Origin: Candidatus Methylomirabilota bacterium | GTDB taxonomy: Bacteria; Methylomirabilota; Methylomirabilia; Rokubacteriales; CSP1-6 | Length of the DNA: 64,000 bases | Reading direction: 5' to 3' | Assembly: GCA_035635755.1 (NCBI GenBank) | Contig: DASQAK010000052.1 | Span: forward strand, 6,236-70,235 | Shown: one piece after another, positions 1-64,000 of the stretch | Layout of the letters: each line of letters starts with the position of its first letter | Position numbering within the stretch: the stretch's first letter is position 1 | Made by a program: the position numbers and the translations under genes | The notes under the pieces: model-generated | The model's input: only the letters and a program-made list of their open reading frames with translations | What the model was told of the DNA's origin: nothing | The model's database searches: none

Positions 1-78
1 TCCGAGGGCGACGTCGGCCGCTTCAAGCAATACTTCGCGAAGGTCCGCGCCTCTACTGAGTTGACCAAGCGCTACTAA
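1..78 (+). CDS. 3' end of an unidentified CDS (partial, runs off left edge)
   Basis: In-frame sense codons ('...SEGDVGRFKQYFAKVRASTELTKRY') ending at TAA 76-78; product not recognisable from 25 aa. Confidence 0.25.
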   Translation, partial: SEGDVGRFKQYFAKVRASTELTKRY

Positions 79-147
79 TGAGTCTCGTACAACTGGGTGA
101 TGGTTTTCACCCTCGTGAGGCCGTGTCACTGTGATTCACGAGGTTCA

Positions 148-1272
148 TTAGAGGCTGCCCCAGACCTCGGTCGCCAGCTCGACGCAGAGCCTCAGCTTGG
201 CCTTCTCCTGCTCCACGGTGACCTCGTTGCCCTCCATGGTCGAGGAGAAGCCGCACTGGGGGCTGACGCAGAGCTGCTCCATGGCCACGTAGCGCGAGGC
301 CTCGTCCAGCCGACGCTTGAGATCGTCCTTCTTCTCGAGGGTGCCCACCTTGGTGGTGACCAGCCCCAGCACGACCCGGACATTCTTCGGCATGTGGCGG
401 AGGGGCGAGAAGTCCCCCGAGCGCGCGTCGTCGAACTCGAGGAAGAAGCCATCGTAGGGAAGCTGGGTGAAGATGGTCTCGGCGATCTTCGCGTAGCCGC
501 CCTGGGCGCGCCAGGACGAGCGGAAGTTGCCCCGGCAGAGATGGGTGCACACGGTCAGATCCGGGGGCTTGTTCCGCAGGGTGGCCCGGATGAGCTTGAC
601 GGACAGCGCGAGCTGCTCGTCGGGATCGTCGTTCCGCGCCTTGCCCTGGGCGCGCATGTCGTCGTCGCACAGATAGGCCAGGCTGACGTCGTCGAGCTGG
701 AGATAGCGGCAGCCCGCGGCGTAGAGGTCGGCGATCTCCGCCCGATAGGCGGCGGCGGTGTCTTCCACGAAGCCGTCGAGATCGGCGTACACCGCCTTGT
801 CGATGTTCTCGCGTCCCACCTGCGTGTAGAGCATGCAGGGCGACGGCATGGTCAGCTTGGCCGTGCGCGAGACCGCCGATTTCAGGAACGAGAACGGCGC
901 GACGAAGATCGGGCGCGGCCGTGTGATCCGGCTCGTGATGGCCAGATCCGGCCGGGTGAAGAAGACCTCACCCGTCGGCCCGCGGAAGGTGACGGGCAGC
1001 GCCTTGCCCGCGCTGGCGAGGCCGCCGAGCTGGGTCAGGAAGTCCATGTGCCAGGACTTCCGCCGGAGCTCGCCATCCGTGATGCCCTGGAGGCCCGCGT
1101 CCTCCTGGAGCTTCACGACGTCGCGGATGCCCGCGTCCTCGGCGACCGCGAGCTCCTCGGCGGTGGCCTGCCCCGATTCCTTCTTGATCCGCAGCGCCTT
1201 GAGGCTCGGCGGGCGGAGCAGGCTTCCCACGTGATCAGCGCGAAACGGGGGGCGCGACGCCACGATAGTCAC
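148..1272 (-). CDS. cobalamin-independent methionine synthase family protein (MetE C-terminal-like, YxjG/YxjH-type)
   Basis: C-terminal 374 aa of ORF 148..2574. N-terminus 'PFRADHVGSLLRPPSLKALR...GITDGELRR' and 'SPQCGF' near the C-terminus are typical of short MetE-like enzymes. The upstream 430 aa of the ORF are Arg/Pro/Gly-rich high-GC artefact. Start GTG/ATG near 1260-1272. Confidence 0.7.
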   Translation of the reverse strand: MTIVASRPPFRADHVGSLLRPPSLKALRIKKESGQATAEELAVAEDAGIRDVVKLQEDAGLQGITDGELRRKSWHMDFLTQLGGLASAGKALPVTFRGPTGEVFFTRPDLAITSRITRPRPIFVAPFSFLKSAVSRTAKLTMPSPCMLYTQVGRENIDKAVYADLDGFVEDTAAAYRAEIADLYAAGCRYLQLDDVSLAYLCDDDMRAQGKARNDDPDEQLALSVKLIRATLRNKPPDLTVCTHLCRGNFRSSWRAQGGYAKIAETIFTQLPYDGFFLEFDDARSGDFSPLRHMPKNVRVVLGLVTTKVGTLEKKDDLKRRLDEASRYVAMEQLCVSPQCGFSSTMEGNEVTVEQEKAKLRLCVELATEVWGSL

Positions 1273-1379
1273 CCTTTCTTCCTCCAGGTCTTCCCCAGGA
1301 TGGGTCAGGGGCGAGACCACGGCGCCGATCCTGCCAGAGCGACGGCGACGCGTCAAACGGAGCGCCGCCTCGACACATC

Positions 1380-2684
1380 TCAGGCCTCTCGCGCGATGGC
1401 CTCCTCGCCTTTCAGGGTCGAGGGCGAGAGATCGCCCGTCTTCCCCGGGACGACGGAGGGAGCGACGGACTCCATCCCGCGCGCCACGACATGGGGCAGG
1501 GCCATCACCGCCCACGCGACCATCACCACCTCGGAGTCGCCGAAGTTGTACTCGGACAGCCCGGCCACGAGGAATCCCGTGACCGCGGCGAGGCTGCCCA
1601 CCACGAGGGCCCGCTCGCGGCGCCGCGCCGGATCGAGGCCCCGCAGGAGGGCGACGGCGCGCGCGTAGAAGACGACCCAGATGGACAGCCACGCCGCCAG
1701 CCCGAAGAGCCCGCGCTCCACGAGGATCTGCAGCGGCGTGTTGTGCACGTGCCCCGTGCGCTTCTTGGAAGCCTCGGGCTGCGCGTATCGCACGTACTCG
1801 CGCTTGACTCCGCCGGGGCCCCAGCCGAGGAGCGGGCGCTCGCGCCACATGGCCGCGCCACTCTCCCACATGAAGCGCCGCTCCTGGATGCCCGCCTCGC
1901 GCGGGTCGACCATGGTCAGGATGCGATGCCGGAGCTCGACGAGGGTGCGGAACTTGATGCGGACCTCGTAGGGCACGACGAGCAGGCCCACCACGATCAG
2001 GGCGAGGACGCCCACCACGATCCACCCGCGCCGGAAGGCAGGCAGGACGGCCGCCACTCCCGCCGCCACGCCGAGCCAGGCGCCCCGCGTGTAGGTCGCG
2101 ATGAGGCCGGCCAGGGACACGAGCCAGAGGAGCGCCGAGCCGGGACGGAATCCGCCCCCTTGCACCACACGCGGGAGCGTGGCGAGAATCACGAGGGTGA
2201 GGACACCCGCGAGGGTCATGTAGATGCTGAAGAAGGCGCGGGCCCTCTCGCAGTGGTGATAGATGAAGCGCGGCCACCAGTCGACGGGCTCGGGTCCCGG
2301 ACACAGGCCGACCTGGACGAGGCCCACGAGGGCGGCGCCGGCCGCGACCACGGCCAGCGCCGAGAGGAACCGGTCGGCGGATGAGCCGTCGGGGAGCGCG
2401 TCGGCGGTGACGTAGAGAGCAGAAGCGAGCAGGAGCCCCTTGCACGCGACGAGACTCTGGGCGGCGTGCCCCGAGGCGAGCGCGGAGACCAGGCTCAGGA
2501 CCGAGAAGGCGAGCACGGGCGCCCACAGCGGCCAGGCCTGAGCGCGGCGCGCCTCGGCATCGCGCAGCCGCCACAGCCAGAGGAGCGTCAGGAGGGCGAG
2601 GGCGGTCTCCGACAGCGTGATCGAGAAACCGAGCCCGACGACGAAGGCGCCGAGGAGGACGCGGCGGAGGGTGGCGGACGTCAA
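1380..2684 (-). CDS. O-antigen ligase family protein (Wzy_C domain; WaaL/PglL-like)
   Basis: Polytopic membrane protein with 'YTRGAWLG' and 'HNTPLQILVERGLFGLAAW' Wzy_C motifs. Proposed TTG start overlaps the stop of the upstream gene (TTGA). Long N-terminal part of ORF 1380..4007 rejected. Confidence 0.75.
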   Translation of the reverse strand: MTSATLRRVLLGAFVVGLGFSITLSETALALLTLLWLWRLRDAEARRAQAWPLWAPVLAFSVLSLVSALASGHAAQSLVACKGLLLASALYVTADALPDGSSADRFLSALAVVAAGAALVGLVQVGLCPGPEPVDWWPRFIYHHCERARAFFSIYMTLAGVLTLVILATLPRVVQGGGFRPGSALLWLVSLAGLIATYTRGAWLGVAAGVAAVLPAFRRGWIVVGVLALIVVGLLVVPYEVRIKFRTLVELRHRILTMVDPREAGIQERRFMWESGAAMWRERPLLGWGPGGVKREYVRYAQPEASKKRTGHVHNTPLQILVERGLFGLAAWLSIWVVFYARAVALLRGLDPARRRERALVVGSLAAVTGFLVAGLSEYNFGDSEVVMVAWAVMALPHVVARGMESVAPSVVPGKTGDLSPSTLKGEEAIAREA

Positions 2685-4075
2685 TACGCGTTCCGGTCGA
2701 AGAGCACGCGCACCACGGTGAGCACGATGATCTTCAGGTCGAGCCAGAGCGACCAGCGCTCGATGTACTCGAGGTCGTACTCGATGCGCTTCTCGAGGGA
2801 GGTGTTGCCGCGCAGCCCGTGCACCTGCGCCCAGCCCGTGACGCCCGACTTGACCTTGTGGCGCAGCATGTAGCCGGGTACGGTCTGGCGGAAGCGCTCC
2901 ACGAAGACCGGCCGCTCGGGTCGCGGCCCCACCACGCTCATCTCGCCCCGCAGGACATTGATGAACTGGGGCATCTCGTCGAGGCTGAAGCGGCGGAGGA
3001 AGGCGCCGATGGGCGTGCGCCGCGGGTCGTCGGGCGGGGCCCACACCGGTCCCGTCTCCGCCTCCGCGTCGAGTCGCATGGTGCGGAACTTGAGCATGCG
3101 GAAGCGCTGGCCGTCGAGCCCCATGCGCTCCTGGCCGAAGAGGATGGGCCCGCGCGAGGTCGCCTTGACCGCAGCGGCGAGCGCGAGAATGAACGGGGCG
3201 AGCGCGGCGAGGACGGTGACGGAGAAGGCGACGTCGAACACGCGCTTGGCGACCTGGTTCCAGCCGTGGAGCGGCGATTCCCGCAGGTAGACGAAGGGGA
3301 GGCCCTCGAACTCCTCCACTCCCCCGCGCAGCGAGGTGAAGCGGCCGAGGTCTGGCACCACGTGAATGGTCACGGGCTCGTCGCCGATGGCCTCGAGCAG
3401 CCCGCCGAGCCGGCCATAGTCCTCGTGGGAGAGTGCGAGAATCACGTGGTCGACCTGGCGGGCGTCGAGCACCGCCCGCAGGTCGGCATACCCGCCCAGC
3501 GAGGGAATACCTCCGTCCGATTCCTTGGTGTCGCCGACCAGGCCCAGCAGCCGCACGCCGATGTCCGGACGCCCGTGCAGTCGCCGGATCACGCCGGCGG
3601 CCAGCTCGCCCCCGCCCACCACTAGGGCATAGCGCTGGTTGTAGCCGTGACGGCGCGCGAATCGCAGCACCTCGCGAAAGACGTAGCGGGCGAAGGACAC
3701 GGAGGCGATCGACAGCACCCAGAAGTACACGATGACCACGCGCGAGTAGTCGTACTCGCGGAAGAAGAAGGTCATGGCGCTGACGAGGACGAGGGCGCCC
3801 ATGGTCGAGGCCTTGGCGATGTCCGTGACCTCGGAGAGTCGCGAGCCGATGCGCCGCGGCCGGTAGAGGTCGAAGGCCCGGAAGGAGATCCCCCAGACGA
3901 TGAGGATGGGCAGGAGCATCAAGAGATAGGGCTCGATGGGCGGGGTGCCGTGTCGCGACGGCGGGCCCGCCACGAAGAAGCGGATGCCGTAAGCGGCGAG
4001 CCAGCACGCGGCCACGAGCAGAAGATCGCCCACGAGCATGAGCTGCTCGAGTGCGCGCGAGTTCGCCTTCAGCAC
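2681..4075 (-). CDS. undecaprenyl-phosphate hexose-1-phosphate transferase (WbaP/WcaJ-type initiating sugar transferase)
   Basis: 464 aa. N-terminal TM segments plus central Rossmann-like region. C-terminal bacterial sugar transferase domain 'LLRRFSLDEMPQFINVLRGEMSVVGPRPE'. Confidence 0.85.
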   Translation of the reverse strand: MLKANSRALEQLMLVGDLLLVAACWLAAYGIRFFVAGPPSRHGTPPIEPYLLMLLPILIVWGISFRAFDLYRPRRIGSRLSEVTDIAKASTMGALVLVSAMTFFFREYDYSRVVIVYFWVLSIASVSFARYVFREVLRFARRHGYNQRYALVVGGGELAAGVIRRLHGRPDIGVRLLGLVGDTKESDGGIPSLGGYADLRAVLDARQVDHVILALSHEDYGRLGGLLEAIGDEPVTIHVVPDLGRFTSLRGGVEEFEGLPFVYLRESPLHGWNQVAKRVFDVAFSVTVLAALAPFILALAAAVKATSRGPILFGQERMGLDGQRFRMLKFRTMRLDAEAETGPVWAPPDDPRRTPIGAFLRRFSLDEMPQFINVLRGEMSVVGPRPERPVFVERFRQTVPGYMLRHKVKSGVTGWAQVHGLRGNTSLEKRIEYDLEYIERWSLWLDLKIIVLTVVRVLFDRNAY

Positions 4076-5202
4076 CGCGCGTGCTCCACGAGACGGGCGG
4101 CCAGGTACTGCTCGATGCGCTCCTTGAACAGCGGCCGATCGAAGGCCTCGGCGCGACGCCGGAGGGCCTTGGGCTCGAAGCGCGGCGAGTCCGACTCGAA
4201 GCGCTGGATGGCCTCGGCCAGGTCCTCGACGCTCTGGCGCTCGAAGAAGATGCCCGTGGCAGGCTCCCCGCCCCCAGGTCCGACGACGGTCTCCAGGGCG
4301 CCTCCCTGCCCCAGGGCGATCACGGGCCGCCCGGAGGCCATGGCCTCGAGCGGCGTGATGCCGAAGTCTTCCACGGTCGGGAAGAGCAGGGCGCGGCAGC
4401 GTGAGTAGAGTAGGGCGATCTCCGCATCGTCACGCCAGCCCAGGAGCTCCACCGTTGGGCCGGCGAGGGAGCGCAGGCGCGCCTCTTCGGGGCCGCTGCC
4501 CACCACCACGAGGCGCCGCCCGAGCTTGCTCGCGGCCGCCACCGCGAGGTCCACCCGCTTGTACGGCGTGAGGGCGGAGACGACGAGATAGAAGTCGCCC
4601 GGCCCCTCCTCGACGCGGAAGCGCGCGACGTCCACCGGCGGGTAGATGACCTCCGCCGGCCGGCCATAGGCGCGGCGGATCCGATCGGCGACGAAGCGGG
4701 AGATGGCGACGAAGTGATGCACGCCCGCCGCCGTCCGGCGGTCCCAGCGGCGAAGCCAGGCGGCGAGCGGCGGCATCACCGCCCGCGTGAGCGGCCCGGC
4801 CCGCGCCCCGAAGTACTCGCCGTAGAGGTCCCAGACATAGCGCATGGGGGTGAAGCAGTAGCACACGTGAAGCGCGCCGGGCGGCACCCGCACGCCCTTG
4901 GCCACCGCGTGACTGGAGGAAAGCACGAGGTCGTACCCTCGCAGGTCGAAGCGACGGACGGCCGCGGGAAAGAGCGGGAGGTAGTGCCGGTAACGCTGCG
5001 CGGCCCCGGGCATGCCCTGGATGAACGACGTCGTGATGCGCCGGCGCTCGATCGTCTCCGACACCGAGCCGGGCACGCGCAGGAGCGTGAAGAGGTCGGC
5101 CTCGGGAAAGAGCTCGCAGAAGACCTCGAGGCAGCGCTCGCCGCCGCGCATGCCGGTGAGCCAGTCGTGCACGAGCGCGACTCTTGGGACCTGGCCAGGC
5201 AC
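4069..5202 (-). CDS. glycosyltransferase family 4
   Basis: C-terminal ~377 aa of ORF 4069..5952. 'VALVHDWL' N-terminus and GT4 EX7E region 'FPTVEDFGITPLEAMASGRPVIA'. GTG start just downstream of the gmd stop. Confidence 0.8.
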   Translation of the reverse strand: MPGQVPRVALVHDWLTGMRGGERCLEVFCELFPEADLFTLLRVPGSVSETIERRRITTSFIQGMPGAAQRYRHYLPLFPAAVRRFDLRGYDLVLSSSHAVAKGVRVPPGALHVCYCFTPMRYVWDLYGEYFGARAGPLTRAVMPPLAAWLRRWDRRTAAGVHHFVAISRFVADRIRRAYGRPAEVIYPPVDVARFRVEEGPGDFYLVVSALTPYKRVDLAVAAASKLGRRLVVVGSGPEEARLRSLAGPTVELLGWRDDAEIALLYSRCRALLFPTVEDFGITPLEAMASGRPVIALGQGGALETVVGPGGGEPATGIFFERQSVEDLAEAIQRFESDSPRFEPKALRRRAEAFDRPLFKERIEQYLAARLVEHARC

Positions 5203-5234
5203 GTGAGGGAGCCTGATGAGGCCTCCGGGGGCGC

Positions 5235-6203
5235 TCAGCGGGTGGAGGCGCGAATCCGCTGTCGCCAGTAGTCGACGAGCTCCGTCAGGGTGCGCTCGAA
5301 GGGAATCTCCACCTTCCATCCCGTCGCCTTGTGGATCTTGGCGGGGCTGCCCTCGAGCACCATGACGTCGGACGGGCGCAGCCGGGCGGGATCCGTCTTG
5401 ACGGTGATCCCCTTGACCGTGGAGAGGCCGAGGAGGAAGTCGAGCACCTGCTGGATCTGCCACGACTTCCCCGAGCAGAGATTGTAGACCTCGCCGGGCT
5501 CCCCCCGCTCGAGAAGGAGCCAGTAGCCGCGCACGATGTCCCGCACGTCCGAGTAGTCGCGGCGCGGGGTCAGATCCCCGACATAGACGATGGGCTCCCG
5601 CAGGCCGGCCTCGATCTCCGCGACCTGCCGGGCGAAGTTCGAGGTGACGAACACGTCGCCGCGGCGCGGTCCCTCGTGGTTGAAGGCACGGGTGCGGATG
5701 ATGGGCAGGCCATAGCTCTTGAAATACTGGAAGGCCATCATATCCTGCGTCACCTTGCTCACCGCGTACGGCGACAGCGGCCGCAGGGGATTGGTCTCCC
5801 GGATGGGCAGCTCCTCGTCGTGGACGAGCCCGTACTCCTCGCTCGAGCCCACCGCGAGAAACCGTGGCGACATCTTGAGGCCGCGAATGGCCTCGAGCAC
5901 GTTGATCTGGGCGAGGATATTGGTGGTGAGCGTCTCCGCGGGCGCGTGCCACGAGACGCCCACGAAGCTCTGGGCGGCGAGGTGAATGACGTAGTCGGGC
6001 TGGGAGGTCTCGAGCAATGCCCGCACCGAGGACAGATCCCGGAGGTCGGACTCGATGAAGGTCACCTTCGACCGCAGGTGGTCGATGTTCTCCGTCTTGC
6101 TCCGCCAGCGGTTGGAGCCGAAGACCTCGGCGCCCTTGGCCAAGGCATACTCGGCCATGTGGCTGCCCACGAAGCCGGTGATGCCGGTGATCAGCACTCG
6201 CAT
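5235..6203 (-). CDS. gmd: GDP-mannose 4,6-dehydratase (short-form GMD; NAD-dependent epimerase/dehydratase)
   Basis: 322 aa. 'ITGITGFVGSH', 'SPYAVSK' (YxxxK), 'FNHEGPRRG' GMD-type motif. Confidence 0.75.
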   Translation of the reverse strand: MRVLITGITGFVGSHMAEYALAKGAEVFGSNRWRSKTENIDHLRSKVTFIESDLRDLSSVRALLETSQPDYVIHLAAQSFVGVSWHAPAETLTTNILAQINVLEAIRGLKMSPRFLAVGSSEEYGLVHDEELPIRETNPLRPLSPYAVSKVTQDMMAFQYFKSYGLPIIRTRAFNHEGPRRGDVFVTSNFARQVAEIEAGLREPIVYVGDLTPRRDYSDVRDIVRGYWLLLERGEPGEVYNLCSGKSWQIQQVLDFLLGLSTVKGITVKTDPARLRPSDVMVLEGSPAKIHKATGWKVEIPFERTLTELVDYWRQRIRASTR

Positions 6204-6248
6204 GCGGTGACGCTCCCCGGGAAGATTCGCTCGCGTGATTCCCGATAA

Positions 6249-7403
6249 TTATACGCCAGAGGTCGAGGACTTCCCTTCCTGAAAACGGGCGACGGCGCGA
6301 TAGAGGGCGGCCGTCTCCGCGGCCATGCGCTCGGCGCCGAACCGCTGCTCCACGCGGCGCCGCCCCGCCTCGCCCAGAGCGCGCCGCGCGGCCGCGGGCT
6401 CGCCGAGGAGGCTCACCAGCGCATCCGCGAGCGCGCGCGGCTCGTCCGTCGCGACGAGCCGACCGGTGACGCCGTCGCTCACCGCGTCGACGTGACCGGC
6501 CACCCGCGTGGCGACCACGGGCAGCCCGAGGGCCATGGCCTCGAGCACGGCCAGGGACAGCCCCTCGCGGCGTGAGGCCGAGACGTAGAGGTCGAGCCCG
6601 CCGAGCAGGCGCGCGGCATCGGGGACGGCGCCCGTGAAGCGCACGCGCGAGTCGATTCCCAGCGAGCGGGTCAGGGCGTGGAGCCGCCCCGCCTCCGGGC
6701 CGTCGCCGATCACGATGAGGCGCGCGCGTGGCAGCGCGCGGGCCACGCGGGCGAAAGCCTCGAGGAGCGTGTCGACGGCCTTGATGGAGTCGAGTCGCGC
6801 GACGATCCCGATGCCGAGCTCGTCGGCGGCGAGACCGAGGGCGGCCCGCGCCGCCTCTCGCGGCTCCGCCTTCGCCGTCAGGCCCGCCACGTCCACGCCG
6901 TTGACGATCACGTGCGTCCGTCCAGCGGGGGCGAGCCGGAGCGCCTCGGCCTCCCGGGCCTGGCTCTCGGAGACATGGATCACGGCCGTGCCGATGGCCG
7001 CGAGGCGACGCTCGAGAGCGAGGTAGAGCCCGCGCAGCCCGACGGGATACCTGGCGTAATGGATGCCGTGGAAGGTGTGGATGCTCGGGATCCCCGCCCG
7101 ACGCGCGGCGAGCCGTCCATAGAGACCGGCGCCCTTGCCGTGAGAATGAACGAGCTCGATCCCGCGCTCGCCGATGAGCCGGCGCACGGCCACGAACGAG
7201 CCGAGCGACAGGCGATCGGCCGCGATGTTCACGAAGGCGCCGCAGGAATCGCGGAGCCGTCCCGCATAGGCGCCCTCCGGCCCCGCCACCGTGAAGTCGA
7301 ACTCGTCACGCGGCAGACGAGTGGCGAGGTCGAGGACGTGAGCGGGCCCTCCGCCGGGCTCCGTGGAGACGAGCAGCTCGAGCACGCGCAGCGGCTCAGC
7401 CAC
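6249..7403 (-). CDS. glycosyltransferase family 4
   Basis: 384 aa; 'RREGLSLAVLEAMALGLPVVATRVAGHVDAV' GT4 C-terminal motif. Confidence 0.8.
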   Translation of the reverse strand: MAEPLRVLELLVSTEPGGGPAHVLDLATRLPRDEFDFTVAGPEGAYAGRLRDSCGAFVNIAADRLSLGSFVAVRRLIGERGIELVHSHGKGAGLYGRLAARRAGIPSIHTFHGIHYARYPVGLRGLYLALERRLAAIGTAVIHVSESQAREAEALRLAPAGRTHVIVNGVDVAGLTAKAEPREAARAALGLAADELGIGIVARLDSIKAVDTLLEAFARVARALPRARLIVIGDGPEAGRLHALTRSLGIDSRVRFTGAVPDAARLLGGLDLYVSASRREGLSLAVLEAMALGLPVVATRVAGHVDAVSDGVTGRLVATDEPRALADALVSLLGEPAAARRALGEAGRRRVEQRFGAERMAAETAALYRAVARFQEGKSSTSGV

Positions 7404-8193
7404 CCAGCCTCCGCCGGAGCATCCGCCTGAAGGACTGCGGCAGGGCGAGGGCGAGCGCGGGCCGGAGCGCGTGGATGGCGCACCAGGCAGGATAGTCGCC
7501 GCGCCTCACGGCCCGCCAGCGTATGCGCGCTTCCGCGCGCAGCCGATCGTCCTCGCGACTCTCCGAGACCCGGCCGGGAAGGAGACGTCGGATGACCAGG
7601 GGCTCGGGCACGTTGGCGAGCCGGGACAGCCGGCTCACCCGCATCCAGAGATCGTAGTCCTGGGCCACGGGAAATCTCGGGTCGTACCCGCCCGCCTGCT
7701 CGACGATGGAGCGGCGCGCCATCACGGAAGAATGCACGAAGGGATTTCGGCGAATGAGGGCGCGGCGGATACCGGCATCGTCGGCGGGTGGGCGCAGGAC
7801 GGCGACAGCGAATCCAGAGGCGTCCACCTCCTGGGCGCCGGTGCCCAGGAGCCCGATGGCGGGCTGGGCATCGAAGACGGCGCGCTGGCGCGCGAAGCGC
7901 TCGGGCAAGGCCATGTCGTCGGCGTCGAGGCGGGCCACGAGCGGCGCCCGGGCCATCCCGAGCGCGCGATTGAGTGAGCGTGTCAGCCCCTCACGGTTGC
8001 GCTGGCGCTCGACGCGGAGACGCAGGTCGCCCACGGCGGCGAGGAGATCGGGCGTCGCGTCATCGGAGGCATCGTCGATCACGATGAGCTCGAGGTCGGG
8101 AGCGGTCTGGGTCAGCACGCTCATCACCGCCTCCCGGACCCAGGGCGCGCCGTTGTGGACGCCCATGAGCACGGACACCGCGGGGGACGTCAC
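7396..8193 (-). CDS. glycosyltransferase family 2
   Basis: C-terminal 265 aa of ORF 7396..9048. 'VSVLMGVHNGAPWVREAVMSVLTQTAPDLELIVIDDASDDAT' GT2 signature. GTG start overlaps upstream stop (GTGA). Confidence 0.75.
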   Translation of the reverse strand: MTSPAVSVLMGVHNGAPWVREAVMSVLTQTAPDLELIVIDDASDDATPDLLAAVGDLRLRVERQRNREGLTRSLNRALGMARAPLVARLDADDMALPERFARQRAVFDAQPAIGLLGTGAQEVDASGFAVAVLRPPADDAGIRRALIRRNPFVHSSVMARRSIVEQAGGYDPRFPVAQDYDLWMRVSRLSRLANVPEPLVIRRLLPGRVSESREDDRLRAEARIRWRAVRRGDYPAWCAIHALRPALALALPQSFRRMLRRRLGG

Positions 8194-9014
8194 CGGGGAG
8201 CCCGAGGGCTGCGCTGGGCCTCGAGGGCGAGAACGCCGGCGAAGTGGCGGAGGAGCGGGATCCGCCCGAGCGTCCGCTCGACACGAAACCGTGCGGCGGG
8301 GTCGCGGACGATTCGGCCCAGTCCCGGGATCCAGTAGCCCGAGACACGGCGAGGCTCGAAGCCCGCCCCGCGGCAGAGCCCGATGATCTCGCGCCGGGTG
8401 AGGAAATCGTGGGTCGCCCAGTTCATGTCGTTGGACCAGAAGGCCCGCGCCCGGTAGTACTTGATCCATTTCCTGATCAGGCGGGCCACGCGCCTCACGT
8501 TGTGATGCGGCTCGACGACGAGAAGCCTTCCTCCCGGGCGGACCACGCGGGCGAGCGCCTCGAAGACCTCGGGGCGACGATGCAGGTGGTGGAGGCTCTG
8601 GACGACGAGCGCGGTGTCGATCGACGCCGCCGGGACGTGACGCGCGAGCTCGGTGGCGGGCGCGCCGAGGATCTCGACGTTGCGCAGGCCGTCGGTCGCG
8701 CAGCCCGCGAGGAGCACGCGCTGCATGTCCGGCACGGGCTCGACCGCGAGCACGGACTGCGCGCGGGGAGCGATGATGCGGGTGAAGTAGCCCGTGCCCG
8801 CGCCGAGCTCGAGGGCGCGTCCGTACCCGCGACCCGGCCAGATGTCCTCCACGAGCGGCTTGGCGGGATACTCGTGGTGCTCCGCCTCGGCGTAGCGATG
8901 GGTCTGGTCGTAGGCGCTGGCCCCGCTCCCCGAGTACATCGCGACATTGACGGCGAGGTTGACGCGGTCGAGGCGCTCCACGAGCTCCGGAGACAGGAGC
9001 CTCATCTTCATTGA
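8190..9014 (-). CDS. class I SAM-dependent methyltransferase
   Basis: 'LELGAGTGYF' motif I and 'VRPGGRLLVVEP' motif III. Start at MKMRLL; upstream part of ORF 8190..9398 rejected. Confidence 0.7.
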   Translation of the reverse strand, partial: SMKMRLLSPELVERLDRVNLAVNVAMYSGSGASAYDQTHRYAEAEHHEYPAKPLVEDIWPGRGYGRALELGAGTGYFTRIIAPRAQSVLAVEPVPDMQRVLLAGCATDGLRNVEILGAPATELARHVPAASIDTALVVQSLHHLHRRPEVFEALARVVRPGGRLLVVEPHHNVRRVARLIRKWIKYYRARAFWSNDMNWATHDFLTRREIIGLCRGAGFEPRRVSGYWIPGLGRIVRDPAARFRVERTLGRIPLLRHFAGVLALEAQRSPRAPR

Positions 9015-9067
9015 ATGCGGGAGCACGAGGTAGACGAGGAAGCTCCACGGCCCGTTCCGCACGGCCC

Positions 9068-10006
9068 TCACCGCTTGCGGAAGAGCAGGTTGAGATACGG
9101 AAGGGCCAGGGAGGGCGGCAGGCGCAGGCGGTGGAGCGCGCCGCAGGCGAGGGCGAAGGCCGGCAGCGCCAGCTTGCGCGTCCGCGTGCGCGCGGTGTCG
9201 CGGAAGAAGCGCCAGCCGTAGCCTGCTTCCTCCGTCACGTCCTCCAGCCCGGCGCGCCCCGACGACGGGAGACAGGCGGCCAGCGAGGCGTTGCGCCAGC
9301 CCGTGCCGTCGGCGACGAACTCTCCGTAGCCGATGCCGCGGAAGCGCCAGGGACGGCCCACCTTGGCGTACGCGAAAGCCAGGGGCGCGGGCATCCACTG
9401 CGCGAGGGGCAGTCCGATCGAGTGCGTCTCCAGCGGGAAGAGCCGGTTCGGCGTGTCGAGGATGGCGATGTGGCCGCCGGGGGCGAGCACCCGGTAGTAC
9501 TCCTCCACGATCTCCCGCCGGCCGCGCACGGGCAGGTGCTCGATGACGCCGACCACGAGGACGAGATCGAATCGGCCGTCAGGATACGGCAGACGTCGGG
9601 TCTCCTCGTTGTCGAGGAGCCGCACGTCCCGCACGCGGGCGAGCCCGAGCTCTTCGACCTTGGCGCGGACGATGGCCACGAAGGAGGGATCGGTGTCGAA
9701 GGTCGAGATCTCCCGCACCTCGGGCTGCTCGGCCAGGTACTCCGTGATGTGGCCGAACGAGCAGCCGACCTCGAGCACCGAGAGACCGTCCCCGCCCCGC
9801 CCGCGCAGGTAGGCGAAGAGCCGGGCGAGGAAGTGCCGGCCCCGCGTCTCCTTGAAGGAGAAGTATTGCGGGGCGCGCAGGGCGCCCTTGCGCTCCACGA
9901 GCATGCGCACCACGCGCGCGCTGTACGCGGTGGGATAGTCCCGCCCGGCGACCGTGAGCACGCGTCGGTCGCCCAGGTCCTCGAGGCGGTAAGAGGGCTC
10001 GGTCAT
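9068..10006 (-). CDS. class I SAM-dependent methyltransferase
   Basis: 312 aa; 'VLEVGCSFGHI', 'LAPGGHIAILDTP'. Confidence 0.75.
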   Translation of the reverse strand: MTEPSYRLEDLGDRRVLTVAGRDYPTAYSARVVRMLVERKGALRAPQYFSFKETRGRHFLARLFAYLRGRGGDGLSVLEVGCSFGHITEYLAEQPEVREISTFDTDPSFVAIVRAKVEELGLARVRDVRLLDNEETRRLPYPDGRFDLVLVVGVIEHLPVRGRREIVEEYYRVLAPGGHIAILDTPNRLFPLETHSIGLPLAQWMPAPLAFAYAKVGRPWRFRGIGYGEFVADGTGWRNASLAACLPSSGRAGLEDVTEEAGYGWRFFRDTARTRTRKLALPAFALACGALHRLRLPPSLALPYLNLLFRKR

Positions 10007-10040
10007 GCCACGCAGAATAGCAGCGGGGATGACCGCTTGC

Positions 10041-10753
10041 CTACGCCGGCTTCTCCAGGACGACGAGCGTCCGCGTGGCGAGCCAGCGGCGCAGCGGACC
10101 GAGGGTGGCTTCGCCCAGACGGGCGAGACGCTGGAGGGCGTGGGGCAGCGGGCGCTCCACCTTGAAGCCGAAGGTGACGAGGTACGGCAGGCCGATGAAG
10201 GGCTCGGCGCTGAGCAGGCGAAGCGGCAGCCTACCCTCGCGGACGCGCGCGAGGATCAGGTAGGGAATCGCCGCGTTGCCATCGAGGGCCGCCTTGTCGT
10301 CGCCGCCGAAGGGTCGGGTCAGGTCCACGCCGAGGCGGCAGTCCTCGTGGTGGAAATAGCGGTACAGCACCCACGAGGGTGGGGTGATCCACGGCTCTAT
10401 CATGGCCACCCGCCCGCGCGGCTGGAGGACGCGCGCGGCCTCGGCGAGAAAATCCAGGGGGCGAGGGAGATGGTGGAGCGTGTCCACGAGGAGAAGACCT
10501 CCCACGCTGGCCGACCGGAAGGGCAGGACATCGGCATCGCAGCGGACGTCCACGCGGAGCCCCGCCACCACGTCCGTGGCGACCAGACGCGGCGCGAACT
10601 CTTTCAAGAAGCCCGGGCCCGCCCCCACCTCGACTACGGGATCCATGCCCTCCACGGCGCCCAGGAGGCGCGCGAACCATTCGCGGTAGACCTGCCGCAG
10701 CTCGGGGCGCGCCTCCCACACGGCCCGGTGCCGGGCCAGGACCTCCGCCTCGG

Positions 10754-10757
<4 letters not shown>
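10041..10757 (-). CDS. SAM-dependent methyltransferase
   Basis: 238 aa from 'MTEAEVLARH'. 'VVEVGAGPGF', 'LQPRGRVAMIEPW'. ATG overlaps upstream stop (ATGA). Confidence 0.7.
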
Positions 10758-14010
<3,253 letters not shown>

Positions 14011-14019
14011 GGCCGGCTC

Positions 14020-15138
14020 TCAGCGCCTCGCCACGCTGCGCACGAGCTCGATCTCGCGCTGCACGAGCGTGCCCAGGTCGTAGCGCTCGGCGACGAGGGC
14101 TCGGCCGGCCTTCCCGAGCCGCGCGGCGAGGGCGGGGTCGTCCAGGACTCGCCGCAGGCAATCCCTGAGCTCATGGGGACTGTAGGGGTCGAAGAGCAGT
14201 CCGGTCTCGCCGTCAGCAACGAGCGATCGATTCCCGGCGCAGTCTGAGGTGATGCACGGCAGTCCACACGCCATGGCCTCAAGGAGAGCCTTCGGATGCC
14301 CTTCCGTGAACGAAGCGAGGACGAAGACGTTCGCGGAACCATAGACTACGGGCAGTTTGGCTTGTTCCACTATCCCGGGCAGGTGGATCTCGACCCCCAG
14401 TTCCCGGGCCAACGCCTCGAGATCGCCTCGGAGCGGGCCCGCACCCACCATGATGTCGAGAGCGCCATCGCCGACGTAGGACGTCGCGGTCACGATAGTC
14501 TTCAGGTTCTTCTCCATCGAGAGGCGACCGACATAGAGTATTCGCGGAGGGCCCGAACGAGGCGCCGGTCCGGCGGGCGTAAAGAGCTGGGTGTCCACGC
14601 CATTCGGGAGCAGCTCGACGCGCGAGGAGAAGCGCGAGGCCACGGAGCGGAGTTCCTCGGTCGTCGCGATAACTGCGGCCGCGTCGCGCAGGCCTTGCTT
14701 CTCGACGCGCGCCTTGAGCGGGCGCTTGAGCCAGCCCATGGGGCCTGATGCGGAGAGCTGGCCGTACCAGAAGCCATAGGTAGTGACGTAAGGAATCCCG
14801 AAGCGCTTCGTGGCTCTCCGGGCCGGGATGGTCCCCGTGATCTGAAAGACGCGCAGGGCCCGGCAGCGGCGGAACTCCCCGGCGTGCGCCGTGGCCATGG
14901 TCAGGGCCCGGCGCCCGCGGCTCATGGGATGCGCGGGGGCGATCACACGCACGCGCCTGAGGAGCGCAGGATCGCTCGTGAACTCCTCGAGGGACTCCGG
15001 CAGGTAGCTGAAGTAGAGGACCTCGCCGAAGGCATCGGCGTACGGCCGCATGTAGCCGTCGAGGAGACGCGAGAGCTGGCCGGTCTCGGCGAGGGCGCGG
15101 ATCCCGCTCCCGAGGGCGGGGAGGAACCCGATGGTCAT
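14020..15138 (-). CDS. glycosyltransferase family 4
   Basis: From 'MTIGFLPALGSG'. 'FTEGHPKALLEAMACGLPCITSD' EX7E region. ATG overlaps upstream stop (ATGA). Confidence 0.75.
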   Translation of the reverse strand: MTIGFLPALGSGIRALAETGQLSRLLDGYMRPYADAFGEVLYFSYLPESLEEFTSDPALLRRVRVIAPAHPMSRGRRALTMATAHAGEFRRCRALRVFQITGTIPARRATKRFGIPYVTTYGFWYGQLSASGPMGWLKRPLKARVEKQGLRDAAAVIATTEELRSVASRFSSRVELLPNGVDTQLFTPAGPAPRSGPPRILYVGRLSMEKNLKTIVTATSYVGDGALDIMVGAGPLRGDLEALARELGVEIHLPGIVEQAKLPVVYGSANVFVLASFTEGHPKALLEAMACGLPCITSDCAGNRSLVADGETGLLFDPYSPHELRDCLRRVLDDPALAARLGKAGRALVAERYDLGTLVQREIELVRSVARR

Positions 15139-15926
15139 GCGCGCCGCTTCCTCGCCACCACCCGGAAGCCCGTGCTCTCTTCGGGACGGCGCACCGCCGC
15201 GTCCCGCTTCCAGCGGCTGAGCCTGTCGTAGAGGCCGAGGGAAAGCCCGCCCAGAGCGTCGATGGCTCCCGCCCACGGCGTGTCGAGGACCACGGGCATG
15301 ACCGGCCCGTCCGGCTCGAACCCGGCCGCGGCCAGCTCGGCCAGGAACTCCTCCCGCGTGTACTCGACCTTGTGGTCCGGATCGGAGTACGAGAAGAGCC
15401 CGGCCTCCCGCAGGGTCTGGCGCCAGCGCGTCTCTCGATTGGGACCCGAGACGAGAAGCCGCCCGTCCTCGGTGAGGACCCGATGAATCTCCCTCAGGAC
15501 GTCCAGGCGCGGAACGAGATGCTCGATCACGTCCAGGAAGAGCGCGGCGTCGAACGAGCAGGAGGGAAACGGAAAGGCGCCCGTGATGTCCCAGGCGAAG
15601 ATGCGCGCGTTGGCGAGCCTCTGCTCGCGGATGGTGCGCGCGGCGATGGGCAGCTGGGCGAGGTCGTAGTCGAACCCGACGATGGCCCGGCACCGAGTGG
15701 CCGCCCGCGACAGGTGCGCGCCGTTGGCGCAGCCGACGTCGAGGACCCGGTCGCTCGACGAGAGATACGGCAGGTACCAGTCGTGCCACGGATGCTCGAC
15801 GAGATGCTTGGGATGGATGGCATAGGGCCGCTTGCCCGTCCAGCGCACGAGGCGGACCCCGAGGGCCTTGCCGCGGCGATTCACCACGTCCACTGCGCGC
15901 ACGGTCAGCCGGCCGAGGGGATTCAT
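15135..15926 (-). CDS. class I SAM-dependent methyltransferase
   Basis: 263 aa; 'VLDVGCANGAH', 'LTEDGRLLVSGP'. ATGA overlap with upstream GT4. Confidence 0.75.
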   Translation of the reverse strand: MNPLGRLTVRAVDVVNRRGKALGVRLVRWTGKRPYAIHPKHLVEHPWHDWYLPYLSSSDRVLDVGCANGAHLSRAATRCRAIVGFDYDLAQLPIAARTIREQRLANARIFAWDITGAFPFPSCSFDAALFLDVIEHLVPRLDVLREIHRVLTEDGRLLVSGPNRETRWRQTLREAGLFSYSDPDHKVEYTREEFLAELAAAGFEPDGPVMPVVLDTPWAGAIDALGGLSLGLYDRLSRWKRDAAVRRPEESTGFRVVARKRRA

Positions 15927-17086
15927 GGCGCCGGCCGCGCGCCGCGGCGCCGCCAGGCGGAGAGCGTCTCTTCGTACACGCGCCGCGTGCCGTCGACGCA
16001 GGCCTCCCAGCGAAAGAGGCGGTCGGCGCGCTCGCGCCCGACGGCGCCGAACTTTTCCCGGAGGGCGACGTCGCCCAGCAAGAGGAGCAGGCGCTCCACG
16101 AAGCGCTCGGGCGCCGAAGGATCGCAGACGAAGCCGCTCTGGCCCTCGGCCACCAGCTCGGGAATGGACCCGCGGTCGGAGGCGACCACGGGCACGCCCG
16201 CGGACATCGCCTCGGCCACGCTGAAGCCGAAGCCCTCCATGGCCGAGGGAAACAGGAACACGTCGGCGAGGCGGAAGTGCGCGGCCTTCTCGGCCTCGGG
16301 GACATAGCCCGTGAAGACCACCCGGGCCTCGAGGCCGAGCCGCCGGGCATGGCGCTCGAGATCGGCGCGCAGGGGGCCGCCGCCCGCGATGACGAGCCGC
16401 GCCTCGGGCACCCGGGCGGCGACCGGCGCCCAGACGTCCAGGAGCAGGAAGAGATTCTTGCGAGGCTTGAGCCCGCCCAAGAAGAGCACGACAGGGTGCC
16501 CGCGGAGGCGGTAGCGGTCGAGCAGGTCAGGCGCGAGCGGCCCGGGGACGAAAGCGGGATCGACGCCGTAGTAGACGACGGAGACGTGATCCGTGCGGAC
16601 CCCGAGCTCGGCCGCGAGCTGGCGGCGGCCGAACTCGCTTCCCACCACCACGCGATCGGAGGCCTCCACCACCCGCTTCTCGATGAGCCGGTTCAGCGGG
16701 CTCGGATCGAGGTGGTGGTGGTGCGACACCACCGGGACGTTCAAGTTGAAGCGGCGGCGGGCGATGAGCGCGCTCGGCCCGATGTAGCGGAGCGAGTGCA
16801 CGCGCAGGAGGTCGAAGGGACGCTCGTCCCACACGCGCTTGATGGCCGAGGGCACGATGAACGGCGCTACCCACCACCGCAGTCCCCGGCGCATGGGAAA
16901 GCGGTGGACGGTCCAGTGGGGCACGCCCTCGGGATGCGGCTTGCCACGGGCCAGGATGAGATCGACGTCCACCCCTGCCCGCCCGAGCCTGGCCAGGAGC
17001 TCCCGCTCATAGGTCTCGCCCCCTGAGGTCGTCTCCGGCGCGACGCCGCAATGAGGCGAGCAGATGCGCATGTCGCCCAGGCTCAT
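15923..17086 (-). CDS. glycosyltransferase family 4
   Basis: From 'MSLGDMRI'. 'FPSAMEGFGFSVAEAMSAGVPVVASD'. ATGA overlap with upstream methyltransferase stop. Confidence 0.75.
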   Translation of the reverse strand: MSLGDMRICSPHCGVAPETTSGGETYERELLARLGRAGVDVDLILARGKPHPEGVPHWTVHRFPMRRGLRWWVAPFIVPSAIKRVWDERPFDLLRVHSLRYIGPSALIARRRFNLNVPVVSHHHHLDPSPLNRLIEKRVVEASDRVVVGSEFGRRQLAAELGVRTDHVSVVYYGVDPAFVPGPLAPDLLDRYRLRGHPVVLFLGGLKPRKNLFLLLDVWAPVAARVPEARLVIAGGGPLRADLERHARRLGLEARVVFTGYVPEAEKAAHFRLADVFLFPSAMEGFGFSVAEAMSAGVPVVASDRGSIPELVAEGQSGFVCDPSAPERFVERLLLLLGDVALREKFGAVGRERADRLFRWEACVDGTRRVYEETLSAWRRRGARPAP

Positions 17087-17745
17087 GGCTTGCGCGCCGT
17101 CACGAGATAGCCGGTGGCATAGCTCGACAGGAATGGCGAGCGGGCGACCCCGGGCAGCCGGTCCATGGCGAGGAGGAGCGCGCCCAAGGGGAGCACGGGA
17201 AGCGCGGCGAGGGCGCGCAGTGGACGCGAGCCGACCTGGGCCGTGGCCTGGCGAAGCATGTGAGCGAGACTGGTGAAGAAGCGGCCCTGCTGGCTGACCG
17301 CCTCGACGCGGAGCCCCGCCCGGTCGAGAAGCTCGCCCAGCCGCGCCGCGGAGAAGCGGTGGCGGTCCAGCGGATGATCCGGCCGATGGAGGAGCGGGGC
17401 AGAGAGCACGATGCGTCCGCCGGGCACGAGCACGCGGGCGAACTCCTCGAGCATGTCCTCGTACCGGTCCACGTACTGGATGACCTCGGTGCACACGATG
17501 CGGTCGACGGACCCGCACCGGAGAGGCAGAGCCTCGGCGTCGGCGATCACATCCGGACGCTCGGCCGCATCCATGTTGAGAAGAATCCAGCGTCGCGCGC
17601 GCTCCTCTTGACGTCGGAAGCTCCCGCGGGGCACGCGCTTGCCGCCGACATCCAGGACGAGGCCCGTGAGATCGGGGGCCAGCCTCGCCAACTCGGCGTC
17701 GAGAAGCGCGCGCCGATAGGAGGTCCCGAGACGCGGTCCCCTCAC
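17083..17745 (-). CDS. SAM-dependent methyltransferase (short, ~220 aa)
   Basis: C-terminal 220 aa of ORF 17083..18969. '[10 protein letters not shown]', '[12 protein letters not shown]'. GTG overlapping upstream GT4 stop. Upstream 400 aa of that ORF are high-GC artefact. Confidence 0.65.
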
Positions 17746-19025
17746 CGGGCCCGCACCTCGTCGTAGAGGGCGAGGAGCCGGTCGAGGCTGGTCTCGGGGT
17801 CGAAGTGCGATTCCACGCGCTTGCGCGCCGCGGCTCCCAGGGCATGGCGCAGCGGTTCGTCCAGGAGCAGCGTCTCCACCGCCCGGGCGAGCTCGGCGGG
17901 ATCGCGCGGCCTGACGAGGAGCCCGGTGACGCCGTCGACCACGAGCTCCGGAGTCCCTCCGACGCGCGTGCCCACCACCGCGCGTCCCGCACTCATGGCC
18001 TCGAGGATGACCCGGCTCAGCGAATCGGGGACGACGGAGGGGACGACGACCACGTCGGCGGCGGCGTAGAGGGCGAGCACCTCGACGTTGGGGAGGGGCC
18101 CGAGCCGGCGCACCCAGGGCGCGTCGGGCAGCGGAGTCACGCCGTCGCCCACGAAGACGAAGACGGCGTCGGGGACCGATTTCAGGATGCGCGGCGCGGC
18201 CTCCGCCAGGTCGCCCGTCCCCTTGCCGGGAGAGAACTTGCCCACGTAGAGCACCACGCGCCGGCCTTCGAGGCCATAGGCGCGCCGGATGTCCGCGGCC
18301 AGCGAAGGGATGGCGGGCACCGTGGGAGGCGGGATCGTGTACACGGTACGCAGGCGCCGGACGCCGTCGAGAAGGCCCGATCGGCTGTAGATCCCGAGAA
18401 TGCCGTCGCTGACCCCGACCACGGCGTCGACGCGACGGAGGAAGCGCTGCTTGACGCAGGCATCGAGCCAGCCCGCGAGGAAGGCGAGCTTGGTCATGAG
18501 CCGGGAGCGCCGGCCCCGCATGTAGAGATCGAAGTACTCGACCGAGCATTCGCCCCACAGCTTCCGAACCCCGCAGTCGTCCGGTCGCCGATCCCCGTGA
18601 TGGAGGCACATGGGCGAGGGGTCGATGAGGCTGCCGTCCCGTATGGTCAGCAAGACCGGCACCCGGGTCAGCCAGCGCGCGATGAGGGACGGGACGAGCA
18701 TGTGCTTGTTCTGGGCGTGAAGGACATCGGCGCCCTCGCGGCGGACGAGGCGCGCGAGCTGGAGCCCGGCCCAGAGCGCGAAGAGGGGGCTCTGCAGCAT
18801 GCGCTGGGGGAGCACGGTGCGGCCCGGCGGGCGCTTGAACGGGAAGGAGAAACGTCGGATGACGAAGCCCGCGCTCTCCTCGACGGGGGCCGCTCCGTAG
18901 TTGGGGGTGGCGACCATCACCTGCGCCCCGCGCCCCGCGAGGGCAGTGGCGAGCGCCTGCGTGCTCCATTCCGTGCCGCCCGGGGCGTGCGGCGGGAAAT
19001 ACTCGTTGGCGAGACAGACCTTCAC
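17742..19025 (-). CDS. glycosyltransferase family 4
   Basis: From '[19 protein letters not shown]' (GT4 N-terminal domain). '[24 protein letters not shown]'. GTGA overlap with upstream stop. Confidence 0.8.
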
Positions 19026-19807
19026 GCCGCGGCCACCTCGCGCACCGTCACGTAGCCCCCGGAGGGCGCGCCGACCTGGAGGCGCTCCAGCCAGCGGATC
19101 CCTCCCCGCACGATGTCGCGGTCGTGGAACGCGCGCACCCGGCGGTCGTCGACGAGCACGAGCCCGTCGGCGGGAGCCCACGCCTGGGCCCCCAGGCAGG
19201 AGACATAGCGCAGGCCCGCCGCCGCCGCGGCCGTCAAGGTCTTGCGCGAGAGCACGTTGCCGGGAGGGACGAGGGTCTCGACCTTGCGGCCGAGAAAGTC
19301 TTGAAGGATCTCCTGGGAGTTCCTGACGTGCTCGCGATGAACGGACTCCGGCAGCCAGTCGTAGAACTCGCGATGGTCGGCGCGATTGCCGGAGAACAGG
19401 CGAGGCCGGAACCGTCCGCGCTCCAGCACGCAGTGGGTGTAGCCATGGTTGGCGACCTCGAGGAGCCCCCGGTCCACGCCTGAGCGGACCACACGACTCG
19501 CCTCGGGGAACTTGCGCGGATACGGAGTGATCGAGCCGTCGTCCTCGACCCAGCCCGCGGTCACGCCGACGGTCAGGCGCGAGCCGTGACGCTCGAGCCA
19601 GTCGAGGACGGCTTCCCAGTCACGCCCGCCGAGCTCGCGATAAGGCCCCCACCGCTTGATGGGCGGCAGGTACTTGAAGAAGAGGAGGTTGCCGGGAAAC
19701 AGCACCCGCAGCCCGCCCAGCTCGAGCCGGGTGATCCCGTACACCTCGTTCCGCTTGGAGGCGGCACCGACGTCGTCCATGCGCAGCGCCATCGCCGGCC
19801 CGGTCAC
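19022..19807 (-). CDS. polysaccharide deacetylase-like (CE4/NodB-homology) protein
   Basis: CE4-like motifs 'RMDDVGA' (Asp-Asp), 'NHGYTH' (His-X3-His), 'LVPPGN'. Assignment tentative. Confidence 0.5.
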
Positions 19808-20640
19808 TTGCGGGCCAGGAGCTCGATGTGGGGCCCGACGCCGAAGAGCCGGTAGTAGGCCCGCACGAGCGGCCATAGCGGGCTGCCCGTCTCGGGCAGT
19901 CGCGCGTCGGCGGGCTCGAGCCTCGTCACCTGCCGGGCGCCCGCTTCCCGCACGAGCGACTCGAGGCGCCGCGGCAGGAGCGGGGTCAGCGTGTCCACGA
20001 AGCCCGTGGGACGCCCGCGCGCCCGGAGATACCAGCGCGCGAGCGCCTTCGGCATGCGCGGCACCCAGAAGAGCTTGTAGTGCCCCTCGTAGCACGCGAG
20101 CGCGCTCGGAGCGTGGACGTACACGGCCCCGCCCGGGCGCGCGACCCGAAGCATCTCGCGCACGGTGGCGGGCACGCTCTCGACGTGCTCGAGCGTCGAG
20201 AAGCAGTACACGACGTCGAAGCACGCGTCGGGGAACGGCAGGGCCTCGGCGGCGCCGAGGAGGCAGATCGGCCCGCCCTTCTCGGCGTCGGCTTTGAGCC
20301 GGCATATCTCGACGGCGGCCGGCTCGGCGTCGATTCCGACGGCGCTCGCGCCGGCGCGCTGGGCGACCATGGTGAAGCCTCCGGTGCCGCAGCCCACGTT
20401 GAGGAGCCGGAGACCCGCCACCCTCCGTCCGATCGCCGATTCCAGCCGGGAGAGATGGCGGGTCTCGAGAGCTTCCTCTCCGAGTCGGACGGCCACGAGA
20501 TCCTGCCAACCGGGCACGCCCAGGGTGTCCCGATAGTAGCGGGTGTAGTACTCGGCGAGCCGCCGTCGCACCGCCTCCGGCCAGGCCTCGACGTCTCCCG
20601 CTCCTCGCGCCACCGTCACGGCGGGCGCTCCCGCCTTCAC
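19804..20640 (-). CDS. class I SAM-dependent methyltransferase
   Basis: 'LLNVGCGTGGF', 'ARPGGAVYVHAP'. GTG start overlapping stop of upstream DegT gene. Confidence 0.75.
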   Translation of the reverse strand: MKAGAPAVTVARGAGDVEAWPEAVRRRLAEYYTRYYRDTLGVPGWQDLVAVRLGEEALETRHLSRLESAIGRRVAGLRLLNVGCGTGGFTMVAQRAGASAVGIDAEPAAVEICRLKADAEKGGPICLLGAAEALPFPDACFDVVYCFSTLEHVESVPATVREMLRVARPGGAVYVHAPSALACYEGHYKLFWVPRMPKALARWYLRARGRPTGFVDTLTPLLPRRLESLVREAGARQVTRLEPADARLPETGSPLWPLVRAYYRLFGVGPHIELLARK

Positions 20641-21803
20641 GGCTCGAGCGCGGAGACGAGCGCTTCGGCGACGAGCCGGCGCTCTTCCGGCGTGATGCCG
20701 ACCGAGCACGGCAGGGACAGTCCCCGGTCGTACAGCCGCGTGGCGACCTCGACCCGGTACGTCAGCGCGGACTTGAACGCCGGCTGCAGATTGAGCGGGC
20801 GCCAGAGCGGGCGCGCCCCGATGCCCTCCGCATTGAGCCGGCGCAGGAGCGCCCGCACGTCGGGGCCGCGTCGCTCGTCGAGAAGGAGCGAGGGCATCCA
20901 GTAGGTCGAGCGCGCCCAGGGCGCTTCCGTGAAGACCGTGAGCCCTGGCACGCCGCCCAGGAGCTCACGATAGTGGGCGGCGGTGGCGCGCTTGGCCTCG
21001 ATGAAGGCGTCGAGCTGCTCGAGCTGGGCGACGCCCAGCGCCGCCTGGATGTTGGTCAGGCGATAGTTGAAGCCGACCTCGTCGTGGACGAACTCGAGGG
21101 CGTCGCCCCGCGCCTGCGTGGTCAGGGACCGGACACGGGCCGCCACCCCGGGATCCCGCGTCAGCACCATGCCGCCCCCACCCGTCGTGATGATCTTGTT
21201 GCCGTTGAAGGACAGGCAGCTCACGAGGCCGTCGCCGCCCACGGCGCGTCCCCGGTAGCGGGCGCCGAGCGCCTCCGCGGCATCCTCGACCACGGCGAGA
21301 GGGTGGCGCCCCGCGATCTCGAGAATCGCGTCGAGGTCGCACGGATGTCCGTACAGATCCACGGGCACGAGCGCGCGCACGACGCGGCCCGTGGCGCGAT
21401 GCACGACGTGGCCCGCCTTGACCAGGCACTCGCGCGAGAGGAAGTCGGCCGTCTTCTCCGGGTCGAGCCCCCACGAGGTCTCCTCCGAGTCGAGGAAGAC
21501 GGGCTCGGCGCCGCAGTAGGCGATGGCATTGCCCGTGGCCATGAAGGTGAGGGCGGGCACGAGCACGAGATCGCCCGGCTTGACCCCCGCGACGAGGAGC
21601 GCCACGTGAAGCGCGGCCGTGCCGTTGACGGTGGCCACGGCGTGGGCCACGCCCACGTGCGCCGCCACCTCGCGCTCGAAGCGGTCCACGAAGGGCCCGG
21701 CCGAGGACACCCAGCTGGTGTCGAGGCATTCCTTGACGTACTTCCACTCGTTGCCGGCGAGGTAGGGAACCGCGTTGGGGATTCCGCGCCCGGGCCCGCT
21801 CAC
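20637..21803 (-). CDS. DegT/DnrJ/EryC1/StrS-family PLP-dependent sugar aminotransferase
   Basis: C-terminal 388 aa of ORF 20637..22574. 'GVAHAVATVNGTAALH', 'SFNGNKIITTGGGG' (PLP lysine), 'GFNYRLTNIQAAL'. Confidence 0.85.
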   Translation of the reverse strand: MSGPGRGIPNAVPYLAGNEWKYVKECLDTSWVSSAGPFVDRFEREVAAHVGVAHAVATVNGTAALHVALLVAGVKPGDLVLVPALTFMATGNAIAYCGAEPVFLDSEETSWGLDPEKTADFLSRECLVKAGHVVHRATGRVVRALVPVDLYGHPCDLDAILEIAGRHPLAVVEDAAEALGARYRGRAVGGDGLVSCLSFNGNKIITTGGGGMVLTRDPGVAARVRSLTTQARGDALEFVHDEVGFNYRLTNIQAALGVAQLEQLDAFIEAKRATAAHYRELLGGVPGLTVFTEAPWARSTYWMPSLLLDERRGPDVRALLRRLNAEGIGARPLWRPLNLQPAFKSALTYRVEVATRLYDRGLSLPCSVGITPEERRLVAEALVSALEP

Positions 21804-22786
21804 CGCGACCCCGCTTCCGATTCGTGGCGCAGGCGATACCAGGCGAAGGTCTCGCGCACGCCCGCCTCGAGGGAGACCTTGGCCACGAAGCCCGTGAGCT
21901 CGCGAAGGCGCCCGATGTCGGGACAGCGCCGGGCGACCGACCCCGCGGGCGCGGCCACCCGCTCGAGCCTCGGCGCGAATCCCGCCTCTCTCAGCACGAG
22001 GCTCGCCAGATCCTCTATCCGCGTCTCCTCCGTGTCGTTGCCGATGTTCACGACCCGGCCCGAGGCCGCCGGTGTGGCCATGAGCCTGACCATGGCCTCC
22101 ACGGCGTCCGAGACGTGGCAGAAGGCGCGGCGCTGATCGGTGCCGTAGACGCGGAAGGGGTCCTCGCGGCGGAGCGCGCGGAGCGACAGCTCCGGGATGA
22201 CATGATCGGCGCCCATGCGCGGCCCGTACACGTTGTGGAAGCGCCCGATGACGGACGGGAGCGCGCGGGCGCGGGCGGTGTGGATCACCGCCGCTTCCCC
22301 CAGGATCTTGCTCGCCGCGTAGGCGAAGCGAGGCGCGGCCACGTCGGGCACGGACAGCGGCACGTCCTCGGGGGTGGGCACCGCCACCGTGCCCGCCGAC
22401 ACGCCGCCCGCATAGGTCTCGCTCGTCGAGGCGAAGAAGAGCATGCCGGCCTCGGGCGTGAGCCAATCGAGCAGGCGCATGAGGGCGAGCGTGTTGGTGC
22501 GGATCACCCGCGCGGGGTCGGTCTCGACGTTGCGCACGCCGACCACGGCCGCCAGCATGTAGACGGAGTCCCACCGCGCGGGCAGCTCCCGGAGCGCGTC
22601 CTCGCGGGTGAGGTCGGCCTGGACCAGGGTCACGCTCGGCCGCCCGCAGAGGGCTTCGATCTCTCCGTCCCGTCGGCCGCGTGAGAAGTCGTCGACCAGG
22701 GTGAGGGCGTGGCCCTCGGCGGCGAGGCGCGCGGCCAGGTGGTAGCCGATGAACCCCGCTCCGCCCAGGATCAGCGTCCTAGCCAT
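21800..22786 (-). CDS. NAD-dependent epimerase/dehydratase (extended SDR)
   Basis: 328 aa; 'LILGGAGFIGYHL', 'YAASKILGE' (YxxxK). Confidence 0.8.
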   Translation of the reverse strand: MARTLILGGAGFIGYHLAARLAAEGHALTLVDDFSRGRRDGEIEALCGRPSVTLVQADLTREDALRELPARWDSVYMLAAVVGVRNVETDPARVIRTNTLALMRLLDWLTPEAGMLFFASTSETYAGGVSAGTVAVPTPEDVPLSVPDVAAPRFAYAASKILGEAAVIHTARARALPSVIGRFHNVYGPRMGADHVIPELSLRALRREDPFRVYGTDQRRAFCHVSDAVEAMVRLMATPAASGRVVNIGNDTEETRIEDLASLVLREAGFAPRLERVAAPAGSVARRCPDIGRLRELTGFVAKVSLEAGVRETFAWYRLRHESEAGSR

Positions 22787-24071
22787 AGCCGATCCCCGCG
22801 TAGCGCACGCCCGCCCCGCGGACGGTCTCCTCGTCGAGGATGCGCCAGGCGTCGTAGAGGACGGCGGACCGGCGCAGGCGCGGCAGGAGCCGGCCTAGGT
22901 CGAGCTTGGCGTACTCGGGATGGTTGGTGACCACGAGCACCGCGTCCGCGCCGTCGAAGGCCGCCTCCGCCGTGACCGGCTCGGCACCGAGGCCGCGGAT
23001 GATGTCCGCTCCCACCAGGTAGTCGTGACCGCGAAGAGAGAGCCCGGCCGCGCGGAAGAGGGGGAGCATGGGCACGATGGGCGCGCCGCGCATGTCGTCC
23101 GTGGGCGGCCAGCCCTTGTAGGCCCAGCCGAGCACGGAGAGCCGCGCGCCCTCCGCGCTTCCGCGCGCGGACCGGATCATGGCCACGAGCCGCTCGGCGA
23201 CGTGGCCCGGCAGGTGCTCGTTGAGCCCGCGCGCCTGCCCGACCAGCCATGGCGTGTAGCCCGTCGCCCGCGAGGCGCTGATCAAGATGTACGGATCCTT
23301 GGACAGGCACGCCCCGCCCACGAAGCCGGGCTTGGCGAGGTCGGGGCGCGGATAGTCGACATTGGAGGCCCGGATGACTTCGAGCGGATCGAGCCCCCAC
23401 CGCTCGGCCACGAGGGCGATCTCGTTGCCGTAGGAGTAGATCAGGTCCGTGTGGCAATTGTTCGCGAGCTTGACCAGCTCCGCCGCCTCGAGCGAGGAGA
23501 CGGAGACCACGCGGCGGGTCACCCGCTCGAAGAGCTTGGCGGCCGCGCGCCCGCTCTCGGGATCGAGGCCGCCCACCACCTGCGGAAGCTCCTCGAGCTC
23601 GCGCAGCGCCTGTCCCTGGATGGTCCGCTCGGGCGCGAAGGCCAGCCTCGCGTGTCCCCAGGCCGAGAGCAGCTCGGGCAGGACCACGGCGCGGCTCCCT
23701 CCCACGGGCACCGTGCTGCGCACGATCACGAGCGTGTCGGGGGCGCAGCGCTCCGCCACGTGGCGCGCGGCGGCCCGCAGATTGCCGAGCTCGGGCCCGC
23801 GCGTCTCCGGATTGACCGGCGTGGAGACGCAGATGATGGCGGCCTCGACCCCGCGGGCGGGCAAGACGGAGGCGACGTGGAGACGATCGCCCAGAAACGT
23901 GCCGAGTCCCTCGTCGAGCCCGGGCTCGTAGAGGTGCGGCCGGCCCTGGGCGAGCGCGTCGAGCACGGCGGGCGAGGTGTCCACGCCGTGCACGATGAAG
24001 CCCTTGCGCGCAAGCGTCACCGCCAGCGTGAGCCCCACGTAGCCCAGCCCCACCACCCCGACCGTAGTCAT
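22779..24071 (-). CDS. nucleotide-sugar dehydrogenase (UDP-glucose/GDP-mannose dehydrogenase family; WbpA/WecC-like)
   Basis: 430 aa; N-terminal 'VGVVGLGYVGL', catalytic-Cys motif 'GFVGGACLSKD'. Confidence 0.85.
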   Translation of the reverse strand: MTTVGVVGLGYVGLTLAVTLARKGFIVHGVDTSPAVLDALAQGRPHLYEPGLDEGLGTFLGDRLHVASVLPARGVEAAIICVSTPVNPETRGPELGNLRAAARHVAERCAPDTLVIVRSTVPVGGSRAVVLPELLSAWGHARLAFAPERTIQGQALRELEELPQVVGGLDPESGRAAAKLFERVTRRVVSVSSLEAAELVKLANNCHTDLIYSYGNEIALVAERWGLDPLEVIRASNVDYPRPDLAKPGFVGGACLSKDPYILISASRATGYTPWLVGQARGLNEHLPGHVAERLVAMIRSARGSAEGARLSVLGWAYKGWPPTDDMRGAPIVPMLPLFRAAGLSLRGHDYLVGADIIRGLGAEPVTAEAAFDGADAVLVVTNHPEYAKLDLGRLLPRLRRSAVLYDAWRILDEETVRGAGVRYAGIGYG

Positions 24072-24074
24072 GGC

Positions 24075-25124
24075 CTAGTCGAGCAGTCCCTCGGCCACGT
24101 CACGATTGGCCTTCTCCAGATCGGGGAGGCGGCCGACGTCCAGCCAGTACTCGCGGATCAGGTACGCCGCCACCACACGCTCCCGATCGAGGAGCGTCCG
24201 GATCATGTCCGTGGCGTCGAAGTACTCGCCCGCCGGGATCACCTCGACGGCCGAGGGATCGAGGAGATAGATGCCGGCATTGACGGGGAACTCCTTGCGC
24301 GGCTTCTCCTCGACGCGGGTCACACGCTCACCGTGGAGCGTGAACTCGCCATACGGGATGTCGACCTGGTGGGTGGAGACACCGACCGTCATGGCCGCTC
24401 GTCCCTGCCGCCGGTGAAACTCCCACATCGCGCGAAAGTCGCACCTGGTCAGGACATCGGCATTGACCACGAAGAAGGGCTGGCGCAGCCGCTCCCGGAG
24501 GAGGAGGAGCGCGCCCATCGTTCCGAGCGGCTTGGGCTCGAGGGCGTAGCCGATGCGAACGCCGAGCCGGGCGCCGTCGCCGAGCCGCTCCCGGATTATC
24601 TCCGACTTGTGGTGGAGCGCGATGGTGATGTCGGTGATCCCCGACTGGCGCAGGCGCTCGATCATGATCTCGACGAGCGGTCGGCCGCCCACGAGAACGA
24701 GCGGCTTGGGCGTGGACTCCGTGAGCGGCCGGAGCCGCTGCCCTTCCCCGCCCGCCATGATCACGGCGGGTGTGGGCAGGGGCGGCGCGGCGATCTGCTC
24801 CTCGAGGAAGAGCACGTCCACGAGCCGCCGGCCCGCCTCCACGAGAGGCAGGTGGCGGATGCCCCGCGCGAGCATGAGCTCCACGGCGGCCGCGCGCCCG
24901 AGGCCGGGCGAGGCGGTCACGGGCACGGGGTTCATGATGTCGGCGACGCCGCCGTCGAGCGGCACGCCTCGCAGGATGGCGCGGCGCAGATCGCCGTCCG
25001 TGACCATGCCGACGAGGACGCCCTCGGCGTCGGCCACGAGAACGGCCTGCCGGCCGTTCTTGGTGATCGCCTCGAGTGCCTCGCGGAGCGAAGCCCTTGG
25101 GCTGGTCACCATATTGGGGTTCAC
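24075..25124 (-). CDS. CBS-domain-containing sugar-phosphate nucleotidyltransferase
   Basis: 349 aa. N-terminal tandem CBS pair. C-terminal 'AVIMAGGEGQRLRPLTESTPKPL' NTP-transferase G-loop. Architecture resembles GlcN-1-P guanylyltransferases of legionaminic-acid pathways (inference). Confidence 0.75.
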   Translation of the reverse strand: MNPNMVTSPRASLREALEAITKNGRQAVLVADAEGVLVGMVTDGDLRRAILRGVPLDGGVADIMNPVPVTASPGLGRAAAVELMLARGIRHLPLVEAGRRLVDVLFLEEQIAAPPLPTPAVIMAGGEGQRLRPLTESTPKPLVLVGGRPLVEIMIERLRQSGITDITIALHHKSEIIRERLGDGARLGVRIGYALEPKPLGTMGALLLLRERLRQPFFVVNADVLTRCDFRAMWEFHRRQGRAAMTVGVSTHQVDIPYGEFTLHGERVTRVEEKPRKEFPVNAGIYLLDPSAVEVIPAGEYFDATDMIRTLLDRERVVAAYLIREYWLDVGRLPDLEKANRDVAEGLLD

Positions 25125-25199
25125 CGAGGCAGCTCCGCCATGTGGAGGTGCTTAATCATACGGACTTTCAGGGACTTGGGCAAATTCGACCCATCTTCC
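25125..25199 (-). promoter_or_regulatory. 75-nt lower-GC gap inside the minus-strand array; possible internal promoter / RBS region for the CBS-nucleotidyltransferase sub-operon
   Basis: Only sizeable non-overlapping gap in this stretch; GGAG 9 nt before GTG at 25124. Confidence 0.2.
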
Positions 25200-25700
25200 C
25201 TAACCCCCTGGGCCGAGCCGCCAGAGCTTCTTGATCGCCCTGAACGGTAAGGAGACGAGCCGGCCCTTGAAGGTCAGCACGAAGCGGCCGTCCACCCCGA
25301 CGATATACCCCGCCCAGGCTAGGGTCTCGAGACGCCCGGCCAGGGTCTCTTGCACCGGATAGCGACGCCGGATCTGCTCCCGGGAGAGGCCGTGAGGCGC
25401 CGCGCGGACCTCGATCACGAGCTGGACGGACTGAGAGGCCGCCAAGGTGTAGTAGAAGGGCATGTAGAGCAAGAAGCTGCACGCGACCACGACCATTCCG
25501 TAGACCGCGCGCCACCGGTCGACGTCGAGGAGCAAGCACGTCCACAGGGTGGCGACGGCGGCAAGCGCGAACAGCAGCGTCACGGTGCGAGCCCTGTGCT
25601 CGACCCGCGCGAAATGAAAGATCGCAAAGTGCACGACCACGGCCGCCGCGGTCCACGCCGCGCCCGCGCCGAACGCCGTGCCGAGCGCGTCGGGATTCAC
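25200..25700 (-). CDS. hypothetical small membrane protein (paralogue A)
   Basis: ~166 aa from GTG overlapping upstream stop. Hydrophobic N-terminal half, soluble C-terminal domain. Confidence 0.4.
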   Translation of the reverse strand: MNPDALGTAFGAGAAWTAAAVVVHFAIFHFARVEHRARTVTLLFALAAVATLWTCLLLDVDRWRAVYGMVVVACSFLLYMPFYYTLAASQSVQLVIEVRAAPHGLSREQIRRRYPVQETLAGRLETLAWAGYIVGVDGRFVLTFKGRLVSLPFRAIKKLWRLGPGG

Positions 25701-26236
25701 TGCGGCGTCTCGATCTGAAGGAAGGCGCGGAGTCCGCCGAACAGGCGCGCGGCGCGCGCGCCCTTGGGGGTGGCCAGGAGGCAGCCGGCGCGCTCCACCA
25801 TCAAGCGGGTGGAGAGGAGCCCGTCGATCCGCTTGTCGAGCATCCACCCCATGCCGAGCCCGCCGCCGTAGGCGGCTTCTTCCTCCTCAGGCGAGAGCGC
25901 GCGTCCGGGAGATTCGTCGATGTCGACCAGAATACGAAGCGAGAACCCTCGCTCGGCCAGGTTGTAGACCTGCAGCCATCCCCCGAAGAAGAGCGTGGCG
26001 TGGACGAAGAGGCCGAAAGCGCCGCACAGGAAGCTGCGTGGCTCGACGAGCCACTCGGGCAGGAGCCAGAGATCGGCCGGCGTCAGGGCGTAGGCCGCGA
26101 CGTAGAGCGGGATCGTGGCCAGGAAGATCCCCAGCATCGCGGCGGCCCGGCGGCGGACATCGACGATGCGGAAGACAACGGTGACGGCGGCCACGCAGAG
26201 CAGCGAGCTGGCGGCGGCGAGGAGAAGACCCTTCAC
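25697..26236 (-). CDS. hypothetical small membrane protein (paralogue B)
   Basis: 179 aa; four predicted TM helices plus a C-terminal soluble domain. Confidence 0.45.
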   Translation of the reverse strand: MKGLLLAAASSLLCVAAVTVVFRIVDVRRRAAAMLGIFLATIPLYVAAYALTPADLWLLPEWLVEPRSFLCGAFGLFVHATLFFGGWLQVYNLAERGFSLRILVDIDESPGRALSPEEEEAAYGGGLGMGWMLDKRIDGLLSTRLMVERAGCLLATPKGARAARLFGGLRAFLQIETPQ

Positions 26237-26248
26237 CCCCGGCGCGTC

Positions 26249-26923
26249 CTACGCCTGCTCGCTCCACTTGCGGAAGTCCCCGAGGAACTGGTCCACCGCC
26301 TCCGTCGTCTTCGGGTGCTGGGTGAGCGCCGGAAAGAACTTCGGCGGCACCGTGACGATATGGGCGCCGGCGCCGAGCGCCTCGTTGACGTCGGCGATGT
26401 GACGGATGCTGCCCACGATGATCTCCGACCGGATGCCGCCCTCGCGGAAAGCCCGCGCCGTCTGCTCCACGACGGACCGGGCGTCGTAACCGATGTCCTT
26501 GATGCGACCGTAGAAGAGGCTCACGAAGTTGGCCCCCGCCAGCGCCGCCATGTACGCCTGATTGAAGGACATGCAGCAGGTGCAGTTGACCATGATGTCG
26601 CGCTTGCGGAGCTCGGCCACGACCTTGAGCTCCCCCCAGCCTATGGGCACCTTGACGCTGAGCATGGGATAGCGGAAAGCCGAGACGAACTTGAGCGCCT
26701 GATCGAGCATCTCCGCGGGATCGTCCACGAACACCTCGACGGACAGCGGCACCTCGCGCCCGTGGCGGCGGATCAGCCCGATGATCTTGTGGATGTGCTC
26801 CGTGAAGTCGGTCCGCTCCTCCTTCGCCAGGATCGAAGGGTTGGTGGTGATGCCCGCCACGAAGCCGCGCGCGAGCGACTCCTCGATCTCCGCCAGGTTC
26901 GCCGAGTCCACGAAGAGCTTCAT
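26249..26923 (-). CDS. transaldolase / fructose-6-phosphate aldolase family protein (Tal/FsaA-type)
   Basis: 'MKLFVDSANLAEI...GITTNPSIL' signature. Strong RBS GGAGAG. ATGA overlap with gmhB stop. Confidence 0.8.
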   Translation of the reverse strand: MKLFVDSANLAEIEESLARGFVAGITTNPSILAKEERTDFTEHIHKIIGLIRRHGREVPLSVEVFVDDPAEMLDQALKFVSAFRYPMLSVKVPIGWGELKVVAELRKRDIMVNCTCCMSFNQAYMAALAGANFVSLFYGRIKDIGYDARSVVEQTARAFREGGIRSEIIVGSIRHIADVNEALGAGAHIVTVPPKFFPALTQHPKTTEAVDQFLGDFRKWSEQA

Positions 26924-27453
26924 GACTCTCCTCTCGTGAGGGTCAGGATGGTCGCGACGGCCTCGCGCAGGTCGGCCGCGCGGTGGTCCGGCCGCGCCGG
27001 ACCTTCCTCGCGCCCCGCCACCAGGATGGTCACGCACTCCGCCGCTCGTCCGGCGTCCACGTCCCGGTACCGGTCCCCTATCATGAAGGAGCGCGCGACG
27101 TCCACTCCCCATTCGCGCGCGGCCTGGAGGAGGAGCCCCGGCTTCGGCTTGCGGCAGCTGCAGCGATCCGCATCCCGATGGGGACAGACGTAGACCGCGT
27201 CCACGCCGGTCTCGCGACGCAGTCGCTCGTGCATGGCTTCGAGGATGGGCACCGACAGCTCACCCGTCGCCAGCTCGGGCTGGTTCGTGACCACGAGCGA
27301 GAGCAGGCCGATCGCGCGCAGACGGGCCACGCTGTCGGCTGCCCACGGATAGATCTCGAAGGTCTCGAGCCCGAGCGGCGCTCCCCAGCGACCGCCGCGC
27401 TCGACCATGGGATTGAGCACTCCGTCACGGTCGAGAAACACGGCGCGTTTCAT
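26920..27453 (-). CDS. gmhB: D,D-heptose 1,7-bisphosphate phosphatase (HAD-IIIA)
   Basis: From 'MKRAVFLDRDGVLN'. 'VVTNQ' and 'GDRYRD' HAD motifs. Confidence 0.75.
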   Translation of the reverse strand: MKRAVFLDRDGVLNPMVERGGRWGAPLGLETFEIYPWAADSVARLRAIGLLSLVVTNQPELATGELSVPILEAMHERLRRETGVDAVYVCPHRDADRCSCRKPKPGLLLQAAREWGVDVARSFMIGDRYRDVDAGRAAECVTILVAGREEGPARPDHRAADLREAVATILTLTRGES

Positions 27454-28067
27454 CGCCGCGCGAGACCCTCGCCGCCCGCGATGCGCTCGGCCAGGCAGAA
27501 CGCGATCAGGTGATGCAGCACGACGTGGAAACCCTCCACGTGGGGGGTCGTCTCGTACGGCACCACCACGCAGACGTCGCACACCTCACGCATGGCGCCC
27601 CCGTCGAAGCCGGCAAGCCCTATGGTGGTGCCTCCGCGCTCTTTCACGTACGCGATGGCCTTCATGAGGTTCTGGGACCATGCGCCGGCCTTGTCGCGAC
27701 CCGTGCCGCCGTGCACGCTGATGGTCACCAGGACATCCCCCGGCCGATAAAAGGTCGCGAGCTGCTCCGTATAGACATTGTCCCAGCCATCGTCGTTCAC
27801 GAGCGCGCTCACGAGCGGGATATTGTCGACGAGACTCATGGCGCGCAGCCGTGCTCGTCCCGGAATGGACGTCATCTTGTTCAGATCGGCGGCCAAATGC
27901 GTGGCCGTGCCGGCGGAGCCGCCATTGCCCGCCGTGAAGACCGTGCGCCCGTCCCTCCAGGCCTGGTACAGCGCCTCGATCGCCCGGTCGATGTCCTCGC
28001 GGGAGACCTTCCGGGCGATCTCCTCCACACCCTGAAGGAACCGATCGATATAGGCGCCGTTCTTCAC
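27450..28067 (-). CDS. gmhA: phosphoheptose isomerase (SIS domain)
   Basis: ~205 aa from GTG overlapping upstream stop; 'TAGNGGSAGTATHLAADL' SIS motif. Confidence 0.75.
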   Translation of the reverse strand: MKNGAYIDRFLQGVEEIARKVSREDIDRAIEALYQAWRDGRTVFTAGNGGSAGTATHLAADLNKMTSIPGRARLRAMSLVDNIPLVSALVNDDGWDNVYTEQLATFYRPGDVLVTISVHGGTGRDKAGAWSQNLMKAIAYVKERGGTTIGLAGFDGGAMREVCDVCVVVPYETTPHVEGFHVVLHHLIAFCLAERIAGGEGLARR

Positions 28068-28930
28068 GAGAGCCGCTCCTTCAGGCTCCCGTCCGGCAGA
28101 TGGACCGGATTGATTCGCCGCATGGTATAGACCTCCGAGCCGGTGATCTCGTCGAGGTGCGCGCGGAAACGCTCGCTCCGCCACGGATCGAACCCCGCCG
28201 CTATGGTCTTGCCCGTCAGCCCGTCAGCCTCGGGCGAGAGCAGGAACTCGACGCAGGCCACCGGCACCTCCATGGGCACGCCCCCTCGGGCCATGGCCGC
28301 CTCGGTGCGCTCGAAATGCTCGCGCCCCGCCCGGTCAGGTCCGGCGCGCAGCGTCGCCTCATGGATCTCGGTGGCGACCATGCCGGGCGCGACCGCATTG
28401 ACCGCTATGCCCCGGCTCTTGAGCTCTTCGGCCAGGCATTCCGTCAGGCGCACGAGGGCGGCCTTGGACGTAGCATACGCGCTGTAGCGCGGAAACGTGC
28501 CGAATGCGCCGCCCCCCGAGAAGGTGATGATGCGCGAGCGCTCGCCTCGCTCGAGAAGCGGGAGGGCGTGCTTGATCAGGAGATAGGCGCCGAAGACATT
28601 GTCCCGCAGGGTGGACCACCAGGCGTCGCTGTCTGTCTTCTCCACGGGTCCGATGGCCCCGAAGGCGCCGGCGCAGAAGACGACGGCGTCGAGAGCTGGG
28701 ACCTCGGCGGCCACCCACCCGACCAGCGCGCGCACTTGGCTCTCGTCGCCGACGTCGCAGGCGCGGGAGCGCGCCAATGTGTCGCCCTCCGTGACGGCGC
28801 TGAGCGCGGCGACGCGGCGCGCGCAGGCGAAGACCGTGTCTCCACGCGCGGCAAGCGCCCGCACCAGAGCCGCGCCGATTCCGGCGCTGGCCCCCGCGAT
28901 GAGGATCCGGCGGCCCGTCACTACGTCCAT
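28064..28930 (-). CDS. SDR-family oxidoreductase
   Basis: 'ILIAGASAGIGAAL', 'YATSKAAL' (YxxxK). Confidence 0.75.
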   Translation of the reverse strand: MDVVTGRRILIAGASAGIGAALVRALAARGDTVFACARRVAALSAVTEGDTLARSRACDVGDESQVRALVGWVAAEVPALDAVVFCAGAFGAIGPVEKTDSDAWWSTLRDNVFGAYLLIKHALPLLERGERSRIITFSGGGAFGTFPRYSAYATSKAALVRLTECLAEELKSRGIAVNAVAPGMVATEIHEATLRAGPDRAGREHFERTEAAMARGGVPMEVPVACVEFLLSPEADGLTGKTIAAGFDPWRSERFRAHLDEITGSEVYTMRRINPVHLPDGSLKERLS

Positions 28931-30225
28931 GGCGACTCGCCGATGGTTACTCGCGTGAGACCCGCCCGTCGGCAGCGCGCGCCGTCCAGCACTCCGGCCG
29001 CGTCCACCACCACGAATGATCGCAGCCGCTCCTTGAGAGCGGACGGGTCCACCGTGGCGAACTCGTCCCAGTCGGTGAGAATGACGAGGGCATCGGCGCC
29101 CTCGGTCGCCTGGAGGGCGCTCGACGCCATCAGGACGTCCGCGGTGGGCGGGAGCGTCACCTGCGGGTCATATGCGGTGACGACGGCGCGGCCGGCCAGA
29201 TCTCGCAGGAGCCTCAGGCTGATGGCGTTCTTGGTCGACCGGCTGTTCTTCTTGTACGCGAGCCCCCACAGGGCGATGCGCGGCCGCATCCCGGCGCGGA
29301 GGACGTGGCGATCGACGGCCCGCGTGAGCCACGCGTAGCGCGCGGCGCTCCGCTCGAGGATGAGAGCCGGAAGCCCTGCGTCTGTGCCATGGCTCGCCGC
29401 AAGCTCGCGCAGTTGGACGAGGTCACGCTCGAGATTGCCGCCCGCCAGCCCCAGTCCCGGACGGATATAGGCGTGGGGACCGATCCGTCGATCGCTCCGG
29501 AGCGCAGGCAGCATGGCCGTCATGCTCGCCCCCGTCACCTCGCAGAGATCCGCCAGGGCATTGGCATAGGTCACGGAGGCGGCGAGGTAGAAGTTGATGG
29601 CCGCCTTGCAGAGCTCCGCGCTCTCGTAGTTCATGCGGATGGCGGGGCAGCCGAATCGGGCCACGAGGGCGTCGAGGGTGGGCTCGGGCGCATGGTCGGT
29701 CTCGGGCCCGCCCAGCCAATCGGGCCCGCCCAGAATGATGCGCTCGGGCCTGAGATAGCGCGCGACGGCCTCACCGATGACGAGCGTCTCGACCCAGTAG
29801 TAGAGGCGCGACCGCAGATCGGGCCGCTTCTCGCGGAGACGCCCGGCGAGCGTCCGCGTATAGCCAACGGGTACCTGGCTCATGAGGGCGACCACCCCAT
29901 CGGCGGGCAGCCATGGCAGGGCCTGGTCGACATGGCGCTCGAGCTCCGACAGGTCGGCCCGGTTCTCGTCGTCGGTGACGGTGTCCAGCGCGACAATGAT
30001 CGTCTCTGCTCCCTCGAGGGCGCCGAAATCACCGCTGAACGTGGGTGGCGTGCGAGCCAGAAGGTCCGTGAGACCGGGTTCATCGACGGGCAGCGTCCCA
30101 CTGGCGAGCGCCGTGGCCCGCGCGGTGTCGCCGACCGCCATCACCTCGAAGCCCATGGACGAAAGACAGGCGCTCGTCACGAGGCCAAGGTGAGAGAGAC
30201 CGACGACACCGATCCGCTCCGTCAC
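28921..30225 (-). CDS. UDP-glucose/GDP-mannose dehydrogenase-family protein lacking the catalytic cysteine
   Basis: N-terminus 'IGVVGLSHLGL...EPGLTDLL' matches the family. The position of the canonical 'GGxCxxKD' motif reads 'GLAGGNLERD' (no Cys, Lys to Arg). GTGA overlap with upstream stop. Confidence 0.7.
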   Translation of the reverse strand: MTERIGVVGLSHLGLVTSACLSSMGFEVMAVGDTARATALASGTLPVDEPGLTDLLARTPPTFSGDFGALEGAETIIVALDTVTDDENRADLSELERHVDQALPWLPADGVVALMSQVPVGYTRTLAGRLREKRPDLRSRLYYWVETLVIGEAVARYLRPERIILGGPDWLGGPETDHAPEPTLDALVARFGCPAIRMNYESAELCKAAINFYLAASVTYANALADLCEVTGASMTAMLPALRSDRRIGPHAYIRPGLGLAGGNLERDLVQLRELAASHGTDAGLPALILERSAARYAWLTRAVDRHVLRAGMRPRIALWGLAYKKNSRSTKNAISLRLLRDLAGRAVVTAYDPQVTLPPTADVLMASSALQATEGADALVILTDWDEFATVDPSALKERLRSFVVVDAAGVLDGARCRRAGLTRVTIGESPWT

Positions 30226-31148
30226 GGCCCGCTCTTCGCCGAGGCCTGAGCGAGGAGGGAGCGGATCGCCTCCGCGATGCGCCAGTCGTTCTCGAGCGAG
30301 CTCTCTCCCGCTCGCGCGCGCCGCTCGAACTCGTCGAGGTCCGCCTCCCAGGTGACATCGCCCGCCGGCTGTTCCTCGCGCCGCTCCTCCGGAACACCGC
30401 TCGGCAGCACCCGCGTGCGACGCAGCAGGGTAACCCCGCCCCACTTGCCCAGGCCATCCAGGTGCAGCGAGCCCGCGCTCCCGAACACCTCCACCCGGAA
30501 CGTGTTCTTCCAGAAGACATTGCCGACCTCGAGGAAGACCCGGCGATCGACGGAGGTGAAGACCCCGTAGTCGAAGGTGCCCGACTCGACCGGCCGCAGG
30601 TCCAGGAGGGCGTAGCGCTCGCGCTCGTGGCCCAGGAGATAGCCGCAGAGGTCGAGGAGGTGGCAGCCGAGGTCCTCCAGGACCCCGCCGCCGGATTCGC
30701 GCCAGGTGCCGAGCCACTCGCGCACGGTGCCATTGCCGTAGAGCATGCGCACGCGGTCGAGCTTGCCCACGGCGCCCGCGTCGAGCAGCTGCTTGAGCCG
30801 CATGATCGAAGGCTCGAAGCGGTGATTGTACGAGGTATACCAGACGGCGCCGCTGCGCGCGCGGGCCGCGAGTGCCTCCGCTTGGTCGCGGCTCGAGAAG
30901 AGGAGCGGCTTTTCCACCAGGACCGGCTTGCCTTCCGCGAGGAAGCGGCCGACATAGTCGACCTTGGTGGGATTCGGGGTGGCCACGATCACCGCGTCGT
31001 ACGCGTCGGGGTCGACCTCGTCCACCGCCCGCACGGTGGCCCCGGGCGCCACTGGATCCACCGTGGCGGCGCAGCGCGCCCCCAGAAGACGCGCGCGGCG
31101 CCTGCCGATGTTGCCGAGGCCGACGACGAGATAGCGGAGAACGCCCAC
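30222..31148 (-). CDS. Gfo/Idh/MocA-family oxidoreductase
   Basis: 308 aa; 'LRYLVVGLGNIGRR', 'EKPLL' motif. Confidence 0.8.
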   Translation of the reverse strand: MGVLRYLVVGLGNIGRRRARLLGARCAATVDPVAPGATVRAVDEVDPDAYDAVIVATPNPTKVDYVGRFLAEGKPVLVEKPLLFSSRDQAEALAARARSGAVWYTSYNHRFEPSIMRLKQLLDAGAVGKLDRVRMLYGNGTVREWLGTWRESGGGVLEDLGCHLLDLCGYLLGHERERYALLDLRPVESGTFDYGVFTSVDRRVFLEVGNVFWKNTFRVEVFGSAGSLHLDGLGKWGGVTLLRRTRVLPSGVPEERREEQPAGDVTWEADLDEFERRARAGESSLENDWRIAEAIRSLLAQASAKSGP

Positions 31149-31155
31149 CGTCGGC

Positions 31156-32691
31156 TCAGGCCCCGGCCGCGGCCCGCTTGAGGGCGTCGAGCTTGTCCTC
31201 GACCTCGGCGATGACGACCGGCACGTTGCCCGGGCGCTCGCAGGCCACGGCGGCGGCGAGACTGCCGAGGATGCTGGCGATGACGATGCTGCCCGACTGC
31301 GCCAGGGCCAGGGTGGCCATGGCCAGCAGCGCGTCGCCGGCGCCGATAGGGTCGACGAGATTGCCGACGAAGCTGTCCACGATGAAGAACTCGCGGGGCA
31401 TCCGGCCCGGGCTGCGATAGGTCAGAATGCCGCGCTCACCAAGCTTCAAGATCAGGTAGCGGCAGCCTGCGCGCTGGAAGAGGGTCTGCGCCATCGGGCG
31501 CACGCCCGAGTCCTGGTCTCCGAGGCCGAAGCGCGCCTCGCGCTCGTTCGGCGTGATGAGATCGAATCCCTGAAAGTCCAGGATATTGCCCCAGCGGTTC
31601 GACACCTGACTGTCGGCCGCGCGGAGCACGCCCGGTCGCACCGCCGCCGCGTATTCCTCGATCGTCGAGCGATGGAAGATCCCGTGCCGGAAGTCGCTGA
31701 AGATGACGACGTCCGCCGGGTTTCCCTGAATGGCGTCGACGATCTCGCGCCGCAGCCGGTCGGACACGATGTGGTTGTCGACCCGGTCGACCTGGAGCAT
31801 CCGATGATGATCGGCGATGAACCGCTCCTTGAGGGTCGTGGGCCGGCTGGCGTCGACGAGGGCCCGCGTCGCCACCCCGGTGGCGGCCAAGTCGTCGACC
31901 ACGAAGGCCCGCAGCTCGTCGTCGCCCAGGACGGTCGTAAACGACACCTGGGCTCCCACGCTGTGGACGTGCTTGGCCACCACGGCGGCGCCGCCCACGA
32001 AGGTGTCGGCGTGCTCGAACCTGAGGCTGAAGCTCGGGGACTTGGCGCTCTGGCCGAGGAGCGAGCAGTACGAGTAGCGGTCCACGATGGTGTCGCCCAC
32101 GACGTGCGCGCGGACGCGGCCGAGATCGTGAAGGGTCGCCCGGAGCTGATCGAAGGTGACGCCCTCCGACTGCAGCAGCGTGATGAGCTTGTCGACGGTG
32201 AGCCGGGGCTCGTGCTGGGTGATGATCGTGCTCGACGAGTAGACGACGTCGCCGGGCGTGAACACCATCTCGCCGCCGTACGCCTCGAGCGCGCCGACCT
32301 CCTCCTGCGTCTTGGGCGGCAGCGGACTCGTCTGATACTCGAAGCCCTTGGCGAAGAAGTCGGGCTGGACGATCCGGATGCTCTCGATCGGAGTCTCGTT
32401 GGGGTCGATGACAACATAGTCCACGAACTCGAGCGCGGCCAGGTTGGCCGCGCGGAGCTCCTGCGGCACGTAAGGGCGGTAGGCGCCCTTGGAGATGTGG
32501 GCATCGGCCGTCACGCTGGCGATGAGGACGTCCGCCTTCTCCTTGGCGTACATGAGATGGCGCAGGTGACCGGGATGGACGATGTCGAAGGTGCCGTGAC
32601 ACATGATGGCCGTGCGCTTCCGAGGACGAGGGCCCAGGAGGGTCGCCAGCTCCTCGCGGGTCTTGATCTTGTGGGCGAACTTTTCGTACAT
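31156..32691 (-). CDS. bifunctional sugar-1-phosphate nucleotidyltransferase / PfkB-family sugar kinase (HldE/RfaE-like with reversed domain order)
   Basis: Start at 'MYEKFAHK' (GGAG RBS). N-terminal cytidylyltransferase domain 'IMCHGTFDIVHPGHLRHL' (HxGH). C-terminal PfkB kinase with 'DPIGAGDALLA'. Confidence 0.75.
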   Translation of the reverse strand: MYEKFAHKIKTREELATLLGPRPRKRTAIMCHGTFDIVHPGHLRHLMYAKEKADVLIASVTADAHISKGAYRPYVPQELRAANLAALEFVDYVVIDPNETPIESIRIVQPDFFAKGFEYQTSPLPPKTQEEVGALEAYGGEMVFTPGDVVYSSSTIITQHEPRLTVDKLITLLQSEGVTFDQLRATLHDLGRVRAHVVGDTIVDRYSYCSLLGQSAKSPSFSLRFEHADTFVGGAAVVAKHVHSVGAQVSFTTVLGDDELRAFVVDDLAATGVATRALVDASRPTTLKERFIADHHRMLQVDRVDNHIVSDRLRREIVDAIQGNPADVVIFSDFRHGIFHRSTIEEYAAAVRPGVLRAADSQVSNRWGNILDFQGFDLITPNEREARFGLGDQDSGVRPMAQTLFQRAGCRYLILKLGERGILTYRSPGRMPREFFIVDSFVGNLVDPIGAGDALLAMATLALAQSGSIVIASILGSLAAAVACERPGNVPVVIAEVEDKLDALKRAAAGA

Positions 32692-32701
32692 GACGCTCCG
32701 G

Positions 32702-33694
32702 CTAGCCCAGGTACTTGAACCAGTCCCGCGTGGCCTGGGCAATGGTGTCCACCGTCCACACGGGCGCCGCGCGCCAGTCGTCGATATGGTCGAGCATGAT
32801 CTTGACGCCCTCCTCGAAGCTCACCGTGGGCTCCCAGCCCGTCGCGCGTCGGATCTTCGAGATGTCGGCATGCGTGCGGTCGGGCTCCCCTGGCCGCTTC
32901 GGAACATGCACCGTGGGCCCGCCCAGGAGCTCTACCAGGCGATTGACGCTCTGGGGTGCGCCCGCGCCCACGTTGAACACCTCGCCGGCCGAGCGCGATT
33001 GCGCCGCGAGGAGATTGGCCCGCGCCACGTCGGTGACGAAGACGAAGTCGCGGGTCTGCGTGCCGTCACCCACTATCGTGAAGGGATGACCATTGAGCTT
33101 CTGAGCAAGAAAAACACCGAACACCGCCCCGTAGGTGCCTGACGTTCGCGAGCGGGGACCATAGGCATTGAAATACCGGAGCGACACGACGGGGAGGCGG
33201 TAGACCTGCCCCCAGTGGAGGGCCATGGTCTCGCCCAGATACTTGCTGAGGGCATACGGATATTCAGTACGGATCGGCGCCGTCTCCGGCGTGGGATGGA
33301 CATCCGAGATGCCATAGCATGACGACGAGGCGGAATAGATGAACCGCTCCACGCCGGCCGTCCTCGCCGCCTCGAGCGCCCCCAGCGTGCCCATGACGTT
33401 GGCGCGCAGGTAGCGCTCGGGGTGTTCGATCGACGGCACGATATCCGCAAGAGCCGCGAAGTGGAAGACCCAGGCCGCCCCCGCGAACTCCGAGGCCATG
33501 CGCGCGCCGTCGCAGACGTCTGCCGCGACCACCTTGAGCTGGGGGGAGCCGCGATGGTGGGCGAGGTTGTCGGGACGGCCCGTGCTGAAATCATCCACCG
33601 CCACCACGTCGTGGCCTTCCGCGAGCAGGAGGTCGACCATGTGGCTCCCGATGAAGCCGCCCCCGCCCGTGACCACGCTCCGGCGACGCGCCAA
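32702..33694 (-). CDS. NAD-dependent epimerase/dehydratase (extended SDR)
   Basis: '[12 protein letters not shown]', 'YALSKYLGE', 'RYFNAYGPR'. Confidence 0.8.
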
Positions 33695-33747
33695 CGCTAG
33701 CTGGCTCGGAGGGCTCGTGGGGGACAGGAAATCACCTGGACAAGCTC

Positions 33748-34746
33748 CTAGCGCAACCCGGCCGCCTGGATGGCCTTGACGTTGTAGTACTCGATGGCGC
33801 CGACGGGATCGGGCACCTTCCCCGCGGCGAAGGCCCGGCAGAGATCGCGGACGGCGTCCTCGATGGTGCGCTTGGGAACAAAGCCGAGCTCTCGCCGGAT
33901 CTTCTCCGAGGAGATGTGATACGAGCGCAGGTCATCGGACGGCGTGGTGACGATCTCCACCTCCTCGCGGCCCGGCACTTCCCGGCTGACCACGTCGCGT
34001 ACGATGGCGGCGATCTCGGCCACGGTGTGATTCTGGTAGCCGGCATTGAAGGTCTTGCCCGCGATGAGGCCATCGGGCACCTCGAGCAGCATGGCGTAGA
34101 GGTCGCACACATCGTCGATGTGGATGTTCGGCCGGCGCTGGCTCCCGCCGAAGACCGTGATCTTCCCGTTCACCAGGGCCGACATGGTCAGGATATTGAC
34201 GGTCAGATCGAGCCGCAGCCGCGGCGAATAGCCGCAGACGGTCGCGGGCCGGATCGTCACCGTCGTGAACCCGGGCGCTTGGTGCTTGAAGAGCAGCGGC
34301 TCGCACAGGCCCTTGTACTTGTTGTAGTCGGTGAGCGGCACCAGCGGGTGCTCTTCGGTGACGTTCTCCGCGTCGCTCACGCCGTACACGCTCGATGTCG
34401 AGGCGTAGATGAAGCGCCGCACTCCGGCCTCCAGGGCCGCCGTCACCATGGGCTCGAAGCACTCGAAGTTGATGGTGCGGCTCAGCCGGGGATCGAGCGC
34501 GAAGCTCGGATCGTTGGAGATGCAGGCGAGATGGATGACCGCCTCGTGCCCTGGAAGCACGCGCCGCAGGAGGGCTTCGTCGCGGATGTCGCCGGTGATC
34601 CGCCGGAGCCGGTCGGAGTCCGCAGGCAGATGATCGCCGAAGAGAAACAGGTCGAGCGCGGTCACGTCGTGCCCCGCCTCGAGAAGGCGCGGCACCAGCA
34701 CCGTGCCCACGTATCCCGCGCCGCCCGTGACGAAGACGCGGCTCAC
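33748..34746 (-). CDS. NAD-dependent epimerase/dehydratase (extended SDR)
   Basis: '[11 protein letters not shown]', 'YNKYKGLCE'. Confidence 0.8.
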
Positions 34747-35471
34747 AGCTGACCGACCGATGTGAGCATGCGACGTCTCGCCACCCGGAGCGCCCAGAAC
34801 GTGGTGATAACGGTCTTGGCCACACTCAAGAAGTTGCGCAGGCTCAGCGCCCGCGACCGCCGAGCGGCGGCCTCATCGATGGGGACACCCACCTCGACCA
34901 CCGACAGTCCCGCATCGATGGCCTTGAGCAGCGTCTCCGCCTGAAATCCAAACCCCCAGGTCGTGACGGGGCGGGTCAGCAAGAACTGACGCGGGTAAAC
35001 CGACAGGCCGTTGAAGTATCGCATCCGGAGGCCGAAGAGGGCGTTCAGGGTCGTGGTGTAGGCCGTCGATATGACACGCCTGAATCCCACCCGCACCTCG
35101 GGGTTCGTGGCGTACGAGGTGACCACATCGGCCTTCCCCATATGGCGCAGGATCTCGCCGATCGAGTCCTCCGGCCATGTGTTGTCTCCGGGAACGTAGA
35201 CAAAGTGAGACTTTCTCGCCTCGCGCACCCCGCGCGCATAGCTGTAACCGAGCCCCATGTTGCGCAGGTTCTCGACGACGCGAACCCGCGGCTGCGTCCT
35301 CGCGAGCCGCGTGGCCACGGCCCCCGTCCCGTCCGTGCTTCCGTCGTTCACGATGATGATCTCGAAGTCCTCGCACACGCCGGCCACGACGCGAATCAGC
35401 TGCCGTACCGTGGCCTCGAGATCCCGCTCCTCGTTCAGGGCCGGCACCAGGACCGAGAGCGAGTGGGCCAT
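34743..35471 (-). CDS. glycosyltransferase family 2 (polyprenyl-phosphate glycosyltransferase-like)
   Basis: 242 aa; 'LSVLVPALNEERDL...EIIIVNDGSTDGT'. Confidence 0.75.
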   Translation of the reverse strand: MAHSLSVLVPALNEERDLEATVRQLIRVVAGVCEDFEIIIVNDGSTDGTGAVATRLARTQPRVRVVENLRNMGLGYSYARGVREARKSHFVYVPGDNTWPEDSIGEILRHMGKADVVTSYATNPEVRVGFRRVISTAYTTTLNALFGLRMRYFNGLSVYPRQFLLTRPVTTWGFGFQAETLLKAIDAGLSVVEVGVPIDEAAARRSRALSLRNFLSVAKTVITTFWALRVARRRMLTSVGQL

Positions 35472-36505
35472 CAGTAGGGCCCCTGGAAAGCGGATACTTC
35501 CGGAGCGAATTCCGGAAGGATCGACACGTCGCGATCGAGGCTACGGAGACACTCCGCGGCAATGGTGTGGCGATCCGGGTAGAAGGCTCTCTCCAGCGGC
35601 ACCGAGACGGGAGCCGGACAGTCCGCGAGCCCTATGCGCCGGACGGGCGACTTGAGATGTCCCAGAGCGCTCTCGGCGCAGATCGCGGCCACCTCCGCCG
35701 ATAGGCCAAAGGCGAGCCAGCTCGTATCGGCGACAACGACGCGGCCCGTCTTTCTCACCGATCCGAGAATCGTCTCCGCATCGAGGGGACGGATGCTGCG
35801 GCAGTCCACGATCTCGAGACTGATGCCCAGTGGAGCGAGCAGATCGGCGGCGCGCATCGCTTCCACGAGCATCAGCGACACTGCGACCACTGTGAGGTCG
35901 CGGCCTTCCCTGACGATGGACGCCGTGCCGAGGGGCGTCGGCTCGGGAGCTTCCGGCACGGGCCCGCGCGTCTCGTAGAGCGCGCGGTGCTCCAGTATGA
36001 CGACGGGCGCCCGCGCCTGGAGAGCGGCCAGGGTCAGGCCTTTGGCGTCCCGGGGTAGAGCGGGCATGACAACGTGGAGCCCGGGGAAATGCCCGAAGAG
36101 CGCCTGGAGGCTCTGGGAATGTGTCGCGCCCTGCCCCCATCCTTTCCCGACGATGGAACGGACGACTATCGGCACGCTCGACGCCCCACCGTACATGTAG
36201 CGCCACTTCGCCGCCAGGTTGATCATCTGGTCCGTCGCGAGAAACATGAAATCATTGCGCGCGTGCACGACGACGGGACGCTTGCCCATGGCCGCGGCCC
36301 CTATCGCGACCCCCGTGAGGGCCTGTTCGGCTATGGGCACGTCGAAGACTCTGGCCCGGCCGAATTTTTCGTAGGCGGGGCGGGTCGTTCCAAAGATCCC
36401 CTTGTGATCATCGACGCCGATTCCCATGATGAACACATCCGGATCCTGCGCCATTCCCTGAACGAGGGCCTCGGCGATTGCCTCCGCGTATGTGCGCGTG
36501 CGCAT
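35471..36505 (-). CDS. ThDP-dependent 2-oxoacid dehydrogenase E1 component, beta subunit (transketolase-like)
   Basis: 344 aa; 'FIMGIGV', 'RVFDVPIAEQALTGVAIGAA', C-terminal TK_C-like domain. Confidence 0.85.
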   Translation of the reverse strand: MRTRTYAEAIAEALVQGMAQDPDVFIMGIGVDDHKGIFGTTRPAYEKFGRARVFDVPIAEQALTGVAIGAAAMGKRPVVVHARNDFMFLATDQMINLAAKWRYMYGGASSVPIVVRSIVGKGWGQGATHSQSLQALFGHFPGLHVVMPALPRDAKGLTLAALQARAPVVILEHRALYETRGPVPEAPEPTPLGTASIVREGRDLTVVAVSLMLVEAMRAADLLAPLGISLEIVDCRSIRPLDAETILGSVRKTGRVVVADTSWLAFGLSAEVAAICAESALGHLKSPVRRIGLADCPAPVSVPLERAFYPDRHTIAAECLRSLDRDVSILPEFAPEVSAFQGPY

Positions 36506-36516
36506 GATCGCTTCCG

Positions 36517-37557
36517 CTAGTATACGTTCTTGAGGAGATCGCGCGGATCGGGCCAGGGCGCCTGCTTGGCCTCCGCCACCGCCTTGGCGATCTCCTCGGC
36601 GATCTGCGACTCGAACTGTTGGAAGGTCGCGCTGCTCGCGAGCCCGCGTGCTTTCAGCGCCTTGGCGCTCCGCTTGACGGGATCCCTGCGCTTCCAGGAT
36701 TCGATCTCACGCGCGGTCCGATAGCCGCGCTCAGAGTCATCCAGGGGGCCGACGTGCTCGAGCCAACGATACGTCGCGCACTCGAGGAAGACCGGCCCCC
36801 GGCCCCCCCGGCACTGCGTCACCGCCCGCCGGGCGCTGCGGTACACCGCGTACACATCATTGCCGTCGAGCTCCTCCGCGGACATCTCGTACATCTGGGC
36901 GCGTCGGTAGATCTCGGTGCCTCGAGGGAGCCGGACAGACAGCGGCGAGTGCGTGGCATACAGGTTGTTCTCGCACACGAACACCACGGGCAGGCGCTTG
37001 ACAGCCGCCCAGTTCAAGCTCTCGTGAAAGACGCCTTCGTCAACCGCGCCATCGCCGAAGAACGTCACGGCGACCCGCGAGGATCCGTCCATCTGGAACG
37101 CGAGCGCGGATCCCACGGCGACGGGGATTGTCTGAGCGAGGATGGCGGAGGCCGCCACCATTCCCACGGACATGTCGCTCAAGTGAACGGAGCCGCCTCG
37201 GCCGCGAGCCGCCCCACTCTCCCGCCCATAGAGCTCGGCCACGAGCGCCGCCAGATTGCCCCCCTTGGCCAGATAGTGCGCATGGCAGCGGTGTCCGCTG
37301 AAGACGACGTCGTCGGACCGGAGGGCGGCACACATTCCGACCGCCACCGCCTCTTGTCCGACGGAGAAGTGCGTCGGAGTACGCATTTCCTGCTCTTTGT
37401 AGAGCTCCGCCAGCTTCTCCTCCACGCGCCGCGCGCGCAGGAGCTCGAAGTGCAGGCGCAGGCTCGACTCAGCAGACAGCCCTCGAAGAGACGACCCGTC
37501 GACCCGGCGTGCAGCCCGGGCGGAGCGCCTGGCCCTCGGCCGCTTCTTCCCCGTCAT
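36517..37557 (-). CDS. ThDP-dependent 2-oxoacid dehydrogenase E1 component, alpha subunit
   Basis: 'RRVEEKLAELYKEQEMRTPTHFSVGQEAVAVG', 'GDGAVDEGVFHESLNWAA' (ThDP GDG motif). 30-aa basic N-terminal extension may not be translated. Confidence 0.8.
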   Translation of the reverse strand: MTGKKRPRARRSARAARRVDGSSLRGLSAESSLRLHFELLRARRVEEKLAELYKEQEMRTPTHFSVGQEAVAVGMCAALRSDDVVFSGHRCHAHYLAKGGNLAALVAELYGRESGAARGRGGSVHLSDMSVGMVAASAILAQTIPVAVGSALAFQMDGSSRVAVTFFGDGAVDEGVFHESLNWAAVKRLPVVFVCENNLYATHSPLSVRLPRGTEIYRRAQMYEMSAEELDGNDVYAVYRSARRAVTQCRGGRGPVFLECATYRWLEHVGPLDDSERGYRTAREIESWKRRDPVKRSAKALKARGLASSATFQQFESQIAEEIAKAVAEAKQAPWPDPRDLLKNVY

Positions 37558-37663
37558 TGAGCTCTCAAACTCTCAAGGACCTGTACCGGATAGGTACCCC
37601 GCATGCGATACACCGTGGCTCCACGATAGCTGTCGAACGATACCACACACGTGTGGCCCATAC
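37558..37663 (-). promoter_or_regulatory. 106-nt lower-GC intergenic gap with a near-perfect palindrome CCACACACGTGTGG (37633-37646) and a CTCTCAA direct repeat; possible internal promoter/operator
   Basis: Read directly. One of only three >50-nt gaps in the 50-kb minus-strand array. Confidence 0.25.
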
Positions 37664-38584
37664 CTATTGTCCGGAGCCCGTGGCCGCCGGCTTACGAGCG
37701 ACGATGCCGATATTGCCCAGGGGCAAGCTCAGGGGAAGCGTGTCGGCCCCCAGGGTCCGGAGGACACCGTGTCCGAGGCGGCGGAGAATCGGAGGCAGCA
37801 GCGGCGCCTTGTCGAGAAGAAATCCGGTCGAGTAGCGATTGTACGTCGTTCGCACCACCGCGACGTCGAACCCCGCCCGCTCGAAGAGAAGCCTCAGGGT
37901 CCGCTTGGAGAGGAAATAGTGGTGATACACGTTGTAGGGGGGGAAACGCTCTCCCAGGAGCCGCTCCAGGAGCGATTCGACGTTGTGGACGACCGCCAGG
38001 ACCGCCCCGCCTCGCCGAAGGTGACCGCGCACCCGAACCAGGAAATCGTTCACGTCGACCAGGTGATCGACCACATGAATGAGGGTGATCAGATCGAAGT
38101 GCTCCGGGGGATACACGGTAGCCTCGTAGAACGCGCGGGAGATCGAGCTTCCGGGAACAGCCGCCGCCTGCGCAGCCGCTACCGGGTTGGGCTCGATCCC
38201 GAAGACCTCTCGGAAGCCATCTCGCCGGGCCACGTCGAGCAGCATGCCCGTGTCACAACCGATATCGAGCATGCGATCGCGACGGGCCAGGTGCGGGCGG
38301 ATGAGCTCGTAGTAGAGCTCGAACGTCCGTTTGACATTTCCCTCCTCTCCCGAGCGCACGTTGGTGTGGGCAGCCTGGGCGTACAGGTCGCGCACCCCAG
38401 CCTCGTCGAAGATCGGGCTCGAGTACCGAAGGCGGCAGCCGGAGCATTCCCTGATCCGATAATGTACGTGCTCGGGGTCGTGCATCGGCCCGGCCGCCGT
38501 CGGCATCGCATCGGGCGTCAGCGTCTGCCGATAGATGGTGCGCCCTTCGTCCTTGCGGCAGATGGGGCACCCGATGTTCCTCAT
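37664..38584 (-). CDS. class I SAM-dependent methyltransferase with N-terminal Zn-ribbon (CPxC...CxxC)
   Basis: C-terminal 306 aa of ORF 37664..39724 from 'MRNIGCPICRK...CSGCRLRYSSP'. 'MLDIGCDTGML', 'LRRGGAVLAVVHN'. Confidence 0.7.
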   Translation of the reverse strand: MRNIGCPICRKDEGRTIYRQTLTPDAMPTAAGPMHDPEHVHYRIRECSGCRLRYSSPIFDEAGVRDLYAQAAHTNVRSGEEGNVKRTFELYYELIRPHLARRDRMLDIGCDTGMLLDVARRDGFREVFGIEPNPVAAAQAAAVPGSSISRAFYEATVYPPEHFDLITLIHVVDHLVDVNDFLVRVRGHLRRGGAVLAVVHNVESLLERLLGERFPPYNVYHHYFLSKRTLRLLFERAGFDVAVVRTTYNRYSTGFLLDKAPLLPPILRRLGHGVLRTLGADTLPLSLPLGNIGIVARKPAATGSGQ

Positions 38585-38592
38585 GGGGTGGC

Positions 38593-40188
38593 TCACATCG
38601 ACCGCCGGCGGAACACGCCGTATTCCATCCCCAGCGCGCCCTGAACCACGCTGACCTGCTCGAACCGCTCGCTCAGCAGCTTCCGGATGAGTCGGGCCAC
38701 CTCTGGTCGGTACCCGTCCAGGGCATCGAGGGAAGCGGGCGACACGATGGCGTACTGGACGTCCCGACCAAGCCAGCGCTCCACGTCCGCCGCCGACCAG
38801 GCACCGCTCCGGTGCAGAATCGCCTCGTCGGCGCCAGGGGGCGCCACGGTGCCGCCGGGCGACATCAGTTGCTGGACATAGGCCTGGAGCCCGGCAAGGT
38901 AGATCGGCATCGGCTGCGCGAAGAGGAATACCTTCGTTCCCGCAGGCACCAGTGCTCGAAGATCCGAGGCCGCCCGGTCGGTCATCTCGATCGGGTCCTG
39001 TTTGAACGGTGTCGGGATCGGCCGGGGCATGAGCGGGTGGCGGACGGCCACCACGGAGAGCACGAGACCGGCAGCGAGAGAAGCCGCGACGATTCCACGC
39101 GTGAGCCGATCCATATCGGCGCGGGCGAGGCAAGTCGCGCTTACGACCCCCAGCACCACGGCGAAGAGGGGGGCGAACGAGGGAAAGTATGCCGGCACGA
39201 TCTTGAAGTTCATGCGGAGCATGACGAAGTGCCAGGCCAGGATCCAGAGCCAGAGGCCGCCTATCACGCCCAGTCCGCGGCGCCACGGCATCCATGCCGG
39301 TCCTCTTCCGCGAAGCGCCAGCAGGCCACTTGCAACGAGAAGGCCCCCCGCCGTCAGCGTCCAGGACTCGTACCGTCGCGCGAAGATCACGAACGACCAG
39401 ATCTGCTCCTGCCGCCCCGCCTCCCGCACGGGGGAGAATTCGAGAATGGAGCGGTAGCCCAGAGGCTCCACGAAGCCGCGCAGCACGGGCACGTGCGCCA
39501 GGAGCTTCAGATGCGTGGTATCGGCGGCGAGAAACAGCGCGGGAGGAACCACGGCGATGAGCGCGACGGCGAGACGCTCGGCGCGGCCTCGGGCCACGCT
39601 GAAGGCCCACACGAGAAAGAACGGCAGGGACGGGAAAAGATTCGTTCGAGTAAAGAAGAGGAGCGACGCGATGGTCATCCCGATCGCTCCTCGCCACCGC
39701 ATCTCCTCTTTCAGCAACACCCACACGGCCGTCATCAGGACGAGGGCCGTCATGGAATGGTACGTGGCCGTCGCGAAGTAGCCGACCAGGGTGCCTTGCG
39801 TCGCGAGGAGCAGTCCTGCGAGCACCCCCGCCGTGTCGCCGCCAACTCTGCGCGCCACGGCCACCGTGGCCAGCAGCGCGACGAGTCCTATCCCCAGCGA
39901 GACGAGGCGCGCCGCCCAGAGACTCCGCCCGAAGATCTCCTGTGACGCTCCGAGCACGTAGAAGGGCAACGGCATACGCTGCCCCGTCATCTCGTCCTGG
40001 AACAGAGCGATCTGCCCGGTGAGGGCCATCTGGCCGAGAGCGAGAAAGGACGACTCGTCATCCCACGTGATGAGGCTGCGAGAGTAGAAGACGCCGATCG
40101 CCAGATACACGACAACCATCACGGCCACGGCCCCCCGGAACGTCATCGAGGACATCCCGGGCGGTGGCGGAGTCGCGGCCTCGGTCAT
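38593..40188 (-). CDS. GT-C-fold membrane glycosyltransferase (PMT/ArnT-like, GT39/GT83-type)
   Basis: 531 aa, >10 predicted TM helices. N-terminal loop motif 'LFQDEMTGQRMPLPFY' is shared with the paralogue at 56644..58269. Confidence 0.6.
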   Translation of the reverse strand: MTEAATPPPPGMSSMTFRGAVAVMVVVYLAIGVFYSRSLITWDDESSFLALGQMALTGQIALFQDEMTGQRMPLPFYVLGASQEIFGRSLWAARLVSLGIGLVALLATVAVARRVGGDTAGVLAGLLLATQGTLVGYFATATYHSMTALVLMTAVWVLLKEEMRWRGAIGMTIASLLFFTRTNLFPSLPFFLVWAFSVARGRAERLAVALIAVVPPALFLAADTTHLKLLAHVPVLRGFVEPLGYRSILEFSPVREAGRQEQIWSFVIFARRYESWTLTAGGLLVASGLLALRGRGPAWMPWRRGLGVIGGLWLWILAWHFVMLRMNFKIVPAYFPSFAPLFAVVLGVVSATCLARADMDRLTRGIVAASLAAGLVLSVVAVRHPLMPRPIPTPFKQDPIEMTDRAASDLRALVPAGTKVFLFAQPMPIYLAGLQAYVQQLMSPGGTVAPPGADEAILHRSGAWSAADVERWLGRDVQYAIVSPASLDALDGYRPEVARLIRKLLSERFEQVSVVQGALGMEYGVFRRRSM

Positions 40189-41351
40189 TCGGTGAAACGC
40201 TTCTGCACCAGCCGCGCGTCGATGGGAACCGAGCGAAGCACGTCGACGATGCGCGGCGCGGCGTGGCCGTCACCGTAGGGATTGGCGGCCGCGCGGGCCC
40301 GGGCGCGGAAGGCCGGCGCCTGGGCCGCCTCGATGCCCCGCAAGATGTCCTCGCGCGAGGGCTCGACGTCGATGACGTTGGCCCCCCGGAGCCGTCCGCG
40401 CTGGCGCGAGCCCACGTTGACCACGGGCAGCCCGAAGGAAGGCGCCTCGATGAGACCGCTCGAGGAATTGCCGATCATGAGATCGGCGTGGCGCAGCAGC
40501 GAGAGGTAGGGCCGCTCGCCCAGGCTCTTGGCGAGCCGGCAGCGCCGGGAATGGCGCCCCGCGAACTCCTCGATCCGCTCGATGATGAGCCGCCCCGACG
40601 TGTCGGCATTGGGATACGTGATGACGATGAAGCCGTCCGTCTTCTCGATCGCGGCCAGGAGCTCGTCGATGTGGGCGGCGGTGTCCCGGTACTCGAGGGT
40701 GACGGGATGAAAGGTGACGAGGAGCCAGGGCCCCGCCTCGGGCAACCTGAGCTCGCGGGCCAGCGCCGCGCGGGACAGCGGCTCCGTGGTGGCGAGGCGG
40801 TCGAGGCCGGGTGCGCCGACGGAGTGGATGCGCCACGGCTCCTCCCCCATGGCGGCGATGCGCCTCGCATGGGGCTCCGCCGAGGCGAAATGCAGATGCG
40901 CGAGCTTGGTGATCGCATGGCGGATCTGATTGTCCATCGCCCCTTCGGAGAGCTCGCCGCCGTGGATGTGCGCCACGGGGAGGGCAAAGGGAAGCGCGGC
41001 CACCGCCGCCGCGAGCATCTCGAAGCGGTCGCCCAGGACCACGACCACATCCGGGCGTATGCGCGCGAACACCTCTCCGAAGCCCGCCACTCCTCGCCCC
41101 GTGGCGGCCGCCACCGCCTCCGGCGTGTCGTCGCCCCCGAGCATCTCGACGCGGGCGGAGATGGGAAAGCCGTCCGCCTCGATGTCGCGTACCGTCAGGC
41201 CAAACTCGCTTGCCAAATGCATGCCCGCCACCAGGAGAAGCAGCTCGAGGTCGGGCGCGCGCCGCAGCGCCTCGAGCACCGGCCGCAGGTGGCCGTAGTC
41301 CGAGCGGCTGACCGTGACCACGCCGATGCGCCTCGCGGCCCCCTCCGTCAT
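40185..41351 (-). CDS. UDP-N-acetylglucosamine 2-epimerase family (NeuC-like, hydrolysing type)
   Basis: 388 aa; 'VAHIHGGELSEGAMDNQIRHAITKLAHLHF'. ATGA overlaps on both sides. Confidence 0.8.
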   Translation of the reverse strand: MTEGAARRIGVVTVSRSDYGHLRPVLEALRRAPDLELLLLVAGMHLASEFGLTVRDIEADGFPISARVEMLGGDDTPEAVAAATGRGVAGFGEVFARIRPDVVVVLGDRFEMLAAAVAALPFALPVAHIHGGELSEGAMDNQIRHAITKLAHLHFASAEPHARRIAAMGEEPWRIHSVGAPGLDRLATTEPLSRAALARELRLPEAGPWLLVTFHPVTLEYRDTAAHIDELLAAIEKTDGFIVITYPNADTSGRLIIERIEEFAGRHSRRCRLAKSLGERPYLSLLRHADLMIGNSSSGLIEAPSFGLPVVNVGSRQRGRLRGANVIDVEPSREDILRGIEAAQAPAFRARARAAANPYGDGHAAPRIVDVLRSVPIDARLVQKRFTE

Positions 41352-42397
41352 GGCTCCGCCAGCGCCTCCCAGCCGATCACTTCGTCGGCGGCGATATCGC
41401 GAGCGAGCGGGCGCCCGATCGCCTTGTCCAGATCGGCGGGGGAGATGCCCGTGCCGGGCCGCTTGATCAGGACGTCTTCCGCCCCGAGCCGCGCGCCCGC
41501 CCTGAGTGCCCGCGCCGCCACCAGGCTCTTCCGCGCCACCCGGCGGGTGTCGAGCTCCGACGGCATGGGGCGCTTGGTCCCGTCACCGAGCGCGGACTCC
41601 ACGGCCCGGATGGCCCGGACCATGGCCGCGAACTCGACGGGATCGAGGGAGGCGCGATGATCGGGACCGGGCAGGGTCTTGTCGAGCGTCAGGTGCTTCT
41701 CGATGATGGCGGCGCCGCGCGCGGCTGCCGCCACCGCGATCTCGATGCCCAGCGTGTGATCGGAGAAGCCCACGGGACAGCCGCATCGCGCGGCGAGGGC
41801 ATCCATGGCGCGCAGGTTGACCTCGGCGGCGGGAGCGGGATACGCGGAGAGACAGTGGAGCACGGCCAGGGGCGGATTGCCGGCGGCCCGGATGGCCGCC
41901 ACCGCTTGCTCGACTTCGTCCAGGCTCGACATGCCGGTGGACAGGATGATGGGACGGCCCTTGGATGCGAGGTGGCGCAGCAGCGGGAGATTGGTGATCT
42001 CCCCCGACGGCACCTTGAAGAGGGCGACCCCGAGCCTGTCCAGTACATCTGCGCTCTCCTCGTCGAAGGGCGCCGAGAAGAACGTGAGCCCGCGCTTCGC
42101 GGCCCGGTCCTTGAGCTCCGCCAGCACCGCCGTGGCGAGCTCGAGTCGCGCGAGCATGTCGCGCTGGCTCTCGTCCGCCCCCGTGGTCTCGACCTGGTAT
42201 CCCGCCTTGGGCGCGCCGCGGGTCAGCAAGGCGTCGACGCGAAACGTCTGGAACTTGACGGCGTCCGCCCCGCTCTCGGCCGCGGCGTCCACCAGGCGGC
42301 GGGCGAGCGCCGGATCGCCATTGTGATTCACGCCGGCCTCGGCCACGATGTAGATACGCCCGCCCGCGCCGAAGCAGGGCAGGCCCGGCGCGGTCAC
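41348..42397 (-). CDS. N-acylneuraminate-9-phosphate / nonulosonic acid synthase family (NeuB/LegI/PseI-like) with C-terminal SAF domain
   Basis: 'IYIVAEAGVNHNGDPALARRLVDAAAESGADAVKFQTF'; C-terminal SAF/AFP-like domain. GTGA overlap with upstream stop. Confidence 0.85.
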   Translation of the reverse strand: MTAPGLPCFGAGGRIYIVAEAGVNHNGDPALARRLVDAAAESGADAVKFQTFRVDALLTRGAPKAGYQVETTGADESQRDMLARLELATAVLAELKDRAAKRGLTFFSAPFDEESADVLDRLGVALFKVPSGEITNLPLLRHLASKGRPIILSTGMSSLDEVEQAVAAIRAAGNPPLAVLHCLSAYPAPAAEVNLRAMDALAARCGCPVGFSDHTLGIEIAVAAAARGAAIIEKHLTLDKTLPGPDHRASLDPVEFAAMVRAIRAVESALGDGTKRPMPSELDTRRVARKSLVAARALRAGARLGAEDVLIKRPGTGISPADLDKAIGRPLARDIAADEVIGWEALAEP

Positions 42398-44340
42398 GAT
42401 CCGCTCCGCGCCGCGCTGATCTCCTCGGCCAATGCCAGCACCCGCTCCCCCAGGCGGCCGTCGACGGGATGAACGTAGCGCGCGGAGAAGGCGCGCCCCC
42501 GCTCGATCATGACCGCCCGCTCCGCGGGATTCCAGAGCACGACGCGGAGCGTGTCCGCGAGGGCCGCGGCCTTGCCCAGGTCCACCCGCCGGACCGCGCC
42601 CGCGCTGACATAGGGCGGCATGTACTCGCCCTCGAAGTCCTTGCCGGCCGTCTGCACGGCCACCACCGGGCAGCCCAGGGCCATGGCCTCGAGGCCGGCC
42701 ATGGACGTGACCATGACGGCGGCGTCCGCGGCCCCGAAGAGGCGATGGATGTCGTAGTCCTTGGTCAGGAGGGCCTCCGGCCATCCCCACTCGCCCACCT
42801 GCTCGCGCAGACGCTCGAGATCCTCGTTCGGATGGACCTTGACGATGAAGTCCACGTCGCCCAGCTGACGCGCAGCCGCCACCATGGTCCGGTAGAAGCC
42901 TTCTCTCTCCTGCGCCGAGAAGAGCAGCGAGACGTACTTGGACACGAAGACCACGAGGGGGCGGCCGGGGGCGAGGCTGAAGTCGTGGCGGACCTCCTCG
43001 CGCAGCCGCCCCGTGGGCACCAATCGCGCGGCGTTGGAGCGGGGGTCGCCGACCACCGACACCCGTCCCGCCTCGATGCCGAGCTCCCTGACCAGGCTCT
43101 CCCGGAGATGCTCGCCGATGACGACGAGGCGGTCGCCGATATCGAAGCGGCTGGTCAGATCGCGAGGAAGGACGAGAGTTCCCGAGAAGAGCAACGAGGG
43201 AATGCCATTCGCGCGGGCGACGAAGGCCATGGCCCGCTCGCCGAGGCGCCGGTCACTCGTGACGACGAGGGCGTCCGGACGTGTGGCCCTGACGGCACGG
43301 TACGCGGCTTCCTGGCACAGGAGGGCAGCCAGGAGGCTCGCCTCGGAGCCGGCCAGGAATGGCCGGAGGACAGGCCAGAGCGAGACGCCTCGCCACGACA
43401 CTCGCTCCGCGAGCTCCGGATCGCGCTCGGCACGTCGGAGCGCGCGGCGGAACAGCGGCCGGAACCGTCGGACGAGCCGCGCCGCCGTGGCCTGGGGAAG
43501 ATAGTCCATGAGATAAGCCGTAGGCACACCCGCTGCGCTGAGGTCGCTGACACGGGCCGAGAGCTCCGGGTCCTCGTTCGACTGCGCGACGAGACGGGGC
43601 GACGCGCCGGCCGAGCGCACGGCCTCGATCAGAGGGTCCACGAGCAGATGATGGCGGCTCCGGCACGTCACGAAGAGGATGCGCCGGCCCTCGGCGCGCT
43701 GAGAGACGGGGGCATGCCGCTCCTGACGGAGCAGCTGCTGGAGATTGATCCGATCCTCTCGCGGAAAGAGCGCCGCGTAGGCCCGCGCCGCGAGCTGCGG
43801 CAGGGGCGAGCGCGAGACGCCGCGCACCCCCAGGCCGCGGGCCCGCGCCACGAGGCGGGCCACCTGCTCCGTCATCGAGGCGCCGCTCAGCAGCCGCAGC
43901 TGATCGGGCTTCACCTCGTCGAGCACCCGGTTGATGATACCGAGCCGCTCCACCACCTCGAGCCGGACCCGAAGTCTCTTGCCCACCGTGAGCAGATCAG
44001 GCAGCCAGACGCCGCGGTACGAGAGATCGAGCTCGTCCGACGTCGCCTGCCACCAGCCGGTGACGAGGCGTTGCGTCAGCGATTCGAGCTCTCGCGAGTC
44101 GACGGCGTAGGCTTCCTCGTCGTAGTAGTGCACGGCGACCGTGGGGGGAATGGCCGAGGCGTCCACGAGCTGGCGGGCGCCCAGCACGGTCACCTCATGG
44201 TCCTCGATCAGGCGCTTGACCGCGCGGGTCACGGCCCGCCGGTACCAGTGGGCATAGGCGAGAAAGGATCGACGCACCATGGGCCGGCGAAACTCGCCGA
44301 TGCTCCGGGTCGCCTCGGTGACGAGGAGGAGCCGGATCAC
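42394..44340 (-). CDS. large two-domain GT-B-like transferase with HP motif (TagF/KpsC/sialyltransferase-like); candidate ulosonic-acid or glycerophosphate transferase
   Basis: C-terminal ~649 aa of ORF 42394..45036. 'FIVKVHPNED' HP motif typical of CDP-/CMP-dependent GT-B transferases. N-terminal 230 aa of the ORF rejected as artefact. Confidence 0.45.
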   Translation of the reverse strand: MIRLLLVTEATRSIGEFRRPMVRRSFLAYAHWYRRAVTRAVKRLIEDHEVTVLGARQLVDASAIPPTVAVHYYDEEAYAVDSRELESLTQRLVTGWWQATSDELDLSYRGVWLPDLLTVGKRLRVRLEVVERLGIINRVLDEVKPDQLRLLSGASMTEQVARLVARARGLGVRGVSRSPLPQLAARAYAALFPREDRINLQQLLRQERHAPVSQRAEGRRILFVTCRSRHHLLVDPLIEAVRSAGASPRLVAQSNEDPELSARVSDLSAAGVPTAYLMDYLPQATAARLVRRFRPLFRRALRRAERDPELAERVSWRGVSLWPVLRPFLAGSEASLLAALLCQEAAYRAVRATRPDALVVTSDRRLGERAMAFVARANGIPSLLFSGTLVLPRDLTSRFDIGDRLVVIGEHLRESLVRELGIEAGRVSVVGDPRSNAARLVPTGRLREEVRHDFSLAPGRPLVVFVSKYVSLLFSAQEREGFYRTMVAAARQLGDVDFIVKVHPNEDLERLREQVGEWGWPEALLTKDYDIHRLFGAADAAVMVTSMAGLEAMALGCPVVAVQTAGKDFEGEYMPPYVSAGAVRRVDLGKAAALADTLRVVLWNPAERAVMIERGRAFSARYVHPVDGRLGERVLALAEEISAARSGS

Positions 44341-44960
44341 GGACGGCCTCCGCGGGGACGCGCGGGAACGCCCATCACCGTTTCGCCCGCCGGCACATCC
44401 GAGATCACCACGGCGCCGGCGGCGACTTCGGCTTCCTTCCCCACCGTCAGGTTCGGCAGCACGGTTGCCCGGGCGCCGAGGAAGCCGCCCGCCTCGATGG
44501 TGACGCCGCCGCAGAGGACGACGCCGGGCGAGAGGTAGGCGTGCGCTCCGATGCGGCAGTCGTGCTCGACGATGACTCCGCTGTAGATGACGGCATTGTC
44601 CCCGACCTCGACCGACGCGCCGAGCACGCCGCCCGCGAACACCACGACGCCTTCGCCGAGGTGGCAGGTGCGTGACAGCACGGCGCGCGGGTGCACCAGG
44701 GTGGCGACCACGATACCCGAGGCCTTGAGAAGCTGGAAGAGCGCGGCGCGACGGTCGAGGGCGGCGTTGCCGATGCCGACCACGGCGGCATCCATGGCGC
44801 GGGCCGCCGCCAGCGCGGTCAGGTTCTCGTCCCGGCCCAGAACCGACGGGCCGGGCGAGCGATCGGTGAAGCCGGCGACGGTCCAGCCGCACTCGACCGC
44901 GAGATCGGCTACGGCCCGGCCGTGGCCTCCAGCGCCCAGGATCAAGAGTCGCTTGGCCAC
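44337..44960 (-). CDS. sugar N-acetyltransferase, NeuD/PglD/LegH family (hexapeptide repeat)
   Basis: 207 aa; 'LLILGAGGHGRAV' N-terminal Rossmann-like and C-terminal left-handed beta-helix repeats. Confidence 0.8.
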   Translation of the reverse strand: MAKRLLILGAGGHGRAVADLAVECGWTVAGFTDRSPGPSVLGRDENLTALAAARAMDAAVVGIGNAALDRRAALFQLLKASGIVVATLVHPRAVLSRTCHLGEGVVVFAGGVLGASVEVGDNAVIYSGVIVEHDCRIGAHAYLSPGVVLCGGVTIEAGGFLGARATVLPNLTVGKEAEVAAGAVVISDVPAGETVMGVPARPRGGRP

Positions 44961-44966
44961 GGCTCG

Positions 44967-45692
44967 CTAGCTCCGGCCCGGCGCGAGGGCCGCGCGACCT
45001 TCTCGCAAGAGCAGCTCGGCGAGGAGGAAATCCCACTCCGTGTCGATGTTCACGGAGGCCTCGAAATCCATCACGATGCCGCGGTTGTCCTCACCGAGGA
45101 TGTGCCCGTGGCGCATCAGGGTCTCGTAGCGCGTCACGTACACCGCGCCGGAGGGCTGATAGACGGGCGGCGCGTCCTGGCGACGCACATAGGTGTGCCC
45201 CTCGGGGAAGAGCGCCACCGTGCGGTCCCCGTCGAGCGTCTTCATGAAGTATGGATGATACGAGGCCTCCGAGAGCGTCTGGGCCGAGTCGGCGCCCGTC
45301 TCGGCGACCTTCCGGATCGTCGCGTCGATCTCGGCGCCCCGGCGGAACGGCGAGGTCGGCTGAAGGGTCACGATCACGTCGGGCTTCACGCCCGCCGACG
45401 ACTCGAGCCAGCGCACCGCGTGCTGGAGGACGCCGAGCATCCCCGCCTCGTCGGTGGCGAGCCCCGCCGGCCGCAGGAACGGGACGGGGAGACCCTGACG
45501 CTCGGCCTCGGCGGCGATCTCCTCGCTATCCGTGGAGACGATGAAGCGCGTGAGCAGCGCGGACTCGCGGGCGGAGGCGATGGCCTGCCCCAGGAGCGAG
45601 AGCGCGCCGAGCTTGCGCAGGTTCTTGCCCGGCAGGCCCTTGGAGCCGCCGCGCGCGGGAATGACCCCGAAGGCGTACGGCGTCGCCGTCAT
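44967..45692 (-). CDS. acylneuraminate cytidylyltransferase family (CMP-nonulosonic acid synthetase, NeuA-like)
   Basis: 241 aa; 'FGVIPARGGSKGLPGKNL' signature. Confidence 0.85.
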   Translation of the reverse strand: MTATPYAFGVIPARGGSKGLPGKNLRKLGALSLLGQAIASARESALLTRFIVSTDSEEIAAEAERQGLPVPFLRPAGLATDEAGMLGVLQHAVRWLESSAGVKPDVIVTLQPTSPFRRGAEIDATIRKVAETGADSAQTLSEASYHPYFMKTLDGDRTVALFPEGHTYVRRQDAPPVYQPSGAVYVTRYETLMRHGHILGEDNRGIVMDFEASVNIDTEWDFLLAELLLREGRAALAPGRS

Positions 45693-45695
45693 CCG

Positions 45696-46679
45696 CTAGA
45701 CCCGGACCCAGCGCCGCTCCGCCGAGGCCTTCACGGCGGCGTCGATCACGCGCATGGTCTTGAGCCCGTCCCAGCCGTCGCAGGCGGGGGAGGCCTCGCC
45801 GCGGATGCAGGCCAGGAAGTGGCGGGCCTCCTCGACGTACATGTCGTTGAGCTGGCAGGCGAACGGATAGATCTCCCACCGGTTCGCCCTGGGATCGAAG
45901 ACCCGGATCTCGTTCTCGAATCGCCGCCACTGGATCACGCCCTCTTCGCCCATCAGCTCGAAGTGGCTGTGCACGTTCCAGGCAAAGAGGTTCATATGGA
46001 TGTTGCCCACCGTGCCCGAGGCGAAGCGTACGGTCAGGTCGGCGATGTCGTCGGTGGTGATCTCGAGGCTCGAGACGCGGTCGACCACCGCGCTGACCTC
46101 GGTGATCTCGCCGCAGAGCCACCGCATAAAGTCGATGGCATGGCTCTCGTCGAGCACGCAGCCACCGCCCTGCTTGGCGTCGGCCATGTAGAACGTGCGG
46201 TAGTCCTTGCCGGGATAGCGCGTGGTCAGGTGGTAGGCGTACTCGGTCCGCGCCGCGCGCACGGCCCCGATGCGCCCTTCCTTGAGCAGCTTCTCGGCGA
46301 GCAGCATGGGCGGCCAGTAGCGCCAGTTGTAGGCGGTGAGTACCTTGAGGCCCTTGGCGTCGCAGAGCTTGAGGAGGTCTTCCACGCCGTCCACGGACTG
46401 GGCGAAGGGCTTTTCGACCATGAGGTGCGCGCCGCGCTCGGCGGCCTGGCGGCCCAGGGCGAGGTGCGAGTCGGGCGGAGTGCAGATCACGGCGCCGTCG
46501 GCGCCCGCGAGGGCGGCTTCCGCCGTGGGCGCGATGGCCGCCCAGGGAAAATCCTTGGCCGCGGCCTCGCGCTGCGCGGGGGCGGCATCGTAGGCGGCGA
46601 GGCTCTCGACGCCGACCGTCCGGAAATTTCCGAGATGCCGGCGGCCGATCGAGCCCAGTCCGAGGACGGCGAGCTTCAT
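45696..46679 (-). CDS. Gfo/Idh/MocA-family oxidoreductase
   Basis: From 'MKLAVLGLGSIGRRH'; 'EKPFA'. ATGA overlap with upstream stop. Confidence 0.8.
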   Translation of the reverse strand: MKLAVLGLGSIGRRHLGNFRTVGVESLAAYDAAPAQREAAAKDFPWAAIAPTAEAALAGADGAVICTPPDSHLALGRQAAERGAHLMVEKPFAQSVDGVEDLLKLCDAKGLKVLTAYNWRYWPPMLLAEKLLKEGRIGAVRAARTEYAYHLTTRYPGKDYRTFYMADAKQGGGCVLDESHAIDFMRWLCGEITEVSAVVDRVSSLEITTDDIADLTVRFASGTVGNIHMNLFAWNVHSHFELMGEEGVIQWRRFENEIRVFDPRANRWEIYPFACQLNDMYVEEARHFLACIRGEASPACDGWDGLKTMRVIDAAVKASAERRWVRV

Positions 46680-48220
46680 CTCTTGGTCTCCAGGACGAGC
46701 CGCGGGGCGGGGGGGGGCGGCGGGTCCGCGGCGTGCAGGCGGTTCCATTCCTTCTCGTAGCGCTCGATGCGGGCGATGTCCCGCCGGACCATCAGCTCAC
46801 GCAGCCCGTAGAGCTCGACGGCGTTGAACTTCTTGGAGATGACGGCGGTGACCCGCGTGGCATCGCCCAGGTCCAGCAGAAATGCTTCGAGGTCTCCGTC
46901 GTACTGGTCGAGGATGCGCTGCTTGTTCGCGTAGTACCACTCCGTTCCCGGATACGGGGTGGCGAAGAAGGGCTTGACGTTGAGGCCGAGGCGATTCCAG
47001 GCGCGGATGTTGTCCTTGAGGCTGTCGAAGTCCTCGTCGGGGAAGCCCATCATCTGGTTGGGGATGGGCCGGATACCCGCCTCGAGCGTCCACTTGAGCG
47101 AGCGCTCGTTGGTCTCGGGAGTGGCGCCCTTGCCGATGGTTTTCATCACGCGCGCGGAGAAGCTCTCGTAGCCGTAGACGAGATGCGAGCACCCCGCCTG
47201 CTTGATGGCTCTCAACACCTCGGGCGAGCAGAGGGTGGCGTGGCTGGTGCCGCCCCAGTGGACGCCACTGCACTTCTCGGGGTCGTGGGGGACGCCGTCA
47301 CGCACACACTGGGGCTGCAGGCCCTCCTCGATCCAGAGCTTTGCGATATCCGTCAGCCACTTCTTGCCCGAGAACTGGTGCATGGTCATGAGGTTCTCGT
47401 CGAGGAAGCCGATGAAGTCCACCCCGAAGCGCTCGCGAGCGTACTTGACGAGGTTGACGACGTAGCGCGGGCTGTGGAAGCGGATCTTGCGGTCGTAGGT
47501 GAAGGCGACGTCGTTCTCGCCCTCCGCGTTCTCCTGGTGCTGCATGTCGCCCGCGATGCCCAGGTGGAAGCAGAAGCGGCAGATGAGCGAGCAGCCGTAG
47601 CTGGCGTTGATGTCGAGGCGCCGCTGGGCGAGCATGCCCTCCTCGGAGTAGAGCGCCATGCTGTTCTTGAAGTAGACCTCGAGCGGGAAGAGCTCCCAGG
47701 CCGGATAGGGCAGGCTGTCGAGATCCATGAGGAGGGGCTGCTCCGGGTTCAGCCTGGTCTTGCCCGAGGCGTCGCGCCAGATCAGCCCGGGAACGGCCGC
47801 CCAGTCGCGATTCCCCCCGTCCACCCGGCGAAGCAGCTCGGGAAAGGACACGAAGGCCTCGCCCACCACGCCCACGTCTATCCGAGGCAGGAAGCGCATG
47901 ATGTCGTGAGGCATGCTCGTGAGGAAGCCGCCCCCCGCCACCACCAGCGCCTGCGGGCAAAGCTCCCTGGCCATCTCGACGATCTGCTTGATCGAGCGGT
48001 ACGCCGTGGTGATGCCGCCGAGCGCGACCACGTCCCAGTGGTCCGCCTGCAGCACCTGGGCGATGACGGCATCCGAGGGGCGCCAGGCATTGTGGTCGTA
48101 CACCTGCACCTTGTGTCCCTGGCCCACCACGATGGCGGCGAGGAGGGCCATGCCGTAGGGCACATGACGCGGATCGTCCTCCTCGCGCATCAGCGGATTG
48201 ACGAACAGCACTTTAGCCAT
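46676..48220 (-). CDS. B12-binding domain radical SAM protein (class B radical SAM; putative methyltransferase)
   Basis: From 'MAKVLFVNP' (AAGGA RBS). N-terminal cobalamin-binding domain. 'YGCSLICRFCFH' CxxxCxxC radical SAM cluster motif. Confidence 0.8.
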   Translation of the reverse strand: MAKVLFVNPLMREEDDPRHVPYGMALLAAIVVGQGHKVQVYDHNAWRPSDAVIAQVLQADHWDVVALGGITTAYRSIKQIVEMARELCPQALVVAGGGFLTSMPHDIMRFLPRIDVGVVGEAFVSFPELLRRVDGGNRDWAAVPGLIWRDASGKTRLNPEQPLLMDLDSLPYPAWELFPLEVYFKNSMALYSEEGMLAQRRLDINASYGCSLICRFCFHLGIAGDMQHQENAEGENDVAFTYDRKIRFHSPRYVVNLVKYARERFGVDFIGFLDENLMTMHQFSGKKWLTDIAKLWIEEGLQPQCVRDGVPHDPEKCSGVHWGGTSHATLCSPEVLRAIKQAGCSHLVYGYESFSARVMKTIGKGATPETNERSLKWTLEAGIRPIPNQMMGFPDEDFDSLKDNIRAWNRLGLNVKPFFATPYPGTEWYYANKQRILDQYDGDLEAFLLDLGDATRVTAVISKKFNAVELYGLRELMVRRDIARIERYEKEWNRLHAADPPPPPAPRLVLETKR

Positions 48221-49226
48221 GATGGTCCTTCGCGGCGGTCTCGAGGAATGCGTCCAGAGTGGACGTGATGACGCCATCGCCGAAGAGCAGGCCGCCCTCG
48301 GTGCAGTTGAAGGTCTGGCAATCGGCATCGCGGGCCATCTCGAGAAAGACCTCGCGAAACCAATGATAGGTCGGGTCGCTGAACCACACTTCGCGCGTCA
48401 CTGGATTCTCGGTGTGGATGAAGGCCTCGCGGTGCCGGGCCTTCAGGAGGTCGACGAGTTCCCGGAAGTATTGCGTCTTCTCGTACGGCGTGTCCGGAGC
48501 ATATCCCAAATCGATGCCCACGAGTCCGATGCGCCGCTTCCCCAGCACGGCATGCGTGAGCACCCATGCCGAGGTGCCGACGTTGCCGCCGCCATTGAGA
48601 CAGGGCAGGCCGTTCATCTCCCAGAGACGACGCGAATGGCTACCGGGCTTGTCATAGTCGTCGTACATCGGGTTCCACCAGTAGAGTTCCATGCGCGTCT
48701 GCTGGCAACGCCGCACCACCGCTGGCGCCGCGGAGGTCGCCGCGGCCACCTTGATCTTCGGCCCGTACGTATCGACGAGGTCGACCAGCGTGCTGTTGGC
48801 GCCAAGCTCATCCTCGCCATGGACGGAATCCATCTCCTGGCGGCGGAAGTAATCGTCAGCGGGGACCTCTGTCAGCCTCGGGTCGCCGAACCAGCGGACG
48901 ATACGGTCCGGATGCGGGTCCACGCTCACCACAACATGAGGCACGACGCCCGCCCGCAAGCAAGCTCCGAGCGCCCCGTCAGCGGCAACGATGGTGCCGG
49001 GGAAGTTTGAGTCGCGCAGCCGCTCGATGCTTTGGCGTCGCCGAAGGCTTGGCCCAGCGCCCACGACGACGGCGGTATCCCCCGTGCCGAGCTGCGCGTC
49101 ACGAAGCTCGAGAACAGAGCGTCCGATGTATGGCCGATTGTCCTCGGCGTTCTTGAGGCCTTCGCTCGCCACATGCTCGAACGTGGCCGCCTCAAGCTCG
49201 CGGGCGATCTTTCTTCCCAGCTCCAT
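48213..49226 (-). CDS. DUF115 / MptE-like (motility-accessory-factor Maf-like) protein; putative nonulosonic-acid transferase
   Basis: 337 aa; 'TAVVVGAGPSLRR...TIVAADGA...VVVSVDPHP' matches the DUF115 Rossmann-like core. Confidence 0.55.
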   Translation of the reverse strand: MELGRKIARELEAATFEHVASEGLKNAEDNRPYIGRSVLELRDAQLGTGDTAVVVGAGPSLRRRQSIERLRDSNFPGTIVAADGALGACLRAGVVPHVVVSVDPHPDRIVRWFGDPRLTEVPADDYFRRQEMDSVHGEDELGANSTLVDLVDTYGPKIKVAAATSAAPAVVRRCQQTRMELYWWNPMYDDYDKPGSHSRRLWEMNGLPCLNGGGNVGTSAWVLTHAVLGKRRIGLVGIDLGYAPDTPYEKTQYFRELVDLLKARHREAFIHTENPVTREVWFSDPTYHWFREVFLEMARDADCQTFNCTEGGLLFGDGVITSTLDAFLETAAKDHHG

Positions 49227-49563
49227 CCTGACGCCCTTTCGCTGTTCTATCTTCCGTATCCGCTCGGCTCGCTGTCCTGCTGGTCGCCTCGCTTGCGGCT
49301 GCGGCTCCTCCGGCGGGACGCGCTTTCGCTGGTCCGTCTTCCGTATCCGCTCGGCTCGCTGTCCTGCTGGTCGCCTCGCCTGCGGCTGCGGCTCCTCCGG
49401 CGGGCTGCGCCTCGCCCTGCCACATCAAACTCTTCTTGCTCACGAAGCAGATGCTGCCTCCGAGACGCGAGAGGGCCTTCTTCTCGAATTCATCGGTCGA
49501 GTTCGCGGCATCCCCCTTGTCCTCGATCTTCGCGTCAACCTTGTAGTTGCCCTTGAGGAACTC
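49192..49563 (-). CDS. small protein (123 aa) with N-terminal charged domain and 2x 29-aa Ala/Gly/Ser/Thr-rich tandem repeats
   Basis: Perfect RBS AAGGAG 7 nt before ATG. Very high GC3 in the N-terminal half. 'MPEFLKGNYKVDAKIEDKGDAANSTDEFEKK...' then repeats 'PAGGAAAAGEATSRTASRADTED'. 3' end overlaps DUF115 start by 35 nt. Missing from the obvious track reading because it lies inside a longer artefactual ORF. Confidence 0.5.
   Translation of the reverse strand, partial: EFLKGNYKVDAKIEDKGDAANSTDEFEKKALSRLGGSICFVSKKSLMWQGEAQPAGGAAAAGEATSRTASRADTEDGPAKARPAGGAAAASEATSRTASRADTEDRTAKGRQDGAGKKDRPRA
49247..49420. repeat. tandem direct repeat, 2 x 87 nt (~95% identical) inside the small ORF
   Basis: 'ccgtatccgctcggctcgctgtcctgctggtcgcctcgc' recurs with 87-nt period. 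In frame (29 aa). Confidence 0.85.
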
Positions 49564-49571
49564 CGGCATGC

Positions 49572-50240
49572 TCAGCTCCTTTTCGCGATCCGCCCGCCCG
49601 TGCTGTCGCCGTTGCCCGCGGGCGAGGCCAGGCGCCTCAGCGTGAGGAACTTCTCGGGCGGCAGACCCAGGCGAACCAGGCCCGCCACGTGCCGTTCGGG
49701 CCTTTCGAAGGTGGCGACGACGATGCCGTCGACATCGGCCATGGGCAGCTCGGAGACCGGCCGCACAGGCAGGCCCAGGAAATGGCCGCCTCCCTCCCCC
49801 GCGAAGATCCCCACCGGCTCCAGCCCGAATTCCTTGAGGGTGAGGTAGGCCAGCTCGGCCGCCTCCCCGGTTCCGCAGAGCGCGATGCGCTTCATCCCGT
49901 TCCGCCCCAGCTGCCCCATGGCCTCCCGGAGATTGTCGCGGGTCCGCCGGTAGAGCTGCAGTGAATGTCCCATGTACTCGTAGGTCAGGCGGGCCTTCTC
50001 CGTAGCGCCCTTGGCCGTGAGCATGTAGCGGAGGCGCTTGCGGGCGGAGGGCTTGCTGGAGAACTCCCGTATCTTGATGAAGCCCTTCCCGGCCAGCCGC
50101 TTCAGATACAGGTTGGTCAGCCCGAGGGCCACGCCCATTCGCGCGGCGAGGGCGCGCTGGGTCAGGGGCGCCCCCTCCTCGATGGCGGTCAGGATCTCGA
50201 GCTCGCGCTCGATGTGACGCTCGATGGCCATGGCGTTCAA
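49572..50240 (-). CDS. winged-helix transcriptional regulator with C-terminal Rossmann-like (Rex-C-like) domain
   Basis: 222 aa; 'LTQRALAARMGVALGLTNLYLKRL' wHTH; C-terminal 'KRIALCGTGEAAELA...GIVVATFERPE'. Confidence 0.55.
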   Translation of the reverse strand: MNAMAIERHIERELEILTAIEEGAPLTQRALAARMGVALGLTNLYLKRLAGKGFIKIREFSSKPSARKRLRYMLTAKGATEKARLTYEYMGHSLQLYRRTRDNLREAMGQLGRNGMKRIALCGTGEAAELAYLTLKEFGLEPVGIFAGEGGGHFLGLPVRPVSELPMADVDGIVVATFERPERHVAGLVRLGLPPEKFLTLRRLASPAGNGDSTGGRIAKRS

Positions 50241-50251
50241 TATATGAACAC
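50232..50251. promoter_or_regulatory. palindromic operator-like motif GGCGTTCAATATATGAACAC overlapping the regulator start codon
   Basis: Inverted repeat GTTCA-N5-TGAAC. Near-identical copy at 51776-51795 at the flippase start. Confidence 0.5.
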
Positions 50252-50275
50252 AGGCAGCGCGCCCGAGTCAAATTG

Positions 50276-51784
50276 CTAGGAGCTCGCTCTCAGGAAGGCC
50301 ACGAACCTCCGCGGGTCCACGAGCTCCCTGGCGTAGCGGAGATTGTCCGTCCCGGTGTGAGTCAGCCAGAGAAACCCCGTGTAGACGCCGAGGGCAAGCA
50401 CGAATCCCCCGGCCAGGGCTGCCGGCTCGGGCGCGCCGGCGGCGGCGAGGCCTTCCCGGGTCGCCTCGTTGACGGCCACGAGCACGGCGAAGCCCGTCAG
50501 GTACGCCACGGTCACCCGCTGGAAGCCGATGCCGGCCAGCTCGCGCGTCCATCGGATGAACACCCAGCAGGGGAAGATCACCATGAGCAGACGCACGGCC
50601 GCCGCCCCCGTGCCACCGAGGGTCGGAACCAGTACCACCATGGCGACAAGATAGACGGCCAGGCGCAGGAGAACGACGCGCACGAACCGTCCGTGCTGAT
50701 CCATGGCGTAGAGGATGAACTGATACGGATTGAAAGCCGTCTGGGCCAGGGCCGCCAGCACCAGGACCATGAGCGGCGCGACTGCGAGAAGGAAGCGCCG
50801 GCCATAGAGCAGGGTGAGGATGGGCTCACGCAGCGCCCAGAGGCAGAAGGCGGCCGGCACCGCGATGAAGAGTAGCCGGTCCATGGCCGCGGCGAAGACC
50901 CGCCGGCTCTCGGCCGCGGCCTCGAGCCCCGGTGTGGCGAAGAGCCGAGAGAGCCGCGACAGGAGAAGCTGGAAGGGATACTGGTTGAGCCGGCCGAGCA
51001 CTTCCCAGAGTGCCCGCGCGACCTGGTAGTACCCGGCGGCGGTCAAGCCCGCCCAGCGCGCGACGAGAACACGATCGAGAGAGTCCTGGAGCATGCCGAT
51101 GGGACTCGTGATGAAGAGCGGGCGCGCGTAGCTCCAGTAGGCCTGAAGCGTCGCGCGATCGGGACGACGCAGCGCGATGCCTCTGCGGAAGACGAGGATG
51201 TACCCGCCCACGAGGATCTCCGTGGCGCCCTCGACCACCAGGGCCGCCGCCACCCAGCGGATGTCGGGTGCCCAGATCAGCACGGTCATCGTCACCGCGA
51301 AGCGGAGCCCCTTGCCGGCCACCTCCGTGATCGCGTGGGCGCTCGCCCACTCCCGTCCCACGAAGGCGACGCTGAGGGTCGCCGCGAGATTCATCAGGAG
51401 CTGGGCGACGAGGACGAAGAGAACGACCTCGAGGGGCACGCTCGTCGGGATCACCAGGGATCCCCAGCGGGCCGCTGCGAGCACGAGGAGGAGGGCCGCG
51501 ACCTGGATCACCAGCTGGAGCGCGGCCATGGTCCCCACGCAGCGGCCGAGGTCGCCGCCTTCCGCCACCCGCTTCTGGTGCGCCTGATTCAAGCCGGGGA
51601 GCAGGAACGCGGTCAGCATCCCCACCAGGCCCATGCTGAAACCCAGGATGCCGAGGGCGTCGGGTCCGAGCCAGCGGGCGATGAGGATCGTGGTGACGAA
51701 GCCGAAGGCGCTGGCGAGACCGGTGCCGAAGAAGAGGACGACAGACTTCCTGCCGAGATTCCCCTCGTGGCTCACGGCGTTCAA
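50276..51784 (-). CDS. polysaccharide biosynthesis protein / oligosaccharide flippase (Wzx-like, MOP superfamily)
   Basis: 502 aa, ~12-14 TM helices. 'RWLGPDALGILGF' typical of PST-family flippases. Confidence 0.75.
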   Translation of the reverse strand: MNAVSHEGNLGRKSVVLFFGTGLASAFGFVTTILIARWLGPDALGILGFSMGLVGMLTAFLLPGLNQAHQKRVAEGGDLGRCVGTMAALQLVIQVAALLLVLAAARWGSLVIPTSVPLEVVLFVLVAQLLMNLAATLSVAFVGREWASAHAITEVAGKGLRFAVTMTVLIWAPDIRWVAAALVVEGATEILVGGYILVFRRGIALRRPDRATLQAYWSYARPLFITSPIGMLQDSLDRVLVARWAGLTAAGYYQVARALWEVLGRLNQYPFQLLLSRLSRLFATPGLEAAAESRRVFAAAMDRLLFIAVPAAFCLWALREPILTLLYGRRFLLAVAPLMVLVLAALAQTAFNPYQFILYAMDQHGRFVRVVLLRLAVYLVAMVVLVPTLGGTGAAAVRLLMVIFPCWVFIRWTRELAGIGFQRVTVAYLTGFAVLVAVNEATREGLAAAGAPEPAALAGGFVLALGVYTGFLWLTHTGTDNLRYARELVDPRRFVAFLRASS

Positions 51785-51795
51785 TAGGTGAACAC
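51776..51795. promoter_or_regulatory. palindromic operator-like motif GGCGTTCAATAGGTGAACAC overlapping the flippase start codon
   Basis: Second copy of the GTTCA-N5-TGAAC palindrome; first 12 nt of both genes identical (TTGAACGCC.TG). Confidence 0.5.
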
Positions 51796-51853
51796 ACCCG
51801 TCGCCGGCCGGTCAAGGTCATTCGGCGCCGGTACTGGGTCAAGTTGCGAGCCA

Positions 51854-51895
51854 GATCAACTCAGCCCTCGCCTCGGGCTGCGCCCTCAGCTCGAA
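51854..51895 (-). repeat. conserved intergenic element, copy A (reverse orientation)
   Basis: Reverse complement 'TTCGAGCTGAGGGCGCAGCCCGAGGCGAGGGCTGAGTTGATC' matches the family consensus. Confidence 0.6.
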
Positions 51896-51975
51896 CCGCC
51901 ACGCCCGAGGGAGCCAGCTTTGCCCAGCGTACGTGGGTGTACGTTGAGCGTTGCTAGCGACCGAGAACGTGGCAT

Positions 51976-52018
51976 TTCGAGCTGAGCGGCCCCGCCGCGA
52001 GGCGAGAGCTGAGTAGAA
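51976..52018 (+). repeat. conserved intergenic element, copy B
   Basis: 'TTCGAGCTGAGCGGCCCCGCCGCGAGGCGAGAGCTGAGTAGAA'. Conserved arms flank a GCGGC-CCC-GCCGC hairpin. Confidence 0.6.
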
Positions 52019-52090
52019 CTGGCGAAGCAAATTGGCCCAGTACCCGGGCTCCTTGGGCCCCACCCGTCCTCGTGATAGGCTTCATGGCCG

Positions 52091-52858
52091 ATGGGCCTGA
52101 GAAAGCTCGCGAAAAGGGTCCTCGGCGTCCAGCGTCAGCCGACGTACTACCTGCCGTGGCTGACGCGCCCTCATCTCCAGTGCGCCCTCGTGCTCAGCAA
52201 CGTCGAGTCGCGCTTCAAGGTCGGCTACAACCGCGGGAGCTTCCCGGTCTCCGTGGTCCAGTACGATGCCGACGGCGCAGTGGCGGGTCGGCACGAGGTG
52301 ACGCTGCCCGACGCGGTGGAGGCCGTCGAGCTGCCCCTGCCGTCCGCTCCGGGCGGATGCGGCTTCGCCACGGTGAGCGGCGAGCGCATCAACTCCGATC
52401 TCTACGTCACCCTCTCCGACGGCCTCGCCTATACCGCGACCCACGGTCGCGGCGAATTCATCGAGCGCTATGCGCTCCCGGGCCGCTTGCTCCTGGCCAT
52501 GATCGGCGGGCTCCTGGGACTGGCGGGCCGAGCCATTCCCGCCTTCGTTCGCCACCAGTACGCGTACGTCGGCCCCGACAGCCGCTCGCACCTGCTCGTG
52601 ATGAACCTGTCCAACGTGACGAACCGCGTCCGCGTCGTGGCCAGCTGGGAGGGGCGCGTCCTTGGCGCCCGGCTTCTGCGGCTCCCTCCCATGGGCTCGA
52701 CGCTCCTGGACATCGGGACGTTTGGCTCAGCCTCGGGCGGCACCGCCACGGAGGTGTGGAGGCTCCGGCTCGAGGGCGCGGCGTGGTTCAACCTGTACGT
52801 CGTCGGCGCGGGTGCCCGGAACCTCGAGGGGCCGCTGTCGCTGATGCATGTCAAATAG
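52091..52858 (+). CDS. hypothetical protein (255 aa), no recognisable family
   Basis: Diverse composition and high GC3; first gene of plus-strand operon. Stop overlaps the next gene's ATG by 11 nt. Confidence 0.5.
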   Translation: MGLRKLAKRVLGVQRQPTYYLPWLTRPHLQCALVLSNVESRFKVGYNRGSFPVSVVQYDADGAVAGRHEVTLPDAVEAVELPLPSAPGGCGFATVSGERINSDLYVTLSDGLAYTATHGRGEFIERYALPGRLLLAMIGGLLGLAGRAIPAFVRHQYAYVGPDSRSHLLVMNLSNVTNRVRVVASWEGRVLGARLLRLPPMGSTLLDIGTFGSASGGTATEVWRLRLEGAAWFNLYVVGAGARNLEGPLSLMHVK

Positions 52859-53561
52859 CGTCTCGGCCCTGCTCTCGGCCACGTTCTACGAGCCGGGCTA
52901 CGACCACCTCGTCGAGCTGGTGCACCAGCGCGATCCGGAGGCGCGCCGCCGGCTCGCCTCCCTCGATCTCTCCGCCTACGGCCCCGACGGCAAGCTGCTC
53001 CTCGAGCATGGCCTGGACACGCGGGAGGAGACGCTGGACCTGGGCGCCCTCCTCGCCCCCACCGCGCGCGAGCACGGGCGCGTCATGGCCGTGTTCGACG
53101 CGCGCTACGAGGAAGACGCGTTTCCCTACCGCCCCCACCACTACGCCTACGTCCATCGCGCGGGCTCCGCCACCCCGGCGCTCTACTATGCCGTCAGCGC
53201 GGCCCTCGGGGGCGTGCCCGACCGGATCGGGGACATGTCCCGCATCAACAACTTCGACACCTATGTCTTCCGTCGCGGGCCCCACGCCGCGCGGTACTCG
53301 GTCATGCTCGGCAACGTCGGCCGCTTCGCTCCCACAGAGGCGCAGGTCTTCGCCTACTACGGTGCCGAGCGCGTGGAGGAGACGGTCCCCCTCGGACCCC
53401 GAGCCCATGCCGAGGTCGCCCTCGCGCCCGAGCGCGGCGGGCAGCCCCTCACCCGCGTCGAGACCAAGTCGCTCTTCCGTCTGGCCGGATACGTGGCCGG
53501 CCGTCGGGACCCCTCGGGCGACCTCGTGCTCTTCGACCACCTCTTCACGTTTTTCAAGTGA
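52848..53561 (+). CDS. hypothetical protein (237 aa), no recognisable family
   Basis: Coding-like composition; His/Tyr-rich segment 'YRPHHYAYVHRAG'. Confidence 0.5.
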   Translation: MSNSVSALLSATFYEPGYDHLVELVHQRDPEARRRLASLDLSAYGPDGKLLLEHGLDTREETLDLGALLAPTAREHGRVMAVFDARYEEDAFPYRPHHYAYVHRAGSATPALYYAVSAALGGVPDRIGDMSRINNFDTYVFRRGPHAARYSVMLGNVGRFAPTEAQVFAYYGAERVEETVPLGPRAHAEVALAPERGGQPLTRVETKSLFRLAGYVAGRRDPSGDLVLFDHLFTFFK

Positions 53562-53588
53562 TTTTCGAGCTGAGACGTGGCCACGCAC

Positions 53589-53633
53589 TTCGAGTTGAGC
53601 AGCGAAGCTGCGAGACGAGAGCTGAATTGATTC
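53589..53633 (+). repeat. conserved intergenic element, copy C2 (partial copy C1 at 53564-53588)
   Basis: 'TTCGAGTTGAGCAGCGAAGCTGCGAGACGAGAGCTGAATTGATTC'; central CAGC-gaa-GCTG hairpin. Confidence 0.6.
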
Positions 53634-53647
53634 CGCAGGCGTGGCAA

Positions 53648-53692
53648 TTCGAGTTGAGCGGTGAAGCCGCGAGACGAGAGCTGAGTGGATTC
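53648..53692 (+). repeat. conserved intergenic element, copy C3 (partial copy C4 at 53693-53717)
   Basis: 'TTCGAGTTGAGCGGTGAAGCCGCGAGACGAGAGCTGAGTGGATTC'; central GCGG-tgaa-GCCGC hairpin. Confidence 0.6.
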
Positions 53693-53712
53693 ACGGCGAG
53701 GCGAGTGCTGAT

Positions 53713-53928
53713 TTGACCCACGGTCCCGAGCCCGAGGACGCGCTCATCCTCTGCTACTGCACCATGTTGACCGTCGGCGAGCTGCGCCGGGCCTGCGCGG
53801 CGGGCGGCTGGCCGCTGCCCGGCAAGGAGAACACCGGCCGGCTGTGCACCGGGTGCCTCGGAGACCTCCTCTACTGTCAGTCGCGATTCGAGAGGCCGCC
53901 GCGAGAGGCCCGGAGCGTCGGCCCGTGA
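53713..53928 (+). CDS. BFD-like [2Fe-2S]-binding mini-protein (71 aa)
   Basis: Cys pattern 'CYC...(35)...CTGC' resembling BFD/[2Fe-2S]-binding domains. TTG start lies inside repeat copy C4. Stop overlaps GTG of next gene (GTGA). Confidence 0.4.
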   Translation: MTHGPEPEDALILCYCTMLTVGELRRACAAGGWPLPGKENTGRLCTGCLGDLLYCQSRFERPPREARSVGP

Positions 53929-54851
53929 CGACGCGCGACGAGCTGCGCCTGCACGATGTCCCCTGTCCGCTGTGCGGGGGGAGCCGCGTCTCGCCCGTGA
54001 TGCGTGACGAGGGGTTCCATCGGATCAGCGGTCCCGGCCTCGTGGCGTGCACGAGCCTGGACCACGGCGCCTTCGGGCAGATCGTGGCCTGCGATCAGTG
54101 CGGCCTCCGCTTCCGGAGCCCGCGCGAGGACGACGCCACCATCCTCTCCCTCTACGCCGACGTGGAGGACCACGTCTACCTCGAGAACGAAACGGCGCGG
54201 GTGGCGACCTTCTCGCGCGCCCTCTCGCGCCTGGAGAGACATGTCCCCGTGCGCGGACCGCTGCTGGACGTCGGCTGCTATACCGGCGTCTTCCTCGACG
54301 TCGCCGCGCGGGCGGGCTGGCCGGTGGTGGGGCTCGAGCCCAGCCGCTGGGCCGCCAAGGCCGCCTCCGCCAAGGGGCACCGCGTGCACACGGGCACGCT
54401 CGACACGGCGCCCTTTCCCCGGGGATCCTTCGCCGTCGCCACCATGTGGGATGCCCTCGAGCACTATGCCGATCCCGTGGGCGAGCTGAGGCGCGCGAGG
54501 GATTTCGTCCGGGACGGCGGCTATCTCGTGCTGACCACGATGAACATCGACACGCTGGCCGTGCGGATGCTCAGGAAGCGCTGGCCCTGGTACATGCGCA
54601 TGCACCTGACCTACTTCACGCCCGAGACGGTGGAGGCGGCCCTCGGCCGGGCGGGCTGGCGCCTGGCCCACCGCCATGGCTACGGTCACGTGGTCACCTG
54701 GGACTATCTCCTGCTCAAGCTCGCCCCTTACTGGCACGGAGGGAGCGCGGCCGGCCGCGCGGGCCTGCGTCGGCTCGGCCTCTCCCACCGGACGCTCACC
54801 GTCGACCTCGGCGATTTCATGACCGTCTACGCGGAGAAACTGCCCGGATGA
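53925..54851 (+). CDS. class I SAM-dependent methyltransferase with N-terminal Zn-ribbon
   Basis: 'CPLCGG...CDQCGLRFRSP' Zn-ribbon. 'LLDVGCYTGVF', 'VRDGGYLVLTTMN'. Paralogous architecture to 37664..38584. Confidence 0.75.
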   Translation: MTTRDELRLHDVPCPLCGGSRVSPVMRDEGFHRISGPGLVACTSLDHGAFGQIVACDQCGLRFRSPREDDATILSLYADVEDHVYLENETARVATFSRALSRLERHVPVRGPLLDVGCYTGVFLDVAARAGWPVVGLEPSRWAAKAASAKGHRVHTGTLDTAPFPRGSFAVATMWDALEHYADPVGELRRARDFVRDGGYLVLTTMNIDTLAVRMLRKRWPWYMRMHLTYFTPETVEAALGRAGWRLAHRHGYGHVVTWDYLLLKLAPYWHGGSAAGRAGLRRLGLSHRTLTVDLGDFMTVYAEKLPG

Positions 54852-55594
54852 CCACTCGCCTCGTCGTCCTCGCCTACAACGAGGAAGCGGGCATCGGCCA
54901 GAGCCTCGCGGCCATCCACGGCCTCGGCCTTCCCGACCTCGACGTCATCGTGGTGGACGACGGCAGCACGGACCGCACGGAGGCGATCGTGCGCCAGATG
55001 AAGGCGACCGTTCCCCTCGAGCTCCTCTCCCACGAGGTCAACCGCGGCGTCGCCGCCGCCTTCGACACCGGCCTCCGCCACGCCGCCGCCATCTCCAAGC
55101 CCGGGGACTTCGTGATCACCATCGAGGGCGACGGCACCAACAGCCTCCAGGCCCTCGGCCCCATCATCTCCCTCCTCGGTCAGGGCTACGACGTCGTGTG
55201 CGGGTCGCGCTACGTCCCCGGGGGCGGCTATCATGGCTTCCCGCTCGGGCGGCGGATCTGGAGCGTAGGCGCCAACCTCGTGATGCGCTGGTACTGCGGC
55301 CTCGTGCCCGTCAAGGACTACACGCTCTTCTATCGGGGCTATCGGGCGGAGCTCCTGCAGGAGGCCTTCCGGCGCTACGGGCGGCGCTTCATCGAGGCGC
55401 AAGGATTCTTCGCCAACATCGAGATACTGGTGAAGCTCTCGCGGCTCCGGCCGCTGCGGGCGGCCGAGACTCCCGTGGTCTACGCCTACGGCGCGAAGCG
55501 CTCGGGGAGCAAGATGCGCGTGTGGCGCAACCTCAGCGAGTACCTGCGCTTCTTCGTCCGCGACTCGCGGCGGCCCTCGCGGCCCGGCTCCTGA
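54848..55594 (+). CDS. glycosyltransferase family 2 (polyprenyl-phosphate glycosyltransferase-like)
   Basis: 248 aa; 'RLVVLAYNEEAGI...DVIVVDDGSTDRT'. ATGA overlap with the methyltransferase stop. Confidence 0.8.
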   Translation: MTTRLVVLAYNEEAGIGQSLAAIHGLGLPDLDVIVVDDGSTDRTEAIVRQMKATVPLELLSHEVNRGVAAAFDTGLRHAAAISKPGDFVITIEGDGTNSLQALGPIISLLGQGYDVVCGSRYVPGGGYHGFPLGRRIWSVGANLVMRWYCGLVPVKDYTLFYRGYRAELLQEAFRRYGRRFIEAQGFFANIEILVKLSRLRPLRAAETPVVYAYGAKRSGSKMRVWRNLSEYLRFFVRDSRRPSRPGS

Positions 55595-56630
55595 GCGTTC
55601 CCGGGTCGCGGAAGAGCCGCGGATTGGTACGTATCCACTCGTAGAGCCGGCGCACGCCCGCCTCCGGCGAGGTCCTCGGCCGCCAGCCGAGCACGCGGGC
55701 CGCCTTGCGAATGTCGCTGACGTACACCTTCTGGTCTCCGGGCCGCCAGTCGTCGTAGCCGACGGGCACGCGACGGCCCAGCAGCTCCCCGAGCATGTCG
55801 AGCAGCTCGAGGAGGGACATCGTGCTCGCGGGCCCGCCGCCGATGTTGAAGATCTCTCCGGCCGCGGCGTCGATGCGCCGGTAGGCCGCGCGGTAGGCGC
55901 GCACGAGGTCGTCGACGTACAGCACGTCACGGACCTGGCGGCCGTCGCCGAAGATGGTGATGGGACGGCCGTAGACGGCGGCCAGGGTGAACCAGGCGAC
56001 CCACCCCTGGTCCTCCATGCCGAACTGGCGCGGCCCGTAGATGCAGGACTTGCGGAAGACCACGGTCCGGAGCCCGTAAATGCGGCTGTAGTCCCGCACG
56101 TACTGATCGCCCGCCCCCTTCGAGCAGCCGTACGGCGAGTGGAAGTCCAGGGGAAACGACTCGGGGATACCTCGAGGCCAGCCCTTGAAGACGTGGCGCG
56201 TCCCCGCCCGCCGCGTCCGCACGCCTTCGAGCCCGCCATACACCTTGTTCGTGGACGAGAACACGAGGGCGGGCCGACGGCGCGAGGTCCGGATGGCTTC
56301 GAGGACCTCGAGGGTGCCGCCCGCGTTGACGGCGAAGTCGTCCCGGGGATTTGTCACGGAGGTGGTGACGGCGGTTTGGCCGGCATTGTGGATGACGAGG
56401 TCCGCCTCGCTCACCAGCTCGGAGAGGCGCCGGCGTGGCCATCGGATGTCTCCCCGCACGATGCGCACGCGACGACCGTGGGAGGCGGCGAGCCAGCGGG
56501 CATTGGCCTGGGCGCCCGGACGCGAGAAGTTGTCGAAGACGGTGACCCGGGCGCCCGAGCGCAGGAAGCCGTCGGAGACGTTGGAGCCGATGAAGCCTGC
56601 GCCGCCGGTCACGAGCACGCGTGTGGGCAC
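55533..56630 (-). CDS. NAD-dependent epimerase/dehydratase (extended SDR; CDP/dTDP-sugar epimerase-like)
   Basis: From GTG with GGAGGA RBS. '[13 protein letters not shown]', 'YGCSKGAGD', 'SCIYGPRQFG'. Convergent ~60-nt overlap with the plus-strand GT2 3' end. Confidence 0.8.
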   Translation of the reverse strand: MPTRVLVTGGAGFIGSNVSDGFLRSGARVTVFDNFSRPGAQANARWLAASHGRRVRIVRGDIRWPRRRLSELVSEADLVIHNAGQTAVTTSVTNPRDDFAVNAGGTLEVLEAIRTSRRRPALVFSSTNKVYGGLEGVRTRRAGTRHVFKGWPRGIPESFPLDFHSPYGCSKGAGDQYVRDYSRIYGLRTVVFRKSCIYGPRQFGMEDQGWVAWFTLAAVYGRPITIFGDGRQVRDVLYVDDLVRAYRAAYRRIDAAAGEIFNIGGGPASTMSLLELLDMLGELLGRRVPVGYDDWRPGDQKVYVSDIRKAARVLGWRPRTSPEAGVRRLYEWIRTNPRLFRDPGTLRSRAARAAASRGRRSAGTR

Positions 56631-56643
56631 CGGGATCCTCCGT

Positions 56644-58269
56644 TCAGACGGTGTTTCGGCGATACAGGCGGAAGACGTGATCGCCACCTGCCCGCACCGT
56701 CTCGACAAGCGTGAAGTGCCGGGCCAGGAGCGTGTCGATCCGGGCCACCAGCTCGACGTAGGGGCGGCGCCCGCCGTAGAACTGGAGGACGTTCGGCTCG
56801 ATCACGGCAAACCGCGCGTCGCTCCCCAGCCACCCCTCGAGCTCGTCCGCGCCCCACATGCCAGCCCGATGGTAGCGCTGCTTGTCGCGTGAGCTCGTGA
56901 ACACCATCAGGTGCTGGTGGAATTGCCGGAGGTAGCTCTGCCGGCCCGCGAGATGGAGGGGCAGCGGGTCGCCCAGCAGAAACACCCGTCGTTCGCCGCT
57001 TGGGATGACGGCGGCGATCCGGGCGGCCACCGCGCGCAGCGCGGGGATCTCGGCCTCCGCGGGCACGATGCGCCGCGGCAGGTACGGCGAGCGATGGACC
57101 CACGGCGAGACGATGAGGGCGAGAAGGAAGGCGGCCGCGACGAGACGACGAGGCGTCGCGGACAGCTCGAGTCGCCCCCACGCCTCCGCGAAGAGGCAGC
57201 CGATGACGATGACGAGAAGGGGGGCAATGGCCCCCACGTACGCGTAGCTCTGCTTGACGTACGGCCCCACGATGACGAACTGCCAGGCCACGAGGTACCA
57301 GAAAAGCCAGAAGGTGAACCACAGGCCCGTGGGTCGCCACGGCGCCGTCGAGATCCGCCCCTTCCACGTCCGCAGTGCCTCGAGGGCGCTCAGTCCGACG
57401 AGGGCGACCATCCAGATCGCATAGCGGCGCAGGAAGAAGGCGAAGGACTTTGCCATGCCGGCGAGCCGCCCGAGCGGGCTCGGATCCCATGGGATGTCCG
57501 TGTAGTCGGAGACCCACACCGCGGCGGGATCTTCCATCAGGTTATGCCAGGAGTAGTAGCCCATGGGCTCGACCCACGCGCGCACGATCGGCATGTACGC
57601 GAGCATCTTCCAGTGCTGCCGGTCCCACACGAAGAAGAGGAGGGGGATGGAGGCGGCCACGGCTACCAGGCCGGCCCGTCGCGCCAGGGAGCCCGCGCGA
57701 AACACCGTGTACGCGAGGGCGAACGGAATGGCCGGCCAGTAGTGGGGCTTCACGAGGAAGAGGGCGGAGAAGACGGCCATGGCGAGGAGATCGCGCCCGG
57801 GCCACGCTGTACAGAACAGGATGTAGATGGCGAGGAGCGTAAGCGCGGCCACGAGGGGCGAGAAGTGCGCGGTGGCGAAGTAGCCCATGACGAGGCCGTG
57901 GGTGCAGAACAGACCGCACGCCGCCACCCCCGCCAGCCTCCCGCCCCAGCGCGCCGCCAGCGCGAAGATCAGGACGACCACGAGCGCCCCTACGAGGACG
58001 GCGAGGAGCCGGGCCACGAGCAGGCTGGGTCCGAAGATCGCCTGGGAGAGGCCGAAGAAATAGAAGGGCAGGGGCACCCACTGCCCGGTCATCTCGTCCT
58101 GGTAGAGCGTGATGTCGCCCCGGACGAGCAGGGTGCCCAGGGCCAGATACTCGGCCTCGTAGTCATGATCCACGAGCACCCAGGCGAGCAGGACGGCCAC
58201 GATCAGGAAGGCGATCACACAGCAGGCGAGCAGCATCGGGCCGCCTGACGCCGGCGCGCGGCCGGTCAT
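56644..58269 (-). CDS. GT-C-fold membrane glycosyltransferase (PMT/ArnT-like), paralogue of 38593..40188
   Basis: ~541 aa, many TM helices; shared motif 'LYQDEMTGQWVPLPFYFFG'. Start ATG 58269 or 58236. Confidence 0.6.
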   Translation of the reverse strand: MTGRAPASGGPMLLACCVIAFLIVAVLLAWVLVDHDYEAEYLALGTLLVRGDITLYQDEMTGQWVPLPFYFFGLSQAIFGPSLLVARLLAVLVGALVVVLIFALAARWGGRLAGVAACGLFCTHGLVMGYFATAHFSPLVAALTLLAIYILFCTAWPGRDLLAMAVFSALFLVKPHYWPAIPFALAYTVFRAGSLARRAGLVAVAASIPLLFFVWDRQHWKMLAYMPIVRAWVEPMGYYSWHNLMEDPAAVWVSDYTDIPWDPSPLGRLAGMAKSFAFFLRRYAIWMVALVGLSALEALRTWKGRISTAPWRPTGLWFTFWLFWYLVAWQFVIVGPYVKQSYAYVGAIAPLLVIVIGCLFAEAWGRLELSATPRRLVAAAFLLALIVSPWVHRSPYLPRRIVPAEAEIPALRAVAARIAAVIPSGERRVFLLGDPLPLHLAGRQSYLRQFHQHLMVFTSSRDKQRYHRAGMWGADELEGWLGSDARFAVIEPNVLQFYGGRRPYVELVARIDTLLARHFTLVETVRAGGDHVFRLYRRNTV

Positions 58270-58273
58270 GCCC

Positions 58274-59005
58274 TCAGGCCTTGCGGGCAACGAACACGTT
58301 GAGGGTGAAGGTTCGCGCGAGAGGCCGCCAGTGACCGAGCCAGCCCTCCAACTTCCGCGTGGCGGGAAAGACATTGTGCACGAATGGCGGGAAGCAGCCC
58401 ACGGTAGTGACGCGGCACGCGCGGAATCCCGCCGCCTCGAACCCGCGGCACACGCGGCCCGGCCATACCCGCACGATGCCGCGCTCGACCCGCCAGCTCC
58501 GTCGGGGGTGCATGGCCAGATGGACGTACCACTGGGGGTTCCAGGGATTGGGCTCGAGGAAGACGGCCCGGCCGGCCGCTCTCAGACGCTCGAAGGCGCG
58601 CGTCGCCACCGCGCGGACGTCGGGCACGTGGTGGAGGATGTGGCCGCCCACCACCGCGTCGAACTCCCGCCCTCTCACGCGAGAGAGCGTGGTGGCGTCG
58701 TCCTCGACCAGGGTGAGGCTCCCCCGCTCCGGATGCTCGGCGGTGAGTCGCTCGAGATACTCGATCGATCGTCGCGAGATGTCCACCGCGGTGACGCGGC
58801 AGCCCCGGTCGAGCAGGGGCAGCGTGAAGCGGCCCCCGGAGGCGCCCAGCTCCAGGATCCGCTCGCCCCGCCGCGGGTCCACGGCCTCCAGGAAGCGATC
58901 GAGCACGAACGCGAAGTACGGATTCGCCTGCTGGAAGTTCTCGTCGTACTCGTCCGCGGTGGCGTCGTAGAACCGACGCTGCACGTCCTGCCAGTCAGAA
59001 GGCAT
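58274..59005 (-). CDS. class I SAM-dependent methyltransferase
   Basis: 243 aa; 'ILELGASGGRF', 'GRAVFLEPN'. Confidence 0.75.
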   Translation of the reverse strand: MPSDWQDVQRRFYDATADEYDENFQQANPYFAFVLDRFLEAVDPRRGERILELGASGGRFTLPLLDRGCRVTAVDISRRSIEYLERLTAEHPERGSLTLVEDDATTLSRVRGREFDAVVGGHILHHVPDVRAVATRAFERLRAAGRAVFLEPNPWNPQWYVHLAMHPRRSWRVERGIVRVWPGRVCRGFEAAGFRACRVTTVGCFPPFVHNVFPATRKLEGWLGHWRPLARTFTLNVFVARKA

Positions 59006-59214
59006 CGGCCGTTATGGTAGGCTATTCGGCGTCGTCATTCCAGAATTTTGAGGACCACGCTCCGACACGAGGTGCCACGAAACCTTGGAATCGCCGGACG
59101 ATGCCGCGCGGGTGATCGCCGTGGCCACCGTCGTGATCGCGCTGGTCTTCGTCGCATACGCGTGGAGCGGAGCCGACCTCTGCCTCTGGTGCGCGGTCCT
59201 CGGCCGGTAGCCGC
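59006..59214. promoter_or_regulatory. divergent intergenic region (lower GC) between minus-strand methyltransferase and plus-strand methyltransferase operon; contains a possible 41-codon small TM ORF (59084-59209, TTG start, 'CLWC')
   Basis: AT-richer stretch 'cattccagaattttgagga'. Small ORF 'LESPDDAARVIAVATVVIALVFVAYAWSGADLCLWCAVLGR' is hydrophobic. Speculative. Confidence 0.2.
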
Positions 59215-60159
59215 GTGAACCTCTACGACGATTTCCGCCCCGATGTCGTCGCTCTCCTCAAAGACCAAGAGGCGAAGCTCCCCGCCCCCGACGGGCAGGC
59301 GCGGAGCGGTGACAGGCTGGGCCCGCTCGGCCGCCTGCGGAGCCTCGCCGCCCTCTACGCGCTGGGGGCGCAGGTCAAGACGGGTCTGCACCGGCGTCTG
59401 GTCCACGCCGATCTCCGGCTCGGGTGGTTCGAGGAGTTCCAGAGGTACTGGATGGGCGAGCTGGGCTGTCGTCCCATCCACCCTCACGACTTCTACTTCC
59501 TCTCCGGCGTCTATCGCCAGCGCGCCCAGACCCTCTACTTCGAGCACCTCGAGCGCCCCGACCTCGCCTCCGACGACAAGCACCTGGATGCCTGGCGCGA
59601 TTCGCGCATGGTCTCGTACCTGTTCCTGCACGCCTATCGCCTCGCCCTTTCCCCCCTCCGCGTGCATCCCTTCGCCCGCTTCATCCCGCGCGGCGGCCGC
59701 GTGGCCGAGTACGGGTGCGGCGCCGCCCCCATCGTGACCGCCCTCGCCCGTCACTACCGCCACCTCGATCTCCAGCTGGTGGGCGCCGACATCCCGCACC
59801 TGCTCTTCCACTACGCGCGCTGGAAGTTCCGCGGGGACCGCTTCGTGAGCATGGTGCCGATTGTCCCGAACGACGACACGCCCCTGGCGGGGGAGTACGA
59901 CACGATCTTCTGCCTCGAGACCTTCGAGCACCTGCCCCGCCCGGTCGCCGTGGTCGAGCATCTCTACCGCGTGTTGAAGCCCGGCGGCTGCCTCGTCTTC
60001 GACTATGTCCGCTCCGACGGCACCGGGCTCGACACGGCCGCCGCGCTCCGCGATCGCGTCCCCGCCCTCGAGCTCATCCTGAGGCGCTTCGACATCGTCC
60101 AGGGCCGCGTGACGACGGAGGGCGTCCACGTCGACGCCACCGTGGCGCGGAAGCGCTGA
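59215..60159 (+). CDS. class I SAM-dependent methyltransferase with ~130-aa N-terminal extension
   Basis: 'VAEYGCGAAP' motif I, 'IFCLETFEHL', 'LKPGGCLVF'. Confidence 0.65.
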   Translation: MNLYDDFRPDVVALLKDQEAKLPAPDGQARSGDRLGPLGRLRSLAALYALGAQVKTGLHRRLVHADLRLGWFEEFQRYWMGELGCRPIHPHDFYFLSGVYRQRAQTLYFEHLERPDLASDDKHLDAWRDSRMVSYLFLHAYRLALSPLRVHPFARFIPRGGRVAEYGCGAAPIVTALARHYRHLDLQLVGADIPHLLFHYARWKFRGDRFVSMVPIVPNDDTPLAGEYDTIFCLETFEHLPRPVAVVEHLYRVLKPGGCLVFDYVRSDGTGLDTAAALRDRVPALELILRRFDIVQGRVTTEGVHVDATVARKR

Positions 60160-60177
60160 CCGGGGCCACAGGACGGC

Positions 60178-62352
60178 ATGACCCGCCGTCCCCTCTTGGC
60201 TCTCGCCGGGCTGTGGCTGGCCATCTGCGTCGCGGCCGCGGCCTGGGTCACCGTCGATAGACGCCCGCCCGAGTGGGACCACGCCAATCACCTGGAGCGC
60301 GCGGTGGACTGCTACCGCAATCTCCGCATCGTCACCGACTCGGGAGCGCGCGAGATCCTGGAGGCCTCGTCCTTCTATCCGCCGCTCGCCACCTGCGCCG
60401 CGGGCGCCCTCTACCTCGTCTTCCCCATCACGCCCCTGACTGCGCAGGTCGTCATGATGGCCTTTCTCGCCCTCGCCCTCGCCTGCGTCTACGGGCTCGG
60501 CCGCCGCCTTGCCGACGTCGAGACGGGACTCTGGGCCGCCTTCCTCCTCGCCACCGCGCCCTTCGTCGTCTTCTCGCTGACCAACTTCCAGCTCGATCTG
60601 CCCCTGGCCGCCATGGTGGCGCTGACGCTCTACGCCGTCATCCGAGCGGAGGATTTCGGGAGGCCCGGCTGGTCGCTCGCCCTGGGGGCGGCCCTCGGCC
60701 TCGGCATGCTGACCAAGCCGCCCTTCGCCGCCTATGTCGTCCCGTCCCTCCTCTGGAGCCTCGGGCGCGCCCTCGCCTCCCCCGAGCGCCGCCGGCGGCT
60801 CCTCTGGGCGGCCGGCGCGCTCGTGATGGGCGCGGCCCTGGCCCTTCCCTGGTATGGCCCCCGGCTCTTCGGACTCCCCGCCCAGATGCTCAATCGCTCC
60901 TTCAAGCAGGCCGCCGAGCAACAGAATCCCGACCCCCTGACGGCGGCGGCGCTCTCGTTCTACCCGCGGACCCTGCCGACCCAGCTCGGCCTCGTCGCCG
61001 CCTTCCTGCTCCTCTGGGGGCTGTGGACCCTCGGCAAGGAGGGGCGGACGGCCCGCGGCTTTCTCTGGCTCGCCACCCTGGGGCCCTTCGTGCTCTTCTC
61101 GCTGATCCAGAACAAGAACCTGCGCTACACGCTTCCCATCTTGCCGGCGGCCGTGCTCGTCGCGGCCAGGGGCTTGCGCGCGCTCCCGTCCGCGTGGCGC
61201 CGCGCCGCCGGCGCGGGCGCGCTGGCCGCGGGCGTTCTCCAGGTCTCGATGACGCTCTGGGCCCTGCCGCCACCACCCACCTTGCCCGGCATGATCTTGC
61301 CCCTGGCCATCGGCAGGCCGCCCAGCGGCGCCGACTGGCAGCACGATCGAATCCTGGCCGACCTCGGTCGCGCCAGCCGCGGCCACGCCGTCACCGTGGC
61401 CATCGTGCCGAACGACAACTTCTTCTCCGTGTCGAACTTTCGCTACGAGGTCGTGCGCCGCGGCCTGCCGTACCGGATGACGCGATCCTGGACCGACGCG
61501 CCCCTCGGCGTGGAGTTCGTGGTGCTCAAGACGGGCGCCCAGGGTCCATCCTATGCGGCGGCGCGGCCGGAGAGGATCAGCCGCGCCTTCACGGGCGGCG
61601 ATCCCTACTGGATGTCGGCCTTCCCCGTGATCGCGGAGTATCCATTGCCCGATGGGAGCACCGCCTCGCTCCGCGCGCGCCGCATCCCACCCCTCGTCGG
61701 AGTGACGCCCGGCGCCGTCGCCGAGCGCCTCGAGCGCGATCCCGCTGCCTTGCTCGCCGACAACGTCGACGACGCGCAGGGCTTGAAGGTCCGCCTCGAG
61801 TACCGGCCGCAAGGCATCCTGCGCGGCGAGATCGACCGGGCCGTGCTCACGGCGGAATCCGCCTTCGTGGGCGAGTTCGGCCGGCGCCGGCCCGCCCCCC
61901 TGCGGATGCGCGACATCTGGATCGAGGGGAAGGGTCTCGTCTTCAACCCGCAGCGCCTCATGCGCGAGGGGCGGCTCGAGATCCTGGACCTGAACGCCCT
62001 TGTGATCCGCAGCGTGACCGTCACCCAGGAGGATCTGAGCGAGTTCCTCCTGGATCAGCCCATCGGGAGCGGCATGAGCATCGCCCTCGAGGACGGCGCG
62101 GCCAAGGTGCGGGTGACACGCTTCGGGCCGACACTCAAGGCCCGCGTGCGCTTCGGCCCCGGCGACAGCGAGCGGCCCTTCACGCTGTCGGTGAGCCGGG
62201 TCAGCCTGGGAGGGATGACCGTGCCCGGCCCCTTCGTGAACTGGCTCATCCGCCATCTCGACCCGACCACGGCCTTGCGTCGCCTGCCCGTGCCCATCGT
62301 GCTCGAGCCGCCGCGCATCGTCGAGGGCAAGATCACTCTCGGCACAAACTGA
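60178..62352 (+). CDS. GT-C-fold membrane glycosyltransferase (PMT_2/ArnT-like) with ~300-aa C-terminal extracytoplasmic domain
   Basis: 724 aa. N-terminal ~400 aa polytopic with 'PPEWDHANHL...FYPPL'. C-terminal soluble domain of unknown function. Confidence 0.65.
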   Translation: MTRRPLLALAGLWLAICVAAAAWVTVDRRPPEWDHANHLERAVDCYRNLRIVTDSGAREILEASSFYPPLATCAAGALYLVFPITPLTAQVVMMAFLALALACVYGLGRRLADVETGLWAAFLLATAPFVVFSLTNFQLDLPLAAMVALTLYAVIRAEDFGRPGWSLALGAALGLGMLTKPPFAAYVVPSLLWSLGRALASPERRRRLLWAAGALVMGAALALPWYGPRLFGLPAQMLNRSFKQAAEQQNPDPLTAAALSFYPRTLPTQLGLVAAFLLLWGLWTLGKEGRTARGFLWLATLGPFVLFSLIQNKNLRYTLPILPAAVLVAARGLRALPSAWRRAAGAGALAAGVLQVSMTLWALPPPPTLPGMILPLAIGRPPSGADWQHDRILADLGRASRGHAVTVAIVPNDNFFSVSNFRYEVVRRGLPYRMTRSWTDAPLGVEFVVLKTGAQGPSYAAARPERISRAFTGGDPYWMSAFPVIAEYPLPDGSTASLRARRIPPLVGVTPGAVAERLERDPAALLADNVDDAQGLKVRLEYRPQGILRGEIDRAVLTAESAFVGEFGRRRPAPLRMRDIWIEGKGLVFNPQRLMREGRLEILDLNALVIRSVTVTQEDLSEFLLDQPIGSGMSIALEDGAAKVRVTRFGPTLKARVRFGPGDSERPFTLSVSRVSLGGMTVPGPFVNWLIRHLDPTTALRRLPVPIVLEPPRIVEGKITLGTN

Positions 62353-62434
62353 AAAGGCCGGCTATCTCGGCGCTGCTATGAGGGACCCCGCAGGCGGCTC
62401 AAAAAGGTCCCGATGCGAGGCGGCGCCCCGCGGT

Positions 62435-62486
62435 TCGAGGTGAGCGGCGGCCCCCGGCCGTCGCGAGACGAGAGCTGAGTTGATTC
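62435..62486 (+). repeat. conserved intergenic element, copy D
   Basis: 'TTCGAGGTGAGCGGCGGCCCCCGGCCGTCGCGAGACGAGAGCTGAGTTGATTC'. Followed by an AACGTAC-tttctg-GTACGTT hairpin (62495-62514) that echoes 'CGTACgtgggtgTACG' at 51927-51948. Confidence 0.6.
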
Positions 62487-62566
62487 GCAGGTGAAACGTA
62501 CTTTCTGTACGTTGAACCCGCGGCCGAGGGCGCCAACGAAGCAGATGGGCCTTTCTCAGCCGCCTG

Positions 62567-63298
62567 CTAGCTCAGCTTTACTTTGTCTCCGACCAGCGTC
62601 GCCAGGCGGACCATGGCCAGGATCTTGATGACCACCCACGATGGGTCGAACTCCGAGCGCCGGACGCTGAACTTGGGGCTCGACGGGTAGGCGTGGTGGT
62701 TGTTGTGCAGGCTCTCCCCGCCCGTGAGCCAGGCGAGGAGTCGGATGTTCGTGCCGGAGTTGTTCATGAAGTTCTTGCGTCCCCACCAGTGGCCGAGACC
62801 GTTGATGGAGGGGGCGAGGACGAAGACGTACAGGACGAGGTGCACGGCGACCACGAAGATTCCCCACGCGGGTCCGAGCACGAGCATGGCGAGGGCGAGA
62901 CCGATGATGCCCCCGAGGGTGCCCTTGGAGAAGATCCGCCGGTCCCACCAGTCTTCCTTGATGTCCTTGGCCCAGCGGGTCAGGGTCTCCGGGTTCCGGG
63001 CCTCGCGCACGTAGTAGTAAACGTTCCAGAGCTGGATGCGCCAGAAGCCGTGCACGAGAGGGCTGTGGGGATCCTTCTCGGTGTCCGTGAAGGCGTGGTG
63101 CTTGCGATGCACGGCCACCCACTGACGACGGTCCTGCCCCGTGGTGATCCACAGGATGATGCGGAAGAAGAAATCCGCGATGGGGTGCAGCGTGAGGGCG
63201 CGATGCGCGAGACCTCGATGCAGGTACACGGAGGTCGCAACCACCGCGCCTTGCGTGACCAGGACCGTGACGGCGACAGCCAGCAACGCTTTCAGCAC
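62567..63298 (-). CDS. fatty acid desaturase-family membrane protein (di-iron, three His boxes)
   Basis: 243 aa; His boxes 'HRGLAH', 'HRKHH', 'HNNHH'; hydrophobic N-terminus. Confidence 0.7.
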   Translation of the reverse strand: MLKALLAVAVTVLVTQGAVVATSVYLHRGLAHRALTLHPIADFFFRIILWITTGQDRRQWVAVHRKHHAFTDTEKDPHSPLVHGFWRIQLWNVYYYVREARNPETLTRWAKDIKEDWWDRRIFSKGTLGGIIGLALAMLVLGPAWGIFVVAVHLVLYVFVLAPSINGLGHWWGRKNFMNNSGTNIRLLAWLTGGESLHNNHHAYPSSPKFSVRRSEFDPSWVVIKILAMVRLATLVGDKVKLS

Positions 63299-63353
63299 GT
63301 AGGGGTCTCCTTTTTTTTCTCTGTCGTGAGCGCTCGTCGCCGGCCCGTCTTCG

Positions 63354-64000
63354 CTATCCCGCCAGTTTCGGGTCGAGGAGATCCCTCAGGCCGTCGCCAA
63401 GCAGGTTTAACCCTAGCACAGTCGAGGCGATCGCGGTGCCCGGAAAGATGGCAAACCAGGGAGACATGCTCAAAAAGGCTTGGGCCTCCCGGAGCATCAG
63501 GCCCCACGACGGATGCGGCGGCTGGGTGCCCAGGCCGAGATAGGACAGCGCTGCCTCGGCCAGGATGGCCACGGGGAAGCTGATGGTCGCCTGGACGATG
63601 AGCGGTGGCACCGTGTTGGGAAAGATGTGCCGGCCGACCAGGGTGGCGTCCCCCGCGCCGAGCGCCCGGGCCGCCAGCACGAACTCGCGGTCGCGCAGCT
63701 CCAGAAAGCTGGCGCGGGTGAGCCGCGCGAAGACGGGCAGGAAGCTCACGCCGATGGCGACCATGGTCATGGCGACACTTGGCCGGAACACCGCGGTGAT
63801 GAGGAGGGCGGAAAGGATGGCGGGAAAGCCCTGGACGGCGTCCATGAGACGCATGAACACCTCGTCGAGCCAGCCGCCGAAGTAGCCGGAAAGCATGCCG
63901 AGCAGGACGCCCAGGCCCATGCCGATGCCGACGGCGATGACCCCGACCAGGATCGACGTGACGGAGCCGATCATGACGCGCGAGAGCAGATCGCGGCCGA
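63354..64000 (-). CDS. ABC transporter permease (Dpp/Opp-type inner-membrane component), 5'-partial at window edge
   Basis: 'VIAVGIGMGLGVLLGMLSGYFGGWLDEVFMRLMDAVQGFPAILSALLI' binding-protein-dependent transport signature. ORF continues beyond 64000. Confidence 0.8.
   Translation of the reverse strand, partial: GRDLLSRVMIGSVTSILVGVIAVGIGMGLGVLLGMLSGYFGGWLDEVFMRLMDAVQGFPAILSALLITAVFRPSVAMTMVAIGVSFLPVFARLTRASFLELRDREFVLAARALGAGDATLVGRHIFPNTVPPLIVQATISFPVAILAEAALSYLGLGTQPPHPSWGLMLREAQAFLSMSPWFAIFPGTAIASTVLGLNLLGDGLRDLLDPKLAG

Follow-up and report, generated by a model that had tools for sequence, protein, structure and literature searches.

A palindromic candidate operator in the predicted promoters of a MarR-like regulator gene and a Wzx-type flippase gene from a Methylomirabilota bacterium, and its association with the regulator family across bacterial phyla

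The 64-kb stretch of Methylomirabilota DNA analysed here (the window) carries a minus-strand unit, assigned by GC3 frame analysis together with Pfam, in which the first gene encodes a Wzx-type polysaccharide flippase and the second, after a 44-nt gap that ends at its ATG, a MarR-like regulator. No terminator-like site was found in the gap between these two genes. Behind the regulator lies a tightly packed set of glycan and nucleotide-sugar genes, the order of which recurs in the related loci L001-L006, L041, L050 and L063; because these genes overlap or are separated by short gaps they are presumably co-transcribed from the promoter and predicted operator 5' of the regulator. The features of the locus, in the direction of transcription, are as follows.

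51810..51815, minus strand: -35-like hexamer TTGACC of the candidate flippase promoter, in the register seen at operator 1
51777..51795, minus strand: operator 2 (predicted), 19-bp inverted repeat GTGTTCA-CCTAT-TGAACGC directly 5' of the flippase gene
51779-51793: core GTTCA-N5-TGAAC of operator 2, with the centre T at 51786
51791-51786, minus strand: candidate -10 TCACCT of the flippase promoter, at an 18-nt spacer from TTGACC
50276..51775, minus strand: Wzx-type polysaccharide flippase, 499 aa, Pfam Polysacc_synt and Polysacc_synt_3, GTG at 51775
50266..50271, minus strand: -35-like hexamer TTGACT of the candidate promoter of the regulator operon, 5 nt past the flippase stop codon
50233..50251, minus strand: operator 1 (predicted), 19-bp inverted repeat GTGTTCA-TATAT-TGAACGC directly 5' of the regulator gene
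50235-50249: core GTTCA-N5-TGAAC of operator 1, with the dyad-centre T at 50242
50247-50242, minus strand: candidate -10 TCATAT of the regulator promoter, at an 18-nt spacer from TTGACT
49572..50231, minus strand: regulator gene, 219 aa, ATG at 50231, MarR-type winged helix plus Rossmann-like domain
44337..49569, minus strand: the tightly packed glycan and nucleotide-sugar genes behind the regulator, comprising the six that follow
49192-49569, minus strand: small repeat ORF, with GGAG upstream
48213-49226, minus strand: MptE-like
46676-48328, minus strand: B12-radical SAM
45696-46748, minus strand: GFO/IDH/MocA oxidoreductase
44967-45692, minus strand: cytidylyltransferase
44337-44960, minus strand: PglD-like acetyltransferase

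The two palindromes (GGCGTTCAATATATGAACAC, located at 50232-50251, and GGCGTTCAATAGGTGAACAC, located at 51776-51795) are real and strongly non-random, the 20-mer pattern being found, with up to three mismatches allowed, at two places in the window, where dinucleotide-preserving shuffles give an expectation of 0.01. The original prediction placed near-identical palindromes here, at the 5' ends of the regulator and Wzx flippase genes; both are present, they are the only two in the 64 kb, and each adjoins the start of a minus-strand gene. Read on that strand, both sites have the arrangement TTGACy-N15-TGTTCA-N5-TGAAC-GCC-start, with TTGAC exactly 16 nt 5' of TGTTCA in each copy (50271-50267 and 51815-51811). 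The upstream TTGAC was absent from the original description of the motif. A simple segmental duplication of the promoter was considered as a source of the pair and rejected, the spacer between TTGAC and palindrome and the sequence after the start codon being unrelated between the copies; the selective conservation of separated blocks in both favours function and disfavours recent duplication. A third operator copy, at 50545-50563 inside the flippase gene and with two mismatches, was also rejected. Relatives retain the peptide WVFxRWTR at the equivalent position and not the DNA motif, and this degenerate copy is taken to be a chance match.

The palindromes were originally thought to overlap the start codons, with a TTG inside each motif (written CAA) serving as the start and both proteins beginning M-N-A. 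The start codons are instead the ATG at 50231-50229 for the regulator and the GTG at 51775-51773 for the flippase, both in frame; the palindromes abut them, with only GCC (3 nt) between the right arm TGAAC and the ATG or GTG in both copies, and the shared M-N-A is an artefact of translating the palindrome. A TTG start within the motif is ruled out on three grounds. Homologues of the regulator are 210-224 aa long and have the N-terminus M(A)(I)ERH..., with which the 219-aa product of the ATG agrees; the Polysacc_synt profile begins at residue 8 of the flippase when numbered from the GTG; and in related loci the right-arm TTG is out of frame with the true start or far from it. Public gene calls share the error, the flippase start having been placed on the -35 TTG in L004 and on a GTG within the palindrome in L005.

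The regulator has a MarR-type winged helix-turn-helix (wHTH). In the AlphaFold model (pLDDT 83) residues 5-71 form the winged helix, residues 73-111 a long helix and residues 116-197 a small alpha/beta domain of Rossmann-like type. Pfam HTH_24 scores 31 bits, above its cutoff, and Pfam MarR 23.8 bits, just under its cutoff of 24.6, while among curated families the N-terminal 100 residues score highest against NCBIfam TIGR04176 (66.2 bits vs a cutoff of 88; E = 2e-18; residues 9-103 only). The top Foldseek matches of the N-terminus are MexR, MarR, MepR, ST1710 and MftR, those to MepR and MftR being DNA-bound structures. The canonical MarR architecture, in which N- and C-terminal dimerisation helices lie around the wHTH, was not seen in the AlphaFold model, where the wHTH is at the extreme N-terminus, and solved structures included no close relative of the regulator. 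The C-terminal domain has no Pfam match at E <= 10, and the impression from sequence that it is PglD_N/NeuD-like was rejected on that account; its similarity, structural or sequence, is weak and solely to the N-terminal part of PDB 2g6t, and as far as the searchable literature shows the domain is undescribed. The family that the regulator represents is uncharacterised and unusual in its architecture. Its homologues number more than 4,700, the named ones from Candidatus Rokuibacteriota / Methylomirabilota, and conservation of the recognition-helix region (GLTNLYLKRL) extends over the phyla in which the predicted operator occurs.

Loci chosen by the regulator protein, and not by the motif, carry the palindrome at the same place. 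Six loci obtained via homologous proteins are syntenic and all six have the site 5' of the regulator. A metagenome scan seeded by the regulator protein alignment only, covering a stretch of ~10 kb or less around each regulator, gave 80 loci, 77 of them with enough upstream sequence, and an exact GTTCA-N5-TGAAC lies within 200 nt of the regulator start in 73 of the 77. The 430,431 bases of regulator loci contain 96 exact palindromes, where base composition would predict 0.09: 88 stand before the regulator, five before a flippase gene and three ~1.75 kb 5' of the regulator, these last falling in three of the four loci without a regulator-proximal copy (in L084 the ORF between distant palindrome and regulator is sat/cysC-like). 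The flippase-proximal site equivalent to operator 2 recurs in L004, L005/L006, L063 and L064/L065.

The consensus over 68-73 non-redundant protein-selected sites is R-T-GTTCA-A-n-T-n-T-TGAAC-R-Y, and operator 1 fits it as drawn from 68 of them. All ten arm positions are invariant in the 68 sites, symmetry is also seen in the flanks (R T ... R Y; A5/T9), and the half-site centres are 10 bp apart within the 19 bp. No compensatory changes were found in the palindrome; 40 sites have T..A as the flanking pair, 27 have T..G and 6 have C..A. Start codons stand as close as 3 nt to the palindrome and as far as several hundred nt from it, and in 49 of 70 sites the interval is 3-11 nt, which leaves no room for a Shine-Dalgarno sequence. 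Taken together, the invariant arms, the variable distance to the start codon and the near-fixed distance to TTGAC argue for recognition of DNA by a protein within a promoter and not for a hairpin. Rfam gave no matches on three related loci.

A second search used the composite pattern TTGAC-N16-TGTTCA-N5-TGAACRC on one genome per species (596 Gb) and returned 57 matches in reference genomes, the number of chance matches being estimated by hand at roughly 35. In 30 of the 57 a regulator homologue (30-96% identity) lies downstream on the same strand. These 30 come from Methylomirabilota/Rokubacteria, Acidobacteriota, Nitrospirota, Desulfobacterales and one Nitrosomonadales MAG, whose protein (L029) is a short wHTH-only form with two tandem palindromes. 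A cultured host was recognised for none of the 30. Three further Desulfobacterales-like matches are cut by contig ends, the matches in Paludibaculum and relatives (L008, L011, L062) precede an IclR-like protein unrelated to the regulator family, and about 20 further matches have no regulator homologue downstream and are probably due to chance. The genome-wide motif search that had been proposed at the outset finds a rare and specifically placed motif, not a frequent and random one. Except in close relatives, the genes that follow the regulator lack homology to the cluster of the window. Those of the distant phyla were read manually from translations, without Pfam, and are glycan genes in appearance: an apparent Wzm/Wzt-type ABC exporter in Acidobacteria, apparent Gmd/Fcl in Desulfobacterales, and apparent WbpB/D-like, UDP-GlcNAc 2-epimerase and PseB-like functions in Nitrospirota. 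Since the pairing of site and regulator stays constant while the downstream genes change, the conserved unit is the site plus the regulator, as autoregulation predicts. The predicted site accompanies the regulator family in at least five bacterial phyla, and the suggestion that the motif is a candidate operator, possibly autoregulatory for the adjacent wHTH regulator, gains strong comparative support from the 73 of 77 loci, the 96 placed palindromes and the five phyla alike.

The palindrome appears to be built into a promoter with a conserved TTGAC as its -35, and not to be just a 5' motif. In 52 of the 73 non-redundant sites TGTTCA is preceded, at 14-16 nt, by an exact TTGAC, and the sites, all positioned 5' of the regulator, a flippase or an ORF preceding the regulator, may overlie the promoter of the regulator's own transcription unit. 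Read on the sense strand, the dyad centre is T in 65 of the 73 sites and A in only 3, a bias that the symmetry of a dimer site would not by itself produce. In pooled Rokubacteria-type DNA, with the palindrome sites left out, TTGACn-TAnnnT pairs peak at an 18-nt spacer, with 29 cases vs at most five at any other spacing and 0-2 in reversed-sequence controls. The pairs at this spacing derive from at least six unrelated promoters, and in some TTGACn-TAnnnT promoters the start codon follows 7-8 nt later, which is a leaderless architecture; TAGAAT-N7-GTG, found 5' of the flippase in L001 and L003, is a further example of the leaderless type. Applied to the modal TTGAC-N16 sites, the 18-nt spacer would give a -10 of TCAnnT preceded by TGT (an extended -10-like TG), would put the conserved central T at -7, and would make the conserved purine after TGAAC the expected transcription start, with a 3-nt leader in the window. 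Transcription is predicted on this basis to start at ~50235-50234 for the regulator and at ~51779-51778 for the flippase. A 3-nt leader in this register fits the absence of a Shine-Dalgarno sequence at both genes. The central T of the palindrome lies 10 nt 5' of the start codon in the window, and the two genes have the appearance of leaderless ones, with a candidate -10 within ~6-10 nt of the start and no Shine-Dalgarno sequence; the small ORF downstream of the regulator, by contrast, has GGAG.

The proposed register has a weakness. Sigma-70 promoters almost always have A at -11, where the TCAnnT proposed here has C, and a strict sigma-70 consensus scan found no promoter at the sites. Together these observations mean that the register could be wrong or that the promoter may need help, the latter favouring activation. 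The regulator copy in the window also contains a textbook TATATT that ends 7 nt short of the ATG, as in the leaderless geometry, with a 21-nt spacer separating it from TTGAC, and TATATT (the N5 centre plus T) was rejected as the -10 on the grounds that it needs this 21-nt spacer and that position 2 is not A in most sites of the family. Other arrangements occur within the family. In one subgroup the palindrome is just downstream of a TGnTGCAAT extended -10-like element, without TTGAC, and in another there are two tandem palindromes, 15 bp apart centre to centre; both show that the palindrome is separable from the promoter elements and always within the footprint of the polymerase. In Acidobacteria and Desulfobacterales the site is ~130-500 nt 5' of the regulator ORF, and for this reason the near-leaderless feature is not general.

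The account that best joins these observations, and that we consider probable, is that each palindrome is an operator for a dimer of the MarR-like regulator, embedded in the core of a sigma-70-type promoter, through which the regulator represses its own operon and the flippase gene. The promoter unit would consist of TTGACy as the -35, an 18-nt spacer ending in TGT, TCAnnT as the -10, with its last T at the dyad centre, and after it the right arm TGAAC-R. Transcription would begin at the conserved purine after TGAAC, ~3 nt before the ATG or GTG, and both mRNAs would be essentially leaderless and without a Shine-Dalgarno sequence. Of the two units, the first would drive the flippase gene and the second, 5 nt past the flippase stop, the regulator together with the nucleotide-sugar and glycan genes behind it. 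A regulator dimer is predicted to bind each palindrome, and the most likely outcome is repression, because a dimer bound across the -10/+1 region would exclude RNA polymerase; a ligand sensed by the C-terminal Rossmann-like domain would then relieve the repression.

The same operator and regulator could, in principle, work in the opposite direction. The operator would impose a defective -10, with its C at -11, on which RNA polymerase could not open the promoter without help, and the bound dimer, perhaps with ligand, would remodel the DNA for initiation. The lack of the near-universal A at position 2 of a TCAnnT element that stands at the preferred 18-nt spacing accords with such activation, as does the failure of the strict sigma-70 scan to find a promoter, and the -35 is unusually near consensus, as in activator-independent or compensated promoters. 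The position of the site argues in the other direction: it has its centre at -10/+1 or, in the TGCAAT subgroup, lies downstream of the -10, and bound proteins at such positions normally block polymerase, and the second palindrome of the tandem loci extends the coverage downstream over the predicted start region. MarR-family proteins, moreover, are mostly repressors, and an activator is on balance unlikely. A broader version of the idea, which we offer as speculation and regard as improbable, is that a whole family of one-component sensors, with more than 4,700 members built of a wHTH, a long helix and a novel Rossmann-like domain, has retained a single, almost unchanging 19-bp operator joined to the -10 and gates surface-glycan operons in at least five phyla, mostly of uncultured soil and sediment lineages. 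Because the operator replaces the A at -11, the regulator would on this view act as a switch without which the promoter does not open and which depends on a ligand, in place of simple repression; a nucleotide-sugar or a PAPS-type metabolite may be that ligand.

Repression by the adjacent regulator also has to be weighed against the possibility, which we hold to be distinctly doubtful, that another regulator, with its gene elsewhere in the genome, binds the palindrome, perhaps a global one for envelope or glycan functions, and that the wHTH gene is its neighbour only through standing at the head of glycan operons. The stretches covered extended ~10 kb or less around each regulator, binding by the adjacent protein is a prediction, and the composite pattern also lies 5' of the unrelated IclR-like regulator in Paludibaculum and its relatives. 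Such a scheme leaves unaccounted for a pairing that holds in 73 of 77 unbiased loci, in five phyla and with unrelated genes downstream, that extends to the short wHTH-only member L029, and that involves a palindrome with a geometry suited to a MarR-type dimer. Far less probable is an ECF-sigma-type promoter on the plus strand, TGAACA-N17-TCAA (-35 GAAC, -10 TCAA), directed away from the regulator gene. In the identity and spacing of its elements TGAACA-N16-GTCAA, to which TTGAC-N16-TGTTCA is the reverse complement, does resemble ECF promoters of the GGAACTT-N16-TCAAA type, but at operator 1 and at most related loci the flippase or some other gene upstream would be read in antisense, the second, invariant arm would be left without explanation, the palindrome persists where TTGAC is missing, and the distance between TTGAC and palindrome varies by 2 nt. 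Least credible of all is that the palindrome works as RNA, a hairpin by the start codon controlling translation, for although each copy, if transcribed, would form a 7-bp hairpin (-7.8 or -6.8 kcal/mol) abutting the start codon, and read-through from the flippase promoter would include copy 1 with no terminator between the genes, the duplicated translational control element once entertained is rejected by arms that stay invariant in 68-73 diverged sites without compensatory changes, by a start-codon distance of 3 nt to several hundred nt, and by a near-fixed spacing to the upstream TTGAC, with the predicted transcription start falling within the right arm.

If the palindromes are operators of the regulator family, they bear on lineages in which such signals are rarely described. 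Soils and sediments are rich in the phyla concerned, Rokubacteria/Methylomirabilota, Acidobacteriota and Nitrospirota, which are mostly uncultured, and to our knowledge almost nothing is known of their transcription signals or of how they control surface glycans. The analysis yields a testable cis-element, with a 19-bp consensus, a promoter context and predicted 5' ends, together with its likely cognate regulator. The site can serve as a marker for the places where glycan operons begin and as a means of mending wrongly placed start codons in annotated metagenomes, and it forms part of a candidate compact operator/repressor pair from high-GC uncultured bacteria. It is unusual for a local, pathway-specific regulator to keep one operator sequence across five phyla.

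Parallels with several known systems are instructive. The words TGTTC and GAACA and a dyad symmetry are common to the present sites and to LexA/SOS boxes, which have the form CGAAC-N4-GTTCG in Gram-positive bacteria and TGTTC-N4-GAACA in Verrucomicrobia; the spacing here is TGTTC-N7-GAACA, and the sites lie only 5' of the wHTH regulator, a flippase or an ORF preceding the regulator, not of DNA-repair genes. The promoters of leaderless mRNAs in high-GC bacteria, established for Actinobacteria and Deinococcus, have a -10 TAnnnT 6-8 nt before the start codon. As in those promoters, there is no room here for a Shine-Dalgarno sequence, the start codon following 3-11 nt after the palindrome; unlike in them, the candidate -10 is TCAnnT and the predicted leader is ~3-8 nt, not zero. 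Among protein families the closest in kind is TIGR04176, the MarR family EPS-associated transcriptional regulators, which share with the present regulator an association with polysaccharide loci. The regulator is not an equivalog of that family (66 vs 88 bits), and its extra C-terminal domain of ~115 aa is missing from the TIGR04176 model; L029, the short wHTH-only relative from Nitrosomonadales, carries the same promoter and palindrome as the window. No operator for TIGR04176/MarR_EPS proteins was found in the searchable literature, nor anything relevant that joins the motif with exopolysaccharide or autoregulation.

The nearest likeness at the level of the DNA site is to MexR of Pseudomonas aeruginosa, one of the Foldseek matches of the regulator, with which it has the MarR-type winged helix in common. 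The MexR boxes PI and PII of mexR-mexAB have the sequence GTTGA-N5-TCAAC, where the present sites have GTTCA-N5-TGAAC; the 5-5-5 geometry is the same and the arm differs by one base. MexR boxes overlap promoters of the regulator's own locus, and MexR sites come in more than one copy, as does the palindrome here in the loci with a tandem pair. The proteins part ways outside the winged helix, the regulator described here having the wHTH right at its N-terminus and, behind it, a long helix and an additional Rossmann-like domain, without the canonical MarR dimerisation helices, and the genes concerned are those of glycan biosynthesis and export, not of drug efflux, with an operator that is predicted from sequence. 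With 19 bp and half-sites about one helical turn apart, the palindrome has the form of a MarR-type operator (~16-20 bp), and it is best read as a putative MarR-type autoregulatory operator with deep conservation across phyla, fused to a non-canonical -10.

The promoter/palindrome element, in which an upstream TTGAC resembling a -35 element accompanies the palindrome GTTCA-N5-TGAAC, systematically misleads start-codon prediction. In public JGI automated calls the flippase is made to start at the -35 element's TTG in one related locus (L004, position 3371) and at a GTG within the palindrome in another (L005, position 3434), and the original prediction, which took the TTG in the motif as the start, was misled likewise. 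Flippase genes situated behind other same-strand genes, as in the related loci L001 (~3360-3392) and L003 (~3340-3370), are without the palindrome and instead carry TAGAAT exactly 7 nt 5' of GTG; this TAGAAT-N7-GTG arrangement is an internal promoter of leaderless type.

The placement and number of the palindromes also vary among relatives. In loci from Acidobacteriota (L012, L015, L017, L019, L047) and Desulfobacterales (L025, L028, L030, L036, L040, L061) the regulator ORF begins only ~130-190 nt or ~500 nt downstream of the promoter/palindrome. The stretch in between is conserved inside each group, as with ...CTCAAAAGACAAACGCC...TTAATATAGAAAA in the Desulfobacterales, and may represent an extended leader or else a small gene or RNA that annotation has missed. 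A Nitrosomonadales MAG locus (L029) encodes a short relative of 122 aa, comprising the wHTH only, and has two palindromes side by side, GTTCAAATGCTGAAC then GTTCAACGATTGAAC, with the wHTH-only gene noted just after the first (oriented). Similar tandem palindromes, 15 bp centre to centre, are found in a Rokubacteria subgroup (L077, L078, L082, L086, L098-L100).

Within the window, the regulator gene and operator 2 each have ORFs nearby:
49192-49569, minus strand: small ORF of 125 aa directly after the regulator gene, with GGAG in front
52091-53561, plus strand: two divergently transcribed ORFs of 255 and 237 aa, with high GC3

The N-terminal half of the small ORF is conserved, and its product includes a ~22-aa Ala/Gly/Thr-rich repeat present as two tandem copies (AGGAAAAGEATSRTASRADTED); relatives have an ORF of 68-85 aa at the equivalent position. 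Searches of Pfam and NCBIfam returned no match for this ORF, and none at E <= 1 for the divergent pair, which lies ~300 nt from operator 2.

Further signals accompany the regulator and its palindrome in related loci:
L084 614, L098 770, L122 1305 and ~17 more loci: TTGACA-N18-TATCGT promoter
L009, motif end 2556 (oriented), and L084, L087 and L104, ~1249: palindromes before a sulfate adenylyltransferase/APS kinase-like gene

Many Rokubacteria loci carry the strongly conserved TTGACA-N18-TATCGT promoter at 0.6-2.4 kb 5' of the regulator; the ORF behind it in L084 appears YjbQ/UPF0047-like by eye (MKVFSTSLTLSTEERTEV...), and Rfam identified no RNA family at this promoter region in three related loci. 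In a Nitrospiraceae MAG locus (L044) a NusG/RfaH-like paralogue, again recognized by eye, occurs shortly after the regulator (~1666-2169 nt past the motif), and this proximity suggests that antitermination may act on the L044 glycan cluster as well. Some Methylomirabilota loci have the palindrome in front of the gene resembling a bifunctional sulfate adenylyltransferase/APS kinase, and the regulator follows 1.7 kb further downstream; this arrangement hints that the regulator is connected with sulfated glycans or the provision of PAPS.

Follow-up and report, generated by a model that had tools for sequence, protein, structure and literature searches.

The conserved intergenic elements of the window (the whole stretch of DNA that was analysed, 64,000 nt in length, G+C 69%) very probably belong to an interspersed repeat family of the REP/BIME/REPIN kind, apparently undescribed and specific to Rokubacteriales. 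The family is dispersed irrespective of the function and the orientation of the neighbouring genes, and its core is gained and lost separately from the elements that host it. The original prediction had left the choice between a structured RNA motif and a REP-like element. The latter part of it stands, as the copies represent a dispersed, GC-rich, mostly intergenic palindrome that occurs in both orientations and is assembled into mosaics, while the former part, understood as a leader or a small RNA of the adjoining glycan operon, does not. A text search of the literature returned no paper connecting Rokubacteria with such repeats. The founding paper on Rokubacteria describes 8-17% non-coding DNA and numerous transposases, and the words “repeat,” “intergenic,” and “palindrom” are absent from it. 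The host of the family is an uncultured soil lineage with large genomes.

As to the copies in the window, all of those predicted, five full and two partial, were recovered, both by arm patterns compared with shuffled sequences and by an nhmmer profile built from 85 copies taken from other genomes. The full cores are copy A (51854-51895, minus strand; arm patterns, profile E = 2e-11), a 34-nt hairpin variant with a tail; copy B (51976-52018, plus strand; arm patterns, E = 5e-16), with a GTGG head ahead of it at 51968-51971; copies C2 (53589-53632, plus strand; pattern and profile, E = 2e-12) and C3 (53648-53691, plus strand; pattern and profile, E = 2e-13); and copy D (62434-62485, plus strand; profile, E = 1.6e-8), a long-stem variant with a 44-nt hairpin in a 52-nt block. 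The partial copies are C1, consisting of the 5' arm only (53564-53575; profile E = 0.13), and C4, consisting of the 3' arm only (53694-53717; E = 0.002). Over the 64 kb, the profile gave no credible match beyond the five full copies, C4 and C1. Copies of this size (~36-52 nt) are far above chance. In the pattern search of the 64-kb window with shuffled controls, the 5' arm matched six times versus 0.96 expected (none of the 100 shuffles getting to six), the 3' arm six times versus 0.12 expected, and the 3' arm plus tail three times versus 0.00 expected, with all the arm-pattern matches in the window confined to 51.8-62.5 kb. The repeated units exceed the element size of 45-50 nt proposed earlier, as they span ~150-220 nt when the window is compared with the related loci by BLAST. 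Hairpins of the GTACG...CGTAC type, said to accompany B and D, are indeed present beside them (51928-51943 and 62497-62513, respectively). The genes around the copies make up a glycan cluster, encoding a Polysacc_synt flippase, two conserved proteins without Pfam domains, methyltransferases, an epimerase and two PMT_2 glycosyltransferases. The copies had been thought to bracket the operon; C lies instead inside it, between genes that are translationally coupled in relatives.

The core could be described in detail from 132 copies, retrieved with a relaxed pattern from the window and at least 72 related loci (542 kb), versus no matches in reversed-sequence controls. It is exactly 36 nt long in 87 of the 132 copies, and its consensus is a ~36-40-nt imperfect palindrome, 5'-(GTGG)CAGU-UC[GA]GCU[GA]GCSGC-NNN-GCSGC[GA]GGC[GA]GR-GCUG-(GUNGAUC), numbered here as T1 C2 [G3 A4] G5 C6 T7 [G8 A9] G10 C11 S12 G13 C14 - N3 - G18 C19 S20 G21 C22 [G23 A24] G25 G26 C27 [G28 A29] G30 R31. 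The two arms are complementary to each other via Watson-Crick pairs, G-U pairs and two tandem G·A/A·G mismatches that sit in a CGAG/CGAG context, and the whole core makes one imperfect hairpin of ~18 pairs, lengthened outward by four further pairs (CAGT/GCTG). The core is one strand-asymmetric imperfect palindrome, not a hairpin between single-stranded arms; the arms, originally described as unpaired flanks, pair together as the outer part of the same hairpin. Across 85 distinct copies, pairing at the 14 canonical pairs amounts to 92%, and no copy shows any change at the four G·A positions (eight G and A bases). The covariation claimed for the central stem is well supported. Four pairs have changes on both sides in this set, the S12-S20 pair is swapped (G-C in 49 copies, C-G in 31, A-U in 5), and the outer pair C6-G26 is replaced by U-A in three copies and by G-C in two. 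The covariation score is 0.138 versus 0.069 in shuffles, a value attained by none of 500 shuffles, and drops to 0.041 or below once the pairing partners are slid. Folded as RNA (ViennaRNA), the plus strand of the consensus reaches -23.6 kcal/mol (z = -2.9), with the predicted hairpin accounting for 88% of the ensemble; the minus strand reaches -10.9 kcal/mol (z = -0.2), no better than shuffles. In all 85 copies, the plus strand is more stable than its complement, under RNA and DNA parameters alike, and in these models it is the invariant tandem G·A mismatches, along with several G-U pairs, that are predicted to confine the stable hairpin to the G-rich strand. The apical loop is GNA in 42 of the 85 copies. 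GTGG directly abuts the hairpin foot in 66 of the 132 copies, and in other subfamilies this position is taken by GCCG (24 copies) or CCCG (13 copies). Compensatory variation of this sort is also expected of a mobile palindrome, and thus taken alone it does not point to a functional RNA.

The distribution of the family was assessed by running a two-arm pattern over GTDB genomes, with each species represented by one genome. At least 72 loci matched, 68 of them from seven MAGs labelled Candidatus Rokuibacteriota/Methylomirabilota, and three MAGs possess at least 16-18 loci each. Among the matches outside the seven MAGs, two (L034 and L057) fall inside called genes, without the conserved flanks of the family, and are probably due to chance. 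Two others (L045 and L069) have typical element flanks, and L069 is a near-duplicate of a Rokubacteria locus (L039), suggesting that it is probably a case of mis-binning. No match was found in 2.9 million viral contigs. Judged with a crude gene caller relying on third-codon-position G+C (GC3), most copies are intergenic, though ~78% of the DNA is coding. Convergent spacers hold 11 copies and divergent spacers 12, while copies between co-directional genes are in the sense orientation in 41 cases and antisense in 35, and the corresponding numbers for isolated (singleton) copies are 16 and 12. Direct tandems and inverted doublets are equally common; the former favour spacings of 40-49 and 80-89 nt, and inverted pairs favour those of 60-79 and 110-119 nt. 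The 104 flanking genes represent 188 Pfam families, with at most three members in any of these, and no glycan-related family is among the leaders. The genes between copies are of the housekeeping type (PDH E1-beta/E2, nuoA, TauE and acyl-CoA dehydrogenase among them), and in one locus (L030) the gene flanked by inverted copies is an amidohydrolase. The copies are unlinked to glycan loci and to the direction of transcription. An association with glycan loci had been proposed on the understanding that genome-wide repeats would speak against it, and genome-wide repeats are what these elements are in Rokubacteriales, with neighbours from unrelated families.

These observations weigh on the proposal that the elements are cis-acting structured RNAs (leaders, riboswitch-like elements or small RNAs) regulating the glycan/flippase operon. 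It is true that the RNA hairpin of the plus strand is very stable and has covarying pairs, and that B, C and D are all in the sense orientation relative to the adjacent plus-strand genes. However, the same operon is found without any copy in relatives that are 94-96% identical in DNA, 188 unrelated gene families stand beside the copies, there is no orientation bias, either overall (41 to 35) or among singletons (16 to 12), and no Rfam family is matched, a scan of the window with Rfam 15 at gathering thresholds producing no hits. We thus consider such a role very improbable.

The cores are parts of larger mosaic elements, 125-220 nt in length and bounded by inverted repeats, and the families of such elements exemplified in the window hold zero to three cores per element. 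The modules are arranged singly, as 45-nt or ~80-nt tandems, or as inverted doublets, and often they sit inside another palindrome, in its apical loop. One example is composite AB (51828-52047), a long imperfect palindrome of ~216-220 nt with inverted ends (GGTACTGGGTCAAGTTGC.. and ..GCAAATTGGCCCAGTACC), in which A (minus strand) and B (plus strand) are in inverted orientation, with their starts 116 nt apart. It folds as one long hairpin (-139.9 kcal/mol, z = -11.5) and is 88% identical to elements at L068 (4168-4383) and L051 (2101-2322), which are found in unrelated gene contexts. AB is a REPIN/BIME-like doublet, being an inverted pair that forms a long hairpin and is absent from relatives as a unit. 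At its apex is the central CGTAC-GTGGGT-GTACG hairpin (51928-51943), which represents the “empty” state of a core-holding position. Between the GTACG arms of AB-type elements, one core is present in L035, L060 and L061 and three cores (a 45-nt tandem) in L072, and no core is present in the window AB, L068, L051 and L038. Another example is composite C (53562-53715, plus strand), in which an outer core is split into C1 and C4, enclosing two complete cores. The same split-core architecture is found beyond the window, with one inner core in L047 and L041 and with two, as in the window, in L036. A third example is composite D (62390-62567, plus strand), 178 nt in length, with inverted ends (GCAGGCGGCTCAAAAAGGTCC.GATGC and GCAGATGGGCC.TTTCTCAGCCGCCTGC), placed between the convergent PMT_2/LmeA gene and a fatty-acid desaturase gene. 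It folds at -96.6 kcal/mol (z = -4.7) and contains an ACGTAC-TTTCT-GTACGT hairpin (62497-62513). Ends of the D type are present in 22 loci, and all 12 complete pairs are ~100-230 nt apart. Within one MAG, one D-type element has a core in its loop (L059, 7024-7195) and one has a tetraloop and no core (L059, 3168-3308). A fourth context for the core is recognized in other loci, where it follows a CCCTCTCCCC...GGGGAGAGGG hairpin.

Evidence for recent gain or loss of these elements comes from the orthologous loci of relatives. The window is itself rokubacterial, since one of its proteins near the elements shares 97% identity with a protein of Candidatus Rokuibacteriota, and the identity is the same for the three loci L074, L075 and L076. 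These align to positions 49412-59716 of the window at 93-95% nucleotide identity; the alignment consists of three blocks, each free of gaps, and the breaks between them coincide exactly with the elements. At the site of AB, 227 nt of the window (51823-52049) stand versus 11 nt in L074, and the orthologous spacers of L074, L077 and L079 lack AB as a unit. At the site of C, 152 nt of the window (53562-53713) have no counterpart in L074. In this latter locus, the stop codon of a 237-aa gene overlaps the start of the next gene (AAATGACC), and the relatives have the stop/start overlap TTCAAATGACC at this site, while the window has TGA on either side of the ~152 extra nucleotides. On these alignments, C is inserted exactly at the stop/start overlap of a gene pair predicted to be coupled. 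The more distant L077 and L079 (~81% nucleotide identity) are also without AB and C, suggesting, by parsimony, insertions in the lineage of the window. The site of D was compared via PMT_2 homologues, the desaturase homologues (82-83% identity) not being syntenic here. One relative (L083, 95-97% nucleotide identity, with flanks of the site at 95-96%) has 45 nt versus the 209-nt spacer of the window. Two others, L084 (87% nucleotide identity) and L085 (79%), possess a D-type element at the same site, missing the 52-nt core block, and thus the TTCGAG...TTGATT unit is a separable insertion/deletion module. Overall, in the ~14 kb that align with L074 and L083 at 93-96% nucleotide identity, large differences are limited to the three element-bearing spacers. 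Such comparisons point to the three element clusters of the window being recent insertions, and not conserved operators or leaders. At the hairpin-loop sites, the direction of the change, insertion versus deletion, would follow from parsimony only. In the empty-site comparison, no target-site duplication was found at AB, and there was none of a consistent length; direct repeats at the junctions are TGA on both sides of C and 12 nt in L052.

The empty sites also bear on the idea that the elements are bound as operators by the winged-helix (HTH_24) regulator encoded nearby. In its favour are the strong conservation of the arm sequences and the location of A and B, which are downstream of the HTH gene cluster in a divergent promoter region. 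Yet L074, L075, L076 and L079 keep the HTH_24 gene beside the flippase gene, with a 99-nt spacer without an element. With relatives encoding both HTH_24 and flippase without copies, an operon-specific role as operator or leader is ruled out. In addition, the elements are found at dozens of unrelated loci per genome, and the G·A and G-U pairs make their sequence asymmetric, which is indicative of folding as a single strand, not of recognition as a duplex. The probability that we would assign to operator sites is thus minimal.

A more serious alternative is that the 125-220-nt composites are classical MITEs, mobilized in trans by an insertion sequence of the DDE type that has matching terminal inverted repeats, and that the core is a passenger or an internal module expanding by slippage and gene conversion. 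Both AB and D composites possess inverted ends of ~20-27 nt, as MITEs do, the end pairs of the D type are always 100-230 nt apart, AB is missing from relatives as a whole unit, and the TGA at C and the 12 nt in L052 are possible short direct repeats. However, the target-site duplication is inconsistent and lacking at AB, no full-length element with such ends is present among the loci sequences examined, the same core turns up beside at least four unrelated kinds of flank and is gained or lost independently, and palindromy spans the entire length of the composites, as in REPINs, and not the tips alone. On the whole, we find this alternative unlikely, if worth keeping in mind.

Some of the properties of the hairpin also suit a host-domesticated family, kept for a cellular function, such as mRNA 3' end protection, transcription attenuation or the binding of nucleoid or topoisomerase proteins, possibly alongside mobility. 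Functions of these kinds have been reported for the REP/BIME sequences of Escherichia coli. The arms and the G·A positions are nearly invariant across the seven MAGs, the stable hairpin forms on one strand only, and copies are tolerated within housekeeping operons; on the other hand, the orientation is unbiased relative to transcription, and the presence of copies differs between near-identical relatives. We give this possibility a minor share of the probability. That the arm sequences are so highly conserved between species, and that the RNA folds strongly on one strand only, does leave room for a host function.

Returning to a REP-like repeat family as the preferred reading, its modules would spread as single-stranded hairpins recognized by a structure- and sequence-specific enzyme. 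By analogy with known systems, this enzyme may be a Y1 HUH transposase of the RAYT or IS200-IS605 type encoded elsewhere in the genome, an assignment that we hold tentatively and at somewhat less than even chances. RAYT binding and cleavage of REP hairpins need a stem mismatch and a 5' GTAG head (PMC3479197). The lack of a target duplication at AB is as the RAYT-type transposition chemistry would predict. A phmmer search with E. coli RayT and IS200 TnpA against all ORFs of the window and the at least 72 loci (542 kb), an insensitive test of a small and biased sample, gave no hit better than E = 1.7 (best E = 2 for E. coli RayT) and thus no RAYT/IS200-like gene; since RAYTs are usually single-copy, a missing homologue in 542 kb is weak evidence. 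Two properties of the family speak against a RAYT-like reading, the fact that only half of the copies are headed by GTGG, and the long terminal inverted repeats of the composites, which are commoner in MITEs driven by DDE transposases. The simplest explanation for the 45-nt tandem arrays would be growth by slippage. Any effects on the flanking glycan genes would be a by-product, and probably incidental; these may include a stable RNA hairpin resulting from sense-oriented transcription and the uncoupling of the gene pair at C. A bolder version, which we regard as quite improbable, is that the ~50-nt core is an autonomous mobility unit, among the smallest known, with the tandem G·A motifs serving as a platform for a dedicated enzyme or binding protein, and that it integrates preferentially in the single-stranded apical loops of extruded hairpins, those of other cores included. 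Such loop targeting would account for the cores in the GTACG loops, for the split cores around cores, and for the core-less D elements of L084 and L085 versus the core-bearing one of the window, and, if true, it would add a new mode of targeting to those of bacterial miniature elements.

How does this family compare with known systems? REPs, which are arranged in BIMEs, form imperfect stem-loops of 35-40 nt whose mismatches matter for function (PMC3479197). They have been defined by a GT(A/G)G head and an imperfect GC-rich palindrome, and the first definition of RAYT-REP systems covered Gammaproteobacteria only (PMC2817692). Likeness to the REP/BIME sequences of Enterobacteria, Pseudomonas and Stenotrophomonas, which are associated with RAYT (TnpA_REP), is apparent at several levels. 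The core is itself a GC-rich imperfect stem-loop of 35-40 nt with conserved mismatches; the family is of high copy number (at least 132 copies at no fewer than 72 loci), extragenic, lineage-specific and found in both orientations; and it forms mosaics with linker motifs and inverted pairs, with the GTGG head in half of the copies. The differences are that no RAYT was found in the 542 kb, that half of the copies are headless, that the Rokubacteria stem has two invariant tandem G·A mismatches and not a bulge, that modules are nested in the loops of other hairpins, and that the family is hosted by an uncultured lineage of phylum rank (Methylomirabilota/Rokubacteriales). What is unusual about the family is the invariance of its tandem G·A pairs, together with the way in which cores are nested in the loops of hairpins. 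The REPINs of Pseudomonas fluorescens (as defined in PMC3337134 and PMC3116915) resemble AB in consisting of inverted cores and a spacer, in forming a single long hairpin and in being present or absent as units, but AB is ~216 nt versus ~89 nt in length and has extra conserved terminal segments and a variable number of cores. The subterminal imperfect palindromes of IS200/IS605, in which mismatches confer strand specificity, and which belong to elements acting on single-stranded DNA with no target duplication (PMC3479197), are hairpins of similar length; in contrast, the family described here has no adjacent tnpA or tnpB, far more copies and both orientations.

With MITEs of the Correia/NEMIS type, the family shares a length of 100-250 nt, inverted repeats at the ends, insertion between genes and insertion polymorphism among strains, and it differs in that no parent insertion sequence or target-site duplication was identified in the loci compared, and in its whole-length palindromy and separable inner module. 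Similar in their build are the BOX elements of Streptococcus pneumoniae (boxA-boxB(n)-boxC), which are intergenic and combine end modules with complementary ends and zero to several ~45-nt internal units, much like the Rokubacteria mosaics. To our knowledge, the enzyme mobilizing BOX elements has not been established. There is no sequence relationship between the two, and the internal unit in Rokubacteria, unlike that of BOX, is a strong hairpin that also occurs alone and in several host elements.

A number of other candidates were tried and rejected. At E values up to 10, the only Rfam match overlapping a copy was a sub-threshold one to Hammerhead_II (15.8 bits versus the threshold of 37, E = 8), rejected because the CUGANGA...GAAA hammerhead core is missing from the consensus. 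A sigma-54 promoter in the TGGCAG-N-GCTG flank is off by 2 nt in its GG/GC spacing. A CRISPR repeat would fit in its length of 36 nt, but the spacers of the arrays are just 9 nt. The GTTGAAC motif is like the GTTRRRY core site of an integron attC, yet there is no inverse core and there are no cassettes.

The recognition of the family removes a false lead, as the motifs do not regulate the glycan cluster, and it follows that these repeats should be masked in intergenic annotation of, and RNA-motif searches in, Rokubacteriales. The insertion differences between near-identical populations show recent activity, and the family could be of use as a strain-typing marker. The tandem G·A pairs and the loop-nested build offer a concrete substrate for finding the enzyme responsible. 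The family could also provide a natural experiment on the tolerance of repeats in operons, one example being the translationally coupled pair split at 53562-53715. At the right junction of this C insertion, a TTG codon (53713-53715, plus strand) stands in place of the ATG of the ancestral ATGA overlap. Comparison of the frame with L074 (6711-6926) makes it the apparent new start of a 71-aa Cys-rich ORF (53713-53928), and a GAGG-rich arm lies upstream of this putative start codon. The insertion appears to uncouple the two genes.

All three element insertions in the window, which comprise the composites AB, C, and D, fall in a single 11-kb stretch (51.8-62.5 kb), and the first 50 kb of the 64-kb window yielded no element insertion in either arm-pattern or profile searches. 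This crowding may be due to chance, or it may reflect the looser spacing between genes in the glycan cluster, the group of flippase, methyltransferase, epimerase, and PMT_2 genes that surround the composites. At the C site (region 53559-53928), a gene for a 237-aa protein and an ORF for a Cys-rich protein of 71-73 aa (..LCYCTML..C..C..) overlap as ATGA in relatives, and in the window these two are parted by an insertion of 152 nt, the small ORF there appearing to start at a TTG at 53713-53715. The C-type composites of three loci from the core-pattern scan (L023, L036, and L047) likewise start directly after (A)TGA, and stop/start junctions may be either preferred or tolerated as sites by composites of this type. 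The final base of the D element belongs to the complement of the stop codon of the flanking desaturase gene (window 62567-62569, CTA; TAG on the minus strand), this stop being TGA in relatives that are devoid of the D element or that have 4 extra nt. As in more distant relatives the desaturase gene is followed by dinB and not by the glycan cluster, D is positioned at a synteny boundary.

The gene upstream of the C insertion is one of two adjacent genes (window 52091-53561) encoding proteins of 255 and 237 aa, neither of which has a match in a Pfam search. For the 237-aa protein, over 400 homologues reach E <= 1e-10; most are of about 236 aa, and those that bear names are rokubacterial. In relatives, both genes reside in the same cluster as radical-SAM/B12-binding, MptE-like, and GFO_IDH_MocA genes, and both proteins count as conserved unknowns of this glycan pathway.

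One tandem array of cores is found at locus L052 (4930-5140), where three cores with a 45-nt period lie upstream of a gene for pyruvate dehydrogenase E1-beta. The array has a perfect direct repeat of 12 nt, GGCGCTAGTCCT, on its two sides, and within this repeat lie the ribosome-binding site and the start region; the repeat could stem from a long duplication of the target or be a scar left by recombination.

Two loci with typical element flanks are on contigs labelled outside Rokubacteria. The contig of L069 (VAYJ01000222.1), binned as 'Actinobacteria bacterium AC_55', is probably mis-binned, as its element flanks are nearly identical to those of L039, on a Rokubacteria AR4 contig (QHSC01000029.1) from the same soil series. 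L045 (CAVVDB010000003.1, 1.17 Mb, labelled 'uncultured Chloroflexia') carries a core of the typical form together with one end of a D-type element, and either its taxonomic label is wrong or the core family has moved across phyla.

Comparison of sequences 5' of the cores also revealed a second repeat family, a frequently duplicated hairpin (CCCTCTCCCC-N3-5-GGGGAGAGGG), immediately 5' of one core subfamily with the head GCCGCAGT (L001, L014, L018, L026, L030, L039, L040, L042, L043, L045, and L048).

Follow-up and report, generated by a model that had tools for sequence, protein, structure and literature searches.

A conserved three-gene cassette encoding two undescribed protein families and a BFD-like mini-protein in glycan clusters of Candidatus Rokubacteria

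The window analysed here, a stretch of 64,000 nucleotides from a Candidatus Methylomirabilota contig, contains five plus-strand open reading frames (ORFs) flanked by minus-strand genes at about 40 kb–51.8 kb and 55.5 kb–59 kb. A sequence-only reading had presented them as one module of five genes, two of them of no recognisable family, in which a ferredoxin-like mini-protein would be the partner of a methyltransferase and a GT2 glycosyltransferase. Which of these genes belong together, and what might their products do? The five ORFs, their overlaps and the array of repeat elements lie in the sequence where that reading had placed them. The ATG of ORF2 begins 11 nt inside the end of ORF1 (ctgATGcATGtcaaaTAG), and the frames of ORF1, ORF2 and the methyltransferase have a GC3 of 0.89–0.91 with GC1 > GC2. 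The first genes to be considered are the following:

50276–51784, minus strand: Wzx-type flippase, divergent from ORF1 (Pfam Polysacc_synt, 2e-16)
52091–52858, plus strand: ORF1, 255 aa, undescribed family
52848–53561, plus strand: ORF2, 237 aa, another undescribed family, invariably the next gene after ORF1
53713–53928, plus strand: mini-gene for a 71-aa BFD-like mini-protein, with a TTG start and a CxC…CxxC motif

The conserved trio and its glycan-cluster setting

The conserved unit consists of three genes, ORF1, ORF2 and the mini-gene, and not of five. This trio recurs about 30 times in metagenome-assembled genomes (MAGs) of Candidatus Rokubacteria and is also present in four highly diverged metagenomic lineages, its hosts being uncultured soil bacteria. 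In support of the first reading, ORF1 and ORF2 are conserved as a pair elsewhere: they stand side by side (tblastn, 33 loci) and overlap in practically all loci whose sequence extends far enough. In L001–L006 the whole trio has overlapping starts and stops. In the divergent lineages (L034, L035, L036 and L039), the three products measure 220–261, 220–237 and 73–82 aa, respectively, with an ORF2 identity of 23–42%. The Cys motif is encoded exactly once per locus, always 3′ of ORF2 or of one intervening methyltransferase. The conserved partner of the mini-gene is ORF2, with which it shares a 4-bp overlap in relatives (aaATGAcc in L006). The pair occurs without the mini-gene in seven Rokubacteria loci and the mini-gene is frameshifted in two, showing that the ferredoxin is not an obligatory component; in L018, ORF1 occurs by itself.

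In nearly all cases the trio is found in a glycan cluster for nonulosonic acids (NeuB/NeuC/PglD/CMP-transferase). In 23 of the 33 non-redundant loci, NeuB is encoded no more than 10 kb away, and at least one of NeuB, NeuC, PglD and CMP-transferase is present in 26 of them. A census of neighbours in 25 loci counted DegT (17), epimerase (15), UDP-sugar dehydrogenase (11), GT4 (10) and flippase (9). The trio usually adjoins a flippase or exporter, and the flippase is its most frequent orthologous neighbour, found beside it in 13 loci at 30–95% identity, including the distant L034. Legionaminic and pseudaminic acid clusters with Maf-type transferases (Campylobacter leg/ptm) offer the closest parallel to these surroundings, with NeuB, a NeuC-like epimerase, a PglD-like acetyltransferase, a CMP-transferase, a GFO-type oxidoreductase, DegT aminotransferases, a CBS-nucleotidyltransferase and an MptE-like protein around the trio. 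To our knowledge, nothing equivalent to ORF1, ORF2 or the BFD-like gene is present in clusters of the Campylobacter type, and literature searches gave no example. The trio may be an accessory of clusters for nonulosonic acids, i.e., legionaminic or pseudaminic-acid-like sugars.

The neighbouring methyltransferase, GT2 and their block

The two remaining plus-strand ORFs are best considered together with the genes that follow them:

53925–54851, plus strand: class I SAM methyltransferase with an N-terminal four-Cys ribbon (CxxC…CxxC; Methyltransf_23, E = 8e-27), first gene of the block
54848–55594, plus strand: GT2 glycosyltransferase, 248 aa (Glycos_transf_2, E = 9e-24)
55533–56708, minus strand: NAD-dependent epimerase/dehydratase (Epimerase, 1e-48), block member, convergent with the GT2
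56644–58374, minus strand: GT-C-type membrane glycosyltransferase (PMT_2, 7e-5, weak and below the cut-off), block member
58274–59005, minus strand: second class I methyltransferase (Methyltransf_11, 2e-13), last gene of the block
59215–60159, plus strand: 314-aa methyltransferase (orthologue comparison across loci)

If the five plus-strand ORFs were one operon, the mini-ferredoxin would support a redox-dependent step in which the methyltransferase and GT2 modify a polyprenyl-phosphate sugar. Overlaps join these genes in the window and in L006, the mini-gene stop with the methyltransferase GTG (cccGTGAcg) and the methyltransferase end with the GT2 start (ATGA); no plus-strand terminator was found within the five genes, and some methyltransferase often adjoins the trio. 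However, the GTGA link is restricted to a single lineage, represented by the window and L006, the methyltransferase and GT2 are missing from most trio loci, and the methyltransferases adjoining the trio in distant lineages are mutually non-orthologous. Moreover, orthologues of the methyltransferase and GT2 (73–85% identity, the methyltransferase aligned from residue 1) lie in L007 and L009 on the opposite side and strand, where epimerase orthologues (73–75% identity) adjoin GT2 and are accompanied by those of the GT-C protein (56–57%) and of the second methyltransferase (67–69%); relative to the window, all five genes are inverted and have changed sides with respect to the trio. They form a separate, portable five-gene block, and the single-operon view, which we consider very improbable, is largely refuted by synteny. 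Of the module first proposed, the five ORFs are real; the conserved unit is the trio, and the mini-protein is paired with ORF2 instead of the methyltransferase and GT2. In the window, the 5-kb block displaces from the mini-gene the 314-aa methyltransferase, whose orthologue lies on the same strand directly 3′ of the mini-gene in L004, L015/L017, L024 and L029.

The block would be a module of the polyprenyl-phosphate-sugar type that landed beside the trio in the window. The best partial NCBIfam matches of the GT2, PpgS (47 bits vs. a cut-off of 370) and the dolichyl-phosphate hexose transferase family (DPhHxTase, likewise partial), recall PpgS/Rv3779, ArnC/ArnT and dolichyl-phosphate hexose transferases, and as in systems that combine a polyprenyl-phosphate sugar synthase with a GT-C enzyme, the GT2 travels with a GT-C membrane protein and a nucleotide-sugar epimerase/dehydratase. 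Unlike in those systems, the block includes two methyltransferases, and the scores are all far under the equivalog cut-offs. The GT2 has no membrane segment (maximum KD19 = 1.24).

The mini-protein and the repeats around the trio

Like Bfd (PDB 4E6K) and Fer2_BFD proteins, the mini-protein is a stand-alone polypeptide of about 70 aa with four Cys arranged as C-x-C … C-x2-C. These residues (C14, C16, C45 and C48) are invariant and all align with the ligand Cys of Pseudomonas aeruginosa Bfd through the motif CxCxx[VL]Txxx[IL]RxA + GxxCxxC, in agreement with the earlier naming of this ORF. Unlike Bfd, the mini-protein has extra conserved Cys (C55 is invariant too and C28 nearly so) and a W-P-L-P segment, and the gene that its own gene consistently accompanies is ORF2 of a glycan cluster and not one for a bacterioferritin. 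Fer2_BFD is the only Pfam family matched by any member, below threshold in 20 of 31, with E = 0.096 and 13.5 bits vs. a cut-off of 26 for the protein of the window; the divergent members gave no match whatsoever in the family profile search, nor did the mini-protein profile match any solved structure in the PDB. The protein is classed as BFD-like by motif alone.

The mini-protein could instead bind zinc and act as a structural subunit or adaptor of ORF2 and not as an electron carrier, in which case the trio would perform no redox chemistry. The sub-threshold Fer2_BFD matches, their absence in divergent members, the lack of a PDB sequence match and the extra conserved C28 and C55 are compatible with such a role, as is the absence of a reductase gene from the trio cassette and its vicinity. 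Nevertheless, the motif fits Bfd position by position, with all four ligand Cys aligned, and no other Pfam family is matched. We consider the zinc-binding role quite unlikely.

Short repeats lie on either side of the ORF1/ORF2 pair in the window:

51860–51895, minus strand: inverted, slightly shorter repeat copy in the spacer upstream of ORF1 (reverse complement TTCGAGCTGAGGGCGCAGCCCGAGGCGAGGGCTGAG)
51977–52012, plus strand: REP-like element 5′ of ORF1 (pattern search)
53562–53712, plus strand: lineage-specific REP-like insertion of ~150 nt, at the former overlap of the ORF2 stop and mini-gene start
53590–53625, plus strand: repeat copy in this 53562–53712 spacer (pattern search)
53649–53684, plus strand: repeat copy in the same spacer (pattern search)
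53676–53711, plus strand: degenerate third repeat copy (pattern search)

The inverted copy was read directly from the sequence, having been missed by the fixed-spacing pattern search, and shuffled window sequences gave zero matches to the pattern. Within the 64 kb the copies are confined to the region around the trio, and none occurs among 33 related loci. In L006, the spacer upstream of ORF1 is without the 51977–52012 element and the ORF2/mini-gene overlap has zero spacer. Comparison of the two loci indicates that the repeat insertion split this overlap in the window, leaving the mini-gene with its TTG start, where L006 and P0241–P0246 have Met; both its ATG and its translational coupling have been lost. 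Like REP/BIME sequences, the repeats are short, restricted to intergenic spacers, present on both strands and built around a small central hairpin kept via compensatory changes (GCGGC/GCCGC, GCAGC/GCTGC, GCGGT/GCCGC), and the insertion sits within an operon. Unlike REP/BIME sequences, they belong to no Rfam family, the array folds no more stably than shuffles (z = 0.22), and copies are found in one region only.

Because the insertion removed the ATG and the coupling to ORF2, the mini-gene of the window might no longer be expressed, the trio working as a pair. Its TTG has its nearest GAGG 11 nt upstream, and seven related loci manage without the gene. Against silencing, the ORF is intact and differs from that of L006, its closest relative, by 11 synonymous and 3 non-synonymous changes (dN/dS 0.084), i.e., it evolved under purifying selection, and its stop codon continues to share bases with the start of the methyltransferase gene. 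Bacteria can also initiate translation at TTG. We consider loss of expression unlikely.

ORF1, ORF2 and the putative function of the trio

Both ORF1 (dN/dS = 0.18) and ORF2 (dN/dS = 0.07) are under selection, and neither matches any family in Pfam, NCBIfam, PADLOC or the PDB sequences, so that the description of two real proteins of no described family is upheld. The 451 homologues of ORF1 are all unnamed or “hypothetical,” with just 72 cluster representatives among 1.84 billion, and the 411 homologues of ORF2 are named solely as hypothetical proteins of Candidatus Rokuibacteriota/Methylomirabilota. Paralogy of the two was not demonstrable. The AF2 model of ORF1 (pLDDT 92.7, pTM 0.90) has an N-terminal amphipathic helix, of hydrophobic moment 0.60–0.79 family-wide, and two beta-sandwich halves linked via a hydrophobic helix; that of ORF2 (pLDDT 84.7, pTM 0.86) likewise has two beta-sandwich halves. 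Invariant across the ORF1 family are P-W (22–23), T-H-G-R (117–120), N-x-S (172–174), Y236, S250, H253 and V254, the C-terminus reading HV(K/N) in all members; ORF2 invariants include H20, E23, H26, Y99, Y113, Y114, E174, E205, Y215 and H231.

The structure search suggested at the outset for both proteins returned TM1070 and ASRT as the only probability-1.0 fold matches, for ORF1 and ORF2 alike, and the resemblance is weak and domain-level (E = 4e-3 to 1e-2; TM 0.57–0.69 over about 110 residues), PF07100 not being matched by either sequence at E ≤ 1. Members of this ASRT/TM1070 (ASRAH) superfamily have been argued to bind sugars and to occur as dyads or tetrads, and have been proposed as sugar sensors that regulate neighbouring operons (PMC2739507). 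Like ASRT/TM1070 proteins (PDB 1NC7, 2II8), ORF1 and ORF2 are intracellular and set among sugar-metabolism genes; each comprises two sandwich halves, which would give four in a heterodimer, and ORF1 has a conserved Trp in the first strand and an Asn ending the second. Unlike them, they carry extra helices, and their strongest invariants (THGR, C-terminal HVK) are not ASRAH signatures.

This resemblance bears on two readings. On the one hand, ORF1 and ORF2 could be a non-catalytic sugar-binding sensor or chaperone that tunes glycan synthesis or export by contacting enzymes or the flippase, with the mini-protein as a redox or iron sensor. Such a role would suit the sole confident fold matches, the regulatory function proposed for the superfamily, the oppositely transcribed small island formed by the trio amid the surrounding operons of most Rokubacteria loci and the dispensability of the mini-gene in seven loci; however, the fold similarity is weak, the very high conservation, including numerous invariant His, Arg, Glu and Tyr residues, resembles that of enzymes, and in L035, L036 and L039 the trio genes lie on the same strand within a biosynthetic operon. 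We regard this sensor as possible, though rather unlikely.

On the other hand, our best guess is that ORF1, ORF2 and the mini-protein constitute a ferredoxin-assisted sugar-tailoring or sugar-binding complex, as suggested by the confident AF2 models, the ASRT/TM1070 fold matches, the Bfd Cys alignment and the amphipathic ORF1 helix. The cytoplasmic ORF1 and ORF2 proteins are probably made together as one complex, which the conserved amphipathic helix and the hydrophobic linker helix of ORF1 would keep at the membrane's inner face. A pocket whose walls carry invariant His, Arg, Tyr and Glu residues would bind a sugar, CMP-sugar or lipid-linked glycan, and the complex would perform a tailoring step with electrons delivered via the mini-ferredoxin. 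CMP-Neu5Ac hydroxylase, which tailors an activated sialic acid with the help of a [2Fe-2S] centre and electrons supplied from outside, provides a functional analogy only: its [2Fe-2S] cluster is of the Rieske type and built into the hydroxylase, and the enzyme has no sequence or fold relation to the trio proteins.

Taken as a whole, the explanation in which a three-gene accessory cassette of nonulosonic-acid clusters encodes a tailoring complex, next to a separate block and with a junction split by repeats, has in our judgement about an even chance of being correct. A redox-dependent sugar-modification step is plausible and, if real, would belong to the three trio proteins and to nonulosonic-acid chemistry in these uncultured soil bacteria.

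Gene layout and the repeat-bearing spacer

The window has a G+C content of ~70%, and five plus-strand ORFs are present between positions 52091 and 55594 as the sequence-only reading had claimed, at these coordinates:

52091-52858, plus strand, ORF1, 255 aa
52848-53561, plus strand, ORF2, 237 aa, with its ATG 11 nt inside the 3′ end of ORF1
53562-53712, repeat-bearing spacer of 151 nt
53713-53928, plus strand, mini-gene, 71 aa, TTG start
53925-54851, plus strand, methyltransferase, 308 aa, with its GTG overlapping the mini-gene stop as GTGA
54848-55594, plus strand, GT2, with its start overlapping the methyltransferase as ATGA

The overlap of ORF1 with ORF2, read there as translational coupling, and the GTGA overlap are both present. 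ORF1, ORF2 and the methyltransferase frame have a GC3 of 0.89-0.91, and their G+C is spread over the three codon positions as in genuine genes of this genome. The spacer carries copies of an intergenic repeat of ~36 nt, which consists of TCGAG(C/T)TGAGC, a small hairpin and GAG(A/G)CGAGAGCTGA, and the central 5-bp stem of which is kept by compensatory changes. The copies are as follows:

51860-51895, minus strand, inverted and shorter
51977-52012, plus strand
53590-53625, plus strand
53649-53684, plus strand
53676-53711, plus strand, degenerate

Within the 64-kb window, copies were found only around the trio formed by ORF1, ORF2 and the mini-gene; shuffles of the window gave no match to the pattern. 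No copy was found in 33 related loci, and the spacers of L006, the locus of the closest relative, lack the repeat, the element upstream of ORF1 included. The elements matched no Rfam family, and the spacer array folded as RNA no better than shuffles. The array does lie between ORF2 and the mini-gene as first described. In L006 the ORF2 stop overlaps the mini-gene ATG (ttttttaaATGAccgacggt), whereas the window reads tttttcaagTGA, then ~150 nt of repeats, then gatTTGacccacggt, which marks the array as having been inserted recently into this overlap. The insertion took away both the mini-gene ATG and its coupling to ORF2 and left a TTG. For annotation, the lesson is that ancestral gene overlaps can be masked by repeat insertions.

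A conserved trio in nonulosonic-acid glycan clusters

We show that ORF1, ORF2 and the 71-aa mini-protein, which bears a CxC…CxxC motif, are a selected, co-inherited unit tied to glycan clusters for nonulosonic acids, i.e., sialic-acid-like sugars. Homologues number 451 for ORF1 and 411 for ORF2, every one unnamed or “hypothetical”; an ORF2 relative of 97% identity, for instance, is listed as no more than a hypothetical protein of a Candidatus Rokuibacteriota MAG. In a scan of one genome per species, ORF1 relatives occurred in 28 loci, nearly all from Rokubacteria/Methylomirabilota MAGs, and we know of no cultured members of the phylum that hosts the trio. When 1.84 billion cluster representatives were searched exhaustively by profile, only 72 ORF1 relatives were returned, mostly fragments, so the ORF1 family is rare. 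The giant repeat proteins P0321, P0331, P0332, P0338, and P0339, also picked up by the ORF1 profile, were rejected as artefacts: the four that were scanned (P0321, P0331, P0332, and P0339) are LVIVD-type or low-complexity repeat proteins, and their matches are compositional since they match many unrelated Pfam models.

Gene tables of the homologue-bearing contigs list consecutive genes of 254-256, 236-237, and 71-73 aa with overlapping ends. Conservation of the first two as a pair is borne out by tblastn in all fetched loci, where ORF2 lies directly 3′ of ORF1 wherever the contig allows, with L018 as the sole exception. A motif search with the Cys pattern gave exactly one match per locus, always just past ORF2, in 22 non-redundant loci besides the window. 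The pair occurs without the mini-gene in seven loci (L014, L020, L025, L026, L027, L030, and L031), and frameshifted remnants of the mini-gene follow ORF2 in L029 and L032. In L018, ORF1 stands alone (9962-10687), with neither ORF2 nor the mini-gene downstream; this state and the L029/L032 remnants represent either cassette decay or assembly errors.

Some of the 72 ORF1 relatives are full-length and very divergent. The divergent lineages, one of them (L039) the only useful locus of a metagenome scan with alignment A11 (the scan with alignment A8 gave no match), have the following layouts:

L034, low G+C: overlapping genes for products of 261, 237, and 73 aa
L035: products of 219 (gene call at the contig start), 222, and 81 aa
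L036: products of 260 and 221 aa, followed by a methyltransferase and finally by a small ORF with the CYC motif in its true N-terminus
Contig of the homologue P0328: gene order as in L036
L039: products of 260, 220, and 82 aa

Order, sizes and overlaps are kept in divergent lineages where ORF2 identity falls to 23-42%, which is strong evidence for a functional unit, and dN/dS against L006 is 0.18 for ORF1, 0.07 for ORF2 and 0.08 for the mini-gene.

Two observations concern the distribution of the cassette. L009, L011, L012, and L027 are binned as Limnocylindria, Acidimicrobiaceae, Acidobacteria, and Binatia, and carry cassettes 57-63% identical to Rokubacteria versions, which suggests mis-binning or, failing that, a glycan island that was transferred laterally. 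In one MAG (CAVTGC01), the contigs L015 and L017 share the same cassette, ~20 kb of flanks and near-identical match tables, which reflects either a duplicated island or assembly/binning redundancy.

Upstream of the trio, the window encodes a NeuC-type epimerase (Epimerase_2, 1.7e-88), a CMP-transferase (CTP_transf_3), a PglD-type acetyltransferase (PglD_N/Hexapep), a GFO-type oxidoreductase and a Wzx flippase, together with these features:

41348-42790, NeuB-like synthase ORF
~42394-44340, minus strand, 647-aa protein with weak epimerase/GT matches
46676-48328, minus strand, B12-binding radical SAM enzyme, between the GFO-type oxidoreductase and the MptE-like protein
48213-49226, gene for an MptE-like (Maf-type) protein
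49572-50240, HTH regulator gene

The spacer between the last two genes holds a G+C-rich 87-bp unit present twice (49230-49404, 94% match). The 647-aa protein has counterparts of 590-660 aa near the trio in L001 (18639-20597), L034 (12985-14967, 31% identity), L035 (6110-7879), and L039 (3098-5008). This recurrent protein, with only weak matches to Epimerase_2, GT1 or Capsule_synth, is a candidate for the CMP-nonulosonic-acid transferase that such clusters would need. The B12-binding radical SAM enzyme is conserved in L004, L006, L010, L015, L018, and L024, and its position inside a nonulosonic-acid operon suggests that the sugar undergoes an unusual C-methylation or rearrangement.

The same setting recurs elsewhere. 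Of the 33 non-redundant loci, 23 have a NeuB homologue no more than 10 kb away and 26 contain at least one of NeuB, NeuC, PglD, and CMP-transferase, most of the others being cut by contig ends; in L035 and L036, NeuB and CMP-transferases belong to the operon of the trio itself. In a census of 131 neighbouring proteins, for which as many as three gene predictions were taken from either flank in 25 loci, the most frequent families were methyltransferases (19), DegT aminotransferases (17), epimerase/dehydratases (15), UDP-sugar dehydrogenases (11), GT4s (10), and flippases (9). The trio has a flippase orthologue next to it in 13 loci, L034 included, an ABC exporter lies directly upstream in L036 and the P0328 contig, and a KpsC/KpsS-like (Capsule_synth) protein does so in L039.

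The methyltransferase, the GT2 and their portable block

The methyltransferase and GT2 had been joined to the mini-protein as a single sugar-modification step, and this grouping is not supported by comparison with other loci. Orthologues of the methyltransferase (73%) and of the GT2 (82-85%) occur only in L007, L009 and the cut end of L006, and in L007 and L009 they lie on the other side of the trio, upstream of ORF1 on the opposite strand. Three further genes of the window have orthologues there:

55533-56708, epimerase/dehydratase, with its orthologue beside the GT2
56644-58374, GT-C-type membrane transferase
58274-59005, second methyltransferase

These orthologues keep the same relative arrangement, and 53925-59005 is therefore one portable five-gene block. 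The convergent stops of the GT2 and epimerase genes overlap by ~60 nt (55533-55594), so that the two convergent transcription units of the block have no intervening spacer or terminator. Relative to the otherwise syntenic L004, the window carries the block as an insertion that separates the mini-gene from a 314-aa methyltransferase (59215-60159), which lies directly 3′ of the mini-gene in L004, L015/L017, L024, and L029. A specific methyltransferase partner for the trio was also considered and rejected: trio-adjacent methyltransferases of distant lineages are mutually non-orthologous, and from one lineage to another these enzymes have nothing in common beyond the generic SAM-binding region.

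The methyltransferase is a class I SAM-dependent enzyme (Methyltransf_23, 94.3 bits against a threshold of 27, E 8e-27). The GT2 had been described as a polyprenyl-phosphate enzyme, of which the family assignment holds (Glycos_transf_2, 84.8 bits against 23.3, E 9e-24); its best partial NCBIfam matches are polyprenyl- or dolichyl-phosphate sugar synthases, and its scores fall far short of the equivalog thresholds (47 against 370 bits for PpgS, 45.5 against 375 for DPhHxTase). The one argument for the polyprenyl-phosphate type is the presence of the GT-C and epimerase genes in the same conserved block. The methyltransferase, the GT2 and the cluster around them all belong to known kinds and are ordinary examples of these, and in annotation the two genes are best grouped with the epimerase, the GT-C and the second methyltransferase, apart from the trio.

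Protein folds and possible roles of the trio

None of the three trio proteins matched a family above threshold in Pfam, NCBIfam, or PADLOC. The mini-protein had been called BFD-like, and the motif is where this description holds: C14, C16, C45, and C48 (C-x-C … C-x2-C) are invariant in 31 sequences and kept in L034, L035, L036, and L039, C55 is likewise invariant and C28 nearly so. Fer2_BFD (PF04324) is the only Pfam family matched by any member, in 20 of the 31 and always below threshold (best E 0.0033); the window protein itself reaches 13.5 bits against a threshold of 26 (E = 0.096), and three divergent mini-proteins had no Pfam match. A profile search of PDB sequences found nothing. With hhalign, the four Cys fall on the ligand cysteines of P. 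aeruginosa Bfd (sequence verified against PDB 4E6K) and the flanking motif is reproduced, at P = 0.009 and a probability of only 4%. The mini-protein is thus BFD-like in its motif and a candidate [2Fe-2S] protein.

ORF1 and ORF2, for which no family had been recognised, are undescribed families with no solved relative. Neither they nor their divergent relatives matched any Pfam family at E ≤ 1, PF07100 included, and the profile searches of PDB sequences with alignments A1, A2, and A4, that of the mini-protein among them, returned noise only. The AlphaFold-based approach proposed for them gave confident AlphaFold2 models (ORF1, pLDDT 92.7, pTM 0.90; ORF2, pLDDT 84.7, pTM 0.86). Both models consist nearly entirely of beta-strands and divide into two halves that resemble sandwiches; ORF1 has in addition an N-terminal helix and a long helix joining the halves. 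Foldseek found no global match in PDB or BFVD (TM ≤ 0.33 normalised to query), and matches to vicilin, GH2, complement C3, and antibodies were set aside as generic beta-sandwich noise. The only probability-1.0 matches, with TM values normalised to the target, were weak resemblances to single-domain proteins: for ORF1, 2ii8 (ASRT, TM 0.69) and 1nc7 (TM1070, TM 0.57), at E ~1e-2, and for ORF2, 1nc7 (TM 0.61-0.62, E = 4e-3). [quoted passage not shown] In the modelled N-terminal half of ORF1, strand 14-24 contains the invariant P22-W23 and N37 follows strand 29-36. None of the other three halves of ORF1 and ORF2 clearly shows such residues, and with no profile support either, we treat the resemblance of the models as a lead and not as membership.

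Paralogy of ORF1 and ORF2 was considered and not established by sequence: BLASTP between the two was negative, the full profiles aligned in hhalign colinearly over 209 columns but with a probability of 1%, and hhalign comparison of the four half-domains yielded nothing significant. Family-wide invariants of ORF1 are PW, THGR, NxS, Y236, S250, H253, and V254, with a fixed C-terminus HV(K/N), and those of ORF2 are H20, E23, H26, Y99, Y113, Y114, E174, E205, Y215, and H231; the GGVPDR loop of ORF2 is disordered in the model yet invariant in sequence. Hydropathy indicated no membrane-spanning segment in any protein, and the most hydrophobic stretch of ORF1 is the linker helix. The N-terminal helix of ORF1 is amphipathic throughout the family (moment 0.60-0.79 against a 95th percentile of 0.49), which together with the flippase and exporter neighbours suggests that the putative enzyme acts at the membrane.

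Nonulosonic acids decorate flagella, S-layers, and capsules, and the steps by which they are tailored are only partly known. In the reading we prefer, ORF1 and ORF2 are made together and assemble into a four-sandwich complex that would have a sugar as its ligand, and an enzyme built on the trio could tailor a CMP-nonulosonic acid or a lipid-linked glycan. An enzyme is favoured because of the dense invariant His/Arg/Glu/Tyr residues and the dedicated ferredoxin-like partner. In its full form, which we consider unlikely, the proposal is that ORF1 and ORF2 pair up as an enzyme of a new type, in which four ASRT-like beta-sandwiches carry a His/Arg/Glu site. This heterodimer would take electrons from a dedicated BFD-type mini-ferredoxin to hydroxylate, deoxygenate or otherwise redox-tailor, at the membrane and immediately ahead of flipping, the CMP-nonulosonic acid or lipid-linked nonulosonic-acid glycan; the trio would then be the bacterial counterpart of CMP-sialic acid hydroxylase by role, not by ancestry. 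A catalytic redox role taken on its own is doubtful, and the seven loci that lack the mini-gene indicate that the ferredoxin is non-essential or replaceable. The main rival, to which we likewise assign a low probability, is that ORF1 and ORF2 have no catalytic function and serve, like ASRT, as a sugar sensor or chaperone. Confidence in the overall best explanation, the preferred enzyme with its genomic setting, is evenly divided and rests almost wholly on the genomic part.

Literature searches on Rokubacteria and nonulosonic acids, and on BFD-like proteins and nonulosonic acids, found nothing relevant, and on these searches and to our knowledge no earlier account exists of ORF1/ORF2 combined with a BFD-like mini-protein in clusters of this type. 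The cassette is rare yet strongly conserved and reproducibly tied to such clusters. If it is an enzyme, it would bring a new fold and an iron-sulfur partner to the chemistry of sialic-acid-like sugars; if it instead senses sugars, it would represent a heterodimeric form of the sugar sensors proposed for the ASRT type, with a link to a ferredoxin.
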